Below, piece after piece: positions 1 to 64,000 of a stretch of DNA of 64,000 nucleotides (its first letter is position 1; each line of letters opens with the position of its first letter). The stretch comes from an uncultured Aliarcobacter sp. (GTDB lineage Bacteria > Campylobacterota > Campylobacteria > Campylobacterales > Arcobacteraceae). The notes under the pieces were generated by a model. It was not told where the DNA came from. It did no database searches and worked only from the letters and a program-made list of their open reading frames with translations. The position numbers and the translations under genes were made by a program. Location: assembly GCA_963664305.2 (NCBI GenBank), contig CAXXLV010000002.1:864001-928000 (forward strand), read 5' to 3'.

Positions 1-1450
1 CACCTAAAATCTCTTTTTTGTGAATTGAAGCTCTATTTTCTTCTTTTTCTTCAGGTAGTTTCATAATTTTATCAAGCATTACATAAGAAGCTTTTGCTTG
101 TTCATAACTACTAATTAATGAAGCAAATTGTCCCATTGGAACTATTGCTCTTGATGATAAAATAACGGCAGCTATTAATCCACCAAGAGTTAAATCATTA
201 TTTGATATTAAATACACACCAACAATAACAACAACCACTGTAGAAAATTGAACTAAAAAACTATTTACATTTGAAATTGAAGTTGTCAGCATTTTTGTTA
301 CTAATGCTTTTTTTGAAATATCAGCCGTTGTTTCTTCCCATTTCCATCTAAGATGTCCAGAAGCACCTAATCCTTTTATTGTTTCTAAAGCATTTAAACT
401 TTCAATTAATATTCCATTTTTATGAGATATTGCTTCATTTGAAGATTCTATACTTTTAAAAAGAGGTTTTTTTATTATTACTGAATAAAGTAAAATTAAA
501 AAAATGAATAAAATAGGAACTAAAACAATACTTCCAGAGATATAAAAAATAGCAACCAAAAATAAAACTACAAAAGGTAAATCAACTAAAACAGCAATAG
601 TAGAACTTGAAAAAAAGTTTTTTATCTGTTCAAAATCTTTTATATTATTTGCAAAACTTCCAGTATATTTTGGTTTATTTGAAAGTTTCATATTTAAAAT
701 TTTGTCAAAAATTTTAGAAGAAACTATAATATCAATCTTTTTTGAAACTAAATCAATATAATAAGCTCTTATAAACTTTACAATAAAATCAAAAATATAA
801 ATAACAACTATTCCAATAGACATTGCCCAAAGTGTTTCTTGAGCAAAATTTGGAACAACTCTATCATATATATTCATAATATAAAATGGAGAAAATAACA
901 CAAAAATATTAATCAAAATAGAACTAATTATAATATCTTTATATACAGAGATATTTTTTCTAATTGTTCCAAAAAACCAATGTTTACTATCTTTATTTAA
1001 AGTATATGCTTCAACTTCTGATTCAAAATACTCTTTTTTTAAAACTATTAATTTATTAGCATAGTACTCTTTAAAAAAAGAAAAATCTAATTCCTCTTTA
1101 CAATCAGGCACGTCTTCATTTAAAACTAAAATCTTTTGATTTTCTAAATCTATTTTTTCTATTATTATTGTTGTATCATTTTTTAATATTGCAATTGCAG
1201 GAAGAAGCAAAGGATTTATCTCTTCAAATTTTTTTTCTAAAATTTTTGATTTAAATCCAGCTTTGTGAGCAAGTGAAACTAATAGAGGTTCACCTTTATA
1301 AATTGAAAATAAATCAGGAATTGATTCATCTGCTTTTAGTGGAAACCCTTCTATTAAACTATTTTCACTTATTGTTCTATGATAATTTTTAAAGAAGTAA
1401 AGTAAATTTTTAAATAATGACTCTGATAAAACTCTATTCTCTTTTTCCAT
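1..1450 (-). CDS. Type I secretion system permease/ATPase (LapB/LssB-like), 3' part beyond the window start
   Basis: Not in ORF track; read manually from ATG at 1450 (MEKENRVLSESLFKNLLYFFK...LLPAIAILK) through ABC transmembrane motifs (MNIYDRVVPNFAQETLWAMSIG, VDLPFVVLFL, GGLIAAVILSSRAIVPMGQ); directly downstream of TolC. Confidence 0.9.
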   Translation of the reverse strand, partial: MEKENRVLSESLFKNLLYFFKNYHRTISENSLIEGFPLKADESIPDLFSIYKGEPLLVSLAHKAGFKSKILEKKFEEINPLLLPAIAILKNDTTIIIEKIDLENQKILVLNEDVPDCKEELDFSFFKEYYANKLIVLKKEYFESEVEAYTLNKDSKHWFFGTIRKNISVYKDIIISSILINIFVLFSPFYIMNIYDRVVPNFAQETLWAMSIGIVVIYIFDFIVKFIRAYYIDLVSKKIDIIVSSKIFDKILNMKLSNKPKYTGSFANNIKDFEQIKNFFSSSTIAVLVDLPFVVLFLVAIFYISGSIVLVPILFIFLILLYSVIIKKPLFKSIESSNEAISHKNGILIESLNALETIKGLGASGHLRWKWEETTADISKKALVTKMLTTSISNVNSFLVQFSTVVVVIVGVYLISNNDLTLGGLIAAVILSSRAIVPMGQFASLISSYEQAKASYVMLDKIMKLPEEKEENRASIHKKEILG

Positions 1451-1470
1451 CTCTACTTCTTTCTTTTTAA

Positions 1471-2799
1471 TTAATCTACATATTTTTTATTTGAAAGACT
1501 TTTATCTATATCACTAATATAAGATTGATATAAGTCACCTGTTGCATCTAATATTCTATATTTTGAAGTTAAAATATCATATTGATTATTAATTAATTGC
1601 ATTTTAATACTATTAATCTCATCTTGAATATCTAATAAATCTATTAAAGTCACTCTTCCTAACTTAAACTCTTCAAAATATGCTTCTTTACTAGCTTCTG
1701 TATATTTTTGATAATCTTTTTGATAATCTAACTGTTTTGTTAACATTTCATAACTATTCCAAGCTAAATCTAAAGATTCTTTTAAATCTGAAATCAATTT
1801 ATTTTTGTGTGCATATTCATAATTTAAAAGTTTTCTATATTTTTCTTTTTCAGCTGAATCACTACCACCATTATATAGATTATAATTCATTACAATCATA
1901 GCACTATTATCTTGTTCTTTATCATCAGTAGAACTATTTTTATTTACATATCTAGCTGTTTCTAACTCTAAATCGATTGTTGGATAATCTTTTCTTTTTA
2001 CATAACCAATATTCTCTTTTGCAACTTGAATATCATGATTTGAAACGATAATTGAAGGGTTATTTTCAACAGCTGTTTTCATAGCCTCTTCTTTATTTTT
2101 TGGTAATTCATATTTAAATTCTGGAGCTACTAGATTTTGAATATCAATACTTTTTCCTAAAGCTTTTTCAAACTTGATTTTTGCATCTACAAAGTTACTT
2201 TTTGCTGAAATATTATTTGAAATTGCTAAAGATAATCTTCCTTTAACCCTTTCAATTTCACTAACTTTTCCATAACCTTTTTCATATCTTTCTTCAATCT
2301 TTTCTTTTATTTTTTCATGAACTTTGATATTTTCTTCTGTAATTAAATACATATTGTAATATTTAATATAATCAATATAAGATTTAATTGCCTCTTTCAT
2401 CTTTTCTTGAGTTACTTCTAAATATTTGTAATAAGCAGCTTTTACTCTCTCTTCATCTCTATTTGTTGCATGTTCTGTCCCAAAACCATTAAAAAGATTT
2501 TGAGTTAATTTTAAAGAAGCTTCAGAAGCATCATAATTATCTTTAGCAGTTGGGTCCCAAGTTTTTGTATCTTTTTTACCTGATTTTGCAGTTAAATCAA
2601 GTGTTGGTAAGTATCCTGATTTTGACATATCAACTTCATGAACTATAGATTCATACTGGTGTAATCTTTCTTGAACAGCAGGGTCATTTTGGATTACTTC
2701 ATTTAACATTTCATCTAATGTAAATCTATCATTTGCATTTGCACATGAAACTAATAATGATGCTAAAACTATACTTTTTAAAAATTTTTTATTAAACAT
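1471..2799 (-). CDS. TolC-family type I secretion outer membrane protein (LapE/AggA-like)
   Basis: Signal peptide, SGYLPTLDL, QNLFNGF, NLYNGG and GRVTLIDLLD motifs; lies between adhesin and ABC transporter. Confidence 0.92.
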   Translation of the reverse strand: MFNKKFLKSIVLASLLVSCANANDRFTLDEMLNEVIQNDPAVQERLHQYESIVHEVDMSKSGYLPTLDLTAKSGKKDTKTWDPTAKDNYDASEASLKLTQNLFNGFGTEHATNRDEERVKAAYYKYLEVTQEKMKEAIKSYIDYIKYYNMYLITEENIKVHEKIKEKIEERYEKGYGKVSEIERVKGRLSLAISNNISAKSNFVDAKIKFEKALGKSIDIQNLVAPEFKYELPKNKEEAMKTAVENNPSIIVSNHDIQVAKENIGYVKRKDYPTIDLELETARYVNKNSSTDDKEQDNSAMIVMNYNLYNGGSDSAEKEKYRKLLNYEYAHKNKLISDLKESLDLAWNSYEMLTKQLDYQKDYQKYTEASKEAYFEEFKLGRVTLIDLLDIQDEINSIKMQLINNQYDILTSKYRILDATGDLYQSYISDIDKSLSNKKYVD

Positions 2800-2821
2800 T
2801 TTATTTTCCTTTTTTTATTTC

Positions 2822-5800
2822 TTAAATTAAACCACTAACTGTGATATCTTTATCAATTTTTAAAGACACTGAATTATCACCACTATTTACGTAAGTTTTA
2901 AACCCTTCTGTATCTATATTTCCATTTGTTGACCAATTTCCACCTGTATTATCTAAACTTACTGTATCCCCTGTATCTCCAAGTATTTTTAATAAATTAT
3001 TACTACTTGTAATATCAATTACATCTTGAAATGCTATATTTGACAAATCATTTGTAGCAGATGAATTTGTCATATCTATCTCTTCTATATTATTAATATC
3101 ATTTGTGTATGTTGCAAAATCTATATCAATTCCAGCATCTAAAATTAAAGTATCAGTTCCTGTTCCTCCATCAATAACTTTGTCAGTTGAATCAAAAACT
3201 ATTTTGCTATCTAATTCATAATCCAATGAAGTATTAACTGTTCCATTTCCAACTGTAATTGTTGTTAAACCACTATCATTATCACCATCTGCATCAGTAA
3301 TATCATAAGCATATTTCATCTCAAAAGTATCGTTATAATTTATACTTCCAATTGATTCAATTCCTAATTTAAATGAACTATTATTCCCTGCTAAAAATTC
3401 AACTCCAATAATTGGGTCACCATTTGAACTTCTAACTGTATATTCTAAATCAGGAGTATAAAAGCTATCATCTGTAAGAAGAATATTTTCTCTTCCATTT
3501 GTTGTAATAACAGTGATAAATAACTCATCTCCAGATTTTTCACTTCCAAAGTTGAATAATTTTATATTTATTTCTGAAATTTCATTTTTAGTTGTAGTAA
3601 TTCCATCATAAGTAGCTATTGTATTAAAATCAAAAATTAGTTGTTGACCAGCATTCATATTATTACTATCAACACCGATATAATAATTATTTGTGTTTAC
3701 AGTATGCTCTGCATCACTATCATTTAAATCACTTAAACTATCTTCTATTAAATTATGTGCTGTTACTAAAGCATCTACAACTACTGTTGAGTTAGTAGAA
3801 GATTGAGTGAATTGGAAAATTCTATAATCTTGATTTCCACCACCTGGTAATAAAATATCACCATCAATCATATTTACAACTCCAAGAAGTGTACTTCCTT
3901 GTGTATAGTTTAATGTTGTTCCATTTGAATCAGCCATAGTAATAGTTGTTTTAAAGATTTCTGTAGTTCCATTATCAATAGTTCCTGTTACAGTGTGATT
4001 TACATTATCATAAGTGATAACTACTTTTTGACCATTTGCATAAAGTTCTGGAATTCTTGTATTTGCAACATCCCAAGAAAATAGATTTGTACCATCACCA
4101 TAAGTTGTTGATATATTACTTCCATTTGTATTTACATTTCCATTTGTAACATGTAAAGTTTGATCTCCAATTAATGGTAATAGATTTGTATTATTAATAG
4201 TTACAGAATCTGTTGCATTTGGTGATGTTGAAGTTCCATCTATAGAATGTACAGTTGATGTTAAAGTAAAATTTGTTGATGTTGTAGTTATCTTTAATCC
4301 ACTTAATTGAGCTTGAGTAAATGTCCAAGTTCCATCATTATTATTTGTACCTTGATTAAATGTAGCACCAGTTGGAACTCCCGAAATAGTAACACTACTT
4401 AATGTTTCTGAACCATCAATATCTACAAGAGAATTAGAGATATTTACATCATATGTATAATTATTACTAGAATTTGATATTAAAGAAACATCATCTATTT
4501 TTATACTATTTCCTGTAAATACCAATGCATTGTAAGTTGTATCACTTCCTATTGTTGCACTTGCAGGTATAGTGAAAGTATAAGTTCCAGCAGATAATCC
4601 ACTTGCAATCACAACTTCAGTAGCTCCATTTGCAATATTTCCTATCCATGAAACTTTACCATCAGTTCCTGTTCCAGTTATTGTAAAAGTTACACTATAA
4701 GTTGCATTATCTTGAGCTAAAGGAACTCTAACATTTTGAATCATCCATTCGCCACTCAAAGATACACTTTTATCTGTCCCACTATCAACAACTTGAGTTA
4801 ATGTTTTATCTTGTGATGCTGTAATAGATTTTCCTGAATTTCCTGGAGATTGTTTCCCATACCAATTACCATCTGTTCCATTATTAGTACTTAAAGCAGA
4901 ATCTAAATTACCATTTATAAGTATATTTGTTCCTGTTGATAAAACTTTGTTACTTAAATTTATATTTATTATTGGCGTATCAGCATTTGCATTAACTGTT
5001 ACATTTGCAGTTCCTACAATTTCTAATCCACTTGCAACATTTGTTTTAATATATGTGAAACTATCACTTCCTGAAAAATCATTAGTTGGAGTATAAATCA
5101 AATTATTTCCACTTTGTGTAACTGTTCCATTTAAACCTTGACCTAAAATTGTATATGTATATTCAGATGTTGCAGTTAATGTAACACTATTTGATTGAGC
5201 AGAAAGATTAGTATCATCTCCATCTTCATAAACAGTTAAATTTACTTTATCTACTATTGTTGTAGTTGTTGATACATTTTTTGTTGATATTCCAGTATCT
5301 GTTGTTGATGCAATTAATGTAACCGTTTCATCTGGTTCTGTTGTATTATCATTTGTTGTTTGAGTTCTTATCAATACTGATGGAGTTGTTGTTAAACTTC
5401 CTGGTATTGTTACTGTAAAATTAGAAATTGTTTGCCAAGTTAATCCATCATCAGTTGAATATTCATAATTTTGAGAATAATCCACACCCCAACTTGCAGT
5501 TCCTGCTCCATTTAAAGTAACAATGGTATCTGTTGATTTTGGTGAACTTAAACTTAATTCAAATACTGCATAATCACCTTCATTTATATAAGGTTTTGTA
5601 TCTATTACTAAAGATGGATAATCATTTATTGTTGTACTTCCAGTTGCAGTTATATTTGCCATATCTGCATTTGAACCACCATTGATAGTTGCAGTCAAAG
5701 TTAAAGATTCTGCATCATCAGCAATACTATCAGTTAAAGTTTTTACTTTTATTTCAACAGAAGTTTGTCCTTGTAATAATGTAATTTTATTACTTGTAAC

Positions 5801-8767
5801 AACTTCCCAACTCCAACTTTGTCCATCATTTGCCCATTTTTTATAATATAAAGTATTGTCATAATCAGTTGAAGAATCAACTCCACCAATATTTAAATCT
5901 AATATTGTATTTTCATTTCTTGCTTCATCTAAACTAATAACAAATACAGCTGATTTTCCTTCATCAACAGGAAGTGGATTTGACACATTTAATGTATTTC
6001 CTATATCATAAGTAATTGTATTTGCATCATCGTCATAAGCTGTTCCATCATTAACTAAAAATTGGAAATTTGCATAAGGGATTCCAACTTCATTTGTGTC
6101 TGGTTTAAATACTAAATAACCATTATCAATAGCAGTTTTTGTGATTTCTTGATCTGTACTTACTTCAGTCCAAGAAGTTCCATCAAAATATAATAATTTC
6201 CCATTTGTTGCTAAAGATGTAATTTTTACTTTTGATAAACTATCTCCATCAACATCAGTAAATCCAAAATCACTTGAAGATAAAACATGAGTAGAATTTT
6301 TACCTAAAGATACTGTTTTATCAGCACCTTCTGGAATAGTGTTTGATTCTTTGATAGTTCCAATAGCTGTACCATCTAAAATAGAGCTTCCCGCTGAGTT
6401 ATTACTCAAAGTTACAGTAAATGTATCAATATCATTATCTGCATCAACAGGTACATTTAAAATAATTGTTTTATTTGTTTCACCTGGTAAAAAAGTAATA
6501 GTTCCACTTAATTGATTTGTACCTGCTGTAAAATCTCCACTTTCTGCACTATTTCCTGTTTCAATAGTAGCTGCATAATCTACTGTTTGATTAGCTTCTG
6601 CATCACCTATTCTTGAAACTACAAATGTAATAGTATTACTTGCACCTTCATATGCTTCTGCATCTGAAATTGAAAATTTAGTTCTATCATCATCTACAGA
6701 ACTATCACTATCATCTCCATCTGTCCCTGTTCCATTATCTGTGATTGTCCCTATTGCTGTATCTGAATCAGTAATGTAAGAAGAAGTAGCATTTGCAGAA
6801 AGAGTAAAAGTTTCGGCACCTTCGTAAATAGAATCACTAGTAGTTGGGATATTTACATTAAAGCTTGTTATTCCTGCTGGCAATGTAAATTTACCATTTA
6901 CATCTACACTTAGTGTTTGTGTTACATTTAATGAATCTACATATGTTACTGTCCAACTTGTTTTTGTTTGACTAAAATCATTATTCTCTGCACTTCCCAA
7001 ACTTGTGCTTAATGTTATCTCTTCTGCGTATTCACTTGCATTTGACAATGTCCCTACGAATACTAGTGTACTTCCTTCTTCTATTGTTGCATCACTCAAT
7101 GTTAATACTGGTTTATCATTATCCACAGAACTATCACTATCATCTCCATCTGTCCCTGTTCCATTATCTGTGATTGTCCCTATTGCTGTATCTGAATCAG
7201 TAATGTAAGAAGAAGTAGCATTAGCAGAAAGAGTAAAAGTTTCGGCACCTTCGTAAATAGAATCACTAGTAGTTGGAATATTTACATTAAAGCTTGTTAT
7301 TCCTGCTGGCAGTGTAAATTTACCATTTACATCTACACTTAATGTTTGTGTTACATTTAATGAATCTACATATGTTACTGTCCAACTTGTTTTTGTTTGA
7401 CTAAAATCATTACTCTCTGCACTTCCCAAACTTGTGCTTAATGTTATCTCTTCTGCGTATTCACTTGCATTTGACAATGTACCTACGAATACTATTGTAC
7501 TTCCCTCTTCCATTGTCGCATCACTCAATGTTAATACTGGTTTATCATTATCTACAGAATTATCACTATCATCTCCATCACTTCCACTTCCATTATCTGT
7601 GATTGTCCCTATTGCTGTATCTGAATCAGTAATGTAAGAAGAAGTAGCATTAGCAGAAAGAGTAAAAGTTTCGGCACCTTCGTAAATAGAATCACTAGTA
7701 GTTGGAATATTTACATTAAAGCTTGTTATTCCTGCTGGCAGTGTAAATTTACCATTTACATCTACACTTAATGTTTGTGTTACATTTAATGAATCTACAT
7801 ATGTTACTGTCCAACTTGTTTTTGTTTGACTAAAATCATTACTCTCTGCACTTCCCAAACTTGTGCTTAATGTTATCTCTTCTGCGTATTCACTTGCATT
7901 TGACAATGTACCTTCGAATACTATTGTACTTCCTTCTTCTATTGTTGCATCACTCAATGTTAATACTGGTTTATCATCATCTACAATTGTTCCAACACCT
8001 GAAACTGTTGAATTCATAAACTCTGTTTTCCCATTTAATCTAAATGTTTCATTTCCTTCAACATGCGTGTCATTAGTTGTCCCAATTTCAACTTTTAATG
8101 ATGTTTCACCAGTTGGAACTGTATAACTACCATCACTATTTTTATTAATTACATTACCTTTGGAATCTTTAACAATTATATTTGGATTTATATCAGTAGA
8201 ATCTGCTGTTTCATTTGTAGTCGGGAAAAAGTTAACTTTAAATGGTTTATTAGAAGCTTTATCAAAATTTACAGTAAATATTGCTGTATTTCCTTCTGTT
8301 ACTGTAACATTTGATATAGACATAGTTGTTTTTATAACTTCTTCAACTTGTGTTGGTTTAGTCTCTGTTCTAGGCTTTTCATCTTTATATTCATAAATAG
8401 TTTCTCTTAAATCCGCTTCAACATTACCTTCTAAGTTGTTTTTTTCAACAATCCTTGATTGTGTAGCATCAGACATAGGATTTCTTAAACTAGCATTTAC
8501 ATCACCATCTAAATCATTTTTTCTAACAATTCTAACTTTTAATGCATCATTATTACTTGTTGTACTAATTGTTGAATCATTTTGGGAAGCTTGATTATCA
8601 ATTTGCGTTTTTTGTTCATCATTTGTTTTTTCTAACGATGTTATATTTACATTATTTTCTAATTCATCAATCTGTGTTAAAAATTGTTGAATTTCCATTA
8701 AAATTTCATTATTTGGCATGTTTTGAGCTATTGTTTTATTTGATAATTCTTCTTGATTCTCAAGCAT
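2822..8767 (-). CDS. Large T1SS-secreted repetitive adhesin (Calx-beta/Ig-like repeats, RTX-like C-terminus)
   Basis: 1981 aa, T/S/D/N-rich, Calx-beta-like units (EGAETFTLSA...AIGTITD), C-terminal GGTGTDTLIL nonapeptide and NIEEIDM motif; first gene of the T1SS operon. Confidence 0.9.
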   Translation of the reverse strand: MLENQEELSNKTIAQNMPNNEILMEIQQFLTQIDELENNVNITSLEKTNDEQKTQIDNQASQNDSTISTTSNNDALKVRIVRKNDLDGDVNASLRNPMSDATQSRIVEKNNLEGNVEADLRETIYEYKDEKPRTETKPTQVEEVIKTTMSISNVTVTEGNTAIFTVNFDKASNKPFKVNFFPTTNETADSTDINPNIIVKDSKGNVINKNSDGSYTVPTGETSLKVEIGTTNDTHVEGNETFRLNGKTEFMNSTVSGVGTIVDDDKPVLTLSDATIEEGSTIVFEGTLSNASEYAEEITLSTSLGSAESNDFSQTKTSWTVTYVDSLNVTQTLSVDVNGKFTLPAGITSFNVNIPTTSDSIYEGAETFTLSANATSSYITDSDTAIGTITDNGSGSDGDDSDNSVDNDKPVLTLSDATMEEGSTIVFVGTLSNASEYAEEITLSTSLGSAESNDFSQTKTSWTVTYVDSLNVTQTLSVDVNGKFTLPAGITSFNVNIPTTSDSIYEGAETFTLSANATSSYITDSDTAIGTITDNGTGTDGDDSDSSVDNDKPVLTLSDATIEEGSTLVFVGTLSNASEYAEEITLSTSLGSAENNDFSQTKTSWTVTYVDSLNVTQTLSVDVNGKFTLPAGITSFNVNIPTTSDSIYEGAETFTLSANATSSYITDSDTAIGTITDNGTGTDGDDSDSSVDDDRTKFSISDAEAYEGASNTITFVVSRIGDAEANQTVDYAATIETGNSAESGDFTAGTNQLSGTITFLPGETNKTIILNVPVDADNDIDTFTVTLSNNSAGSSILDGTAIGTIKESNTIPEGADKTVSLGKNSTHVLSSSDFGFTDVDGDSLSKVKITSLATNGKLLYFDGTSWTEVSTDQEITKTAIDNGYLVFKPDTNEVGIPYANFQFLVNDGTAYDDDANTITYDIGNTLNVSNPLPVDEGKSAVFVISLDEARNENTILDLNIGGVDSSTDYDNTLYYKKWANDGQSWSWEVVTSNKITLLQGQTSVEIKVKTLTDSIADDAESLTLTATINGGSNADMANITATGSTTINDYPSLVIDTKPYINEGDYAVFELSLSSPKSTDTIVTLNGAGTASWGVDYSQNYEYSTDDGLTWQTISNFTVTIPGSLTTTPSVLIRTQTTNDNTTEPDETVTLIASTTDTGISTKNVSTTTTIVDKVNLTVYEDGDDTNLSAQSNSVTLTATSEYTYTILGQGLNGTVTQSGNNLIYTPTNDFSGSDSFTYIKTNVASGLEIVGTANVTVNANADTPIININLSNKVLSTGTNILINGNLDSALSTNNGTDGNWYGKQSPGNSGKSITASQDKTLTQVVDSGTDKSVSLSGEWMIQNVRVPLAQDNATYSVTFTITGTGTDGKVSWIGNIANGATEVVIASGLSAGTYTFTIPASATIGSDTTYNALVFTGNSIKIDDVSLISNSSNNYTYDVNISNSLVDIDGSETLSSVTISGVPTGATFNQGTNNNDGTWTFTQAQLSGLKITTTSTNFTLTSTVHSIDGTSTSPNATDSVTINNTNLLPLIGDQTLHVTNGNVNTNGSNISTTYGDGTNLFSWDVANTRIPELYANGQKVVITYDNVNHTVTGTIDNGTTEIFKTTITMADSNGTTLNYTQGSTLLGVVNMIDGDILLPGGGNQDYRIFQFTQSSTNSTVVVDALVTAHNLIEDSLSDLNDSDAEHTVNTNNYYIGVDSNNMNAGQQLIFDFNTIATYDGITTTKNEISEINIKLFNFGSEKSGDELFITVITTNGRENILLTDDSFYTPDLEYTVRSSNGDPIIGVEFLAGNNSSFKLGIESIGSINYNDTFEMKYAYDITDADGDNDSGLTTITVGNGTVNTSLDYELDSKIVFDSTDKVIDGGTGTDTLILDAGIDIDFATYTNDINNIEEIDMTNSSATNDLSNIAFQDVIDITSSNNLLKILGDTGDTVSLDNTGGNWSTNGNIDTEGFKTYVNSGDNSVSLKIDKDITVSGLI
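6685..7985. repeat. Three near-identical 429-bp (143-aa) tandem repeats inside the adhesin gene
   Basis: Period 429 visible directly (equivalent positions 7005, 7434, 7863); protein unit DKPVLTLSDA...DGDDSDxSVD. Confidence 0.95.
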
Positions 8768-9101
8768 TATTTAACCCTTTATTTATTTTTATGATTATAA
8801 TTTAGAACAGTATTATAAAAATATCATTTTTTAGAAAAAACATATCAGATAGATACATATTGACCGTTATAATTTGGCGCGAATATATCTTAAAGTAAAT
8901 AACTAATTTACTTATTTTATTAACAAATTTTATTGGGGATAAAATAGATGGTTTTTAGTAGATTTATAGTTATATTTATAGAATAAAATAATTTGTAATT
9001 CGAATAAATTTTAATATCAAAAAATATAAATTTTTGATTTATATTAAAAATAAAAGATTTTTTATAGTTGAGATTTTGTTTATATTTTTAAATGTATAAT
9101 G

Positions 9102-9148
9102 ATGGCGACCCCAGCAAGATTCGAACTTGCGTGTTCTGGAGGAAATCC
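9102..9148. repeat. Left att site: 47-bp copy of the tRNA-Glu 3' portion
   Basis: atggcgaccccagcaagattcgaacttgcgtgttctggaggaaatcc is identical to 30950-30996. Confidence 0.97.
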
Positions 9149-9225
9149 TAAACTATAAATATTTCCAATAATCCTTAAATATTAAAATACTCAATAAATA
9201 GCCTATTTATAGGCTTTATGTAAAC

Positions 9226-9254
9226 TTGACAAATTCAAATAATCTCTATAAAAT
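9226..9254 (+). promoter_or_regulatory. Sigma70-type promoter of integrase
   Basis: TTGACA (9226-9231), 17-bp spacer, TAAAAT (9249-9254), 30 bp upstream of the GTG start. Confidence 0.65.
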
Positions 9255-9270
9255 TCAATATTATTATTCT

Positions 9271-9291
9271 AAGGTGGGAAATAAGTGGGAA
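9271..9291 (+). repeat. Putative integrase arm-type binding site (tandem GTGGGAA), left copy
   Basis: aaggtgggaaataagtgggaa is identical to 30879-30899 and overlaps the integrase RBS/GTG start. Confidence 0.7.
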
Positions 9292-10418
9292 ATATTGAAG
9301 CTAAAACAATCAATTATTCTAAAAGATTTAATACCAAATTTAATGGTGTGTTTTATAGAGAATCTATAACAAATGATAAACTAGATAAAACATATTATAT
9401 CAGATACAAAGATAAAGACAATAAAGATAAAGAAATAAAAATAGGCAAATATTCTGAGGGATTTAGAGAAAATTATTGTAATCAATTAAGAAATGAAATT
9501 ATAACAAAACAAAGAATTGGTGAAGAGCCTCCTGCTGCTGCAAGAAATAAAAGAAAAAAAATATTATCAATAGAAACTATTTCAGAAAACTATTTTTCTG
9601 AAAGAAAAGAGGGACAAAATAAAGGGACAGATAAATCAAATTTTAAAAACTATATTCTACCCTACTTTAAGAATCTTGATTTTGAAAACATATCTAAAGA
9701 TGATATACAAGTATTTACAAATCAATTAAAGAAAACAAAATCATTAATAAAAAAAGACCTTATTTCAGATAAAACAATAAACAATATTTTAAACTTTTTA
9801 AAAGCTCTGATTAAATACGCATTTAGAAATGACTATATCAAAAATGATTTTTCAAAATATATTCAATTATTAGAGATAGATAATGCTCGAGAAAGATTTT
9901 TAACTAAAGATGAGATAAAACAGTTATTTGAATATTCGAAAGATGATGAGACCCTTTATTTACTCTTTAAACTAGCATTAAATACTGGAGGAAGATTAGC
10001 AACACTATTAAATATCCATAAAAAAGATATTGATTTTACACATGATTTAATAACACTAAAAGACTTCAAAAATAATAGTACATATAAAGCTTTTTTAACT
10101 GATGATTTAAAAGAGCTTCTAGAGAAAAGAGTAAATTCTTTAAAACCAAATGATATGCTTTTTACATCAAATCCAGAAAGAAGATTAAGAGCTAAACTAG
10201 ATGAACTTTTTAACAAAGATATCAATGACAACGATAGAAAAAATAAAATTGTATTTCACTCTTTAAGACATACTTTTGCGAGTCATTTAGCTATTAATGG
10301 AACACCTATTTTCACAATTCAAAAACTTATGAATCATAAAGATATAAGAATGACTTTGAGATATGCTAAATTAAGTCCTGATAGTGGTAGAGAAGCTGTT
10401 AAGAACTTAAGATTATAA
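9285..10418 (+). CDS. Tyrosine recombinase / phage-type integrase
   Basis: Catalytic residues in TGGR, HSLRH, MNH and LRY motifs; adjacent to att site. Confidence 0.95.
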   Translation: MGNIEAKTINYSKRFNTKFNGVFYRESITNDKLDKTYYIRYKDKDNKDKEIKIGKYSEGFRENYCNQLRNEIITKQRIGEEPPAAARNKRKKILSIETISENYFSERKEGQNKGTDKSNFKNYILPYFKNLDFENISKDDIQVFTNQLKKTKSLIKKDLISDKTINNILNFLKALIKYAFRNDYIKNDFSKYIQLLEIDNARERFLTKDEIKQLFEYSKDDETLYLLFKLALNTGGRLATLLNIHKKDIDFTHDLITLKDFKNNSTYKAFLTDDLKELLEKRVNSLKPNDMLFTSNPERRLRAKLDELFNKDINDNDRKNKIVFHSLRHTFASHLAINGTPIFTIQKLMNHKDIRMTLRYAKLSPDSGREAVKNLRL

Positions 10419-10468
10419 ACTATAAAAAAGAATAAATTTAAAATTTATCTTTTAAATTAATTATTCTT

Positions 10469-11461
10469 TTACAAAACTTCTTCTAAATCTTTAAATTCTT
10501 TCAAAATATATTTTGAGCTATCAATATTATAAGATTTTGATGAATTATTATATTCCAAAAGTATAATTTTTCTTAACTCAGGGAATAACTCATCATCTAA
10601 AGGTCTAAAATCATATTCATCTCCATCCAGTAAACAATACTTATTATTATTTATTTCTAGAATTCTTGATTTTTCATTTAATGAAAAGAATTTATTCTTA
10701 TCACTACATATCATTGTCACATTATTTGAAAGTAATATTTCTTTCAGATTTTTCGAAATATTAAAATCATATGAATAAGTTAAATGGTAATTTTTTATTT
10801 CCGATATATCTCTTTGGCTAGGTAAATATTTTGTATAATCATAAAAATTTAATTCTGGAAAAATAGAAAAAATATTAATCTTTTCACTATCACTAGGTAT
10901 AACTATTGAATATTCATCTACATATGATTTTAATATTTTTTTTATATCACTATGTAACTCAAATTTATATTCATCTTTCTCCCAAGGAATGTCAGAAAGT
11001 CCATTTAATCTAACGGCAGGTTCTAATGAATTATTTTTTGCATGAATTAATAATTTTAGAATATCAAATACTAAAATATTCATAAAATTTTCTTTATCTT
11101 CAAAAAACCATTGAGTGTTATTTTTTCTATAATTATTATAATTTGTTGGTGCATTATAAAAACAAAAATCAATACACGTACCAGCATATTTACATGTATT
11201 AATAATATTAGAACTTTTATGAGGGGCAAGGTATAACATTCCAATTAAATATTTTTCATAAAGATTAGAAGGATTACCATATTTAAAATCTTTATATAAT
11301 CTTCCATATCTATCAAAATAACCTAATACATGATTATTAATATTTTTATTTTTAGTAAAATAGTTTTTCTTTTTAGAAAAATTCTTTGGTAAAGATAATT
11401 TTGGAAAAATTTCTTTTTTTAATTTAGAGAATTCTTCTCTTCTAATCTCTCTAATCCCCAT
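10469..11461 (-). CDS. Phage Gp88-like protein with C-x5-C-x3-C motif (possible Fe-S/radical-SAM-like)
   Basis: Motifs LYLAP, CKYAGTCIDFC, VRLNGLSDIPWE, FYDYTK, NYHLTYS, DGDEYDFR resemble the phage gene-product-88 family as I recall it; no search run. Confidence 0.65.
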   Translation of the reverse strand: MGIREIRREEFSKLKKEIFPKLSLPKNFSKKKNYFTKNKNINNHVLGYFDRYGRLYKDFKYGNPSNLYEKYLIGMLYLAPHKSSNIINTCKYAGTCIDFCFYNAPTNYNNYRKNNTQWFFEDKENFMNILVFDILKLLIHAKNNSLEPAVRLNGLSDIPWEKDEYKFELHSDIKKILKSYVDEYSIVIPSDSEKINIFSIFPELNFYDYTKYLPSQRDISEIKNYHLTYSYDFNISKNLKEILLSNNVTMICSDKNKFFSLNEKSRILEINNNKYCLLDGDEYDFRPLDDELFPELRKIILLEYNNSSKSYNIDSSKYILKEFKDLEEVL

Positions 11462-13349
11462 TTTTTATTATCCTTTTTATTATATATAATTCTAACTCTT
11501 TATTTTCACAATACACATAACAACCTTTCATTCCTCTAGTCATTAATGTTCTATATGTATTTTTGATTATGTTATCAATTTTAGTTTCTATTTCAACTAC
11601 TTTTTGAGTGTTTTTAGTTTTTTTGGCATCTTTTAATTGACCTTTATAGCCTTTTAAAGATTGGTCAGTTTTTGCTCTTTTATCTGGATTTGTAACTATT
11701 TTTCTATTTTCATAAGTTAAATCTTCTCCAATAATTACACCGATATAATCTACTTCTAATCCTTGACAAGTATGAATACAACCAATTTGTTCAACTGATT
11801 GTGGGCTAATTATCCAAAGACTTCCATCAATGGATAAATTCCATTGCATCTCAAATCCATATTTAGGAAGGATTATATCCATAGCCTTTGAATCTTTTTT
11901 ACTTTCCCAATTCCAACAATATCCTGCAACTAATCTAGCTTTATTATTAATTTTATTTTTCTCATAGATAGCATCTTTTAAATCATTTGGATTATCAAAT
12001 ACTTTAAAATCATATTCATTTAAATCTATAGTAGTGTTTGCAGTTTCTCTAATTTGTAATAGATTATCTAACCATGCTAAATAACCATCAGAGCCATTAC
12101 ATCTAAATTGAGATGTTAATTCCACTACTTCAACATTAGCATCATAATATTCAGCCCATTTTTTAATTTCAGATTCTTCACCAATATCATTAAAAGTTAC
12201 AGTTTGGTCTTCATCTAAAAAGAATATTACTGATTTAGAAGAGTAAATAGCTTCTTTGATTTGATTTTCACCAAGATTTCCATAAAGACCAGATTTTTCA
12301 TTCATTCTATGTGCTTCATCAATGATTAAACAATCATAAGAATTTTCTTCACAATCTACAAATGAGCCAGAGCCAGTAAATAGATTTGAGATTTCTGTTT
12401 TTTTCAAAGTTCCAGTTAGTTTTGATTCGTATACAGCTCTTGGTGCAGAGTTTTTACTAACATATCTTGAATTAAATCCTTTTTTTGTAAGTTCTACTAA
12501 AAGGTTAATTGCAATTACTGATTTTCCAGTCCCTGGTCCTCCATGAACAATTAAAACATTTTTATTTGTAGTATCTGATTTTCTAGCAAGTTCTAATGCA
12601 GATTCATAAACAATTTTTTGATTATCAATCATTGTAAATTCTTCATTACCTTTTATCATTGAAGCCATTGAATCAGCTAATGATTTAGAAGGTCTAATTT
12701 CACTTTTATCAATTTTATTCATCACATCATTTACATCACCATAAACAATATGTGAAGATATAAATTCAATTAGATTACTTCGTTCACCTTTTATAAATAC
12801 GGGAGCTTTAAATAAATAGTTCTTATAAAAATCATTTTTTAATACATCATCATTTGAATAATTATGTAAATATGCACAAGGAACTAACGAAATATTTTCA
12901 TCATTAACTACTTTGTTAAATCCTTCAAGCAATTTTACATATGACCAAGCTTGATATGATGGATGAGTAGTTTCTCTTAAGCCTCCACCTAAAATAGTTT
13001 TAATAACACCATCTTTTGAAGTAAGCTTTGATTCACTCCATTGTTTTAATTCAATGATAACTACTTTATCATTTCTATTTTCATCTTGACCAGATACAAT
13101 TAAATCTATTCTATTTCCAGTTCTTGGAATATTATATTCAATAGAGATATTTGAATCATTTGGTATCTTATCACAATATAAAACTTTAGCCATTTCATTT
13201 AAAGAGTTTTTCCATGAAATATATTCATTTTTTGGAGTATTTCTACCAAGATTAACTTCAACTGCATTTGCAATAATATCTTCAATTTCAATATCATTTA
13301 CTAATACATCTTCTAAAAATTCTTTTTTTGTTTTTTTATAAATAATCAT
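11451..13349 (-). CDS. DUF2075 / Schlafen-group-3-type helicase with N-terminal PD-(D/E)xK-like nuclease motif
   Basis: EY..RID..ELKQW, HPSYQA, Walker A GGPGTGKS, Walker B DEAHR, QFRC, GCIHTCQGLE, YRTLMTRG. Confidence 0.85.
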   Translation of the reverse strand: MIIYKKTKKEFLEDVLVNDIEIEDIIANAVEVNLGRNTPKNEYISWKNSLNEMAKVLYCDKIPNDSNISIEYNIPRTGNRIDLIVSGQDENRNDKVVIIELKQWSESKLTSKDGVIKTILGGGLRETTHPSYQAWSYVKLLEGFNKVVNDENISLVPCAYLHNYSNDDVLKNDFYKNYLFKAPVFIKGERSNLIEFISSHIVYGDVNDVMNKIDKSEIRPSKSLADSMASMIKGNEEFTMIDNQKIVYESALELARKSDTTNKNVLIVHGGPGTGKSVIAINLLVELTKKGFNSRYVSKNSAPRAVYESKLTGTLKKTEISNLFTGSGSFVDCEENSYDCLIIDEAHRMNEKSGLYGNLGENQIKEAIYSSKSVIFFLDEDQTVTFNDIGEESEIKKWAEYYDANVEVVELTSQFRCNGSDGYLAWLDNLLQIRETANTTIDLNEYDFKVFDNPNDLKDAIYEKNKINNKARLVAGYCWNWESKKDSKAMDIILPKYGFEMQWNLSIDGSLWIISPQSVEQIGCIHTCQGLEVDYIGVIIGEDLTYENRKIVTNPDKRAKTDQSLKGYKGQLKDAKKTKNTQKVVEIETKIDNIIKNTYRTLMTRGMKGCYVYCENKELELYIIKRIIKNGD

Positions 13350-15022
13350 TTTATTAATTCTTTTAATCTTTTTGTAACATTATCATTAACAGCATAAACT
13401 AATAAACCTTTTTTGGCTCTAGTCATTAATGTAATATAAATATTCCTAATCTCTATTTCTGTAGGTTTATCTTTGTCTTTATAATTTTGAGGTAAATAAA
13501 TAAATTTACCATTTTGATAATCTATGTCAGAACCTAAAATTAGACCAATATAATCATATTCTATCCCTTGTGCAGTGTAAATACAAGCAACTTCATTTAA
13601 TGAGTTATCTAAATAAAAACTTTTATAATTTTTTGTTTTTAATAAATTTTTATTATTCCATGCTTTAGACCAAGCATCTTTTTCAATATAAATATCTAAA
13701 GGTAAGGATCCATCACTTTTAGGTTCATTCCATTCCCAAGTAAATCCTGCAATAAGTTTTTTATTTGTATAGTTATTAAGCTCATTTTCTAAAATATTTA
13801 TATTATCAAATATTGAAACTGAAAATTCATTTGTATTTTTATAAAGTGTGGGATTTATAAATAGATTATAAACCCAATCTTCGTAGAAGTTTTGTCCTTT
13901 ACTTCTTAATTGAAATCTTAATTTCTCATAAATGATGGTTTTATTAATTAATTGCTTTTTTATATCATCTACATTAATACCTTTTGCAGATATTTTTTGA
14001 AAATCATCAATTAGTAAAATTAAATTTTTACATTTATTTGATAATTCAACTAGTTCTTGTTTTGTTAATCTATGTGCTTCATCAACAATAATAAAATCGT
14101 ATAAAGTATTGTTTTGAGTAATTGAATATGAATGAAAAATAGGAAATTTATTATGTTTTGAAGTATGGTATAAAAATGAAGAAGGTATAGTTAAAACTAC
14201 ATTTTTTTTTAATTTAATTAATTCTACTAAAAGTTTATATCCTACAACTGTTTTACCACTTCCTGCTCTTCCATCCAGAATAAAAATATTATTTTGTCTA
14301 TTTTTATTTTGTAATACTTTTGAATAAAAAACTCTTTGCTTATCTATAATATTTATACTAAAGTCATCATTCATTAAATTGTTTACATAATCAATAATTG
14401 ATGGAGTTGGTATTAATTGCTTTTCAATCAGACATTTTAAAAGACCTTTTTCTTTACTTTTTTCTATTTCAAATGAAACTAAATTGGCATATAGAAAATC
14501 TCTAAATTTATTTTTTGTAATTTTCGAAAATGAATATTCAGAAAATTTTTTACAATTTAATAATAAATTATTCTGAATTTCTGTATCTATATTATGTAAA
14601 TAAGAACAATACAAAGAACTTATACCTTTACTTCCATAAAAAAAATCTATTAATGATTGGCTATATTCTTTTGCTTGTAATGTAGGATGAATATATTCTT
14701 TTAAATCATGATTAGGAATTATAAAATCTTTTATTGATTCTCTAATAGTCCATTGTTTTAATTCAATTACAATAGAACAATTTTTACCAACTAATAAAAC
14801 ATCAATTCTTTTATCTATAAATTTTAAATGATATTCAATAAATATGTATAAATTAGTTTTATTTTCTAGAAGTGAAAGAATTTTTGCCAATTCAGGTAAT
14901 GATTTTTTCCAAGATTTAAATTCTTCTGTATTCTTATTCTTGAAATTTTCTAAAATATTAAATATAGATCCACTCTCTATATCTTTTAAAAAGATTTCGA
15001 TTGTATTTGAATAATAAGCCAC
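13346..15022 (-). CDS. Second, divergent DUF2075 / Schlafen-group-3-type nuclease-helicase
   Basis: EY..RID..ELKQW, HPTLQA, Walker A GRAGSGKT, DEAHR, QLRS, CIYTAQGIE, YITLMTRA; GTG start abuts MazG stop. Confidence 0.82.
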   Translation of the reverse strand: MAYYSNTIEIFLKDIESGSIFNILENFKNKNTEEFKSWKKSLPELAKILSLLENKTNLYIFIEYHLKFIDKRIDVLLVGKNCSIVIELKQWTIRESIKDFIIPNHDLKEYIHPTLQAKEYSQSLIDFFYGSKGISSLYCSYLHNIDTEIQNNLLLNCKKFSEYSFSKITKNKFRDFLYANLVSFEIEKSKEKGLLKCLIEKQLIPTPSIIDYVNNLMNDDFSINIIDKQRVFYSKVLQNKNRQNNIFILDGRAGSGKTVVGYKLLVELIKLKKNVVLTIPSSFLYHTSKHNKFPIFHSYSITQNNTLYDFIIVDEAHRLTKQELVELSNKCKNLILLIDDFQKISAKGINVDDIKKQLINKTIIYEKLRFQLRSKGQNFYEDWVYNLFINPTLYKNTNEFSVSIFDNINILENELNNYTNKKLIAGFTWEWNEPKSDGSLPLDIYIEKDAWSKAWNNKNLLKTKNYKSFYLDNSLNEVACIYTAQGIEYDYIGLILGSDIDYQNGKFIYLPQNYKDKDKPTEIEIRNIYITLMTRAKKGLLVYAVNDNVTKRLKELIK

Positions 15023-15367
15023 TTATAACTCCGAATATTTTTTTGCATTACCTTTAGACTTTTCAACTGGATATTTTTTTTCAAATTTTTCTAATTTATC
15101 ATAAATTGCTTCTTCTAAATTAATATCAAATTTCATACATAATCTTAAAAGATATATTGAAATATCTGCAATTTCTTCTTTTAAATGTTCATGTTTTTTT
15201 TCATCAAGGTTATATGATTGTTCTTCAGTAAGCCATTGAAATATTTCTAATAATTCTGCAGATTCTTTTGCTAACGCCATTGAGAGATTTTTAGGAGAAT
15301 GAAATTGATTCCAATCTCGTTCATCTGATATTTTTTTTAATAGAGTTTGTATATTTTTTGTATTCAA
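15023..15367 (-). CDS. MazG-like nucleotide pyrophosphohydrolase (DCTPP1/RS21-C6-like)
   Basis: ERDWNQFHSPKNL, ESAELLEIFQW and EEIADI motifs. Confidence 0.9.
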   Translation of the reverse strand: MNTKNIQTLLKKISDERDWNQFHSPKNLSMALAKESAELLEIFQWLTEEQSYNLDEKKHEHLKEEIADISIYLLRLCMKFDINLEEAIYDKLEKFEKKYPVEKSKGNAKKYSEL

Positions 15368-15382
15368 AAAAAACCTTTTATA

Positions 15383-15424
15383 AAATATAAAATATTGTAC
15401 TAAATATAATATCTTATTGTCAAC
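15383..15424 (-). promoter_or_regulatory. Promoter of MazG-DUF2075-Gp88 operon (near-copy of the TA promoter)
   Basis: Minus strand TTGACA-18 bp-TACAAT; 38/42 identical to 16021-16062. Confidence 0.65.
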
Positions 15425-15479
15425 GAAGATACTAAATATAAGCCTATTTGAAAAAACTATTCAAAAGTTATTATAAAAT

Positions 15480-15764
15480 CTAGAATCTATCTTTTAGATT
15501 CTTATAAATTTTATCTTTTTCCCTTTTTCCAACACTCAATACTAAAACAACTATCTCTTCATCCTTAACTTGATAAGCAAGTCTATATCCAACATTTCTT
15601 AGTTTTATTTTATAAACATTTTCATATCCACTTAGTTTATCTTTTTCTACTTTTGGATTTTCTAATCTCTCTTCTAATTTCTTTTTAAATTGTTCTTTTA
15701 TTGTTGAGCCTAATTTACTCCACTCTTTTAAAGCTTGAGGTTTAAATTCAAGATTATAAGTCAT
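15480..15764 (-). CDS. RelE/StbE-family type II toxin
   Basis: YNLEFKPQALKEW, YKIKLR, GYRLAY, VGKRE; overlaps antitoxin stop. Confidence 0.92.
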   Translation of the reverse strand: MTYNLEFKPQALKEWSKLGSTIKEQFKKKLEERLENPKVEKDKLSGYENVYKIKLRNVGYRLAYQVKDEEIVVLVLSVGKREKDKIYKNLKDRF

Positions 15765-16005
15765 CTAAACTTACTTTAACTGGTTTTTCACCATCATTTA
15801 AAGCTTTTCCTACTTCTAATGACAAATGATAATCATCTATAATATCCATCATTTTTTCATATAATTTACTTGGAACTAGATATGCACTAGGGATATTATG
15901 ATTTAATATTGCTATAACTTCATTATCAGCTTCATTGAGTAATTGTGTAGGAGATTTTTTAAGTTCTGTTATACTCGCACTATAATTTGCTAAAATTGGT
16001 TGCAT
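15754..16005 (-). CDS. Phd/YefM (StbD-type) antitoxin
   Basis: SASITELKKSP, AILNHNIPSAYLVP, C-terminal VSLDDL. Confidence 0.92.
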   Translation of the reverse strand: MQPILANYSASITELKKSPTQLLNEADNEVIAILNHNIPSAYLVPSKLYEKMMDIIDDYHLSLEVGKALNDGEKPVKVSLDDL

Positions 16006-16020
16006 TTTATATCCTTAATT

Positions 16021-16062
16021 AAATATGAAATATTATACTAAATATAGTATCTTTTTGTCAAC
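16021..16062 (-). promoter_or_regulatory. TA promoter with operator palindrome
   Basis: Minus strand TTGACA-18 bp-TATAAT; palindrome ATACTA-aata-TAGTAT at 16035-16050 overlaps the -10. Confidence 0.7.
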
Positions 16063-16100
16063 ATAGGTTTAATAAGATAATTCTTGTTATTAAAAAGTAA

Positions 16101-16130
16101 AAAAGGATTGATTTTATTATCAACCCTTTT
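16101..16130 (-). terminator. Intrinsic terminator after 64-aa ORF
   Basis: Minus strand gggttgat-aataaa-atcaatcc hairpin followed by a T run. Confidence 0.6.
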
Positions 16131-16134
16131 AATA

Positions 16135-16329
16135 TTATTTTCTTTTAAATCCGTTATTCTCAAGTAATGTATATACTTGTTTGTGAGTTGAATAGTGAAT
16201 TTCTTTATTAGCACATTTTTCTTTTAAAAACTGTTTAACAGTCTTTGTTTCTTTATCTTTATATAAACTTGCAACATAATTATGTTCATGTTCTTCACTA
16301 CAATTAAAATATTCGTGATCACGCCCCAT
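16135..16329 (-). CDS. Small hypothetical protein (64 aa)
   Basis: AGGAG RBS upstream, own terminator, plausible composition (YFNCSEEHEHNYV). Confidence 0.7.
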   Translation of the reverse strand: MGRDHEYFNCSEEHEHNYVASLYKDKETKTVKQFLKEKCANKEIHYSTHKQVYTLLENNGFKRK

Positions 16330-16440
16330 TCATTACTCCTTCTAAAATTTAACATATTTATTAATTAAAGATGCTATGTATCATTGTACAAAATTATTTA
16401 TTATTTTTAATTAAAAAAATAATAAATTCATATATTTTTA

Positions 16441-16829
16441 TTACACATGATTTAATAACACTAAAAGACTTCAAAAATAATAGTACATATAAAGCTTTTT
16501 TAACTGATGATTTAAAAGAAATTCTAGAAAAAAGAGTAGATTCTTTGAAACCAAATGATATGCTTTTTACATCAAATCCAGAAAGAAGATTAAGAGCAAA
16601 ACTTGATGAACTATTTAACAAAGATATCAATGAAAACGATAGAAAAAATAAAATTGTATTTCACTCTTTAAGACATACTTTTGCAAGTCATTTAGCTATC
16701 AATGGAACACCTATCTTTACAATTCAAAAGCTTATGAATCATAAAGATATAAGAATGACTTTGAGATATGCTAAATTAAGTCCTGATAGTGGGAGAGAAG
16801 CTGTTAAGAATTTATCTTTTGATTTATAA
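16441..16829 (+). pseudogene. 3' fragment of a second, closely related integrase
   Basis: 16441-16810 is ~96% identical to 10036-10405; the N-terminal two thirds are absent and the ORF-track start at 16371 is non-homologous. Confidence 0.9.
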
Positions 16830-16888
16830 ACTAAATATTAATTTATAATTTAGTATACTCATTAATATTAACATATAGGGCATATAAT

Positions 16889-19800
16889 ATGGGAATTTTT
16901 GATAGTCTTATTTTACCTTACACTCTAGGGATATTTGTAAATAAATCAAGTGATAAATTAAATTCAATATTTAAAAATAATGAAAATCTTTTAAAAAAAC
17001 TTTTTGTAAAATCTTTTATACAAACAATAGAAAACTCTAAAGTAGGATATTTCTCTACTAATAGTATATTCGATAATTTAATTAAAAAGATTGAGAAGAA
17101 TGATGAAAAATTATTTTTTTTAATAGAAAATGAATCATTAAGTAAAAATGAAAATTTTCTTAATTTAATTAAAAATCCGGAGTTTTCAAATACTTTTATA
17201 GAAAAATTATTTAAAGAATATTCGTTAGATACAAAAAATATAGATAAAGATAGTCTTTTAGGAAATTCTTTAAAAAACTTATTAAATAATTATGAAATAA
17301 TATTTTTCCAGAATTTATCGGTAGATACTTCTCTGTCTTTAATTTTTAAAGAAGTATTAAAAATAAAAAATTTGTCTCAAACTTTAAATTCCATAGCAGA
17401 AAAGATTACAGAATTTGATGAAGTAAGAAAAATACTAACAAAAGATTATTTAATTAATAATATAGATTATAGTAAAAGTAGAGAAGTATATGACTCTTAT
17501 TTACTGAGAAAATATGAATTTTTAGAACTAGCAGGATTTTCACCAAAAATATCTGGAAAAGATATTTTTATGAAATTATCGGATGTTTTCATCCCTTTAA
17601 TGATAGAGGGTAATGATTCATCAGAAATAAGATTAACTTCAAAAGAAGCTATCGAAAATATTTTAAATTCAAAACATAAGTCTTTAGTTATTTTAGGAGA
17701 TCCTGGTTCTGGAAAATCAACTTTATTAAAATATATAGCAAGCTTTATTTCTTCTAATCGAAGTTTAGATTGGTTATATCAAGATACTATGCCTTTATTA
17801 ATAAAAGTTTCAGAATATGCTGAATGGTATAAAACTTATAACAAAAATTTATTTGAATATATTAAAGATTTAGACTCTCAGTATAAAAATATATTTATTG
17901 AAAATTTAGAGTGTTCAAATTTATTAATTTTATTAGATGGATTAGATGAAGTAACTGATAGTTCAATAAGAAATAAAATTGTTAATAATATTATTGATTT
18001 AAAAGCAAGATATCCTTTTAATAGATATATAGTGACTTCAAGAATTATTGGTTATAGAGAATCAAGTTTAAGTGGACATTTTCAAGAATCAAGATTACAA
18101 GATTTTTCAGAAAATGATATTAAACAATTTTCTAATCAATGGTATAAATCAATAGCTCAAAGTGAAATATCATCAAAATCTGATATTACAGAATTTGAAA
18201 TTAGTGAAATCAATACAAAGTATAATAATTTGGCAAAAGAATTATTTTCATCTATATCAAGAAATAGTTCCGTTATTAAATTTGCTAAAAATCCATTGTT
18301 AATGACAATTATTGTAATGATATTTTTTCAATCAAAAAAATTACCTAATAAAAGAGTAGAGTTATATGAAATTGCAACTGAAACATTTTTAGATAATTGG
18401 GTAAGAGTTCGATTTGAAGAAAATTCAAAGTTTAAAGATAAAGGAATTATGCTTGAGATTCTCCCTCATATTGCTTTTGAAATACATTCAGGTAATGATA
18501 AAGGACTTATACATGAAGAATTATTTAAAAAAGAATTTATAGAACTTTATCGAGAAATTAACGGAGTGGATTTAAATCTGGCAAAAAAAGAGTTTATTGA
18601 ATTTAAAGAATTTTTAGAAAAATATACAGGATTTTTTTATCGAAAAGATTTAGATGGTAGTTTATATGGATTTGTTCATTTAACATTTGAAGAATATCTA
18701 GCAGCTTTAGAATTAAAATCTAAGTGGGATTTAAAAACCTTAAAATTGGAAGATTATGTTTTTGATTCACGTTGGAGTGAAGTTATTAGACTTGCAATAG
18801 CTAATTTAAAAATATCTAATAGAGCAATTTCTGGTAGAGTAAAAGCAACAGAATTTATTAAAGACATCTTAAAAGTTAATGATTCTTATCCTAAACTTCA
18901 TAGATTATTTCAATTAGTATTATTGATTTTTATTGATGATGTTGAAATTAATAATGAATTAAAAGAAGAAATAATAACAAAATTCTTTTTTTTACTTGAA
19001 GAGCATACAGAAATTTCTTTATTAGATACATTAACAAAGATTTTTGGTGAAATAAATTATAGTATATATAATAATGATTTTTTTGAAAGAATTAAAGAAA
19101 TATTAAAATCATCAAAAAATAAAAACTTGTTGACAAATATTTTTTATTTATTAATTAACAATACAGATAAAAAAGAAATAGAAATATTTATTTATGAAAT
19201 ATTAAATGAGTATGGTAATCAAAAATATTTCTTTGAAGCAATATACAATATAGATTATAAACTTTTAAAAAAAGTTAAACTTGAAAAAGCTTTTTTAATT
19301 AAAAATTGGGTAGAACTTATTAATAAAAAAGAATTCTCAGAAAGTTATGTTGAAAGTATTACTCCTAAGCTCTCTAAATTTTTATTAAGTAATAAATCTA
19401 ATTCTTCTTCTATAATTAAAACTACTATTATAGACTTCTTTATTGAAATATTTAATTTAATTAAAAATTCAGATTATGAAAATATTTTCTATAAATTGAT
19501 AATGAGAGAAATGCATGCTTTTGGAAGAAATAATATTAAACTAACTATATTAGATAAAATTAATAATAAACCTATAAAAAAGAAATTAAAAGAAATGCTA
19601 ACACTTGCTAAAAAAATTGAAGAAAAAGAAATAGACCATACTTCTTTTAGAATGGGAGCTTACTTTAAAAATTATTTACTCATAAAAAGTGATGAAAAAT
19701 CAACAATAACAGATTTAAGAAATTTAGAAAAAATATATATTGATAAAAATTTATTAATAGATATTAAAAACAACACAGCAAAATATCCTGAAGAATTTAT

Positions 19801-20224
19801 AGAAGCTGTTTATTTTATTTCTGGTTATGAGCAAGAAGATAATATAGATATATTTATAAAATGTGCTGAAAAAGGAGAAATTTTTCAATTTTTTGACTGG
19901 GAAGAGTTTTCGTTAAGAAATTTAAGAAAAGACCCAAAAAATTTATCAAAATTTATATTGTTACAAGTTAGAAATAGAGAGAAAAGATTATTTACAGATG
20001 AAAGCAATCTAAAAAAAATTTTAAATAATTATTATGAAGATAAAAAATTCTTTAATAATTTAGATGCAACAGTTCAATTTATAATTCTGAAATTATTAAA
20101 TATAGACATTGATAAAAATATTACGGATAAATGTTTTGAATTGATGAGTACAATGAATAAAAAAGACCAAGAAATAATGTATAATCATTTATTTGAGCAT
20201 TTAAATCCATACTATCTTTTATAA
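16889..20224 (+). CDS. NACHT-domain STAND NTPase (bacterial NLR-like, probable antiphage)
   Basis: Walker A GDPGSGKS, Walker B LLDGLDE, VTSR, NPLL, FVHLTFEEYLAA winged-helix motif, long helical C-terminus. Confidence 0.88.
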   Translation: MGIFDSLILPYTLGIFVNKSSDKLNSIFKNNENLLKKLFVKSFIQTIENSKVGYFSTNSIFDNLIKKIEKNDEKLFFLIENESLSKNENFLNLIKNPEFSNTFIEKLFKEYSLDTKNIDKDSLLGNSLKNLLNNYEIIFFQNLSVDTSLSLIFKEVLKIKNLSQTLNSIAEKITEFDEVRKILTKDYLINNIDYSKSREVYDSYLLRKYEFLELAGFSPKISGKDIFMKLSDVFIPLMIEGNDSSEIRLTSKEAIENILNSKHKSLVILGDPGSGKSTLLKYIASFISSNRSLDWLYQDTMPLLIKVSEYAEWYKTYNKNLFEYIKDLDSQYKNIFIENLECSNLLILLDGLDEVTDSSIRNKIVNNIIDLKARYPFNRYIVTSRIIGYRESSLSGHFQESRLQDFSENDIKQFSNQWYKSIAQSEISSKSDITEFEISEINTKYNNLAKELFSSISRNSSVIKFAKNPLLMTIIVMIFFQSKKLPNKRVELYEIATETFLDNWVRVRFEENSKFKDKGIMLEILPHIAFEIHSGNDKGLIHEELFKKEFIELYREINGVDLNLAKKEFIEFKEFLEKYTGFFYRKDLDGSLYGFVHLTFEEYLAALELKSKWDLKTLKLEDYVFDSRWSEVIRLAIANLKISNRAISGRVKATEFIKDILKVNDSYPKLHRLFQLVLLIFIDDVEINNELKEEIITKFFFLLEEHTEISLLDTLTKIFGEINYSIYNNDFFERIKEILKSSKNKNLLTNIFYLLINNTDKKEIEIFIYEILNEYGNQKYFFEAIYNIDYKLLKKVKLEKAFLIKNWVELINKKEFSESYVESITPKLSKFLLSNKSNSSSIIKTTIIDFFIEIFNLIKNSDYENIFYKLIMREMHAFGRNNIKLTILDKINNKPIKKKLKEMLTLAKKIEEKEIDHTSFRMGAYFKNYLLIKSDEKSTITDLRNLEKIYIDKNLLIDIKNNTAKYPEEFIEAVYFISGYEQEDNIDIFIKCAEKGEIFQFFDWEEFSLRNLRKDPKNLSKFILLQVRNREKRLFTDESNLKKILNNYYEDKKFFNNLDATVQFIILKLLNIDIDKNITDKCFELMSTMNKKDQEIMYNHLFEHLNPYYLL

Positions 20225-20570
20225 AGAGACTGTTCAGAGTTTTGTGTCAGTAACTGATAGTTCCTAGAATTTTAGCATAGTTAATCTTACTAATCCTAAT
20301 TTGCTCCAAAAAGTACAGGTTGTTGAACTTTCGTATATTAGTAACAATTTATCCATTATTTTCTGTGTCTTGCATTTTACTGACATATCAATATTATAAA
20401 TAGAAACATCATAATAGTTTTTATTTTTAGTATATATAGTAAATTTATCTAAAATTAAATTTATATCAGAACTATTAACTACTTTTTCCTCAAGAAGTTT
20501 ATTATTACTCTTTAATACAGCTTCTCAAAGTTTTTCAATCAGTTTTTTTTAATCATTAATATCCCTCATA

Positions 20571-22154
20571 TTAAAATTTATTATAAAAGTATTCATCATA
20601 TTCACTTTTAAGCTCTTCAAAGTTACTTTTGTCTTCAGGGACATCGACCATTTTACCACCTCTTCCATACGCTGGAATTTTTAATCTGTTAAAAAATAAG
20701 CTATCATATTTGATTGCTGTTGTTCTGAAAAAGTTATATTCTTTTTTACTATTATTTTTAGCAGATAGTAAAACACCCGTCATAACAGCTTCTTTAAATG
20801 TTTCTCCTAATTTTCCAATTCCCTGTTCAACACATTTTTTACAATATTCTAATGCTTCTTTTGGTTTATTGTCAAAAATAAAGTAACGAGTTTTTAAAAA
20901 ACATATATATTGATCTGTATCATCCTTTTTAAATTCACTTTCTAACTTCTTGAAAATCTCATGGCATTCTGTTTTGTCATACAGAGTTTTCTCTTTTTTT
21001 ATATCTAAATGTTCAAAGAACAGCTTAATCAGTAACTTACTACTAGCTGATTCTATAGGTTGTTCAATATTGTCTTTTTGTGAATTCATTTCATTCCATA
21101 AACCAACATATTCATTTTGAGGTTTAGTTTTATTAAAATATAATACAGGAAGATTTGTTTCAATATATTTCATGCAATCTGTTTCAGACAAATTGTAAAA
21201 TAAACTATTTCTCTCAAGTACTTTTTTTATCAATTTATAGGGAGTAATATAATCTCTTTTTACAACTTTTTGAAGCCATACAAAATAATCATCAAAATAA
21301 TGATTTCGATTTATTATATTAGGATTAATATGATTTAAAAGCTCAGTATAAATTCTATATTCAGTTTCTTGAATATCAAAAAATGATGTCAATGAAATTG
21401 AATAAAACTCTAATAAGCAGAAATAGTGTTCTACAAGAATTTCTATTTCCTTGTAATTAAAAGTATTTTCAAGTTCTTTATGAATAGATTGAAAAAGCTT
21501 TGAAAAAAGTGCTAAATTATGTAGATTAAGGTGGGGTGCCTTGTTGCAATCTTTTAAATATTGAATTAGTTTTTGAAGGTGTTCTTTCTTAGGAATAGTT
21601 TGTTCTTTTAAATCAAGCCAACTGTCTATTAACTTTCTTACACTATCATAGCCTTTATCATAGTTTTCATCTTTTTCGTACTTATCTATTAAATATTTTT
21701 TTATATCTTGCTGACAGATGTTTCTTTCTGCCCAAACTAAAAATTTTTGAAAAGACTTTTTTACTTCATCGGGTTTTATTTGTCTTAATATAATTAAATG
21801 CTTGTCAAACACATATGAGCTGAATAAAGCAAGAAATGGAATAACGATGTCCTTTGCTAATAAAAAGTCTAATTGTTTTTGTGTGGTATGGTACGATTCA
21901 ATATATTGAGTAAAGCATTTATAAATTTCAATAAAATTTTCTAACAAGTATTTAAAATGTTCTTTAGAATTATCTTGGAATTCTATTGATTCTAGAATAT
22001 TATTTATTAAATTATCGAAAACATAAGTATTCTTTTCTACTTTTTGAGATTCATTTTTTATATATCTCTCAATAGTTTTTCTATTAAATTTTACATCTAT
22101 TGCTTTTAAATACCAATCAAAAATCTCTTCAATACTTCTAATTTTTCCATGCAT
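20571..22154 (-). CDS. Hypothetical protein, 527 aa, possible C-terminal TPR-like helices
   Basis: Long ORF divergent from the micro-peptide operon; no family recognised. Confidence 0.75.
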   Translation of the reverse strand: MHGKIRSIEEIFDWYLKAIDVKFNRKTIERYIKNESQKVEKNTYVFDNLINNILESIEFQDNSKEHFKYLLENFIEIYKCFTQYIESYHTTQKQLDFLLAKDIVIPFLALFSSYVFDKHLIILRQIKPDEVKKSFQKFLVWAERNICQQDIKKYLIDKYEKDENYDKGYDSVRKLIDSWLDLKEQTIPKKEHLQKLIQYLKDCNKAPHLNLHNLALFSKLFQSIHKELENTFNYKEIEILVEHYFCLLEFYSISLTSFFDIQETEYRIYTELLNHINPNIINRNHYFDDYFVWLQKVVKRDYITPYKLIKKVLERNSLFYNLSETDCMKYIETNLPVLYFNKTKPQNEYVGLWNEMNSQKDNIEQPIESASSKLLIKLFFEHLDIKKEKTLYDKTECHEIFKKLESEFKKDDTDQYICFLKTRYFIFDNKPKEALEYCKKCVEQGIGKLGETFKEAVMTGVLLSAKNNSKKEYNFFRTTAIKYDSLFFNRLKIPAYGRGGKMVDVPEDKSNFEELKSEYDEYFYNKF

Positions 22155-22233
22155 AAAAAGTTGTCCAGCCTAATTCCTATCTTAAATTAACATATTGTGA
22201 CACAATTTCAATTAAATTTTTAAGGAGGAAGAT

Positions 22234-22374
22234 ATGGCAAACAATAACCATAAAGGAAATCAAGGAAATTCAAATAAAGGTACTAACGGCACAAATAGTG
22301 TTTATTCAAAAGTACATGGAAATAGGGGAACTCAATTGAATCCTAACAACCCAAAAGGTTCAAAAGGAAAATAA
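22234..22374 (+). CDS. 46-aa Asn/Gly-rich micro-protein
   Basis: Not in ORF track; RBS AAGGAGG; MANNNHKGNQGNSNKGTNGTNSVYSKVHGNRGTQLNPNNPKGSKGK; TAA overlaps HicA ATG; paralogous to N-terminus of 22994-23272. Confidence 0.75.
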   Translation: MANNNHKGNQGNSNKGTNGTNSVYSKVHGNRGTQLNPNNPKGSKGK

Positions 22375-22604
22375 TGGCTTCTATATCTAATATAACTGGA
22401 AAAGAGTTAATATCATATGTAAATTCAATTGGTTATAGGTTTGAAAGATTAAACAATGGTAATCACAGAGTGTATAAGCATGAAGATAAAAAGACATTAA
22501 TTATTCCAGTGTATAAGAAGAAGTTAGTAAAGTTAGGTTTACTCTGTAGCATATTAAAAGATATCGGAGTTTCAAAAATAGAGTTTATTAACTCTATTAA
22601 TTAA
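22374..22604 (+). CDS. HicA-family mRNA interferase toxin-like protein
   Basis: GKELI..L/V..IGY, GNH (GSH-like), IIPV, LGLLCSILKDIG pattern; 76 aa. Confidence 0.75.
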   Translation: MASISNITGKELISYVNSIGYRFERLNNGNHRVYKHEDKKTLIIPVYKKKLVKLGLLCSILKDIGVSKIEFINSIN

Positions 22605-22621
22605 ATATAAAAGGAAAAAGA

Positions 22622-22744
22622 ATGTCTAGAGACTATAATGATTTATGGAGTGATATAAATAATCCAAATAATGATGCCAATATGGATGATTGGGCAGATG
22701 CTCATAATGACAACAATGATTATAATGATGAAGATGATCATTAA
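22622..22744 (+). CDS. 40-aa acidic Asp/Asn-rich micro-protein
   Basis: Not in ORF track; RBS AAAGGA; MSRDYNDLWSDINNPNNDANMDDWADAHNDNNDYNDEDDH. Confidence 0.6.
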   Translation: MSRDYNDLWSDINNPNNDANMDDWADAHNDNNDYNDEDDH

Positions 22745-22887
22745 ATAAATTACATAATGCTCACTTTTGTAGCTTTATGTAACAATAGAAGGGTACATCC
22801 TATTTCAAATAATACTTACAATATAGAGCATATGATGGATAAATACACCAAAAGAATTGTTAAAACAATTAAGAAACATAGATTAAC

Positions 22888-22958
22888 TAATAACAAGTAC
22901 GTGGAACACAATATGAAGCTTTACCTTTGCTTTATATTACTAACGGCAAATGTTAGGT
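22888..22958 (+). other. attC-like site 1 (degenerate)
   Basis: TAATAAC...central stem aatatgaagc/gctttatatt...GTTAGGT, 71 bp. Confidence 0.5.
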
Positions 22959-22993
22959 GTTAAGCCAACCAACACATGAAAGGAGACAACTCA

Positions 22994-23272
22994 ATGTCAA
23001 AACATATCAAAACAAGTGATAATTCTACTAATCAGCAAAATCCCAACAAAGGAACTCCTGGCACAAATAAGCAGTATGATCAGAATCAAGGGAATAGAGG
23101 CAAACAAATGAATCCAAATCAAAAAACTGTTATATCCCCGAGTGAAAGTGATACACCAGAACAAAGAATGGCAAAGGCAAAAATCTGGCTTACACTTGAC
23201 CCTTATACTGCATTTGAACTTTTTCCAGAACTTCGTGATGAATATAATGAAGATGAATATTTGTTTGATTGA
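22994..23272 (+). CDS. Hypothetical protein with N/G/Q-rich N-terminus; putative integron gene cassette
   Basis: AAGGAG RBS before ATG 22994 (ORF track starts 22976); NKGTPGTNKQY..NQGNRGKQMNPN; flanked by two attC-like sites. Confidence 0.75.
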   Translation: MSKHIKTSDNSTNQQNPNKGTPGTNKQYDQNQGNRGKQMNPNQKTVISPSESDTPEQRMAKAKIWLTLDPYTAFELFPELRDEYNEDEYLFD

Positions 23273-23294
23273 TAGTGAACAATCAAAGCAGAAG

Positions 23295-23366
23295 ATCCAA
23301 CAAATCAGAGGAGACTAACCAAAAAACTGTCTGCGGCTTTTTGATTGCTTATTTTAAACGTTAAGT
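23295..23366 (+). other. attC-like site 2
   Basis: R'' ATCCAAC (RYYYAAC), stem aaccaaaaa/tttttgatt, R' GTTAAGT (GTTRRRY), 72 bp, just after the ORF stop. Confidence 0.6.
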
Positions 23367-23529
23367 TACTAAACCTCTAGATTTTGGAACAAAATTAGAA
23401 AATCTAACTTATTGGCTTTATAACCTTTGTTTAGAGATATAATTTGTTCCAAAAAGTGTTCAAGAAGTAGAATTTAGTGATTCTCTCAAATCCTAAGGAC
23501 TTTTTGAACAACAAAAATCACTTTTTAAG

Positions 23530-24732
23530 TCATAAGTTTAAAGATTCATCTAGTCTGCCCTCAAATAATATTGCCAACTGTGAAATAGTTAGCGACCAAT
23601 TCCAAATAGGCATAGTCCATTTTTTAGAAGCATTCTGAATACCCATATACAAAAGTTTGAGAAGACTATTTTCATTTGGGAAAGCACCTTTAGTTTTAGT
23701 AAGTTTTCTAAACTGTCTGTGAACTGATTCAATAATATTAGTAGTGTAGATGATGCGTCTTATCTCTTCAGGATATTTAAAATATGCAGATAGATGTTCC
23801 CATTTGTTCCTCCACGACTTAATTACAATAGGATATTTTTTGCCCCACTTAGACTCAAGGTTGTCAAGTTCCATTTCAGCAGCTTCTTTGGAGATAGCTT
23901 GATAGATAATCTTCAAATCTTTCATAAACTCTTTTTGGTTTTTAGAAGCTACATAGCGTATTGAATTTCTAATTTGATGTACGATACACAATTGAACTTC
24001 AGTATTTGGAAATATTGCATTTATAGCTTCTGGAAACCCTTTTAATCCATCAACAGATGCAATAAGTATATCTTCTACACCTCTATTATTTAAATCAGTT
24101 AAAACCTGTAGCCAGAAGTTAGCTCCCTCATTTTCTGAAAGGTATAAACCTAATATCTCTTTTTTGCCATTTAGTCCAACACCAAGAATAGTATAAACTG
24201 CTTTTGAAATATATCTACCATTATCTTTAATTTTATAGTGTATAGCATCAAGCCATACAAATGGATAGATTGATTCTAATGGTCTTTGTTGCCACTCTTT
24301 GAGCAATGGTATAACTTTGTCTGTAACAGCACTTATTGTTGCTTTAGAAAACTCAGTACCATATAACTCTTGAATATGTTCAGATATTTGAGAGTAGCTA
24401 TTACCAAGAGCATATAAAGATAAAATCTTTTGCTCTATATGGTCTGACATATGTGTTTGATGTTTTTTAACTATTTGAGGTTCATAAGAACCATTCCTAT
24501 CTCTTGGAACATCAAGTTCAAATTCTCCAACACTACTTTTCATAGTTTTAGTAGATTTACCGTTCTTACGGTTTTTATTTATCTCAGTAGTAAGATGTGA
24601 TTCAAGTTCTGCTTGTAATACAGCTTCAGTTAGTTGTTTGATAAGAGGAGCTAAAACTCCGTCCTTACCATCTATTTTTGCACCAGCTTTAATTTGTTCA
24701 AGTGCATCTGTTAAATCAAGTGTTTGATTCAT
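23530..24732 (-). CDS. IS256-family (Mutator-type DDE) transposase
   Basis: RKNG, PRDRNG, WLDAI, DGLKGF, QLCIVHQIRN, YTTNIIES motifs. Confidence 0.96.
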   Translation of the reverse strand: MNQTLDLTDALEQIKAGAKIDGKDGVLAPLIKQLTEAVLQAELESHLTTEINKNRKNGKSTKTMKSSVGEFELDVPRDRNGSYEPQIVKKHQTHMSDHIEQKILSLYALGNSYSQISEHIQELYGTEFSKATISAVTDKVIPLLKEWQQRPLESIYPFVWLDAIHYKIKDNGRYISKAVYTILGVGLNGKKEILGLYLSENEGANFWLQVLTDLNNRGVEDILIASVDGLKGFPEAINAIFPNTEVQLCIVHQIRNSIRYVASKNQKEFMKDLKIIYQAISKEAAEMELDNLESKWGKKYPIVIKSWRNKWEHLSAYFKYPEEIRRIIYTTNIIESVHRQFRKLTKTKGAFPNENSLLKLLYMGIQNASKKWTMPIWNWSLTISQLAILFEGRLDESLNL

Positions 24733-24906
24733 TGTTCAATCCTTTAGAATAAATTCTATCAGACTGACACAAAATTTCTAACTCTCCCTTTATAAACTAT
24801 GAGAGTTTATGCTCTAATTTCTTATTTTTAATAATAAAAAATTTTAGTGAGTTGATTTAATTATTAACTCACTAAAGTGAAATTTATATCACTAAAATAC
24901 TTTTTA

Positions 24907-26235
24907 TTAATCTCTTTCAAATCCTTTATCTTTATAATTAGTCTTTGTTAAACCAATTTTAGGTATTTTCTCTTTTATAAGTTCCTTTACTTTTTCAAAA
25001 TCAGCTGTTTTAAAATATGATGTTGCAAATACTTTAAATCTCTCATATTGATTAGCTTTCTCTTGTAGAATATCATTACTTTTTTCTAATTGTTCAACTT
25101 TACGATTAAGTTCTTCTTCTTTGCTCTTTGATTTTACGATGAAGCTATCTACACTTTCAGTCTGATAAATATATCGTTCTTCTTTTTTTAGTATTCCTTT
25201 TGAGATTGTAACTCTCTCTTTTAAAATTTTCCCTTTTACTGTTAATGTTATATCTCTTTCTTTTTGCTCCAGTTTAGTTAATTTTTCATTTTGAATATTT
25301 ATAGTCTTAACTTTTTCATCTATTAATTGTTTTAAATCTTCTAAACTTAGCTCTTTAAGTTCTAATTGCTGTTTTAAATCTTTATTTACTTGCTCTAGCT
25401 TTGCATACTCTGGTCTAGTTGCTTTTTGTTCTTTTAACTCTTCCCTTTGATTGTTTACAGCTAATTTTAATACTCTAAGCTTTTCTAAATATTCTTCTTT
25501 TTCTTTCATAACAGCTTTATACTCTTTATGACCTAATCTTTTTGCTTTGCTTCCATGTTCTCCTCTTTCCATTCCTAAGTGTTCAGCAACAATATCTTGA
25601 AGCTTTATAAGCTTAGTTCTGTTCATATGTTCTCTTCTATACATTTGTTGTCCAGTTTCTTTATCCAGAGTAAAAAAACTTATATGTGCATGATGATTTT
25701 TTCTAATTAGTTTTCCATCTTTTTCTTGACCTTCATCTTTATGAATTGCAACTTGAATTGTTTGAAATCCAGTTTCTTTTTCAATTTTTTTTGCGAGTTC
25801 TAAAATTTCATCTAACTTATGCTCTGTTTTTAAATTTACTATTGCTTCCCATAAAGTATTTTTTTTATCAGCTGTTTTATTTAATCCTTTTTCTAATCTA
25901 TTTTCTTTAGCTATTTTATACATTTCATTAAACTTTATTAATGCTTCTTTTGAGCCAATATTAAACTCATTATCTTTTGTATATTCTTCAAAGATTGTAT
26001 TAGCTTTTTTTTCTTCTTCTCTTGCATTATGTTTAAAACAATGGATATTTACTTTTTGAAAATTGATAGAAGATTTTGCAACTTTTTTACTAGAAGAACT
26101 TAATTTATTTTTTTCGCCCGCGAAATTATTTATAGTATTTTCATAATCATTTTTTGAAGTTTTAAATCCACCTTTTGGAGTTGGTGTTCCACTATTTTTT
26201 TCAAATTCATCTTCTAATTCATATTCAAAACTCAT
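24907..26235 (-). CDS. Relaxase / mobilization protein (HUH, Mob/Pre-like) with coiled-coil C-terminus
   Basis: HNAR, AIHKDEG, NHHAHISF HUH motif, LQDIVAEHLGMERG. Confidence 0.82.
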   Translation of the reverse strand: MSFEYELEDEFEKNSGTPTPKGGFKTSKNDYENTINNFAGEKNKLSSSSKKVAKSSINFQKVNIHCFKHNAREEEKKANTIFEEYTKDNEFNIGSKEALIKFNEMYKIAKENRLEKGLNKTADKKNTLWEAIVNLKTEHKLDEILELAKKIEKETGFQTIQVAIHKDEGQEKDGKLIRKNHHAHISFFTLDKETGQQMYRREHMNRTKLIKLQDIVAEHLGMERGEHGSKAKRLGHKEYKAVMKEKEEYLEKLRVLKLAVNNQREELKEQKATRPEYAKLEQVNKDLKQQLELKELSLEDLKQLIDEKVKTINIQNEKLTKLEQKERDITLTVKGKILKERVTISKGILKKEERYIYQTESVDSFIVKSKSKEEELNRKVEQLEKSNDILQEKANQYERFKVFATSYFKTADFEKVKELIKEKIPKIGLTKTNYKDKGFERD

Positions 26236-26269
26236 TAGAAAAACTCCTCCCTTTTTTATAAAAAGAATC

Positions 26270-26372
26270 TACCCTTGTGGTAGAAGCAACTAAATTACAA
26301 TTTCAATTGGATAGTGCGCACTATCCAATAGACTTAGTCTATTTATAGTTATACTCATATACCACAAGGGTA
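26270..26372. other. Putative oriT
   Basis: 13-bp IR (26270-26282/26360-26372) enclosing a perfect 24-bp palindrome attggatagtgc|gcactatccaat (26306-26329) and an 8-bp IR (26327-26343), directly upstream of the relaxase. Confidence 0.6.
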
Positions 26373-26374
26373 TA

Positions 26375-26402
26375 AAAAATAAAAGGGAGAAATTAATCTC
26401 CC
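26375..26402 (-). terminator. Intrinsic terminator of the xis-rep-virB6-virB5 operon
   Basis: Minus strand gggaga-ttaatt-tctccc hairpin followed by TTTTATTTTT. Confidence 0.65.
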
Positions 26403-26412
26403 AATTTTTACT

Positions 26413-26790
26413 TCACACATTTAATTCTCTCATGCTCTGCTCTGCATTTGATGTATTAAATTCTTCTTCTAAAATCTTCCCACTTTGAATATTCAAAAAA
26501 CCTTTCTTTGTTCTTGAAATCATTAATTCAACTTCTTTTCCAACAAGCTCTAAATTTCTAAAACAAATACTTTTATCCCTAGCACAATAATTTTCATTAT
26601 AAAATACACTACTTTTAAATCTGACATTATCAATTTTAAATGCAACAAATAAATTTGCACTTTTTCCCCAACACAACAAGTCAATTTTTGCAACTAATGG
26701 TTTTGATAAATCAAAATCTTTTAAATGATCATTATATGCTGATAAAATTGCACTTGTTTCATCATAATTAAATATTCTATTTGCTTTCAT
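26413..26790 (-). CDS. Hypothetical protein (element backbone)
   Basis: ORF with 4-bp overlap to the upstream gene. Confidence 0.7.
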   Translation of the reverse strand: MKANRIFNYDETSAILSAYNDHLKDFDLSKPLVAKIDLLCWGKSANLFVAFKIDNVRFKSSVFYNENYCARDKSICFRNLELVGKEVELMISRTKKGFLNIQSGKILEEEFNTSNAEQSMRELNV

Positions 26791-27782
26791 TTTACTCTCC
26801 CATTTAGTAACTCATCAATACTATTTCCTTTTGTGGATTTTATTAAGTTATCAATGTATTTTTCTGTTGAATCAGTAGCTTTACTTTTAACTGTATCTTT
26901 ACTACTTCCAAAGTTTTCTTTTTCATCAATTACTTTTTTCATATCAAATTTTGAATTTGATTTTTCATTGATTAAGTTCAGCGAAATTGCATAAAAAAAG
27001 TTCATTTGCATTTCATATTGAGCTTGTTGGACATTTAGCATTTCTAATAAAAATTGATTAGTTGTTTTTTGTTGTTTAACAACATCATTTTCACTATTAA
27101 TTTGATTTGCAAGTTGTTTTATTCTTTCCATCTTCTCTTTTCTCTCCTGTACAACTTGCTCATTCACAAAATAATCATTATAAATTTCCATAGGAGCAAG
27201 TAAGGCATATTTTTTTAATGCTTCTTGTTCTATTCCTTTTAACTTGATATATTCATTCAAATCTTGTACAGCTTTTTGATATGCAACATAATCATTATCT
27301 TCTATAGCTTTTAGAACTTTATCATTCAACTTTTGATATTTTTCATCTTCTTTATTGTCAAAAAGAGCTTTAAAATTGTCTTTCCATTTTTTTAAAACAT
27401 CATCTTTTAATGGCTCACTAATATTATGATTTTCTTTAAAAAATCTTTCTGCTCCCATATTACTTGCTCTTTCTGCCATACTCTCAAATTTTCTTTGAAT
27501 ACTGTTAATATTATTTACAAGTCCCATGATTTGTTTTTGTGGGTTGTAAATTCTTTCGCCCGCGTTAAACATTAAGTCGTTTGCTGTATTTAATGCTTCA
27601 TTTGCTTTATTTAAAACGCTTAACTGGTCTAAAGCTCCTTTGATTTGGTCATTCATTGCTTTAAGCTGTTTTGCGTAATATGTGTAAGAGGTTGGGTCTG
27701 TTACTGCCATTCCACCATATAATAAAGTATTATTTACGCTAAGGATTACTAAAAGAATTATCTTAATAAATTTTATTTTCAT
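26787..27782 (-). CDS. VirB5/TrbJ-like type IV secretion protein
   Basis: Signal peptide followed by GGMAVTDPT, Q-rich helical body, adjacent to VirB6. Confidence 0.65.
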   Translation of the reverse strand: MKIKFIKIILLVILSVNNTLLYGGMAVTDPTSYTYYAKQLKAMNDQIKGALDQLSVLNKANEALNTANDLMFNAGERIYNPQKQIMGLVNNINSIQRKFESMAERASNMGAERFFKENHNISEPLKDDVLKKWKDNFKALFDNKEDEKYQKLNDKVLKAIEDNDYVAYQKAVQDLNEYIKLKGIEQEALKKYALLAPMEIYNDYFVNEQVVQERKEKMERIKQLANQINSENDVVKQQKTTNQFLLEMLNVQQAQYEMQMNFFYAISLNLINEKSNSKFDMKKVIDEKENFGSSKDTVKSKATDSTEKYIDNLIKSTKGNSIDELLNGRVK

Positions 27783-27803
27783 GCTCGGTTCCTTTTTGTT
27801 TAT

Positions 27804-28814
27804 TTATCTTACTGATACTTTATCTTTTATCGTATCTTTGATTTTATCTCCTATTTTTGCTCCAGTTGATTTTGCAACTTTTCCCATTTTTGTTGCCGAA
27901 AAACTTAAACCGCTGTATTTACTTACTGCTCCAATAATTGCCCCACCCGCTGATAAAGTACCTACACCACTTGTTAAACTACTTCCCTCGTTAGAACTTC
28001 CTATAATTTGATTAATGATATTTGGAATTTTAAATATTGCTATAGCTGTAAGAAGTTGTACGATAACTAAAGCAAAAATATACATAGCATTTTCTTGAAA
28101 ATCTGATTGAATGGCATGAGTTACATTAATTGTAAATTCAGAGGTTTGTACAGAAATCAAACCAAACAATAAAGTAAATGGAGCGTATAATGAAACAGAA
28201 ATATAAAGTTTACCCCATGAATAAAACATTGATTCACTTTTTTTCCATATTAAAAATGGCAATACAAAAGGCATAAGTGATAGAATTACATCAGATAAAA
28301 AAACTGAAAATATACTATTTAGAAGTGTAATTACTAGCAAAAAACTTCCAGACAATAAAACTATAATCCCATAAAAAAATGCTGAAATATTATTCCAACC
28401 ACTTTGATTAAATAAGTAAGTTGCTAATTGAGATATTGAACTTGAAATATTATCAATGATATTTTTTACTGTTGCAGAACTATTTGTATTAGATACAAAA
28501 TTATGAATAAGTTCAAGAAACATATCTCGTGGAGTATTTAATAAGCTTATTAGCAAGTTATAAATGTTTTGATTATAGATAACAGTTTTTACAAATGAGA
28601 TAACTACGATTAGCCATATCGCTCTATATGCAATATCTTCACTACTAAATCTTTTAAATGCAATCATAAATCCCAAATATACAATTGAAAGGGAAAATAC
28701 AATATTGAAAAAGCTATTATTAAATACTAGCTGAGAACTTTGATATAAACCAGTTTGAATATAATCAGTTCCATTTTGCAATATACTTGTTGCAATTTCA
28801 TATAACTTTGTCAT
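27804..28814 (-). CDS. VirB6/TrbL-family type IV secretion inner-membrane protein
   Basis: Multiple TM helices, PFVLPFLIW..MFYSW, KIPNIINQIIG, G/A-rich tail. Confidence 0.8.
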   Translation of the reverse strand: MTKLYEIATSILQNGTDYIQTGLYQSSQLVFNNSFFNIVFSLSIVYLGFMIAFKRFSSEDIAYRAIWLIVVISFVKTVIYNQNIYNLLISLLNTPRDMFLELIHNFVSNTNSSATVKNIIDNISSSISQLATYLFNQSGWNNISAFFYGIIVLLSGSFLLVITLLNSIFSVFLSDVILSLMPFVLPFLIWKKSESMFYSWGKLYISVSLYAPFTLLFGLISVQTSEFTINVTHAIQSDFQENAMYIFALVIVQLLTAIAIFKIPNIINQIIGSSNEGSSLTSGVGTLSAGGAIIGAVSKYSGLSFSATKMGKVAKSTGAKIGDKIKDTIKDKVSVR

Positions 28815-29077
28815 TTTTGATTCTCCATTTCTCTTAGTTCAGCTCTTATCTTTTCAAATTCTTCTTTTACACTAAAAGGTATTTTTATATTTTCTTTTAA
28901 ATTTATTAGCTCCTCTTCAAGTTCTACTCTACTACTTAATAAATAAGTAATATAAGCTGTTGAGTCTTTTAATAAGCTATCAGCTGTTAAATATAAACTA
29001 ACTAGATTATTTCTTTCACTTTCAACTTCTAACAATTTTGTTATCAATTGGTCTTTGCTTAGTTTTTGATAAGACAT
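28811..29077 (-). CDS. Hypothetical coiled-coil protein
   Basis: AAGGA RBS; 4-bp overlap with virB6. Confidence 0.7.
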   Translation of the reverse strand: MSYQKLSKDQLITKLLEVESERNNLVSLYLTADSLLKDSTAYITYLLSSRVELEEELINLKENIKIPFSVKEEFEKIRAELREMENQK

Positions 29078-29087
29078 AGTATTTCCT

Positions 29088-29678
29088 TTAAAATTCTATT
29101 TCATCTTGTTTAATTGCCCTAGGACTATTAATTAGTTGCTTTTTTCTTTTATTACCATCACTAGAAGTATAAAACTCACTATTTCTCCCTTTTATTTTAT
29201 TTTCTTGTTCCACTTGATACATTATTTGAAAATAATCTAAATTCGATAAGTCAGAGGGCATATTAATAGTATTATTATATGTAGCTAATTTCTCGGCGCC
29301 GATTTTTTCGGGTGCGAAAATTTCATATGCGGTAATAAATCTTATTTTATGGTCTTTTTGTATCTTTTTTATCTCGCCTATAAGAAAATTGATTTCTAGA
29401 TTTTCAGAATCAAAAAACCAAATCATCTTACAATTTCTAATAACTTGAACTCTAAATAGAAAAAAGTATTTTTCTAGTTCTTTTAGATACTTTCTAATCG
29501 TATCTCTATGTAAACCAGTATGTATTTCTAAACTAGACATACTTACCTCAAAATCATCACTATAACACTCAAATAAGGCTCCTAAACCTTTTGCTTGTAA
29601 TGATACTTTAGGATGAAATGCTAAATTATGATGTACTTGACCATACTGTCTTTCTTTCTTTTTAACACGAATCTTCAA
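29088..29678 (-). CDS. HTH replication-initiator-like protein
   Basis: VSLQAKGL...SDDFEVS...RDTIRKYLKELEK pattern typical of phage/IME replisome-organiser N-termini. Confidence 0.55.
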   Translation of the reverse strand: MKIRVKKKERQYGQVHHNLAFHPKVSLQAKGLGALFECYSDDFEVSMSSLEIHTGLHRDTIRKYLKELEKYFFLFRVQVIRNCKMIWFFDSENLEINFLIGEIKKIQKDHKIRFITAYEIFAPEKIGAEKLATYNNTINMPSDLSNLDYFQIMYQVEQENKIKGRNSEFYTSSDGNKRKKQLINSPRAIKQDEIEF

Positions 29679-29798
29679 AGATTAATCCTTGCATATTTTC
29701 AATAGTAAATAAGGACATACTGACTATAATGCAGTTGTCCAACACATTGGATAAGTCCACTTTTAAAAAAAGTTTTGGCGAACGATTAAAGGTGGACA

Positions 29799-30035
29799 CT
29801 AACTAACTTTAATTTGATTAGAATTCAAAAATTCGACTAGTTTTGTTTTCAAATAAAGCACTCTATTTTTTTCACCTTTGCCTACCTTGAGATATTCCAA
29901 AGCAACTTTTTGAGCTCTCCAATTTGACAATGTTGAACACGATAAACCTAAAAGACTTGCAACTTGTGATTGATTTAACACAGCTTGTTTTCTTTGCTCT
30001 GGTGGCAACATTGAATTTAATTCTTCTAATGTCAT
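29799..30035 (-). CDS. Excisionase/AlpA-like HTH DNA-binding protein
   Basis: LNQSQVASLLGLSCSTLSNWR...YLKVG...RVLY winged-HTH pattern. Confidence 0.8.
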   Translation of the reverse strand: MTLEELNSMLPPEQRKQAVLNQSQVASLLGLSCSTLSNWRAQKVALEYLKVGKGEKNRVLYLKTKLVEFLNSNQIKVS

Positions 30036-30051
30036 TTTTACTCCTCTATTT

Positions 30052-30144
30052 TTACTTATATAGTAATTTTAATATTTTAAAATACTATTTTTTTATTATA
30101 ATAGTATATATTGTATTTGTCAAGTTTTTTTACTATAATAGTAA
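30052..30144. promoter_or_regulatory. Divergent switch region: consensus leftward promoter plus three 15-bp operator-like boxes
   Basis: Minus strand TTGACA (30123-30118)-17 bp-TATAAT (30100-30095); boxes ttacttatatagtaa 30052, ttattataatagtat 30093, ttactataatagtaa 30130. Confidence 0.65.
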
Positions 30145-30197
30145 TTAAAATTAAATATATTAATTAATAATTTCAATATTAGTAAACGAGGAATTTA

Positions 30198-30767
30198 ATG
30201 AGAAAAGAAGTTACGGAACTAATGGGATTTGGTTCACAGAATACATATTATTCATGGAAAAAAGAAAATAGACCTATTATAAATCTTATTAATGAATATT
30301 TTTCAGAAGAAGATATAAGAGAATATTTAGAAACAGGACAAATTACAAAATTTAAAACAAATAATTTGTATCATAAATCTATAGAGAGAAAATTTAATAT
30401 ATTACTAGAAGAGATTGAAGAGACTTTAGATTTTGAAGGAATTCACTTATTATTTAATTTTTTAGATAAATATAAACTAGATTTACTAAATAACATTAAT
30501 TCCTTCAATCCATTATTGAATTTAGGTAGAGTACCTAGATATAATGTTTTTTTACTTAAAAAATTAATGGAATACAAAGAAGAAAAAAATATAAAAGAAT
30601 TAGATTTAGAAGAAGACTTTGCACAATTCTCAATATATCTTATAGAAATACCTTATGATTTAAAACTATTTATTTATCAATCATTTTATACTGACTTTAA
30701 ATATATTAAATCAAAAGAATTAAAAATAATATATCAAGAATTCAAAAATAGTAATCTCTTTAAATAA
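30198..30767 (+). CDS. Putative repressor of the element (N-terminal HTH-like)
   Basis: VTELMGFGSQNTYYSWKKENRPII; divergent from excisionase. Confidence 0.55.
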   Translation: MRKEVTELMGFGSQNTYYSWKKENRPIINLINEYFSEEDIREYLETGQITKFKTNNLYHKSIERKFNILLEEIEETLDFEGIHLLFNFLDKYKLDLLNNINSFNPLLNLGRVPRYNVFLLKKLMEYKEEKNIKELDLEEDFAQFSIYLIEIPYDLKLFIYQSFYTDFKYIKSKELKIIYQEFKNSNLFK

Positions 30768-30878
30768 AAGAAAATGTTGGTATAAGTAAATTTATAAAAA
30801 TTGGTTTTATTTTATCTTTCTTTTTATAAAAACAACAAAATTTAATGAAGATATATTATTCCTCTTTGAATTTTACCA

Positions 30879-30899
30879 AAGGTGGGAAATAAGTGGGAA
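30879..30899 (+). repeat. Putative integrase arm-type binding site, right copy
   Basis: Identical to 9271-9291; 50 bp inside the right att core. Confidence 0.7.
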
Positions 30900-30950
30900 G
30901 TAGTAAATTTTAATAAAACTTAAAAAGCTTTAGAAAGCCCTTTAAATCAA

Positions 30951-31026
30951 TGGCGACCCCAGCAAGATTCGAACTTGCGTGTTCTGGAGGAAATCCAGAC
31001 GTCCTTGGCCTCTAGACGACAGGGTC
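30951..31026 (-). tRNA. tRNA-Glu (TTC), 76 nt with encoded CCA
   Basis: Folded by hand: GACCCTG/TGGGGTC acceptor, GTCT/GGAC D stem, TCTGG-ATTTCCT-CCAGA anticodon arm, GCAAG-TTCGAAT-CTTGC T arm. Confidence 0.92.
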
Positions 31027-31097
31027 AAAAAATAAGAGAGAGATTATAATTTAGTTTGAGTTTGTTTTTGCTTAAATAATATTATAAGATAATGATT

Positions 31098-31541
31098 TTA
31101 TCGTAATTTCTTAAATGTTTTTTTACCTAACTTTATAATCGTTGAAGCTGTAGTTTCATAAAAACCTCTTTTATCTTCAACTATAACTTCTGCACCACTT
31201 ATTGCAAATTCTCTGTCAAAATTTCTACCTGTTTTATTTGCAGATGTTGAATATAAAACACCAAATTTTGATATAAAACTATGAAAATCTGAACTTTTAT
31301 CTACAACACGAAATGACATACCATTTGGATAAATAAATGTTGTTTTTTTACTATTTCTAACTTTTTTTCTAAACTCTTTAGGAATTCTAGTATTTTTATT
31401 TAATGTTGAAAAAGAATCAACAGTATTGAGTATTTTTTTTGTAAGAGGTCTTTGCTTTAAAAGTGAAAGTTTCTCATCACTTGATGATGAGAAACCTACA
31501 GTTGTATCTGTTTGAACAAGATAAATTAAATCAGAGTTCAT
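31098..31541 (-). CDS. Sua5/YciO/YrdC-family protein (short TsaC-like)
   Basis: QTDTTVGF and YSTSAN motifs. Confidence 0.8.
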   Translation of the reverse strand: MNSDLIYLVQTDTTVGFSSSSDEKLSLLKQRPLTKKILNTVDSFSTLNKNTRIPKEFRKKVRNSKKTTFIYPNGMSFRVVDKSSDFHSFISKFGVLYSTSANKTGRNFDREFAISGAEVIVEDKRGFYETTASTIIKLGKKTFKKLR

Positions 31542-31543
31542 TA

Positions 31544-34500
31544 TTAATCGTTTAAAAACTCTTGAATTGATTTTGGAGTTGAAACATCGTTTGTTTTTAA
31601 AACTTTAATTGCTTCAACAGCAGCATTTGCAGCAGCTACAGTTGTAAAATATGGAACATTCATTCTTAATACAGATCTTCTAATCTCTTTACCATCATCT
31701 TTTGATGATTCTTTAGCTTCACTTGTATTAATAGCCATTGAAATATCCCCATTAGTAAGTAAATCAATAATGTTTGGTCTTCCTTCACTAACTTTTAATA
31801 CTTTTTCACAATCTACGCCTGATTCAGCAATAATTTTATAAGTTCCACCTGTTGCAACGATTGTAAATCCATTTTCAGTTAGACCTTTTGCAATACTTGG
31901 AGCAAACTCTTTATCTAAATCACATAATGAAATAAATACTTTTCCTTCTTTTGGAAGATTATTTTTAGCTGCACTTTGAGATTTAGCAAATGCCATACCA
32001 AAGTTATCAGAAATACCCATAACTTCACCAGTAGATTTCATTTCTGGACTTAAAAGTAAATCTGCACCATTTAATTTATTGAATGGGAAAACAGCTTCTT
32101 TTACTGCAACGTGATTTTTTAATTTTGGTTTTAATACACCATTATTTTCAGTAACAATATCTTTATCATATACTTTTAAAGCATCTCTTAAAGTTTCACC
32201 CCACATAACTCTAGTTGCAACTTTAGCAAGTGGCATTCCTGTTGCTTTTGATACAAATGGAACTGTTCTAGAAGCTCTTGGATTTACTTCAATTAGATAA
32301 ATTTGTCCTTTATGAATTGCATATTGAGTATTCATTAAACCTACAACACCAAGACCTAAAGCCATCTCTTTTGTTTTAGTTTCTAATTCTTTAATTAAAT
32401 CATCACTAATAGAAACAGGAGGTAATGAACAAGCAGAGTCACCTGAGTGAATTCCAGCCTCTTCAATATGTTGCATAATTCCACCAATATAAACTTCTTT
32501 TCCATCACAAATACAATCAACATCAAGCTCAATTGCTCTATCAAGGAATTTATCAATTAATACAGGTGCATCATTTGAAACAGAAACTGCTTCATCCATA
32601 TATTGTTTTAATTCATCAGTTGAATAAACAATTCTCATACCTCTTCCACCAAGAACGAATGAAGGACGAACTAGAACTGGATATCCAATCTTTTCAGCAA
32701 TTTCTATTGCTTCTTCAACTTCAACAGCTGTTCCATTATCTGGTTGTAATAATCCAATATTTTCAACAAATGCTGAGAATTTTTTTCTATCTTCTGCTAA
32801 ATCAATAACTTCAGCAGTTGTTCCAATGATTTTTGCTCCTGCTTTTGTTAAAGCATTTGCTAATTTTAATGGAGTTTGTCCACCAAAATGAACGATAACA
32901 CCATCTGGATTTTCTTTTTCAACAACACTTCTTACATGTTCAAAATCAATTGGTTCAAAGTATAAAATATCTGATGTATCATAATCTGTCGAAACTGTTT
33001 CAGGATTACAGTTATACATAATTGTTTTTACACCCATTTCATTTAAAGCAAATGATGCATGTACACAACAATAGTCAAACTCAATACCTTGTCCAATTCT
33101 ATTTGGTCCACCACCAATAATCATAACTTTTTTCTCGTCAGATTCAATTTTAGCTACTTTTGGTAATTTTGTAATATTTGTTGTAGAGTATAAATATGGT
33201 GTTAAAGCTTTAAATTCAGCCGCACAAGTATCAACTTCATTGTATTCAAAATCAACATCTAAAGCTTTTCTTGCAAGATAAACATCTTCTTCAGTTTTTC
33301 CAATTAATTTAGCAATCATTTTATCGCTAAATCCATTTGTTTTAATTTTTCTCATGAAAGTTGCATCAGTTAATATTGATTCATTAATTGATTTTTCTAA
33401 ATCATGAATTTCTCTAAATTTAGTTAAGAACCAAGGATCAATTTTTGATAATTCAAAAATATCTTCATTTGATAAACCTTGTCTCATACCTTCCATTAGA
33501 TATAAAAGTCTTTTATCATTTGGTCTTCTAATCTCTTTTTTAATAAAATCTAAATCTTTATCTTCAATTCTATCAAATCCAACAAGACCTGTTTCCATTG
33601 AACAAAGAGCTTTTTGAATAGATTCATTAAATGTTCTTCCAATTGCCATTGCTTCACCAACAGATTTCATAGAAGTTGTTAAAGTAGACTCTGCTTTAGG
33701 GAATTTTTCAAAAGTAAATCTTGGAACTTTAGTAACGATATAATCAATTACTGGCTCAAATGAAGCAGCAGTTCCAGTGATATCATTTGTAATTTCATCA
33801 AGTGTAAATCCTACAGCTAATAAAGTTGCTACTTTTGCAATTGGATAACCAGTTGCTTTTGATGCAAGTGCAGAAGATCTTGAAACTCTTGGGTTCATTT
33901 CAATTACAATCATTCTTCCAGTATTTGGACAAATTGAGAACTGAACATTTGAACCACCAGTGTCAACTCCAATTTCTCTTAAAATTGCAAAAGATGCATT
34001 TCTCATATCTTGATACTCTTTATCTGTAAGAGTAAGAGCAGGTGCGATTGTAATAGAGTCTCCTGTATGAACTCCCATTGGGTCTAAGTTTTCAATAGAA
34101 CATACGATAATACAGTTATCTTTATGGTCTCTGATAACTTCCATCTCATATTCTTTCCATCCAAGCATAGATTCCATAATTTCGATTTCATTAATAGGAG
34201 ATGCTTCTAAACCTGAAGCTGCTAGTTTTTTAAATTCATCCATGTTATAAGCAACACCAGAACCACCACCAGCAAGTGTAAATGAAGCTCTTGAAATTAC
34301 TGGAAATCCAATCTCTTTTACAACTTTGATAGCTTCTTCTAAATTATATGCATTTGCACTTTTTGGTAAATCCATACCAATTTTTTTCATTGCTTCATTA
34401 AAAAGATGTCTATCTTCACCTTTTTTAATAGCTGCAGGATTAGCTCCTAAAAAATGAATACCTTCTAACATACCTTTATCATACATTGAAGTTGCAACAT

Positions 34501-34789
34501 TAAGTGCAGTTTGTCCACCCATAGTTGGTAAAATAGCATCAATATTTTCTTTTTTAATTATTTTTGCAACAACTTCTTCTGTAATTGGTTCAATATATGT
34601 TTTATCAGCGAACTCAGGATCAGTCATAATCGTAGCTGGATTTGAATTTATTAAAACAACTCTATATCCAAGTTCTTTTAGCGTTTTAGTAGCTTGAGTT
34701 CCTGAATAATCGAACTCACACGCTTGACCAATTACAATTGGTCCAGAACCAATAAGTAAAATAGACTTTATATCTTCTCTTTTTGGCAT
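31544..34789 (-). CDS. carB: Carbamoyl-phosphate synthase large subunit
   Basis: [17 protein letters not shown], two ATP-grasp halves, [18 protein letters not shown]. Confidence 0.99.
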
Positions 34790-34862
34790 AAAAAATTCCC
34801 CATATCTTTTGTATAAAATTTGGATAGTGTATCTAAAAAGGGCTTAAGATTGGGTTATGCTG

Positions 34863-35489
34863 TTACTGTTTTGTAACTAAGAGTTTTATTGCCAAAATAA
34901 AAAATATTAAACTTGCAAGCTTGTTTAAAATAGTTTGAGAATTTTTTGATTTATTAAAAAAATAGGCTAACTTTTCTGAAAAAAAGGCAATTAACCCAAA
35001 AACTAATATTGCTGAAAATATAAATAATATCCCTAAAACTAGCATTTGAAGAGATAAATTTCCTGAATTTATATTTGTAAATTGTGGTAAAAATGCTAAA
35101 AAAAACAAAGATACTTTTGGATTTGTAATATTCATAAAAATCCCTTTTAAATAGAGTTTTTTATAATCTATTGAATTTGTTTCTTTTAAATTAATTTTTG
35201 AATTTGAGCTTTTAAATAGTTGCCAAGCAAGATATAAAAGATAAATCGCTCCTATGATTTTTAAAGTTGTAAAAGCAATTATTGAAGTTTGAAAAATCAC
35301 AGAAACTCCAATAACTACCATAAAAGTGTGAAATAACAACCCTGTACAAAGTCCTAAGATTATCATAAATCCAGCTTTTTTACCTTGCAATATTGATTGA
35401 GTTAATACAAATAGATTATCAGGTCCAGGAACAAGTGCAAGTAAAACTGAAGCTGAAAAAAAAGCTATTAAAGTCTGATAATCTAACAC
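34863..35489 (-). CDS. LysE/RhtB-family exporter
   Basis: PGPDN, GAIYLLYL, NITNPK motifs. Confidence 0.92.
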   Translation of the reverse strand: MLDYQTLIAFFSASVLLALVPGPDNLFVLTQSILQGKKAGFMIILGLCTGLLFHTFMVVIGVSVIFQTSIIAFTTLKIIGAIYLLYLAWQLFKSSNSKINLKETNSIDYKKLYLKGIFMNITNPKVSLFFLAFLPQFTNINSGNLSLQMLVLGILFIFSAILVFGLIAFFSEKLAYFFNKSKNSQTILNKLASLIFFILAIKLLVTKQ

Positions 35490-35493
35490 TTAC

Positions 35494-36177
35494 TTATGCT
35501 TTTGGAAGATTAAACTTTTTAGTATTTAAAATACCTTCATTATCAAAAGATAGATAATATAAAACATCTTTTTTAACTTCTAAACCAGCTAAATATCTTA
35601 AAGCTAAATTTGCTTGAAGTGAACCTATATGCATAACAATAGGACAAGCTATTCCGTTTGGTTTTCTATCATTTATTTGAAAAACTGCTTCATATGAGGC
35701 TTTTTCAAAAAAACAAACTTGACCATGAAACTCTTCAACACTTCCATAAATCCAAGGTTGATTTTTTTTCATGCAATATTCATTAATAGCAGCTCTTGTT
35801 GGAAGATTATCTGTTGCATCAATGATTAAATCAAATTCTAAATCTCTTTTTGCAAAATCATCAAAACTCTCTTTATAAGCTGTAACTTTAGTATATGGAC
35901 ATCTTGATTCAATTAATTCTTTTAAAACTTCAGCTTTATATTTTCCGTCATCCCCTACTTTAAAACCTATTTGTCTATGAATATTATGAACACCAACAGT
36001 ATCAAAATCTACAAATGTAAACTCTCCAATTCCAGATGCTCCAAGTGCAATCCCAAGAGTACATCCTAGACCTCCACTTCCAATAATTGCAATTTTTTTA
36101 TTTTGAAGTGAATTTTGTACCTCTTCTCCCCAAAGTTTTATTTGTCTATTAAAATATTCATTAAATTCATTTTGCAT
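35494..36177 (-). CDS. HesA/MoeB/ThiF-family adenylyltransferase
   Basis: RQIKLWG, GSGGLG, DFDTV..NIHRQ, DATDN. Confidence 0.9.
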   Translation of the reverse strand: MQNEFNEYFNRQIKLWGEEVQNSLQNKKIAIIGSGGLGCTLGIALGASGIGEFTFVDFDTVGVHNIHRQIGFKVGDDGKYKAEVLKELIESRCPYTKVTAYKESFDDFAKRDLEFDLIIDATDNLPTRAAINEYCMKKNQPWIYGSVEEFHGQVCFFEKASYEAVFQINDRKPNGIACPIVMHIGSLQANLALRYLAGLEVKKDVLYYLSFDNEGILNTKKFNLPKA

Positions 36178-36325
36178 AATTTATTCCTTAGTTTATTAGT
36201 AAAGATTATTATTTTTATATCGTTTTGTAATAATATCAAATTATAATTAAAATACTATGACTAAAATCAAGTATTACTAATCTATAATTGCATATTATAA
36301 AAAAGAAATCAATACAAGGCTACAA

Positions 36326-37120
36326 ATGAAAAAATTCTCAATTTTTTTATCATTATCTCTTTTAGCATTAAGTGCTAACTCTGCTTCTACTAATCCTCAA
36401 GATGATTATGAAAAATTAAAACAATCTATTGAGAAAAAATATGAAAAACAAACTCCTAAAGAATGGGGAGAAAATGTAAAAGGTGTAAAAACAAAATTAA
36501 ACACTAATAAAAAAGTTATTGCACTTACAATGGATGCTTGTGGAACTGAAGGTGGAATGGGATATGACAATCACTTAATTGCATATTTAGAAAAAGAAAA
36601 AATTCCAGCAACTCTATTTATAAATGGGAAATGGATAGATAAAAATTTAGAAAACTTTAAACATTTAGCATCAAATCCTCAATTTGAAATAGGAAATCAT
36701 GGGTATTTACATAAACCAGCTTCTGTTGAAGGAAAATCTGTTTATGGAATAAATGGAACAGCAAATATTTCAGAACTTGTTGACGAAATAGAATTAAATG
36801 CAAGAAAAATAGAAGAATTAACAAATAAAAGACCAAAATACTTCCGTTCTGGAACTGCATATTATGATGAAGTTGCAGTTAAAGTTGCAAACAGTTTAAA
36901 ACAAGAAGTTGTAGGTTTTTCTGTTTTAGGTGATGCAGGAGCAACTTATAGTGCTAAAAAAATTGAAAAAGCTTTTGAAAATGTAAAAGGTGGAGAAATT
37001 GGAATAATTCATTTTAATCATCCTGAATCTCATACAAGAGAAGGAATTATTAGAGTTATTAAAAAATTAAAAGCAGAAGGTTTTACATTTGTTAAATTAT
37101 CTGATTATTCTTTAAAATAA
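36326..37120 (+). CDS. Exported polysaccharide deacetylase
   Basis: Signal peptide, ALTMDAC, ATLF, NHGYLH, YFRSGT. Confidence 0.88.
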   Translation: MKKFSIFLSLSLLALSANSASTNPQDDYEKLKQSIEKKYEKQTPKEWGENVKGVKTKLNTNKKVIALTMDACGTEGGMGYDNHLIAYLEKEKIPATLFINGKWIDKNLENFKHLASNPQFEIGNHGYLHKPASVEGKSVYGINGTANISELVDEIELNARKIEELTNKRPKYFRSGTAYYDEVAVKVANSLKQEVVGFSVLGDAGATYSAKKIEKAFENVKGGEIGIIHFNHPESHTREGIIRVIKKLKAEGFTFVKLSDYSLK

Positions 37121-37125
37121 TCAGA

Positions 37126-37314
37126 CTAATTTTTATTTTCAACAGAGAAGATAAGCTTAGCTTCATCAAGAAGTTTTTGAGCTTCTTCTAACTCTTTTAT
37201 ACCTGTTTTATATAATTTAATTGAATCGCTAAGTGTTATTTGTGGATTTGATAATTTTTCTAATAGTTCTTTTGCTTTTAAAACTTTTTCTTCAAAACTA
37301 ATCTCTTCATTCAT
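37126..37314 (-). CDS. xseB: Exodeoxyribonuclease VII small subunit
   Basis: SFEEK...LEKL...ITLSDSIKLYKTG...LDEAKL. Confidence 0.88.
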   Translation of the reverse strand: MNEEISFEEKVLKAKELLEKLSNPQITLSDSIKLYKTGIKELEEAQKLLDEAKLIFSVENKN

Positions 37315-37403
37315 ATAATGTCCTCATTATTGTTTATATAAGTCTCTATTATATCAATAATTAATAAAAGAACATGTAAACTAAAAAAAACATTGGTGTT
37401 AAC

Positions 37404-39008
37404 ATGATAGATTTTTCAAAGTTAATTATTATTGTTACTCTTCTTGGTGGACTTGGTATATTTTTGATTGGTTTAATAATCATGACAAAAGGTTTACAGT
37501 CACTTGCTGGTGATAAATTAAGAAATGCCATGTTACATTTTACAAAAAGTCCTTATAGTGGTGCTTTAAGTGGTGCTATTATGACTTCTTTATTACAATC
37601 TTCAAGTGCTACAACAGTTGCTGCTGTTGGTTTTGTGGGTGCTGGAATTATCAACTTTTCTCAATCTTTAGGTATTATTTTTGGTGCAAATATTGGAAGT
37701 ACATTTACAGGTTGGATAGTTGCTATATTTGGATTTAAATTTAATTTAGGAATAGCTGTTTTACCTTTTATATTTTTAGGAGCAATTTTAAAACTTTTTG
37801 CAAAAGAAAATATTGCTTCAATGGGTTTTGCAATAGCTGGTTTTGGACTTATCTTTGTAGGAATTGACACTATGCAAGGAGCAGTTAAAGGTTTTGAAAA
37901 TATATTAACTCCAGACATTTTACCAAATGATTCTTTTACAGGAAGATTACTACTTATAAGTATTGGTATTATAATTACCATGATTACACAAGCTTCTAGT
38001 GCTGGAATTGCAATGACTTTGACTCTTCTTTATGGTGGTGCTGTTAATTTTGAACAAGCAGCTGCTTTAGTAATTGGAATGGATGTTGGAACAACAATAA
38101 CAGCAGCAATGGCCACAATAGGTGGAAATATAAATGCTAAAAGAACTGGATTTTCTCATGTAATTTACAATTTTTTAAGTGCCACATTAGCTTTTTTATT
38201 TATCACACCTTTTATAACTATATTAGAATATATAAAACCTGGATTTATTTTAGAAAATTCACAACTTTCATTGGTAGCATTTCATAGTTCATTTAATATT
38301 TTAAGTGTTTTACTTATCTTACCATTTACAAATATATTTGCAAATTTCATTAAAAAGCTTATAAAAGAAAAATCTAACAATTTTATTAATAATCTTGATG
38401 AAGAATTTCTAAAAGAGCCTAAAATTGCCTTAAATGTTACTTTACAAAGTATTATTAAAGAGTACATAATCATATTAAAACATATAAAAACTTTATTAAA
38501 TGATAAATCAGAATTCCAAAGAATGGATATAAAAGAGGTTCAAAATATCTTAAATATCACCCATGAATTTTTAGATAAAATCCACATTAAACAAAAAGAT
38601 AGCCCTGATTGGGCCTATTTAGTTGATTTAATTCATTCTATTGATCATCTTCAAAGACTACATGAAAGATGTGAAGAGGAAGAAGATAGAATTATTTGTG
38701 CTAAAGATATTTTAGAATTAGAAGATATTTTAAAACAATTCTATTCAAATATTTCAAATAGCATACTAGCTTATGAAACAAATAACTGGAATAATATAAT
38801 TAAAAATAGTGAAAAATTAACTATTGATATAGAAAAAATGAATCAAAAATATAGAGAAGATATTGCAAATAAAATTGCAACAGGAGAACTTGATGTTCCA
38901 GATGGTTCAGATAGATTAGAAGCTATTAGATGGTTACATCGTGTAAGCATTCATATCTATCGAATAAACTATTATATTCATAAAGCTATTCTCTCATCTG
39001 GTAAATAA
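37404..39008 (+). CDS. Na/Pi cotransporter family protein
   Basis: GGLGIFLIG, LQSSSATT, GANIGST, QASSAG, PhoU-like C-terminus. Confidence 0.92.
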   Translation: MIDFSKLIIIVTLLGGLGIFLIGLIIMTKGLQSLAGDKLRNAMLHFTKSPYSGALSGAIMTSLLQSSSATTVAAVGFVGAGIINFSQSLGIIFGANIGSTFTGWIVAIFGFKFNLGIAVLPFIFLGAILKLFAKENIASMGFAIAGFGLIFVGIDTMQGAVKGFENILTPDILPNDSFTGRLLLISIGIIITMITQASSAGIAMTLTLLYGGAVNFEQAAALVIGMDVGTTITAAMATIGGNINAKRTGFSHVIYNFLSATLAFLFITPFITILEYIKPGFILENSQLSLVAFHSSFNILSVLLILPFTNIFANFIKKLIKEKSNNFINNLDEEFLKEPKIALNVTLQSIIKEYIIILKHIKTLLNDKSEFQRMDIKEVQNILNITHEFLDKIHIKQKDSPDWAYLVDLIHSIDHLQRLHERCEEEEDRIICAKDILELEDILKQFYSNISNSILAYETNNWNNIIKNSEKLTIDIEKMNQKYREDIANKIATGELDVPDGSDRLEAIRWLHRVSIHIYRINYYIHKAILSSGK

Positions 39009-39014
39009 TAAAAA

Positions 39015-40121
39015 CTATTTATCTTTTAATATTTCTCTAACATGGTCTTCAAATTTCTCAACTTCAACTAAAAATGAATCATGCCCTGATTGACTCTCTA
39101 TTAATTTATAAGTAACTTGATTTTCTCGTCCAAGTTTTATCATAATATCTCTAATTTCTTCCATTTCTTCAGGGAAAAATAGCATATCATCACTAAAAGC
39201 AATTAAATGTAAATTTGCTTGAACTTTATCAAAAGAGTCTTCTATTTTATCTTTATTTCTTCCAGCATCAAATATATTCATCGTTTTACAAATATATAAA
39301 TATGAAAGTGGGTCAAAATATTTTGGAAAACTATAAGCATTATACTCTAAATACTTTTCTACTTCAAATCTTCCAAAAAGCTCATATAATCCATCTGTTG
39401 AAGAATAATCTCTTCCAAATTTTTTATTAAATAAGTTTGGACTTAAATAACAGATTAATCCTGCCATTCTTCCAATAGCAAGTCCAGGAAGTCCTAAAGC
39501 TTTTAAATCATCTTTCGCATAATTTCCATTTTTAAAAATTGGGTCATGTCTTATTGCTTCAATTCCTATTTTATTAAAAGCAATTGCCCAAGGTCTTGTA
39601 TATGCAGTTGTTGCAAGAGCTATTATTTCTTTAGCAAAAGTTGGATATTCTATTGCATAACAAAGTGCTTGCATTCCTCCCATACTTCCACCAATAACTG
39701 CAACTGCATTTGAAATGCCTAATCTTTTATATAGTTTCATTTGAGCTTTAACAATATCAGAAATTGCTAAAACAGGGAATTTTAATCTGTACTCTTTTTT
39801 TGTTGAAGGGTCAATACTCATAGGATTTGTCGAACCATAAGAACTTCCAATATTATTTGAACAAATTACAAAATATTTTTTAGTATCTATTGCTTTTCCA
39901 TCACCAATGAATTTATCCCACCAACCTGGCTTTGCTTCATCAGCATATCGACCAGCTGCATGGTGGCTTCCAGAAAGTGCATGACAAATAACAATTACAT
40001 TTGATTTATCTTCATTTAATTCACCATAAGTTTCATATATGATTTCAAAAGACTCTAAAAGTCTTCCACTTTCTAAATATAAAGGTTCATTAAATTTTTC
40101 TACTTTTGTCTCTATTCTCAA
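39015..40121 (-). CDS. metX: Homoserine O-acetyltransferase
   Basis: YETYGELN, CHALSG, GGSMGGMQ, GHDSFL; start set to the TTG with RBS (ORF track 40133). Confidence 0.95.
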   Translation of the reverse strand: MRIETKVEKFNEPLYLESGRLLESFEIIYETYGELNEDKSNVIVICHALSGSHHAAGRYADEAKPGWWDKFIGDGKAIDTKKYFVICSNNIGSSYGSTNPMSIDPSTKKEYRLKFPVLAISDIVKAQMKLYKRLGISNAVAVIGGSMGGMQALCYAIEYPTFAKEIIALATTAYTRPWAIAFNKIGIEAIRHDPIFKNGNYAKDDLKALGLPGLAIGRMAGLICYLSPNLFNKKFGRDYSSTDGLYELFGRFEVEKYLEYNAYSFPKYFDPLSYLYICKTMNIFDAGRNKDKIEDSFDKVQANLHLIAFSDDMLFFPEEMEEIRDIMIKLGRENQVTYKLIESQSGHDSFLVEVEKFEDHVREILKDK

Positions 40122-40188
40122 AATTAATCCCAACTACAATGTTTTTAAGCTTGATAGTCTAGCTAAACTATCATAAGAAAGTTATTTA

Positions 40189-40638
40189 TTAAGCTTTATA
40201 TAATTCTTCAAAGCTTATTTTCATCAACTCTTGCCAAGTTTTATCTGGACTCCAAATATTAAACATTGACAAATCAATCTCTTCAAATGGAGTTTTTAAA
40301 ATATATTTATGATAAACATACATAAACGCACTAACTCTATAATTTTTAGCACAATGCACCCAAACTTTATTTGCTACAAGGGCTTGCATAGTATTTAAAA
40401 AAAGTTTTAAATCACTTGGCTTTGGATTTTCAAAATCTACAGGAATATGAAAATAACTCATTCCAAGATTTGTTACAACTTTATCTTCATTTTCAATAGC
40501 ATTAGAAGCATCACATAAAGCTAAATTTATTACTATTTCAAAACCTTCATTTTTAATCAATTCAAACTCTTCAATTTTAGGTTGACCTGAAGTTGAAATA
40601 AGTTCATTGATTTTGATGTAATTCAAAATATTTTTCAT
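40189..40638 (-). CDS. Protein-tyrosine-phosphatase-like / beta-lactamase-hydrolase-like family protein
   Basis: TSGQP, VINL, HIPV, HCAKNYR (Cx4R-like). Confidence 0.75.
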   Translation of the reverse strand: MKNILNYIKINELISTSGQPKIEEFELIKNEGFEIVINLALCDASNAIENEDKVVTNLGMSYFHIPVDFENPKPSDLKLFLNTMQALVANKVWVHCAKNYRVSAFMYVYHKYILKTPFEEIDLSMFNIWSPDKTWQELMKISFEELYKA

Positions 40639-40712
40639 ATTCGCTCCTTTGCTTTTTTATCATTGTAAGATTTTCTTTCTTATTCATAAGTAAATTTATA
40701 TATAATTAGCCC

Positions 40713-41210
40713 ATGAAAAAGATATATATAGCAGGATTTGATGTTTTTGAAAGTAATTCCATAGAGATTGGCAAAAAGTATGTACAACTTTGCAAAAACT
40801 ATGGATTTGAAGGTTTATATCCACTAGATAATATCGTAGATTTCAATCAAGAAAAAAGAAAAATTGCACAAGATATTTATAAAGCTAATGTAAACTTGAT
40901 AAATCAATGCGATATTGTTATTGCAAATTTAAACTCATTTAGAGGAAAAGAAGCAGATAGTGGAACAATTTGGGAATGTGGTTATGCAACTGCATTAGGA
41001 AAAAAAGTATTTGGTTATATGAAAAAAGAGCAAAATTATATAGATAGTTTTTCAAAAGATGAAAAAAATGTTATAGATGATGTAACTTATGATTTAGAAA
41101 ATAGAGTTATTGAGGATTTTGATTATTCTATAAATTTAATGATTGCTTGTAGTATAGAAAAGATGATATTTGGAGATTTTGAAGATTGTTTAAAGGAGAT
41201 TTGTAAATGA
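40713..41210 (+). CDS. Nucleoside 2-deoxyribosyltransferase family protein
   Basis: IYIAGFDVF, DSGTIWECGYA, NLM. Confidence 0.88.
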   Translation: MKKIYIAGFDVFESNSIEIGKKYVQLCKNYGFEGLYPLDNIVDFNQEKRKIAQDIYKANVNLINQCDIVIANLNSFRGKEADSGTIWECGYATALGKKVFGYMKKEQNYIDSFSKDEKNVIDDVTYDLENRVIEDFDYSINLMIACSIEKMIFGDFEDCLKEICK

Positions 41211-42241
41211 ATTTGATTTTTGCTAAATCACAAGATGCTAAAAAAGCTTATGAATTAGTTAGAAGTTTACAAACAAGATTTGTAGAAAAACTAAATGATT
41301 TAAGTGAAAAATTTGGAGAAGATAAAAAATTTGAAGAAGTTATTTGGTTAAGAAATGGTGGAACTTTTGGTGGTGGAAGTAGATTTGAAGCAAAAGATGA
41401 AATATTTTTTAATAGAGCAAGCGTTAATGTATCACAAGTTCATTATGAAAATGATGAAACAAAAAGTTTAGATAGTGCAACAGCTATTTCAACTATAATT
41501 CATCCAAAAAATCCAAACTTGCCATCTATTCATATTCATATTAGTTTAACTATTTTAAAAGATGGAAATTCATATTGGCGAATTATGGCTGATTTAAATC
41601 CAAGTATTGAAAATATTGAGGATAAAAAAGTTTTTGAAAAAGCTATAAAAGAGGCTTCTAAAGAGACTTTTGAAGAAGGAGTAAAACAAGGTGAAAAATA
41701 CTTTTTTATTCCAGCATTAAATAGACATAGAGGAATTTCTCACTTCTATTTAGAAAACTATAAAACAGAAAATAAAGAAAAAGATTTTTCATTTGCTTTA
41801 AATTTTGGTGAAATTGTAATTGATAGATATATTTTGATTTTAAAAAATGCTTATTTAAATAGACAAACATTTAGTGTTCAAGATATTAAAAAACAACTTG
41901 ATTATCACACTTTATATCTATTTCAAGTTTTAACTTTGGATAGAGGTACAACATCTGGACTTTTAGTTCATAATGAAAATGATATTGGAATTATGGGCTC
42001 ACTTCCAAAATTTGTAAATAAAAAATTATTAGAGTCTTGGGTAGAAAAACTCCCTTTCCCTCAAGATAAATTACTTATAAAAATTGTTGAAACAATAAAT
42101 GATAATGGCTTAATTGATACAATAACAAAAGAAAAATTAGCAAATGTAGTAAGAAATCACTATAAAGAGTTTCCAGATTCGTTAAAATATCAAGCAAGTG
42201 GAAATAGTATTCCAACAACTGTTAATAATCATATAAAATAA
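41207..42241 (+). CDS. hemF: Oxygen-dependent coproporphyrinogen III oxidase
   Basis: GGGSR, VNVSQVH, IHPKNPNLPSIH, YFFIP, DRGT. Confidence 0.78.
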   Translation: MNLIFAKSQDAKKAYELVRSLQTRFVEKLNDLSEKFGEDKKFEEVIWLRNGGTFGGGSRFEAKDEIFFNRASVNVSQVHYENDETKSLDSATAISTIIHPKNPNLPSIHIHISLTILKDGNSYWRIMADLNPSIENIEDKKVFEKAIKEASKETFEEGVKQGEKYFFIPALNRHRGISHFYLENYKTENKEKDFSFALNFGEIVIDRYILILKNAYLNRQTFSVQDIKKQLDYHTLYLFQVLTLDRGTTSGLLVHNENDIGIMGSLPKFVNKKLLESWVEKLPFPQDKLLIKIVETINDNGLIDTITKEKLANVVRNHYKEFPDSLKYQASGNSIPTTVNNHIK

Positions 42242-42253
42242 AAGGAATAGAAA

Positions 42254-42517
42254 ATGAATAAAATAGAAGAATTAGAAAAACTTTTAAAAACAGATGTTTT
42301 AATTGAAGTAAATGAAGAGATAAAAGCTTTAGATAAATTAATTTCAAAAAATAAAGATAATGAAGATTATAAAATCGAGTTAGATTATATGTTAGATGTT
42401 AAAAAGTTTTATGATGAAGTATTACTTCATATTGAAAGAAATCAATTATCTTTAGAAGATGCTGTAAATATTCTTCAAGATTTAGAAGATATGAGAGCAG
42501 AAGATGACGAGGTATAA
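42254..42517 (+). CDS. Hypothetical acidic protein
   Basis: AAGGA RBS; in operon. Confidence 0.75.
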   Translation: MNKIEELEKLLKTDVLIEVNEEIKALDKLISKNKDNEDYKIELDYMLDVKKFYDEVLLHIERNQLSLEDAVNILQDLEDMRAEDDEV

Positions 42518-42519
42518 GA

Positions 42520-43614
42520 ATGTTTGATTTAGAAATTTATGAAATAGTCAATATTTTAGGATTAATTATTGGTATTGCCTTTGGAATAATCGCACAAAAA
42601 AATCAATTTTGTTTTAGTGGTTCAATAAAGGATTATATTTTAATTAAATCTACTAAAAGAGCGGCTTCTGTTATTATGGCAATGATTGTAGCAATAATAT
42701 CTACAACTTTAATATCAAATCATTTTGAATTAGATTTAACACAAACAAATTATTTTAAAAGTAACATTAACTATTTTGCAATAATTTTAGGTGGATTATT
42801 ATTTGGTAGTGGAATGATGATAGCAGATGGTTGTAGTAGTAGAAGTTTAGTAAAATATGGTCAAGGTGATACAAATGCCTTAATTACACTTATTTTTATT
42901 GCTATTTTTGCATATGCAACAACAAAAGGACTATTATTTGATATATTTAATCCTTTTATTAATAATGAATTTTTAATAAGTATATCTTCATATATTTCAA
43001 ATACTCAAATGAATATTTATGTTGTTTTAGCAATTTTATTTATCATTTTATTTTTTACTGTAAACAAAAAACTAAAAAGAGTATTTACTTTAATAGATGG
43101 TGTATTAATAGGTCTTCTTGTTAGTGCTGCTTGGTTTGTAAGTGGTCATATTGGACAAGAAAGCATGGAAAGACAAATAGAATTAGTAGGAATTAGTTTT
43201 GTATATCCAACTGCAAAAACATTAGAATTATTTACTTATTATCAAGTAAATGAAGTAACTTTTGGTATTAGTATGGTTGTTGGTGTATTAGCTGGAACTT
43301 TTATTATGTCATTTTTTAACAAAAAATATAGCTTTGGATGTACTGCAAATAAAAATATCAATAAAGTTAAATACAATATGATTGGTGGTGCTTTAATGGG
43401 AACAGGTGGAATAATGGCTATAGGTTGTACAGTTGGACAAGGTTTAACTGGACTTTCTACACTTGCTTTTGCTTCAGCTTTAGCAATTATATCTATTTTT
43501 ATTTCAGCATTAATCACTGCAAAAATATTAAATAAATATGAAAAACTTCCTATGTGTTTCATTTTTGAATGGAATGATGAAAAAGGAAATAAACCTGTTG
43601 ATTTCCAAATCTAA
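42520..43614 (+). CDS. YeeE/YedE-family sulfur-compound transporter
   Basis: FCFSG, GGLLFGSGM..ADGC, GGALMG.GG.MAIGCTVGQG. Confidence 0.9.
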   Translation: MFDLEIYEIVNILGLIIGIAFGIIAQKNQFCFSGSIKDYILIKSTKRAASVIMAMIVAIISTTLISNHFELDLTQTNYFKSNINYFAIILGGLLFGSGMMIADGCSSRSLVKYGQGDTNALITLIFIAIFAYATTKGLLFDIFNPFINNEFLISISSYISNTQMNIYVVLAILFIILFFTVNKKLKRVFTLIDGVLIGLLVSAAWFVSGHIGQESMERQIELVGISFVYPTAKTLELFTYYQVNEVTFGISMVVGVLAGTFIMSFFNKKYSFGCTANKNINKVKYNMIGGALMGTGGIMAIGCTVGQGLTGLSTLAFASALAIISIFISALITAKILNKYEKLPMCFIFEWNDEKGNKPVDFQI

Positions 43615-43621
43615 TAGGCAC

Positions 43622-43661
43622 AAAAAAAGGGTTTAAACTTATAATTTAAACCCTTTTTTTT
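43622..43661. terminator. Bidirectional intrinsic terminator
   Basis: aaaaaaagggtttaaa-cttataa-tttaaaccctttttttt between convergent genes. Confidence 0.85.
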
Positions 43662-43679
43662 ATCTTTTATAATTTTATA

Positions 43680-44816
43680 TTAATTCAATTGATATTGAAC
43701 AATATAATCTCTCATTAAAGGTGGAATATCTAAATAGTTTTCACTATCAGCTACTACAGCATTATTTTGTTCTTGGTCTTCACTTACTTCTTGTGGTTCA
43801 TCAAATTCTTCATTTCTTGATTCAAATCCAGTTGCAACAATAGTAATTTTTACTTCATCTTTTTCTAAAGTGCTATCAGATGTTGTACCAAAAATAATCT
43901 CTGCATTTGAGTCCATTCTTTCATTAATAGTTCCCATAACATCATTAATTGCAAATAATGAAACTTGTGGATGAATATTAAAGTGAATTAAAATACCTTT
44001 TGCACCATTTAAAGAAACTTTATCTAAAAGTGGAGAATCGATAGCATCTTCTAATGCTCTTTGAGCTGCATTTTCACCTTTTGCTCGCCCTATTCCCATT
44101 AATGCCATACCTTTATGTTGCATAATAGTTTTAACGTCAGCAAAGTCTGTATTAATATCTGAATTACCTGGATTTAAAATAACTTCAGACATACCATTTA
44201 CAGCTTGATATAAAATATTATCAATGATTTTAAATGCATCTTTCATACCAACATTTTCATCAATAATCTCTAATAATCTATCATTTGGAACAATAATGAT
44301 TGAATCACTTACTTTTTTAAGTTCTTCAAGTCCAAGATTTGCTAAACCTGCTCTTTTTTTACCTTCCCACGTAAATGGTTTTGTAACAACAGAAACAGTT
44401 AAAGCTCCAATCTCTTTTGCAGCTTTTGCTATTATTGCAGCAGCACCTGTTCCTGTACCTCCTCCAAGACCAGCAGCGATGAAAACAATATCAGCACCTT
44501 TTAAAGAACCTTTAATCTCTTCATAACTTTCAACTGCAGAATCTCTACCAATTTCTGGTTTCATACCAGCACCTAAACCTTTAGTAAGTTTAAGTCCTAA
44601 TTGAATTTTCTTTGGAGCTTTAGAAATATGTAATACTTGTAAATCAGTATTTGCAGCAATTAAATCAATTTTATGAGAACCTTCGTTTATCATGTGGTTA
44701 ATCATATTACAACCACCACCACCAACTCCAATAACTGCAATTTTAGCTACATTATCAGATAAAACTTTACTTGGCATATCCACTTTTATATCATCAACTC
44801 TAAATAAATTTTCCAT
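43680..44816 (-). CDS. ftsZ: Cell division protein FtsZ
   Basis: GVGGGGCN, GGGTGTG, DFADV, C-terminal LDIPPLMR; ATG overlaps ftsA stop (ORF track 44825). Confidence 0.98.
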   Translation of the reverse strand: MENLFRVDDIKVDMPSKVLSDNVAKIAVIGVGGGGCNMINHMINEGSHKIDLIAANTDLQVLHISKAPKKIQLGLKLTKGLGAGMKPEIGRDSAVESYEEIKGSLKGADIVFIAAGLGGGTGTGAAAIIAKAAKEIGALTVSVVTKPFTWEGKKRAGLANLGLEELKKVSDSIIIVPNDRLLEIIDENVGMKDAFKIIDNILYQAVNGMSEVILNPGNSDINTDFADVKTIMQHKGMALMGIGRAKGENAAQRALEDAIDSPLLDKVSLNGAKGILIHFNIHPQVSLFAINDVMGTINERMDSNAEIIFGTTSDSTLEKDEVKITIVATGFESRNEEFDEPQEVSEDQEQNNAVVADSENYLDIPPLMRDYIVQYQLN

Positions 44817-46210
44817 TAAAACCACTCCGATACTTTACTCCAGAACTTAGAAACACCTTTTTTCTTATCTTTGATTAAAGGTGTTAAAATTGCTCCGTTA
44901 TCTTTTATTTGAATATGTTCTTTATTATTCATATTCATTTCCATTGTAGGCTTTTCAGAAGGCATTTGATTTGTAACTGAAATTTTTGGTTCTACAACTC
45001 TATCTTTTCTTAAAGGTTTAATTAGTTTCTTACTTGAATCTAATTGGTAACTTCTATTTGTTCCTAATGCGTAAAATAACAATCCAACAATTGTTGCCAT
45101 ATTAGCTTCATCAAAACTCATAAATCCATTTTTAATATTTTTTGGATTTGATATACTAATTGGAATACCATCAAAAATCTTTTCAGTTAATTTTTTGATT
45201 CCATCTAAATAACTCATTCCACCAGTTATTACAATTCCTGAACCAGTATTGTCTAATAAACCACTTTTTTTAAGTTTATTTTTTACTAAAACTAAAACTT
45301 CTTCAACACGTGCATGAATAATAGTTTGAATATAATCAAGTGCAACTTCAGAAATGCTCTCTTCATCACCAATTCTAGGAATTTTAACTTTTGTTACACC
45401 TAATTCGTTGTTTGGAGAGTAGTTTCTTGTTAGTGAACCATATTCAAGTTTTATTTTTTCAGCTGCTGTTGGAGGAGTATGAAGCATTACTGATAAGTCA
45501 TTTGTGATGTGGTTTGAACCAACAGGAATAAATCCATTAAAAATTATTGAATTCCCTTTATAATAAACAAATTCAGTTGTTGTTGAACCTAAATTTATTA
45601 CTATTGCTCCAAATTTTCTTTGCTGTTCATCAAGTACTGCAAGTGCACTTGCATATGAATCTAAAACAAATTTAACAACTTCTATTCCAGAAATTTTTAA
45701 AGCAGATTTGATATTTGTTAAAGCTGTTCTTTTAGCTGTTACGATATAAACTGAAACTTCAAGTCTTGAACCATTCATATTTAAAGGATTATCAACTTCA
45801 ACAGAATCATCAACTTTAAAGAAGATCGGTACAACATGAACAACTTCATATTCAGGAACAATAGTAGCATTATATAATGCCATTTGCATAACTTGATTTA
45901 TTTCTGTTTCTGTTATTAAACCATTTGGAACATTTACTGAACCAGAACTTCTAATACTTTTTGAATAACTTCCTGAAATTGAAACAACAGTTGTGTCAAT
46001 CATTTCAGTTGTACTTCTTTTTGCTACTGAAACTGCATCTTTTATTGCTTTTGAAGCCTCTTCAATATTAATAATAAGACCTTTATTAATACCATTACTT
46101 TTTTGAATACCCGTACCTAAAATATTTATATTATTATCTAAATCATGTTTTGCAATAACTGCAGTTACAGCTGAAGAACCTATATCTATTGCTAAAAAAG
46201 TATTATTCAA
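44816..46210 (-). CDS. ftsA: Cell division protein FtsA
   Basis: AIDIGSS, GIVITGG, AEKIKLEYG; upstream of ftsZ. Confidence 0.96.
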   Translation of the reverse strand: MNNTFLAIDIGSSAVTAVIAKHDLDNNINILGTGIQKSNGINKGLIINIEEASKAIKDAVSVAKRSTTEMIDTTVVSISGSYSKSIRSSGSVNVPNGLITETEINQVMQMALYNATIVPEYEVVHVVPIFFKVDDSVEVDNPLNMNGSRLEVSVYIVTAKRTALTNIKSALKISGIEVVKFVLDSYASALAVLDEQQRKFGAIVINLGSTTTEFVYYKGNSIIFNGFIPVGSNHITNDLSVMLHTPPTAAEKIKLEYGSLTRNYSPNNELGVTKVKIPRIGDEESISEVALDYIQTIIHARVEEVLVLVKNKLKKSGLLDNTGSGIVITGGMSYLDGIKKLTEKIFDGIPISISNPKNIKNGFMSFDEANMATIVGLLFYALGTNRSYQLDSSKKLIKPLRKDRVVEPKISVTNQMPSEKPTMEMNMNNKEHIQIKDNGAILTPLIKDKKKGVSKFWSKVSEWF

Positions 46211-46213
46211 TTA

Positions 46214-47677
46214 TTACTCCTTCTCTTGGATTGAAGATTGAATTGCAAAAGTATTTTCTAATTTTTTTAATAGATTTAACATTAATTCTTCTTCTTGAAG
46301 TTGAATTATTGTTCCTTTTACAACGTCATCTTTAGTTTTATTATAATCAGCCATTTTTGAATTGTTTATTCTATAAAGTACAACTTTATTATCTAATTTA
46401 ATTATTCCCTCTTTAGTCGTTGCTGAGAATAATTGATTTAAAAATTTAGCTGCTTCTTGTTGTTCTAAACCAGAAATTTTATTAACTGATTCTCTAGTAA
46501 TTCCAGAAATCTCTTCACCTTTAAAATCAGTTAATGATGCATTCGCTGTTTCTTCTAATTTTTTAGTTTTTAAAACTTTTTCAAAATCTATTTTTACTTG
46601 TGATAAAGCTTTTTCATAAGTTAAAACAGAAGAAGGATTTTTCTTAACTAATTTAACTACGTAATATTTATTGTTTTCAAAAAATGGTTTTACTATTTCT
46701 GATTCTTTTAATTCTTCAATTTTTGTATTATTCTCTGATGAATATGGAAGAGCTGATTCTACAAAAGTTTGTGTATTTTCAAATTTCTCTTCATCTTTTT
46801 TAAGTTTTAAATAAATTTTTAAAGCTTCTGTTTTAGTGAATTTTTCATCTAAATCTTTGATTATTTGCTCTCTTGCTTCTTCTAAAGATTTGATTTTCCC
46901 ATCTTCATGTTTATAATCAATTTTAAACTTTTCATAATGAACTTTAATATCATCTTCTGTTGAGTTTGAATTCATTAAAGGGATTTCTTTAATTTGTAAA
47001 TCATAAGAAACTTCAGACATATAAGAGTTTTTATTCTCTTCCCAATATTTTTTTAATTCATCTTCTTGTAATTCAACTTTAATGTCATTGATTGATAATA
47101 TTTTAATTGTAATATCATCTTCTAAAAATAGTAATTTGCTGATATTCTCTATTTCACTTGAAGTAGGATTTACTTGGAATAGAGTTTGAACTTTTTGTAA
47201 TAAAAGATTTCTTTTTAATGATGCTTCAAAATCTTTTGGTGTCATTCTATTTTGAGCTAAAACTTTGATATAAGTCTCTTTATCAAACTTTCCATCTTTT
47301 GTAAAAGCTTGGTATTTTATTAATTCTTTTGCCACTTCTTCATCAGTTACATCTAATCCTAAAGAATCACCATAAGCCATAATAAGATTTTTTTGTAAAA
47401 CTTGTCTGTAAGCAACATCTTTTAATTTTAATTGTTCAGCTAATTCTTTATTGAACATAGAGCCAAACATTCTTGAATATTGGTCATAAAGGTTTGAATA
47501 CTCTTGTTGATATTCTTCAACAGAAACTTCTCTATCTCCAACAACAGCTACTGCACCACCTTGTTTCCCATACTCGTAAGAACCCCAACCAACAAATCCA
47601 GCTCCAACGAATGCAATTGTACTTATCCAAATAGTAATTACTAACCACTTTTTATGTCTTTGCATCCAAGTAATCAT
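46214..47677 (-). CDS. PpiD/SurA-N-domain membrane-anchored chaperone
   Basis: MITWMQRHKKWL N-terminal anchor, FTKDGKFD; typical position upstream of ftsA in Campylobacterota. Confidence 0.85.
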   Translation of the reverse strand: MITWMQRHKKWLVITIWISTIAFVGAGFVGWGSYEYGKQGGAVAVVGDREVSVEEYQQEYSNLYDQYSRMFGSMFNKELAEQLKLKDVAYRQVLQKNLIMAYGDSLGLDVTDEEVAKELIKYQAFTKDGKFDKETYIKVLAQNRMTPKDFEASLKRNLLLQKVQTLFQVNPTSSEIENISKLLFLEDDITIKILSINDIKVELQEDELKKYWEENKNSYMSEVSYDLQIKEIPLMNSNSTEDDIKVHYEKFKIDYKHEDGKIKSLEEAREQIIKDLDEKFTKTEALKIYLKLKKDEEKFENTQTFVESALPYSSENNTKIEELKESEIVKPFFENNKYYVVKLVKKNPSSVLTYEKALSQVKIDFEKVLKTKKLEETANASLTDFKGEEISGITRESVNKISGLEQQEAAKFLNQLFSATTKEGIIKLDNKVVLYRINNSKMADYNKTKDDVVKGTIIQLQEEELMLNLLKKLENTFAIQSSIQEKE

Positions 47678-47735
47678 AAAATATAATCCTCTTAAAAATT
47701 TTAGAGATAATACAAAAAAGTTGCTTTTATGTTTG

Positions 47736-50066
47736 TTAAATAATAATCATTTCATTATCATAAGAGTCAATATTTGGCTCTTTTTTACTTAATAAGTCAT
47801 TTATAACTGATTCTCTAATTGTTATTTCTAGTTTTTTACAAGCACTTTTAAAAGCTTCTTCTTCTCCAACAATAAAACACATTTTTTTTGCTCGTGTAAT
47901 TGCTGTATATAAAAGTTTTGTATTATGCATAATATAATGGGAAAAACTCATAGGAATTAAAGCATTATCATATTCCATTCCTTGAGTTTTATGAATAGTT
48001 AAACAATAAGCTAAAGATAATAAACTATGAACATTCTCAAAGTCATAAAATACGACCATATCATCATTTGGATATAAAACTATACATTTTTCTTCATCGA
48101 AATCAAGTTTTATTATAAGTCCTAATTGACCGTTATAAACTCTTCTTTCTAAAAAATCTGTTGAGCCACTTTTGTACATACTCATAGTTTGAGCTCTCAT
48201 ATTTTCATTTTTTATATGAATTACTTTATCAGTTAACTTATATTCATAAACTTTTGAAACAAAAGATTTTCCTTTTGTATGATTAAAAAGTTTTTGAAGT
48301 TGTATATTTAGATTATCAACTCCTAAGATTCCACCTTTCATTGGTGTAATTACTTGAAAAAGTGTAAGAGCATTTGATATTTTTTTCTTTTTTATAAAAT
48401 CATAATAATCTTGTATATAAGTAGAAGAGATATTTAAAATATTATTTAAAATATATTCACTATTTTCTCCCCTTAAATCAGCAAAATCATTTGAAGAAAC
48501 AGAATTCTTTTTTGAATAATAATTTGAAATAGAAACATCAATGAATTTAAAATCTTCATACTCTTGTTTATAATCTGGTAATTCACCTTTTCTAATATCA
48601 TTTGCAATAACTGCAATTGCTTGATTTTCATTTTGTCTATAAATTTTTGTAAGTTTACAAATTGGAGCTAGTTCATATTTAATTGCATCTGATAAAACAT
48701 TTCCAGCACCAATTGCTGGTAATTGACCATCATCTCCAACAATTATAAAAATCGTGTCATCATCAATTTTTGAAATAATTTGATAAAAAGTAACCGAATT
48801 TACCATCGAAGCTTCATCTAGTAAAATAGCTTTATATGGGAAAAAATCTTTCTCTTTATGTTTTACGAGTAAACTTTGAATAGTTGAAGAGTTATAACCT
48901 GTTGTATCACTTATTCTTTGACTTGCAATTCCTGAAAGTGCAATAGTCATAATATCATCATAACTCATTATTTCTTCAAGAAGTTCAAGTATTGCTCTAC
49001 TTGAAGTTGACTTTCCCGTTCCTGCGTAACCAATCAAAAATAGAGTTTTTTCACCATTATTTATAAGTTCAACTGCTTTTTTTTGTTCTTCACTTAACTC
49101 AAAACCTAAAGTTTGTTGTTTTTTTACTAAATATTCATCAAAAGTAGCAATAATTTTTCTATTTTTTTCATCTTTTCGTCTACTAAAAAAATCTAAAATT
49201 CTTTTTTCAGAATAATAAAGCATTGAAAGAGCTAGTCTATTTTCACTTGTTACAAAAATATTTTCTTCAACTAACATTTTTGAAATAGCTTGTTCATATA
49301 AAAGTTCTTCATTTGAAAATCTTAAACTTTCATCTAAAAGTTTATATAAATGAAATTTATCTATCGAAGAGTTTCCATTGTTATCGCAATATTCTCTTAA
49401 AGTATAATTTAAACAAGCCATTATTCTAAACTCTGATTTTGGGTCGATTCCCAAAGATTTAGCTATTTCATCGGCTCTTTTAAAACCAATTCCTTTTATA
49501 TTTATCAAAATGTATGGATTTTCTTTGATTTTATCTATTAGATTTTCAACTTCGCCTAAACTTGAATATATTTTTGTAATAAGATTTGAAGTAACCCCAA
49601 ACTTTCCTAAAAAAGAACCAAGTTCTCTTAAGTGTTTAAATTTTTGCCAAGAAGTAACTATGGTTTCAAGTTTTTTATCTTTTATTCCTTTAAAATCCAA
49701 AAGTTCATTTGGTCTTTCATTTAAAATTTCAACTAACTCTTCTTCACTATATTTTTCTAAAAGTTCTGAAGCAAATTTTTTCCCTACTCCTTTTACAATT
49801 TTTGTAAGAAAAAAGAATATTTCAGCCTCTTTTAGTTCCAATGTATCAAACTCAAATTGAACGCCATATTTTTTATGAGTTGTCCAATTTCCTTTTAAAA
49901 CAACTTCTTCACCAACTATTTTTTCAATATCTGTATCAAAATATGTTCCACAAACCTTTTGATTATTTTCTAAAACGGCAATTATGTATTTTGTTTCATC
50001 ATTTTTATATAATACTTTTTTTATTATTCCTGATAATTTAAAACTTTTATACTCAACTTCTTCCAT
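47736..50066 (-). CDS. recD2: RecD2-like SF1B helicase
   Basis: HKKYGVQF, GIGFKRAD, GYAGTGKS, DEASM, AYCLTIHKTQGMEY, YTAITRAK. Confidence 0.9.
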   Translation of the reverse strand: MEEVEYKSFKLSGIIKKVLYKNDETKYIIAVLENNQKVCGTYFDTDIEKIVGEEVVLKGNWTTHKKYGVQFEFDTLELKEAEIFFFLTKIVKGVGKKFASELLEKYSEEELVEILNERPNELLDFKGIKDKKLETIVTSWQKFKHLRELGSFLGKFGVTSNLITKIYSSLGEVENLIDKIKENPYILINIKGIGFKRADEIAKSLGIDPKSEFRIMACLNYTLREYCDNNGNSSIDKFHLYKLLDESLRFSNEELLYEQAISKMLVEENIFVTSENRLALSMLYYSEKRILDFFSRRKDEKNRKIIATFDEYLVKKQQTLGFELSEEQKKAVELINNGEKTLFLIGYAGTGKSTSSRAILELLEEIMSYDDIMTIALSGIASQRISDTTGYNSSTIQSLLVKHKEKDFFPYKAILLDEASMVNSVTFYQIISKIDDDTIFIIVGDDGQLPAIGAGNVLSDAIKYELAPICKLTKIYRQNENQAIAVIANDIRKGELPDYKQEYEDFKFIDVSISNYYSKKNSVSSNDFADLRGENSEYILNNILNISSTYIQDYYDFIKKKKISNALTLFQVITPMKGGILGVDNLNIQLQKLFNHTKGKSFVSKVYEYKLTDKVIHIKNENMRAQTMSMYKSGSTDFLERRVYNGQLGLIIKLDFDEEKCIVLYPNDDMVVFYDFENVHSLLSLAYCLTIHKTQGMEYDNALIPMSFSHYIMHNTKLLYTAITRAKKMCFIVGEEEAFKSACKKLEITIRESVINDLLSKKEPNIDSYDNEMIII

Positions 50067-50431
50067 TAATAGCCATCATTAAATGTTTGTTTTTTATGTT
50101 TATCTTTTTTATAGTTACTTTTATTTTTTTCTTTTTGAAGTAAATTTGCATCTTTAAGAAGATTTGCTCTTTCTTCTTCAAAAGATTCTGTATGTGTTTC
50201 AACATAAAACATTGTTTTATTTATGAAATCTTTTAAACCTGAATAATATTCTGAATATAAATCAACTTCTTGCGTTTTCTTCATATCATCATAATTTTTT
50301 TTAGTTCTTTGTTTAAATAAATCTTTATCAAAATTTTCTAATTTTAATAAAGATATTGTTCTTGTAAAAAATTTTTCTAAAACTCTGATATATTTAATTC
50401 TTTGTTGTTTTTCATTTACTTCATATATCAT
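50066..50431 (-). CDS. Hypothetical protein
   Basis: Coupled to neighbours by 1- and 4-bp overlaps. Confidence 0.75.
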   Translation of the reverse strand: MIYEVNEKQQRIKYIRVLEKFFTRTISLLKLENFDKDLFKQRTKKNYDDMKKTQEVDLYSEYYSGLKDFINKTMFYVETHTESFEEERANLLKDANLLQKEKNKSNYKKDKHKKQTFNDGY

Positions 50432-50778
50432 TTAAGTAATTCTTCCAAATTTTCAATAGGTCTAGCAATAACTGCATTTTCACCTTTTATAATAATAGGT
50501 CTTTCAATTAAAATAGGATTTTGAACCATTATTTCAATTAATTTTTCTTCATCATTTTCATTTTTTAGATTTAACTCTTTATAAATATCTTCACCAGTTC
50601 TTAAAAGTTCACTTGCTTTCATATTTAATTTTTTTAGTACATTTTTTAATTGTTCTTTTGAAGGTGATATTTCTAGATATTTTACAACGTCAGCATTTAT
50701 ACCTTTTTCTTCTAAAAGTGTCATTGCATTTCTTGATTTTGAACATTTTGGATTATGCCAGATTTGAATGTTTTGCAT
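50428..50778 (-). CDS. arsC: ArsC-family arsenate reductase (glutaredoxin type)
   Basis: HNPKCSKSR and LIERPI. Confidence 0.88.
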   Translation of the reverse strand: MQNIQIWHNPKCSKSRNAMTLLEEKGINADVVKYLEISPSKEQLKNVLKKLNMKASELLRTGEDIYKELNLKNENDEEKLIEIMVQNPILIERPIIIKGENAVIARPIENLEELLK

Positions 50779-50866
50779 ATTTTAAACCTCTTACTATAGT
50801 TGTGTTTATTATATCCAAAACTTTTTTTACAGAAGATAAATATTACATTTTGTAATATTGTATAGT

Positions 50867-51754
50867 CTAAAATGTTCCACCTAGAGTAAGAGTTGGACCT
50901 TTATATTGGAATTTTACACCATCAATTTCAATAGTTTTATTTTTATACCCTGCACTAACTATTAAATTATCTCCAAATAGCTTATATCCTAAATTAAGAT
51001 AATACTCATATGAATAATCTATATTATTGTTTTTACCATAAGAAGCTCCATATTCTGCTTGAAGATTATTCTCTTCATTTTTTAAATGTACTTCTAAAGA
51101 AGGAAACTCTTCCTTATCTTCTCCATAAAAGTTCAAATCATATTGATTAAAAATAAAGTTACCTTTTAATGTATAAACATTGTATCCTAAACCCATATTA
51201 ACATTTTGATATTTGTACAAATAACTTAATTTATCCCACGAACTATCTGTCGATAAATCTCCACCACCAATTAAAACTCCTTCAAAATATGCTTTTGAAT
51301 TCATTGTTTCCGCTTTTAATATATGATTTTTATATGAAATAGATAATTCAGGAATTAATGTTCCTCTTTCTTCTACAACACTAACTTTACCTGTCATAAA
51401 AACATCTGTTTTCAAAAAAGAATATGTTAATTTTGGGGTTATTGAAAAATCTTCACTAAAACTATTTTGACTTATTTTTCTTTCATCTTTTAAAATATTA
51501 TCTTTTTTATATTCTTTAACAAATTCATTATTTATTGGTTTTGATAGTTCTTGTTTTTCTTCTTTAATTTCATTACTTAAAATCTTTACATCTTTAACTT
51601 TTTTATAACTATCTTCATCTATTTTTTCTACACTTTTTTTATTTATAAAGTTGTATTCTTCTTTTTGTTTATCTGATAAATTACTTAATGGAACATAATC
51701 ATCACTAAATAAACTTAAAACTAAACTTGATAATACTATTATTATTTTCTTCAC
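50867..51754 (-). CDS. Hypothetical exported, probably outer-membrane beta-barrel protein
   Basis: Signal peptide, alternating aromatic beta strands, C-terminal Phe. Confidence 0.65.
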   Translation of the reverse strand: MKKIIIVLSSLVLSLFSDDYVPLSNLSDKQKEEYNFINKKSVEKIDEDSYKKVKDVKILSNEIKEEKQELSKPINNEFVKEYKKDNILKDERKISQNSFSEDFSITPKLTYSFLKTDVFMTGKVSVVEERGTLIPELSISYKNHILKAETMNSKAYFEGVLIGGGDLSTDSSWDKLSYLYKYQNVNMGLGYNVYTLKGNFIFNQYDLNFYGEDKEEFPSLEVHLKNEENNLQAEYGASYGKNNNIDYSYEYYLNLGYKLFGDNLIVSAGYKNKTIEIDGVKFQYKGPTLTLGGTF

Positions 51755-51814
51755 TAAAATTCCCTATTTATAATTAAAAAAGGCAATTTAGCGAACTTTT
51801 GATTAAAAAATGTT

Positions 51815-53470
51815 TTAATTTATTATCTTATTATAATTATTTTTCAAAAACTCAGCAACTCTAAACGAATTTGCATAAATTGTAAATGTATAAGGAACAC
51901 TTCCACCAGTTGGCATAAAACTTCCATCTGTTACAAATAGATTTGAAACTTCATGGGCTTGGCAATTTTTATTTAAAACTGAAGTTTTTGGATTATCTCC
52001 AAATCTACAACCACCAGCTTGTAAATTTGAAGATGGAAGTGCTGATATATCAGAAACTATATTTTTACCACCCATTTTTTCAAAAACTTTAACTGCTTTT
52101 TCTTTTATAAAATTAGCAATTTCTAAATCTCTTTCATGAGCGCCTATTCTTATGTTTGCAACAGGAATGCCATATTTATCTTTATATTTTTCATCAACAC
52201 TAATAAAAGCATTATCATTTGGAGTCCAATCAAGAAAAATTTCCATGTTTAAGGTTCTTGTTTTAGTAAAAGTTTCAAATATTGTATTCTGCAACTCTTC
52301 CCCTATTCTTAAATCTCCATTTTCTTTCCATCGTAAACTTGAAGCTCTTCGTATAGGATTTTGATGTTCAAATAATAAATCTATAACTCCACCTTTAAAC
52401 TCTTTTGTATAATACCAATCCATAATTGACCTATTTACAAAAAGTCCAGAAGCATGTAAATCTTTTAAAGGAAGATGTGTTTCATCAAAAGTAGCACTAA
52501 TTATTCCACCACTACTTGAAAGAAAGTTTTTACCTACATTTCCACTATTATTGGCTACTCCATTTGGAAAGTTTTCATCTTTTGAATTAAGTAGCAATCT
52601 TGAAGTTTCAACAGCTTGAGCTGCTATTACAAAAAGTTTTGCTTCAAGCTCTTTTTTTGTTCCATTTTTTGTTAAATAAGTAGCACTTTTTATCTTTTTA
52701 TCTTTTGTTGTATTTAACTTTATAACAAAAGCATTTGCAATTATTTCAACATTATTTGTAAGAAGTGCATCTTTTATCAAACTAGCCCTTGAACTACCTT
52801 TTGCACCACTTGAACATGGATATGAACCACAATAATTTGAGTAATAACAAGGATTTCTAAAATCTTTTTGTTTTGAAATAATTGCTCTTGGAGTTTTTAT
52901 AGAAGTATAATCCAAATCAGAACAAGCTTTATCTATCAAATCAACTATTTTATTTTCATTTAGTGGTGGATATATGAAGTCTTTTGTACTTCTTGGTTCT
53001 AAAAAAGCATATTCTTGAACTTTTCCAGAAACTCCAACAAGCTCTTCAACCTTTGTATAATATGGCTCTAATTCATCATAATTAATAGGCCAATCTACGA
53101 TATTAGAATTTTTTGGAACTCCATAAATTGAAGCTAATTTAAAATCATTTGGTTTAAGTCTATGAAAATATCCACTCATAAAATTTGAAGAACCTCCAAG
53201 AAGTGAGCCATTCCAAAAACTCCAACCACTTTCATAAGTTGGAAACTTAGTCCAAGAACCATCAATAAACTCTTCAACAGTATGATATTCTTCTTTTAAA
53301 TTTGGTGTATAAATATCACGGCGTACTACAATTTCATCTTTTGAAAAATCTTTTTCATTGTAAATATCACCTTTTTCTAAAACACAAACTTTTAAACCTA
53401 CTTTACTTAATTCATAGATTATGGGACCAGCGCCTGCTCCACTTCCAACTACGCAAACATCATATATCAT
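51815..53470 (-). CDS. GMC-family FAD oxidoreductase
   Basis: DVCVVGSGAGAG, CYYSNYC...C, AVETSRLLL, NLFVTDGSFMPT. Confidence 0.92.
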   Translation of the reverse strand: MIYDVCVVGSGAGAGPIIYELSKVGLKVCVLEKGDIYNEKDFSKDEIVVRRDIYTPNLKEEYHTVEEFIDGSWTKFPTYESGWSFWNGSLLGGSSNFMSGYFHRLKPNDFKLASIYGVPKNSNIVDWPINYDELEPYYTKVEELVGVSGKVQEYAFLEPRSTKDFIYPPLNENKIVDLIDKACSDLDYTSIKTPRAIISKQKDFRNPCYYSNYCGSYPCSSGAKGSSRASLIKDALLTNNVEIIANAFVIKLNTTKDKKIKSATYLTKNGTKKELEAKLFVIAAQAVETSRLLLNSKDENFPNGVANNSGNVGKNFLSSSGGIISATFDETHLPLKDLHASGLFVNRSIMDWYYTKEFKGGVIDLLFEHQNPIRRASSLRWKENGDLRIGEELQNTIFETFTKTRTLNMEIFLDWTPNDNAFISVDEKYKDKYGIPVANIRIGAHERDLEIANFIKEKAVKVFEKMGGKNIVSDISALPSSNLQAGGCRFGDNPKTSVLNKNCQAHEVSNLFVTDGSFMPTGGSVPYTFTIYANSFRVAEFLKNNYNKIIN

Positions 53471-53961
53471 ATTTTTTGTCCGTAAGTTTTTAAAGGTCTT
53501 GGATAGCCAATATTATGTTTTACACTATTCCAGCCAATTTGTTCAAAATTTCCACCATAAATTGGGTCACTAAACATAGCTTCAACACCATAATATGTAA
53601 GTTTTGAAATCCATGATTTTGCATACGAGCTATTTTTTATTATTCTAAAAATCAACTCTTTTTTTTCATCTTCTTTTAAAGTTAAAAACTCTGGAAAACT
53701 CTCACTAAAATCTTTTGTTCCATCGACAATCAAAATCTTGTCATCATCATTAAAAGTTTTATGTGAAATATTTTGAACTAAATAATTTAAAGCTTTAAAC
53801 TCTTTTGCACTTGACATTGTTGAAGTTTTTGGGAAAATAATATTAAAAATTTCATCTAAGATTATTAAATTTTCTTTTGAAATAGTTCTTGCAACTACAA
53901 CATTTGATGAGAATAAAAGCGCTAAAGTAACACTAAATTTTATAAAGTTTCTTCTTTTCAT
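53467..53961 (-). CDS. Gluconate 2-dehydrogenase subunit-3-like Tat-exported partner
   Basis: MKRRNFIK twin-arginine signal, FSDPIYGGN. Confidence 0.88.
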   Translation of the reverse strand: MKRRNFIKFSVTLALLFSSNVVVARTISKENLIILDEIFNIIFPKTSTMSSAKEFKALNYLVQNISHKTFNDDDKILIVDGTKDFSESFPEFLTLKEDEKKELIFRIIKNSSYAKSWISKLTYYGVEAMFSDPIYGGNFEQIGWNSVKHNIGYPRPLKTYGQKI

Positions 53962-54018
53962 AAAAAAAGTATAACTAAAAAAATGTGTAGATAATATGTA
54001 GATATGTTATACTTTTGT

Positions 54019-55713
54019 ATGATAGTTTCAAATAACACTTTATTAAATATACTTTTACCAAATGATAATAAGGTTTTAAAAGATGTTCTAAAAGAGGCTG
54101 ATACAAAAAGCTTGGAACAGATGATTAAAAACAATTCAACATCAGTAAATGATGTATTGAAAGAATTATTTGACAATATAAAAAATGGAACGAAATCAAA
54201 CACAACTATTGAAAATATTTTAAAAAACTCAAATATTTTTAAAGATTTAGGTAATGTTTCAAACAACTTATCAAATTTACTTGAAAATATTTCAGGAGAT
54301 GAAAACTTACAAAAATTCAAACCTTTAATTGAAAATTTTCTAAAAAATATAAAAGATATGGATGCAAACACTTTAAAAGAACAGTTGAAAAATTCAGGTG
54401 TTTTTTTAGAAGCTAAACTTTCTTTAAATACAAATAATAAAGTTGAAAATATATTAACTCAAATCCAAAATTTAGTAAAAGATTTAAATACTCCTCAAGC
54501 AAAACAAGTAAATGAACTTTTAAATAAACTTTTACAAACACCAATAACAACTCAAAATACAACAAATAACCAAGAGTTTACAAATAATCTAAAATCTTTA
54601 ACAACTGCTTTACAAAATTTAAATAATTCTTTAACACCAAATCAAACACAAAATTTGTCAAATCTTACAACTCAGTTAAAAGATTTTATAAATAGTGGTA
54701 GTTTAGTTGAATCAAAAATAGAAAATACAACATTAAACACAAATCAAACTACTACAACAACACAAAATAATACAACTTCTCAAAATATACCTTTAAAAGA
54801 GACAACAGCTCCTTTGCAAAATCTACAACTAAGAGATAATATAAATGTGCAAACAAAAGAGTTATTAGTTCAAATAAAAAATGAAATAATTCAAAATCCA
54901 GTTTTACAAAATAAAAATCTTTTACCAATGATTGATAATCTTTTAAAAATGGATAATCTATTTTTAAAAGCTGAAAATGTACAAAATATTCTTTCATCAA
55001 ATAATTTAACTACTTTTTCAAATAACTTTGCATCAAACTTAACTCCTCTTTTGAATAATTTAAAAGAAAACTTAGAAAATCTAAATCCACATAATTCAAA
55101 TATTCAAAATCATCTGACAAAGTTGGTTGATAAGGTTGAACATCTAATTCAAGATATGATAAATAATCCAAAAAGTGAAACAAAAGTAAGTGATGATATG
55201 AAATCTGTTTTATTACAAATGCAAGATGAATTAGCTTCTAAAACTGACCCAAAATCACAAGACTTAGCAAAACAGGTGGATAAATTATTAACTCAAATTG
55301 AGTATCAACAACTAACTTCTTTAACATCTAATTCAAACTATGTTTATCTTCCATTCTTTTGGGAAATGTTAGAAGATGGAAATATAAGTATGAAAAAAAC
55401 AGAAGAAGAAAAGTTTTTCTGTCAAATAAATCTAACTTTGAAAGATTTTGGTAAAGTTGATTTAATGCTTGCTTTATATGATAAAAATAAACTTGATTTG
55501 ACAGTTTATGCACAAAGAGAGCATTTCAAAGTTGCAATTAGAGATAACATGCAAAAACTAAAAATTGCACTTAATGGTGTAGATTTAATTCCTGTAAATA
55601 TTAAACTTCTTGATATGAAAGAGGATAATAAAGAAGAAAATAAACCAACACAAGTTTATATGAACAATGCCTATAATCAGAATATTAGTTCAGGTATCGA
55701 TATAAGAGTATAA
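54019..55713 (+). CDS. Flagellar hook-length control protein FliK-like
   Basis: N/Q/T-rich, SGVFLEAKL, C-terminal LTLKDFGKVD; upstream of FlhB-C-like gene; start set to ATG 54019 (ORF track 54004). Confidence 0.75.
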   Translation: MIVSNNTLLNILLPNDNKVLKDVLKEADTKSLEQMIKNNSTSVNDVLKELFDNIKNGTKSNTTIENILKNSNIFKDLGNVSNNLSNLLENISGDENLQKFKPLIENFLKNIKDMDANTLKEQLKNSGVFLEAKLSLNTNNKVENILTQIQNLVKDLNTPQAKQVNELLNKLLQTPITTQNTTNNQEFTNNLKSLTTALQNLNNSLTPNQTQNLSNLTTQLKDFINSGSLVESKIENTTLNTNQTTTTTQNNTTSQNIPLKETTAPLQNLQLRDNINVQTKELLVQIKNEIIQNPVLQNKNLLPMIDNLLKMDNLFLKAENVQNILSSNNLTTFSNNFASNLTPLLNNLKENLENLNPHNSNIQNHLTKLVDKVEHLIQDMINNPKSETKVSDDMKSVLLQMQDELASKTDPKSQDLAKQVDKLLTQIEYQQLTSLTSNSNYVYLPFFWEMLEDGNISMKKTEEEKFFCQINLTLKDFGKVDLMLALYDKNKLDLTVYAQREHFKVAIRDNMQKLKIALNGVDLIPVNIKLLDMKEDNKEENKPTQVYMNNAYNQNISSGIDIRV

Positions 55714-55714
55714 A

Positions 55715-56038
55715 ATGCAAGAAAATATAAATAAAAATTTAACTCAAAAAGCTGTTGCACTTAAATATGATATAGAAAAAGATAATGCTCCAAAAGTAAC
55801 TGCAAAAGGAAAAGGTGAAACAGCATCAAATATCATAAAAATTGCAAAAGAAAATAATATACCAATAAAAAAAGATGAAGATTTGATTGAACTTTTATCT
55901 CAAATTGATATTGATAAAGAGATTCCAAGTTCAATGTATAGAGCTGTTGCTGAGATATTTTCTTTCATTTATGATTTATCAAATAACAAAAATGATATTG
56001 ATGAAAAACTAAAAGATAAAACGCAAAATAAACTTTGA
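55715..56038 (+). CDS. FlhB C-terminal-domain-like (EscU/YscU/HrcU family) protein
   Basis: KAVALKY...APKVTAKGKG...EIP..MY.AVAEI. Confidence 0.9.
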   Translation: MQENINKNLTQKAVALKYDIEKDNAPKVTAKGKGETASNIIKIAKENNIPIKKDEDLIELLSQIDIDKEIPSSMYRAVAEIFSFIYDLSNNKNDIDEKLKDKTQNKL

Positions 56039-56099
56039 GATTTGTATAAGAGTTTTTATAATATAATCCTGACTCAATCAAAACTAAAGCACAAATTAT

Positions 56100-56540
56100 A
56101 TGACAAGAAACAATTTAGATAATCCACTTTTTTTATTTATTGTATTAGTTATTGCAATTACTATGAATACAATTGCTTCTATACACTTTTTATTAATTAT
56201 GCTTGCTGGTGTTATATTTACCGCCTTTTATAGGTCTTTACGAAAAAGATATTTATATTCACTTGCTTTAGTTATTTTGGCTTTTTTATTTATTGAAGTT
56301 AATAGTGGTTTAAAACCTTTTTCATTAAGCCTTTTGTCACTATTTATATATATTTTTATTCTTCCAAAAGTTGATAATTCAACTTCATTTAATCTAATAA
56401 ACAGCTACATATATATTATATTTTTTTATATAGGTTTGACGATTATGTGGGCTTTATCATTTGGAATGGATGAAAGAATATTTTTATCTTTAGTTGTAAA
56501 TTTAATAATAGATTTAATATTTTTTGGAGTATTTCTTTGA
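56100..56540 (+). CDS. Membrane protein, probable MreD-like
   Basis: Highly hydrophobic, overlaps mrdA start. Confidence 0.55.
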   Translation: MTRNNLDNPLFLFIVLVIAITMNTIASIHFLLIMLAGVIFTAFYRSLRKRYLYSLALVILAFLFIEVNSGLKPFSLSLLSLFIYIFILPKVDNSTSFNLINSYIYIIFFYIGLTIMWALSFGMDERIFLSLVVNLIIDLIFFGVFL

Positions 56541-58339
56541 ACATAAGATTGAATATTGTTTTTTTAATTATTTTAGGTATAGGAATTACTCTACTTTCAA
56601 GAGTATATTTTTTAAGTATAAAATCAAATACTTATTATGAAGAATTATCGAAAAATAATTATATTAGTAGAGTAAACAAAATTCCTATTCGTGGAGTTAT
56701 TGAAGATAGGAATGGTGAAAAACTTGCCATCAATGAAATGGGTTTTTCTGTTTTAGTAAGACCTCATTTAAGTTCTTATAAAAATAAAGAACATTTAGAA
56801 AAAATCATTGATACAATAGTAAAATATCTTCCTGAATATGAAAAAGATAAATTAATCAAAGAATACAAAAAAAATGATTCATCTTATAATCATAATTATA
56901 TTGAAGTTATTGATTATATTCCTTATGATGAATTTTTTCCAAAATATACAATCTTAGCGTCACAAGATGACATAAAAATTGAATCTTCATCAAAAAGAGC
57001 TTATCCTCAAAAAGAAGTTGCATCACATATTATTGGATATGTAGGGAAAGCTTCAAAACTTGATATTTTAAATAATGAATTATCTACTTACAATGGTATC
57101 ATTGGAAAAAATGGTTTAGAAAAAGTTTATAACTCAAAACTGCAAGGTGAAATGGGTTTTAAAGATGTAAAAGTTAATGCCTTAAATAAAGAGATAGAAG
57201 TTCTTTACGAAAAAGAAGCTTCAATTGATAATAATATTCGAATTTCTCTTGATGTAAAACTACAAAAATATATTCAAGAAATATTCACAGGAAAAAGTGG
57301 TGCTGTAATTGTTATGGATGCTAGAAATGGAGAGATGTTAGCAGCAGCATCTTTCCCTGAGTTCGATAATAACATCTTTGCAAGAGGTATTTCTGTAAAA
57401 GAGTGGAATGAAATGAGAAATGATTTTAATCATCCTTTTACAAATAAAATCATAAATGGTTTATATCCTCCTGGTTCTGTTATAAAAATGGGAGTTGGAT
57501 TATCATTTTTAGAAAATGGTATTGGTGAAAACTATACGGTTAATTGTAGTGGTTCACTACCTATTGGAAATAGAAATTTTAGATGTTGGAAATCAACTGG
57601 ACATGGAAGTGTAAATTTTAGAAAAGCAATTGCCGAAAGTTGTGATGACTTCTTTTACAAAGGAAGTTTAAAAATGGGAATAAATAAAATTTCTCACACT
57701 TTAGACAAATTAGGATTTGGACAATTAACTGGAATTGATCAAATAAATGAGTTTGTAGGAGTAAATCCAAATAAAGAGTGGAAAGAAAAAAGATTTAATC
57801 AACCTTGGTATGTTGGAGAAACTGTTATTACATCAATTGGTCAAGGAAATATGCTTGTAACACCATTACAAGTAGCAAGATATACAGCATATATAGCAAC
57901 AGGAAAACTTCCAAAACCACACTTTTTTAAAGCAAATTATGAAGAACCAAAAGAACTTGATATTCCAACTAGATATTTAGATATTATGAGAAAAGGTATG
58001 TATGATGTTTCTTATGCTACAAAAGGAACTGCAAGTAGACATATAAATTCAAAAATTGCAATTGCCTCTAAAACAGGAACTGCACAAGTTGTATCTATTC
58101 CCCAATCTGAAAAAGTTAGGATGAAAGAGAGTGAACTAAAATATTTCCAAAGATCTCATGCTTGGATTACAACTTATGGACCTTTTGAAAATCCACAATA
58201 TGTTGTTACTTTAATTGAAGAGCATGGAGGACATGGAGGAGAAGCTGGAGGAGATATCGCTAGTAAAATCTATGATAAATTATATGATTTAGGATATATA
58301 ACTCTTCCTAACCAAAATCAAACACAAACTCAAAAATGA
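56537..58339 (+). CDS. mrdA: Penicillin-binding protein 2
   Basis: RGVIEDRNG, PPGSVIK (SxxK), SCD, KTGTAQ. Confidence 0.95.
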   Translation: MNIRLNIVFLIILGIGITLLSRVYFLSIKSNTYYEELSKNNYISRVNKIPIRGVIEDRNGEKLAINEMGFSVLVRPHLSSYKNKEHLEKIIDTIVKYLPEYEKDKLIKEYKKNDSSYNHNYIEVIDYIPYDEFFPKYTILASQDDIKIESSSKRAYPQKEVASHIIGYVGKASKLDILNNELSTYNGIIGKNGLEKVYNSKLQGEMGFKDVKVNALNKEIEVLYEKEASIDNNIRISLDVKLQKYIQEIFTGKSGAVIVMDARNGEMLAAASFPEFDNNIFARGISVKEWNEMRNDFNHPFTNKIINGLYPPGSVIKMGVGLSFLENGIGENYTVNCSGSLPIGNRNFRCWKSTGHGSVNFRKAIAESCDDFFYKGSLKMGINKISHTLDKLGFGQLTGIDQINEFVGVNPNKEWKEKRFNQPWYVGETVITSIGQGNMLVTPLQVARYTAYIATGKLPKPHFFKANYEEPKELDIPTRYLDIMRKGMYDVSYATKGTASRHINSKIAIASKTGTAQVVSIPQSEKVRMKESELKYFQRSHAWITTYGPFENPQYVVTLIEEHGGHGGEAGGDIASKIYDKLYDLGYITLPNQNQTQTQK

Positions 58340-58394
58340 TAACATTAAAGCTTTTTTTGATAATATTGGCTTCATTTTTTAAATAGGATTTTTT

Positions 58395-59123
58395 TTGAAA
58401 ATTATTATTTCGTTTTTGCTTTTTTCTATTTTCGCTTTTGCAGAAGATACAGCACCTATTGTAAATCTTTCTGTTGCAGCATTAAATGAACCAGCGCAAT
58501 TTGTTAAAACTATAAATATCGCTATTATTTTGACTTTAATGGTGCTTGCACCAACACTAATACTTATGGTTACATCTTTTACAAGAATTGTAATTGTATT
58601 TTCCCTTTTAAAACAAGCTATGGGTTTACAACAAACTCCGCCTTCTCAAGTTATAATTTCATTATCATTAATTTTAACAATTTTTATTATGGAACCTTAT
58701 GCAAAACAAGCTTGGAAAGACGGTGTTGTTCCATATATGGATGAAAAAATTGGATATGAAGAGGCTTTTGAAAAAGGGGTAAAACCTTTTAAAGAGTTTA
58801 TGATAAAAAATACTAGAGAAGCTGATTTAGCACTATTTTATAGAATAAAAAAAGAGCCAAATCCAAAAAGTATAGATGATGTACCATTAACTCTTTTAAT
58901 GCCTGCATTTATCGTAAGTGAATTAAGAACTGCATTTGAAATTGGATTTTTAATATTTTTACCTTTTTTAGTTATTGATATTATTGTTGCTTCAATTTTA
59001 ATGAGTTTAGGTATGATGATGTTACCACCTGTTATGATTTCCCTCCCAATAAAGATTATCTTTTTTATAGTAATTGATGGATGGCAATTAATAATTGGAA
59101 ATTTGGCACAATCCTTTAAATGA
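58395..59123 (+). CDS. fliP: Flagellar export protein FliP
   Basis: TSFTRI, QQTPP, PAFIVSELRTAF, GMMMLPP, DGW. Confidence 0.97.
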   Translation: MKIIISFLLFSIFAFAEDTAPIVNLSVAALNEPAQFVKTINIAIILTLMVLAPTLILMVTSFTRIVIVFSLLKQAMGLQQTPPSQVIISLSLILTIFIMEPYAKQAWKDGVVPYMDEKIGYEEAFEKGVKPFKEFMIKNTREADLALFYRIKKEPNPKSIDDVPLTLLMPAFIVSELRTAFEIGFLIFLPFLVIDIIVASILMSLGMMMLPPVMISLPIKIIFFIVIDGWQLIIGNLAQSFK

Positions 59124-59211
59124 CGAAATTCTCTTACTTGACAAAATATCTCTTTATAATCAATCACATTTTATGTATCATTAGATATAAATAAATAAAA
59201 GATTTAATTAA

Positions 59212-61518
59212 ATGAATATAGAAGAACAAAGACTACATGCAAAAGAAAATGCTTTAAATGAACAATATGCGATAATCTCATTTAAAACTGATGGAACTAT
59301 TCTAGATTGTAATGATAAATTTTTAGAATTATTCAATTATGAAAGAAATGAAATTCTAGGTAAACATCATAAAATTTTTTGTGATAAAAATTATGTATTA
59401 ACAGATGAATATAAAAAGTTTTGGTTCGATTTGGTAAATGGAACTGTACAACAAGGTGAATTTAGAAGAATTAAAAAAAATGCAGAAGATATTTTTATCT
59501 TTGCTTCATATAAACCTTTAATCAATGAAAAAGGTGAGATTTTTGAGATTCTAAAATTTGCACAAGATATAACTTCAAAAAAACTTGAAAATCTAAACTA
59601 TCAACAACAAATAGTAGCTGTTAACAAATCTCTTGCCGTAATCGAGTTTGATATCAATGGATATATTTTAAGAGCTAATGATAATTTTTTAAATATTATG
59701 AATTACAAATTAGAAGATATTTTAGGAAAGCATCATAGTATTTTTATTGAAGATGATTATAAAAAATCTATTGAATATACAAATTTTTGGGAAACGTTAA
59801 AAAGTGGTAAATTTGATAGTGCAGAATATCTAAGATTAGCAAATAACAATAGAAGAGTTTGGATTAGAGCAACATATAATCCTATTTTTGATTTAGACAA
59901 TAATGTAATAAAAATTGTTAAATTCGCTCAAGATGTAACAAATGAAAAACTTTCAAGTTTATATCATTCTGGTCAATTAGAAGCTATAAATAAATCTCAA
60001 GCTGTTATAGAATTTGATTTAAATGGAAATATTTTAAATGTAAATGAACTATTTTTAAAAGCAGTTGGATATGAAAAAAATGAAATCATGGGAAAACATC
60101 ATAGTATTTTTCTTGATGAAAAATATAAGAATTCTCAAGAATATAAAGATTTCTGGAAAAAGTTAAGAACGGGTGAATATCAAGCAGGAAAGTTTTTAAG
60201 ATATGGTAAAAACGACAATGAAGTTTGGATTCAAGCCACATATACACCAATACTTGATATTGATAAAAAACCTGTAAAAATTGTTAAATTTGCTCAAGAT
60301 ATAACTGAATTAGAAAACATAAAAAAAGATAATTTAACAAATTTAGGTAGTAGAGAAAAACTAATTAACGATATCAAAAAGAGTGATTTAAATAATCTAG
60401 CAATTATTGATATAAATAATTTTTCACTAATAAACGATTTTTATGGTTATGAAATTGGTGATGATTTGATTATCAAATTTTCAGAAGTCTTAAAAAAATA
60501 TTTTACAAATGATTTCCAATTATACAGAGTATATGGAGATAAATTTGCAGTTTATAATCCAACAATAGAACATATTGATTTTGTCTATTATTTACAAAAT
60601 ATTATGAATAAAATATTTGAATTAACAATAAAGTTAGATGATAAAGTATTTTCTTTTAGTATTACTTGTGGTATATCTTTTGAAGATAATGAACATATAC
60701 TTAATACATCAGAAATAATCAACAAAGTTGCAAAAAAACAAGGACTAAATCTTATGATTTATTCTAAAGAACTTGCTTTAGAAGATGAATTTGAAAGAAA
60801 TATACTTTGGACAGAAAAGATTAAAAAAGCTATAAAAGATGATAGAATAATCCCTTATTATCAACCTATTTTCAATAATAAAACTAATAAAATTGAAAAA
60901 TATGAAGCATTAGTTAGATTGATTGATGAAGATGGAAAAATCATTTCTCCATACTTCTTTTTAGATATTGCAAAAAAATCAAAACAATATTTAAATATTA
61001 CAAAAATTGTAATTCAAAAAGTTTTTGAAAAATTCCAACATGAAGATTATGAGTTTTCAATCAATTTAACAGTTGAAGATATAACTGACCAAAATTTACA
61101 AGAATTTTTATTTCAAAAAATCGAAGAATTTAATATAACAAATAAACTAGTAATAGAATTAGTTGAATCTGAACATATCGTTTCATATGAGCCTATTTAT
61201 GAATTTATAAATAAAATCAAAAAAATTGGTTGTAAGCTAGCAATTGATGATTTTGGAAGTGGTTATAGTAATTTTGAATATCTTGTAAAAATAAATGCTG
61301 ATTATGTAAAAATAGATGGAAGTATCATAAAACAAATTGTTACAGATGAAAACTCACTTGAAATTGTAAAATCAATTATCTCTTTTTGTAAAAAAATGAA
61401 TATTAAAACAATTGCTGAGTTCATATCTGATGAAAAACTTTTTGAAAAAGTTAAAGAATTAGATATTGATTATTCACAAGGTTTTTATATATCTGAACCA
61501 AAAGAAAATTTAAATTAG
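59212..61518 (+). CDS. PAS x3 - degenerate GGDEF - EAL protein (probable c-di-GMP phosphodiesterase)
   Basis: Three PAS/PAC repeats (GKHH.IF..KFAQDIT), YGDKF in place of GGDEF, intact EAL and DDFGSGYS. Confidence 0.9.
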   Translation: MNIEEQRLHAKENALNEQYAIISFKTDGTILDCNDKFLELFNYERNEILGKHHKIFCDKNYVLTDEYKKFWFDLVNGTVQQGEFRRIKKNAEDIFIFASYKPLINEKGEIFEILKFAQDITSKKLENLNYQQQIVAVNKSLAVIEFDINGYILRANDNFLNIMNYKLEDILGKHHSIFIEDDYKKSIEYTNFWETLKSGKFDSAEYLRLANNNRRVWIRATYNPIFDLDNNVIKIVKFAQDVTNEKLSSLYHSGQLEAINKSQAVIEFDLNGNILNVNELFLKAVGYEKNEIMGKHHSIFLDEKYKNSQEYKDFWKKLRTGEYQAGKFLRYGKNDNEVWIQATYTPILDIDKKPVKIVKFAQDITELENIKKDNLTNLGSREKLINDIKKSDLNNLAIIDINNFSLINDFYGYEIGDDLIIKFSEVLKKYFTNDFQLYRVYGDKFAVYNPTIEHIDFVYYLQNIMNKIFELTIKLDDKVFSFSITCGISFEDNEHILNTSEIINKVAKKQGLNLMIYSKELALEDEFERNILWTEKIKKAIKDDRIIPYYQPIFNNKTNKIEKYEALVRLIDEDGKIISPYFFLDIAKKSKQYLNITKIVIQKVFEKFQHEDYEFSINLTVEDITDQNLQEFLFQKIEEFNITNKLVIELVESEHIVSYEPIYEFINKIKKIGCKLAIDDFGSGYSNFEYLVKINADYVKIDGSIIKQIVTDENSLEIVKSIISFCKKMNIKTIAEFISDEKLFEKVKELDIDYSQGFYISEPKENLN

Positions 61519-63303
61519 TGGCAAAATAATTTTAAAATTTGCACCTATATAATTTTTTTCTTTAAAAGCAAAAGTTTTATTAGAAACACTTAATTCACCT
61601 TTTGCTTTTGTTACAATAATTTTTGACATATATAAACCAATACCTGTTCCTTTTGATTCATCTTTTGTTGTAAAGTGACTATCAAAAATTTTATCCATAA
61701 TCTCTTCTTTTATTCCACCAGCATTATCTAAAAACTCAATTACTACCCTATTTTCTTCAACTTTTCCATTGATTTTTATAATTCTTGTTTCATCAACAAT
61801 ATTTTCTAATGAATCAATCGCATTGTTTAAAATATTCATATAAACTTGAATAAGTTCATTTTCATAACCTAAAATCAATATATCATCAATATTTTTTACA
61901 ACAATTATGTTATTTCTCATCAATTTAGAGGAAATTAATACTAATGTTTTTTCAATAGAATTTTTAATATTAAACTCTCTTTTTTCTAACTTATCATTAT
62001 AAAAATTTCTAAAATCATCTATTGTTTTTGACATATATTTAACAGAATTTGTTATGTTATTAAGTCCATCTTTCAAGAAGTCATCTGTTAATAAATTTAG
62101 CTCTTTATTTAAAAGTATTCCAGAAGTTAATGTAGTAATAATTGATAACGGTTGTTTCCACTGATGTGCTATATTTTCTAACATTTCTCCCATTGCAGCA
62201 AGTTTTGATTGTTGTAATAATATTTGCTGATTAATTTCAAGCTGATTTTCTATCTCTTTTTGTTTTGTTGTATCTAAAAAAGATGCTACATAATAAATTA
62301 CCTCATTTTTATCATCAAGAACTGATTGGATAATTAAATGTTCATTTATGATAGAGCCATCTTTTCTTAAATTTGTAATTTCACCCATCCAAAAATTATT
62401 CTTTTTTAATGAACAAAACATATTTTTGTAAAAATCTCTATTATGTAATCCAGATTTTAATATTATTGGCGTTTTTCCTATCACTTCATCTGGTCTATAA
62501 CCTGTTATTTTAGAAAATGATTTATTTACTTGTAGAATTTTTTGATTAGAATCGGTAATTATCATTCCACTTTGTGTTTCAAAAGCAACTGATGCAACTT
62601 TTAAAATATAATAAGAGTTTTCAATTCTTTCCAACATTGTATTAACTTCTTGATACAACTTACCAAATTCATTTTTTTCTGTAGTAGTTACTCTTTTACT
62701 TAAAGATTCTGTTTTATCAATTCTTTCCAAAAATGATACAAGTTTTAAAACTGGTTCAGTAAATTTTGTTGCAAATGTTTTTGCAAGAATAAATGAAACT
62801 CCTAAAACATACATAAAAATTAGAATAATTACAAAAATATCTTTTTTTACAATATCACTTAAAGACTCAACTTTAAATTCAAAAAAAACAACTCCCAAAT
62901 CCGTATCTTGATATGTTGCTTTATGAAAAATTGTGATTAAATTACCATCTTTTGAATTTTGTTCTATTGCATTAAAATCGATTTTTGGAACATCAAAACT
63001 TTTGTTTTCAATGTTATATTGCAAAATCGCCTTCCCATCTTTTTTATATAAAACCAGTTTTTGAAGATTTGTAAAAGATTTTAATTGAGTTGAAATATCA
63101 GCTGCAGCAGATACATCATCTAAAAGTATAAGTTTACCTACATCTTGAGAAATAACAATACCAATTGTATTTGATAATTCTATTGTTTTTTTATATTGTT
63201 CATTCATATACCAAGAAACAAATCCAATATATCCAATAGCACTAGTAATCGTTGTTACAGCTAAAATTATAAAAGTTAATTTACTCTTTATAGAACCTTT
63301 CAT
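61510..63303 (-). CDS. HAMP-PAS sensor histidine kinase
   Basis: Two TM helices, HAMP, PAS, H-box AHQWKQP, N-box, DNAGG, GTGIGL. Confidence 0.93.
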   Translation of the reverse strand: MKGSIKSKLTFIILAVTTITSAIGYIGFVSWYMNEQYKKTIELSNTIGIVISQDVGKLILLDDVSAAADISTQLKSFTNLQKLVLYKKDGKAILQYNIENKSFDVPKIDFNAIEQNSKDGNLITIFHKATYQDTDLGVVFFEFKVESLSDIVKKDIFVIILIFMYVLGVSFILAKTFATKFTEPVLKLVSFLERIDKTESLSKRVTTTEKNEFGKLYQEVNTMLERIENSYYILKVASVAFETQSGMIITDSNQKILQVNKSFSKITGYRPDEVIGKTPIILKSGLHNRDFYKNMFCSLKKNNFWMGEITNLRKDGSIINEHLIIQSVLDDKNEVIYYVASFLDTTKQKEIENQLEINQQILLQQSKLAAMGEMLENIAHQWKQPLSIITTLTSGILLNKELNLLTDDFLKDGLNNITNSVKYMSKTIDDFRNFYNDKLEKREFNIKNSIEKTLVLISSKLMRNNIIVVKNIDDILILGYENELIQVYMNILNNAIDSLENIVDETRIIKINGKVEENRVVIEFLDNAGGIKEEIMDKIFDSHFTTKDESKGTGIGLYMSKIIVTKAKGELSVSNKTFAFKEKNYIGANFKIILPLI

Positions 63304-63311
63304 TAAAAAAA

Positions 63312-64000
63312 CTACTTATTTGATGGATTTTCAATAGGAACTGATTCATCATTTCCCCATTCTGCCCAAGAACCATCATAAACAGCAGCTTTGTATCCTA
63401 ATTCTTGTAAAACAATATAATTTAAAGCAGCATCAGCCCCACCATCACAATATAAAAGAACTTTTTTATCTTTTGGAATATCTTTGTATATCTCTTTTAA
63501 TTCAGAAAGTTCTCTCATTTTATTTCCAGTTGTATTTACTTGAAAATTTTGAGTACAAGCATAATTTTTTGCTGTTGGAATATGTCCAAATCTTTTTGCT
63601 ATTGATTTTTCACCAAGATAATGTTGTTCTTGTCTTCCATCAATAATTGTTTTATTACCAATTGAAAGTAAAGTACTTAACTTTGTTTCTATCTTTGAAT
63701 TATCAATTCTAGGAACAAATTCACTCTTAATTGCAATGAAATCAAGAGTAGAAACCTCAAAATTTTCTTTTAATTCTTCTCCATAAGCAACTTTTAGAAT
63801 ACCAACATTTTCATGTCCTAAAGTTTGTAATATCCAGTAAAATCTAGCTGCCCAAATAAAATCACCATTATCATAAGCAACAACTAACTTATTAGAATCA
63901 ATTCCTGCATTACTAAATAACTCTTTTAAAATATCAAGTTTTGGCATAAAAAACTTTTCATCAAATAAAGATTTTAAACCTGGAATATTTACTGCATTTT
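63312..64000 (-). CDS. Rhodanese-domain sulfurtransferase, 5' end beyond the window
   Basis: VVAYD, AARFYW, GHIPTA, YCDGG, YDGSWAEW; frame stays open to 64000 (NAVNIPG). Confidence 0.9.
   Translation of the reverse strand, partial: NAVNIPGLKSLFDEKFFMPKLDILKELFSNAGIDSNKLVVAYDNGDFIWAARFYWILQTLGHENVGILKVAYGEELKENFEVSTLDFIAIKSEFVPRIDNSKIETKLSTLLSIGNKTIIDGRQEQHYLGEKSIAKRFGHIPTAKNYACTQNFQVNTTGNKMRELSELKEIYKDIPKDKKVLLYCDGGADAALNYIVLQELGYKAAVYDGSWAEWGNDESVPIENPSNK

Follow-up and report, generated by a model that had tools for sequence, protein, structure and literature searches.

Do the four tightly packed genes between positions 10469 and 15367 of the window, that is, of the whole 64,000-nucleotide stretch of DNA analysed here, make up one defence system, and what part could a gene of phage type play in it? 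All four were called as open reading frames on the reverse strand: a MazG-like gene (15023–15367; 114 aa, TTG start), helicase A (13346–15022; 558 aa, GTG start), helicase B (11451–13349; 632 aa), and a GP88-like gene (10469–11461; 330 aa). The TAA stop of the MazG-like gene directly abuts the helicase A GTG at 15022, the frames of the two helicases share 4 bp (13346–13349), and those of helicase B and GP88 share 11 bp (11451–11461). A preliminary description of this DNA had proposed four coupled genes on one strand, and the frames and all three junctions are exactly as it stated. The GTG start of helicase A is further supported because the N-terminus that it yields aligns with that of helicase B. 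The gene structure, domains, and motifs of the locus are as we give them here.

The product of the MazG-like gene matched Pfam PF12643 (7.5e-15; 55.4 bits against a curated cut-off of 27) and the pyrophosphatase family phrog_3301 (4.6e-17). Among PDB entries it aligned with 4qgp (8.9e-22) and with DCTPP1 (6sqw; 6.5e-21), and the acidic E-x-x-E and E-E-x-x-D positions were kept in both alignments. Judged by its sequence, the protein is a homologue of the DCTPP1/RS21-C6-type all-alpha NTP pyrophosphatases.

Both helicases matched PF09848 (SLFN-g3_helicase/DUF2075), helicase A at 4.9e-45 and helicase B at 1.8e-102. A NERD match was found in helicase A (4.4e-5), in both helicases of genome G043, which carries a related locus, and in the second helicase of genome G356. 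Residues D82 and E100-x-K102, the Walker A motif (G270–K276), and the DEAH box (344–347) are invariant in helicases A and B and their two G043 counterparts; D82, E100, K102, G270–K276, and D344–H347 are likewise unchanged across 43 B-type proteins. The proposal that both helicases keep intact Walker A/B and D..ExK motifs was thus borne out, as was that of their high divergence, the two being 28.5% identical. On these matches and motifs, each consists of a PD-(D/E)xK nuclease-like N-terminus and a DUF2075 SF1 helicase. The model of helicase B (pLDDT 87.8) folds as an SF1B helicase, with SLFN11, RecD, RecD2, Dna2, and Dda as its top folds and Upf1 also in the list of structural matches. Relatives of helicase B, 38–58% identical, occur across bacterial phyla, CPR bacteria, and archaea, and those of about 800 aa carry a LexA-type S24 domain at their end. 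The close subfamily of helicase A is tiny: apart from the 100%-identical cluster that contains it, there are six clusters at 50–91% identity, and beyond them identity falls to 31% or less. The closest helicase-A-like relatives from outside are P0127–P0131 (50–61%), and a plasmid search with helicase A returned no A-type relative, only distant DUF2075 proteins of less than 30% identity.

The operon sits in a mobile, defence-type island. Domain searches confirmed the cargo setting beside a toxin–antitoxin pair and a NACHT protein that had been described for it: a full integrase lies at 9285–10418, a ParE toxin gene at 15480–15764 (reverse strand; ParE_toxin, 7.8e-16), a Phd antitoxin gene at 15754–16005 (reverse strand; PhdYeFM_antitox, 2.1e-09), an integrase fragment at 16371–16829, and the NACHT protein at 16889–20224. 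The phd-parE pair shares a 6.4-kb segment with the four genes. Upstream of the MazG-like gene, on the reverse strand, is a promoter-like box (15390–15423; TTGACA-18-TACAAT), where the consensus match, at 15423–15394, covers 11 of 12 positions. Nearly the same box precedes phd (16028–16061, reverse strand; 12/12), the 48-nt copies being 88% identical, and the two copies of the 34-nt pattern in the window are also the only two in the entire 2.78-Mb genome. The single promoter claimed earlier for the operon has this consensus match as its basis, in a region where promoter-like sites show no overall excess over chance (42 found, 53.8 expected). A search for transcript evidence listed no RNA dataset, only two of DNA type and three wastewater runs with a small share. 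From the common box, the phd-parE pair may be co-regulated with the operon, which makes this a candidate case of a toxin–antitoxin pair gating a defence operon.

We took the 80 closest (best) helicase-B loci, which come from many phyla, and counted a pair when a same-strand MazG-like gene lay within 1.2 kb of helicase B. Such a neighbour was present at 56 of the 80 loci, upstream in 48 and downstream in 8. GP88 was found at none of these best 80 loci, nor was a clear second DUF2075 paralogue. The claim of a fixed four-gene system thus failed: the conserved unit is the MazG-like gene with helicase B, a widespread core pair without a name. At 12 loci selected solely by taxon name, the neighbours clearly belonged to defence or mobile elements in nine cases, were ambiguous in one, and were housekeeping genes in two (L022 and L053), in agreement with the defence-rich surroundings asserted earlier for MazG/DUF2075 pairs. 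The clear neighbours included AbiE, Mrr, McrB-like, Gabija-like AAA_21+UvrD, SoFic-like Fic, HEPN, PIN, and NERD-HRDC proteins as well as integrases. G356 has twin helicases but neither a MazG-like gene nor GP88, and for the second helicase the window belongs to one clade and G043/G356 to another; the twin state may have arisen more than once.

The new element of the locus is GP88 inside a MazG/helicase operon. GP88 had been called mainly a phage gene, and this held: its clusters in a protein atlas are approximately 100% viral, and it is present in 23 phage records. One search for GP88 gave 1082 matches. Phage-type GP88 was flanked by 132 ORFs at 77 loci, of which just 10 matched Pfam at all (GIY-YIG, SWIM, SprT-like, HTH_39, DUF932, and DnaB/Toprim primase-helicase, with four giving only weak coiled-coil-type matches), and no glycosylase, MazG, or DUF2075 was among the 132. 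Operon-internal GP88 recurred in three low-GC loci, namely the window, G043, and the metagenome contig L106. The gene order is MazG-A-B-GP88 in the window and MazG-A-GP88-B in G043; L106 has MazG on the divergent strand followed by B-GP88-HNH/HIT. In all three, the GP88 frame overlaps or abuts those of its operon neighbours. It had been proposed that GP88 never co-occurring with these genes elsewhere would speak against a system; it does co-occur with them in G043 and L106, but not at the best 80 B-type loci. Recurrence of the four-gene set is limited to a few Campylobacterota-like loci, its order shuffled, and the novelty claimed for the combination stands insofar as no named system matches, but not as that of a fixed unit. 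Among 80 metagenomic GP88 loci, L106 alone has DUF2075 within reach, and there the two are directly adjacent. We counted as speaking against the Nhi-type defence reading given below the housekeeping settings of L022 and L053, the position of the G043 copy beside nrdD/nrdG, and the stop codon that breaks helicase B in L106.

The window GP88 protein matched Pfam PF17338 at 1.7e-21 (77.6 bits against a gathering cut-off of 24.4). It carries every GP88-type motif attributed to it (LYLAP, C90-x5-C96-x3-C100, RLNGxSD, FYDYTK, and DGD) and also keeps NYHLT.S and DGD..R; the Cys/N/S/D/K motif positions are invariant among 122 GP88 proteins. Four system-type copies, only 29–45% identical to the window protein, retain C90, C96, C100, N153, S156, D157, D208, Y209, T210, and K211, together with N224, Y225, S230, G280, D281, and R286. 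Common to them are an N-terminal extension and an insertion, both missing from phage GP88s. In a 128-row tree, the system-type copies lie together to one side of a branch with SH-aLRT 83–86, and the "solo" Campylobacterota copies stand apart from them, in a tree whose branches are long and whose composition is skewed, such that low-GC rows may group artificially. The closest outside relative of GP88 is P0007 (42%).

What kind of enzyme GP88 might be was approached through its fold. The model (pLDDT 82.4) places a strand at 71–76 ahead of C90/C96/C100, followed by long helices and a strand at 147–151. When it was searched against 48,161 chains, all of the top 17 matches were radical-SAM enzymes, with Z scores of 4.4–6.0, of which 5–6 is a level that the fold tool calls common; the best was spore photoproduct lyase (SPL; Z 6.0). 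Foldseek of the same model against the PDB gave nothing at E ≤ 1e-3 and only weak TIM-barrel rows. A weak hhalign match to DUF5131 (probability 36%, E 3.7e-4, 48 columns) paired RLNGTSD...FYDYTK of GP88 with NSMSD...TKR, and two phage homologues of GP88 are annotated as Gp37/Gp68-like. According to the part of RadicalSAM.org available to us, DUF5131 is a radical-SAM subgroup beside SPL. Just one of the 122 family members matched DUF5131 (E 0.064), however, and none matched Pfam Radical_SAM (PF04055) at E ≤ 1. PDB sequence searches gave chance-level rows only for the GP88 profile and no match for P0122. The earlier guess of an Fe-S/radical-SAM enzyme thus gained support at the level of fold, but not from the Radical_SAM profile or the cysteine spacing, which is CX5CX3C, the canonical CX3CX2C being absent. 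The models weakly suggest that GP88 is related to the radical-SAM superfamily, in a DUF5131/SPL-like manner.

We give somewhat better than an even chance to the locus being a form of Nhi-type nuclease-helicase defence that is specific to its lineage and augmented by an enzyme, elaborated from an unnamed two-gene core. An anti-phage function of the operon is probable from its architecture and neighbours, because both helicases have the Nhi layout and the fold of helicase B resembles SLFN11, RecD, Dna2, and Dda, and because the MazG-B pair recurs so often and in mostly defence or mobile contexts. By analogy with Nhi, helicase B, probably with helicase A, would load on the DNA of invading phages or plasmids and degrade it through ATP-driven SF1B translocation and the PD-(D/E)xK nuclease. 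The MazG-like enzyme would hydrolyse dCTP or 5-modified dCTP, which would starve phages with modified DNA or keep modified nucleotides out of host DNA. GP88 would be a phage-derived, catalytically intact enzyme that a few Campylobacterota lineages recruited into the operon, and it could act on DNA bases or nucleotides, widening or redirecting the targets of the nuclease-helicases. Its joint role is suggested because its frame is coupled in three loci with three gene orders, and its activity because the catalytic-looking residues are kept at such low identity; it is dispensable for the core module, since none of the 80 B-type loci outside the lineage carries it. A restriction-modification-type pair with GP88 as its "methylase-like", self-protecting half was rejected, as all 80 B-type loci elsewhere are without GP88. 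A bolder version, which we hold to be fairly unlikely, makes GP88 a radical enzyme, once a phage tool and now in the service of immunity, acting on phage DNA or nucleotides and feeding a heteromeric twin nuclease-helicase, with the DCTPP1-like enzyme controlling the (modified) dCTP pool. Such a GP88 might strip or create a base modification, or, like viperins, produce an antiviral nucleotide.

The four genes need not work as a single machine. They could be independent genes stacked side by side, MazG and helicase B forming one system, helicase A a separate Nhi-like one, and GP88 a third cargo, crowded into a defence hot spot with no joint mechanism. The absence of GP88 and of a clear second DUF2075 paralogue from the 80 B-type loci elsewhere fits this account, as does the gene order, which is different at each Campylobacterota locus. 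Comparison of the window with L106 gives 85% identity for helicase B but just 34% for GP88 and 49.5% for MazG, showing that parts are swapped independently of one another, and Nhi and Nhi-like work as single genes in those portions of their published accounts that we could consult. Nevertheless, all three loci with GP88 have overlapping or abutting frames, GP88 lies between both helicases in G043, the system-type GP88s group together with an extension and insertion of their own, and the one DUF2075-linked locus among 80 metagenomic GP88 loci shows direct adjacency. We regard independent stacking as unlikely, while granting it an appreciable chance. That GP88 is a leftover phage passenger, or a captured decoy or sensor without a catalytic role, would agree with its nearly all-viral atlas clusters and phage records, and with five other Campylobacterota genomes that carry it with neither DUF2075 nor MazG in the surrounding 10 kb or so. 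Yet all catalytic-looking residues are kept in the four system-type copies, which points to selection on the active site, and these copies form a group apart from the "solo" ones. This possibility seems to us highly improbable, and we do not think that GP88 is either a decoy or a structural subunit.

Care of damaged DNA and nucleotide pools would instead have MazG cleaning dNTPs, the nuclease-helicases processing damaged ends, and an SPL-like GP88 reversing a lesion. The best fold match of GP88 is indeed a DNA-repair radical-SAM enzyme, the S24 ends of long helicase B relatives link that family to a DNA-damage signal, and DCTPP1 relatives are house-cleaning enzymes. The G043 copy adjoins nrdD/nrdG, and many phage GP88s come from phages of surface-water bacteria, among them Pelagibacter, Caulobacter, and Limnohabitans. 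The distribution, however, is sporadic and horizontal, with GP88 in 8 of 401 genomes and the helicases in 3 of 401; the segment is flanked by integrases and holds a toxin–antitoxin pair, and neighbours at 9 of 12 sampled loci are clearly of defence or mobile type. Because this spread and setting fit accessory immunity better than core repair, we judge such a repair role quite improbable.

The MazG + DUF2075 pair is very widespread and usually found amid defence genes, with no name or paper found for it, and the few lineages that have added a second helicase and an enzyme of phage type, possibly related to the radical-SAM superfamily, offer a natural experiment. Tests could confirm the pair as a system of defence, give a first function to the GP88 family, which is abundant among phages of marine and fresh waters, and show whether immunity uses nucleic-acid chemistry beyond cutting and methylation. 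If the radical-enzyme version of GP88 were true, the locus would represent a new class of enzyme-assisted nuclease-helicase defence, along with that first GP88 function.

Database searches bore out the proposal that the locus matches no named system. In PADLOC-DB 2.0.0 (2023), MazG and GP88 had no match and the helicases only weak, partial ones: the Nhi profile covered positions 18–375 of 470 in helicase A (3.4e-17) and 192–375 of 470 in helicase B (6e-14), and the AbiO and PDC-S41 profiles scored about equally. NCBIfam 20.0 (June 2026) left GP88, helicase A, and MazG unmatched and gave two far-below-cut-off matches for helicase B. Our literature search found no paper on MazG + DUF2075 nuclease-helicase defence or on PF17338, and a search on Schlafen, anti-phage, and MazG returned papers on Schlafen nuclease domains but none on the MazG/DUF2075 pair. 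DefensePredictor, in the part accessible to us, has MazG only among unvalidated predicted defence domains.

The MazG-like protein is homologous to DCTPP1/RS21-C6 at E ~1e-21 and has the same acidic metal-binding motifs, but it is a 114-aa bacterial form, a predicted enzyme translationally coupled to a nuclease-helicase. Helicases A and B, as adjacent, translationally coupled paralogous helicase-nuclease genes, presumably resemble two-subunit enzymes of the AddAB/AdnAB/RecBCD type, and the best folds matched by helicase B include RecD and RecD2. Compared with that type, however, both A and B keep intact ATPase and nuclease motifs, in the order nuclease-then-helicase, and their heteromer is putative. 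GP88 has the full motif set of the Pfam GP88 phage proteins, which are about 225–280 aa long and sit in phage early or replication regions, whereas the system-type copies reach 314–368 aa through their extension and insertion and lie in a bacterial nuclease-helicase operon. To DUF5131 (Gp37/Gp68) and SPL, the likeness is that of a motif-level alignment and a partial-barrel model; unlike radical-SAM enzymes, GP88 has neither the CX3CX2C spacing nor a Pfam Radical_SAM match.

Closest of all are Nhi (S. epidermidis SERP2475) and Nhi-like (Millman et al. 2022), single-gene nuclease-helicase anti-phage defences in those parts of the reports that we could see. Their N-terminal PD-(D/E)xK nuclease and DUF2075 SF1B helicase layout is common to helicases A and B, and both they and the window helicases lie in defence-rich surroundings. 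The available part of the Nhi preprint names Dda and Dna2 among the structural relatives of Nhi, and the helicase B model matches both. Nhi stands alone as a single gene, whereas here the locus is a coupled four-gene operon and MazG adjoins most of the 80 relatives; unlike in Nhi and Nhi-like, the window helicase is operonic with MazG, doubled, and joined by GP88.

The four genes lie on the minus strand of an AT-rich part of the window (GC 0.21-0.25 over 10-20 kb), and our ORF calls were identical to those of the preliminary description. The names carried by proteins of 86-90% identity point to Aliarcobacter butzleri. The four genes encode a 114-aa MazG-like protein with a TTG start (15023-15367; Pfam MazG-like, 7.5e-15), the 558-aa helicase A with a GTG start (13346-15022; DUF2075/SLFN-g3 helicase 4.9e-45, NERD 4.4e-5), the 632-aa helicase B (11451-13349; DUF2075/SLFN-g3 helicase 1.8e-102), and a 330-aa GP88-like protein (10469-11461; Pfam GP88, 1.7e-21). 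The Pfam matches agree with the domain identities assigned before, and the genes are as tightly coupled as had been claimed: the GTG of A directly follows the MazG stop, the A and B frames share 4 bp, and those of B and GP88 share 11 bp.

Helicases A and B are strongly diverged (28.5% identity) yet each keeps its nuclease motif, Walker A and DEAH box, as originally noted. In an alignment of A and B with their two counterparts from G043, a campylobacterotal genome of another family in the same order, R-I-D82, E100-L-K102-Q-W, Walker A (G270-K276), and DEAH (344-347) are invariant, and the first two together form a PD-(D/E)xK-type motif in all four proteins. The same nuclease, Walker A, and DEAH positions are invariant across 43 B-type proteins. 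B was modelled with AlphaFold (pLDDT 87.8), and its structural matches were the SF1B helicases SLFN11, RecD, RecD2, Dna2, IGHMBP2, Dda, and, further down the list, Upf1. The MazG-like protein is a homologue of DCTPP1/RS21-C6, a dCTP pyrophosphatase type (PDB 6sqw, 6.5e-21; 4qgp, 8.9e-22), with the acidic motifs of this type retained. Some relatives of B, about 800 aa long, end in a LexA-type Peptidase_S24 domain (L017:10001-12412, L022:10001-12424, L080:10001-12370, L089:1543-4017); at L081:9983-12388, Peptidase_S24 is split off as a separate ORF downstream of the helicase.

A helicase alignment searched against one genome per species yielded 296 confirmed relatives, and we analysed the best 80 loci. 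Their helicases (38-58% identity to B) come from Pseudomonadota, Bacillota, Bacteroidota, Chloroflexota, Nitrospirota, CPR bacteria, an archaeon, and others. A MazG-like gene was found on the same strand within 1.2 kb in 56 of these best 80 loci, 48 times upstream and eight times downstream. One locus had such a gene only at a distance and on the opposite strand, and in 23 it was absent; in three of the 23 (L058, L071, L091), the helicase begins no more than about 100 bases from a contig edge, so that the upstream side cannot be judged. None of the same 80 loci carried a GP88 gene detectable with an HMM built from 122 sequences (E <= 1e-3), and none had a clear second DUF2075 paralogue; ORFs near the helicase in L084 and L086 gave weak partial matches to helicase A of about 42-44 bit. 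Therefore, the conserved unit is the MazG-like protein together with helicase B, and the fixed four-gene system originally envisaged is not borne out.

For twelve of these loci, picked by taxon name only, the proteins encoded in the 5.5 kb to each side (140 in all) were compared with Pfam. Clear defence or mobile-element neighbours were present in nine, among them AbiEi/AbiEii, Mrr, a McrB-like protein with DUF2357/PDDEXK_7, AAA_21+UvrD, a SoFic-like Fic protein, HEPN, PIN_12, NERD-HRDC, RhuM, SNF2+NOV_C, integrases, and transposases. Two loci (L022 and L053) appeared housekeeping-like, and one, from Chryseobacterium, was ambiguous, with a 724-aa dCMP/cytidine deaminase-domain protein directly downstream of the pair (L094:11915-14086). 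The pair of MazG-like protein and helicase B is thus a typical defence-island resident. The Chryseobacterium deaminase is another cytosine-nucleotide enzyme adjoining a MazG and helicase module.

GP88 itself is sporadic, being matched in eight of 401 Campylobacterota genomes, the window's own included, and in none of the nine other species of the window's genus. G043 provided the only fetched GP88 context besides the window that contains helicases and MazG; its genes run MazG, A-like, GP88, B-like, their frames overlap, and nrdD/nrdG adjoin the operon. A class-I SAM methyltransferase gene (L011:12512-13120) overlaps the G043 MazG gene by 4 bp and a metallo-beta-lactamase-fold gene (L011:7107-7802) overlaps its helicase B gene by 4 bp; both may be part of this version of the operon. 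In five other genomes, GP88 is solo, DUF2075 and MazG being absent within about 10 kb. A metagenome scan with an alignment of system-type GP88, the copies inside nuclease-helicase operons, returned 80 loci (556 kb), all GP88-positive, of which only L106, a 6.4-kb contig of about 26% GC, has a DUF2075 gene. Its order is a divergent MazG-like gene, then a B-type helicase gene carrying an interrupting stop codon, GP88, an HNH-HIT fusion, and endonuclease I. The HNH-HIT gene (L106:3758-4741; HIT, nucleotide hydrolase/transferase) overlaps GP88 by 4 bp. G043 and L106 are cases of GP88 co-occurring with MazG and DUF2075 outside the window; the preliminary description would have taken a complete lack of such cases as a refutation.

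When 401 genomes of the order were searched with helicase A, just three had twin DUF2075 genes: the window's own, G043, and a further campylobacterotal genome, G356. In G356, B is followed by the second helicase with a 4-bp overlap, and the locus contains neither a MazG-like gene nor GP88 (HMM, E <= 1). Two coupled genes without a Pfam match, for proteins of 290 and 340 aa (L183:7144-8016 and L183:6125-7147), come after the twin helicases of G356 in the position held by GP88 elsewhere. Separate adjacent HNH and HIT genes lie on the opposite strand and diverge from the operon (L183:12364-13868), so that HNH and HIT domains accompany a B-type helicase in two Campylobacterota-type loci, this one and L106. 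Across all four Campylobacterota-type loci, a B-type helicase is present in each, the accessory set is different in each, and GP88 lies inside the operon in three, at a different position each time. In a 42-row helicase tree, the window's A and the five metagenomic proteins P0127-P0131 (50-61% identity) formed one long-branched clade; this subfamily is tiny, since apart from the 100%-identical cluster of A itself six clusters reach 50-91% identity and the next are at 31% or less. In G043 and G356, the second helicase belongs to a separate clade nested among the B-type proteins. Because the second helicases fall in different clades, the twin state may have arisen twice; alternatively, rates differing strongly between lineages may account for the topology.

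The GP88 protein contains every motif ascribed to it: LYLAP, C90-x5-C96-x3-C100, RLNGxSD, FYDYTK, and DGD. Among 122 GP88 members, C90, C96, C100, R151, N153, S156, D157, Y207, D208, Y209, K211, N224, Y225, S230, D284, and R286 are invariant. In a quick IQ-TREE phylogeny (LG+G4; 128 rows, none dropped), the A. butzleri clade grouped with L106 and the outside relative P0007 (SH-aLRT 83), G043 attached via a very long branch, and the other 119 rows lay on the opposite side (support 86), the five solo Campylobacterota copies forming their own clade within them (support 100). The system-type grouping is only moderately trustworthy, since long branches and skewed composition were flagged for exactly these rows. 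Independently of the tree, two shared features set the system-type proteins apart from the phage-type and solo copies: an N-terminal extension (about 45-65 residues) and an insertion that follows the W-E motif. Of 50,697 phage records, 23 contain GP88, and protein-atlas GP88 clusters are about 100% viral. A T7-like pelagiphage has it upstream of integrase and RNA polymerase genes, Caulobacter phage Sansa between two methyltransferases and a helicase, and the immediate neighbours of 77 phage-type copies are nearly all unannotated small ORFs.

In the AlphaFold model of GP88 (pLDDT 82.4, pTM 0.85), the first strand (71-76) is followed by the three-Cys loop, then by long helices and by a strand (147-151) ending in RLNG. 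Foldseek against the PDB returned nothing at E <= 1e-3, with weak TIM-barrel rows only. In a Foldseek-independent search of 48,161 chains, the top 17 rows were all radical-SAM enzymes, led by spore photoproduct lyase (Z 6.0, rmsd 5.2, 183 residues aligned) and the PFL-activating enzyme (Z 5.7), values of a size that the search tool itself warns is common. NifB, ChlB, a methyltransferase, three QueE structures, queuine lyase, lysine aminomutase, and others came later. All 122 members matched Pfam GP88, none matched Pfam Radical_SAM, and one matched DUF5131 (E 0.064). An alignment of DUF5131 from 20 Campylobacterota genes has the motifs C-x6-C-x2-C, NSMSD, and TKR, and hhalign (probability 36%, E 3.7e-4, 48 columns) paired GP88 RLNGTSDIPWE...FYDYTK with DUF5131 VNSMSDLFHE...QILTKR. 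DUF5131 is, in RadicalSAM.org, a radical-SAM subgroup in a megacluster shared with spore photoproduct lyase; two phage GP88 homologues are annotated 'Gp37/Gp68-like'. GP88, with its non-canonical Cys motif, is thus probably a distant member or relative of the radical-SAM superfamily.

The island setting agrees with the first description. ParE/Phd and a 64-aa ORF lie upstream of the operon, a full tyrosine integrase (9285-10418) and an orphan 152-aa integrase fragment (16371-16829) border the segment, and a NACHT protein lies beyond. A second copy of roughly the final 390 nt of the integrase gene (10027-~10405) lies at 16432-~16810, with 92% identity over 422 aligned nt, an abrupt start of homology, and an offset of 6405 bp. 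This duplicated 3' end defines the operon, TA pair, and small ORF as a 6405-bp segment that looks like a small island in front of an older one; most simply, it would reflect two related islands in tandem, the second integrase being truncated. Of the sigma-70-like sites in 10300-16400, the two that score best lie upstream of phd (12/12) and of the MazG-like gene (11/12). Both sit in a 48-nt repeat (16015-16062 and 15377-15424, 88% identical) of the form TTGACA-18-TATAAT/TACAAT with near-identical spacers, whose 34-nt core occurs in these two places only in the 2.78-Mb genome. The phd copy has a 6-bp inverted repeat, ATACTA-TATT-TAGTAT, across the -10 region, which is degenerate in the MazG copy. 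We hypothesize that Phd/ParE control may be common to both promoters, the TA pair gating the operon. The 1111-aa NACHT protein (16889-20224; Pfam NACHT, 1.9e-08) is probably a separate STAND-type defence gene; it resembles the NCBIfam antiphage EruA model at the P-loop only, and weakly. Left of the island is a gene for a 1981-aa Calx-beta protein (2822-8767), in whose region the opposite strand has three ORFs with starts spaced by 429 nt (7005, 7434, 7863), suggesting a 429-nt tandem repeat inside the gene. To the right are a Mutator-family transposase (23530-24732), a TrbL/VirB6 conjugal-transfer gene (27804-28814), and tRNA-Glu (30951-31026), and everything between 9 and 31 kb may together be an integrative conjugative region that has decayed.

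We slightly favour the view that the operon is an Nhi-type nuclease-helicase defence module with a conserved DCTPP1-like pyrophosphatase partner, extended in this lineage by a second nuclease-helicase and GP88. Nhi, according to its preprint, limits phage DNA accumulation via nuclease and helicase activities; by analogy, A and B would degrade DNA. The MazG-like enzyme would hydrolyse dCTP or a modified form of it, and the phage-derived, radical-SAM-related GP88 would presumably act enzymatically on DNA or nucleotides.

The main rival, independent stacking of the genes, is distinctly less probable. In a comparison of the window with L106, identity is 85% for B, 49.5% for MazG, and 34% for GP88, which shows accessory parts being exchanged around a stable helicase. 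Such exchange is expected for specificity-determining or range-extending parts, and independent stacking fits it equally. A role of the locus in DNA care ranks lower still and seems to us unlikely. That GP88 is a passenger or decoy is the least probable of these readings: although system-type proteins are no more than about 29-45% identical to the one in the window, they retain all Cys/N/S/D/K/R positions, and this retention despite divergence argues for a conserved active site.

The impression that no named system fits was upheld by a PADLOC-DB 2.0.0 profile search, with no match for MazG or GP88 and weak partial matches of A and B to Nhi, AbiO, and PDC-S41 (1e-14 to 1e-17). NCBIfam 20.0 (June 2026), which includes curated 'antiphage' models, had no match for GP88, A, or MazG, and two for B, both far below cut-off. 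A full-text search found no publication on DUF2075 with MazG, on PF17338, or on MazG with nuclease-helicase defence; DefensePredictor places MazG among predicted, unvalidated defence domains. The pair of MazG and helicase B thus appears common yet undescribed in print and in the queried profile libraries, and the GP88-bearing twin-helicase form is rare. 'Nhi-like' denotes, in the Millman et al. preprint, a single protein with an N-terminal nuclease and DUF2075. The fold matches of B include Dda and Dna2, both of which the Nhi preprint names, together with Upf1, as structural relatives of Nhi; Upf1 ranks lower for B. On balance, we lean towards regarding the locus as a variant within Nhi-like nuclease-helicase defence.
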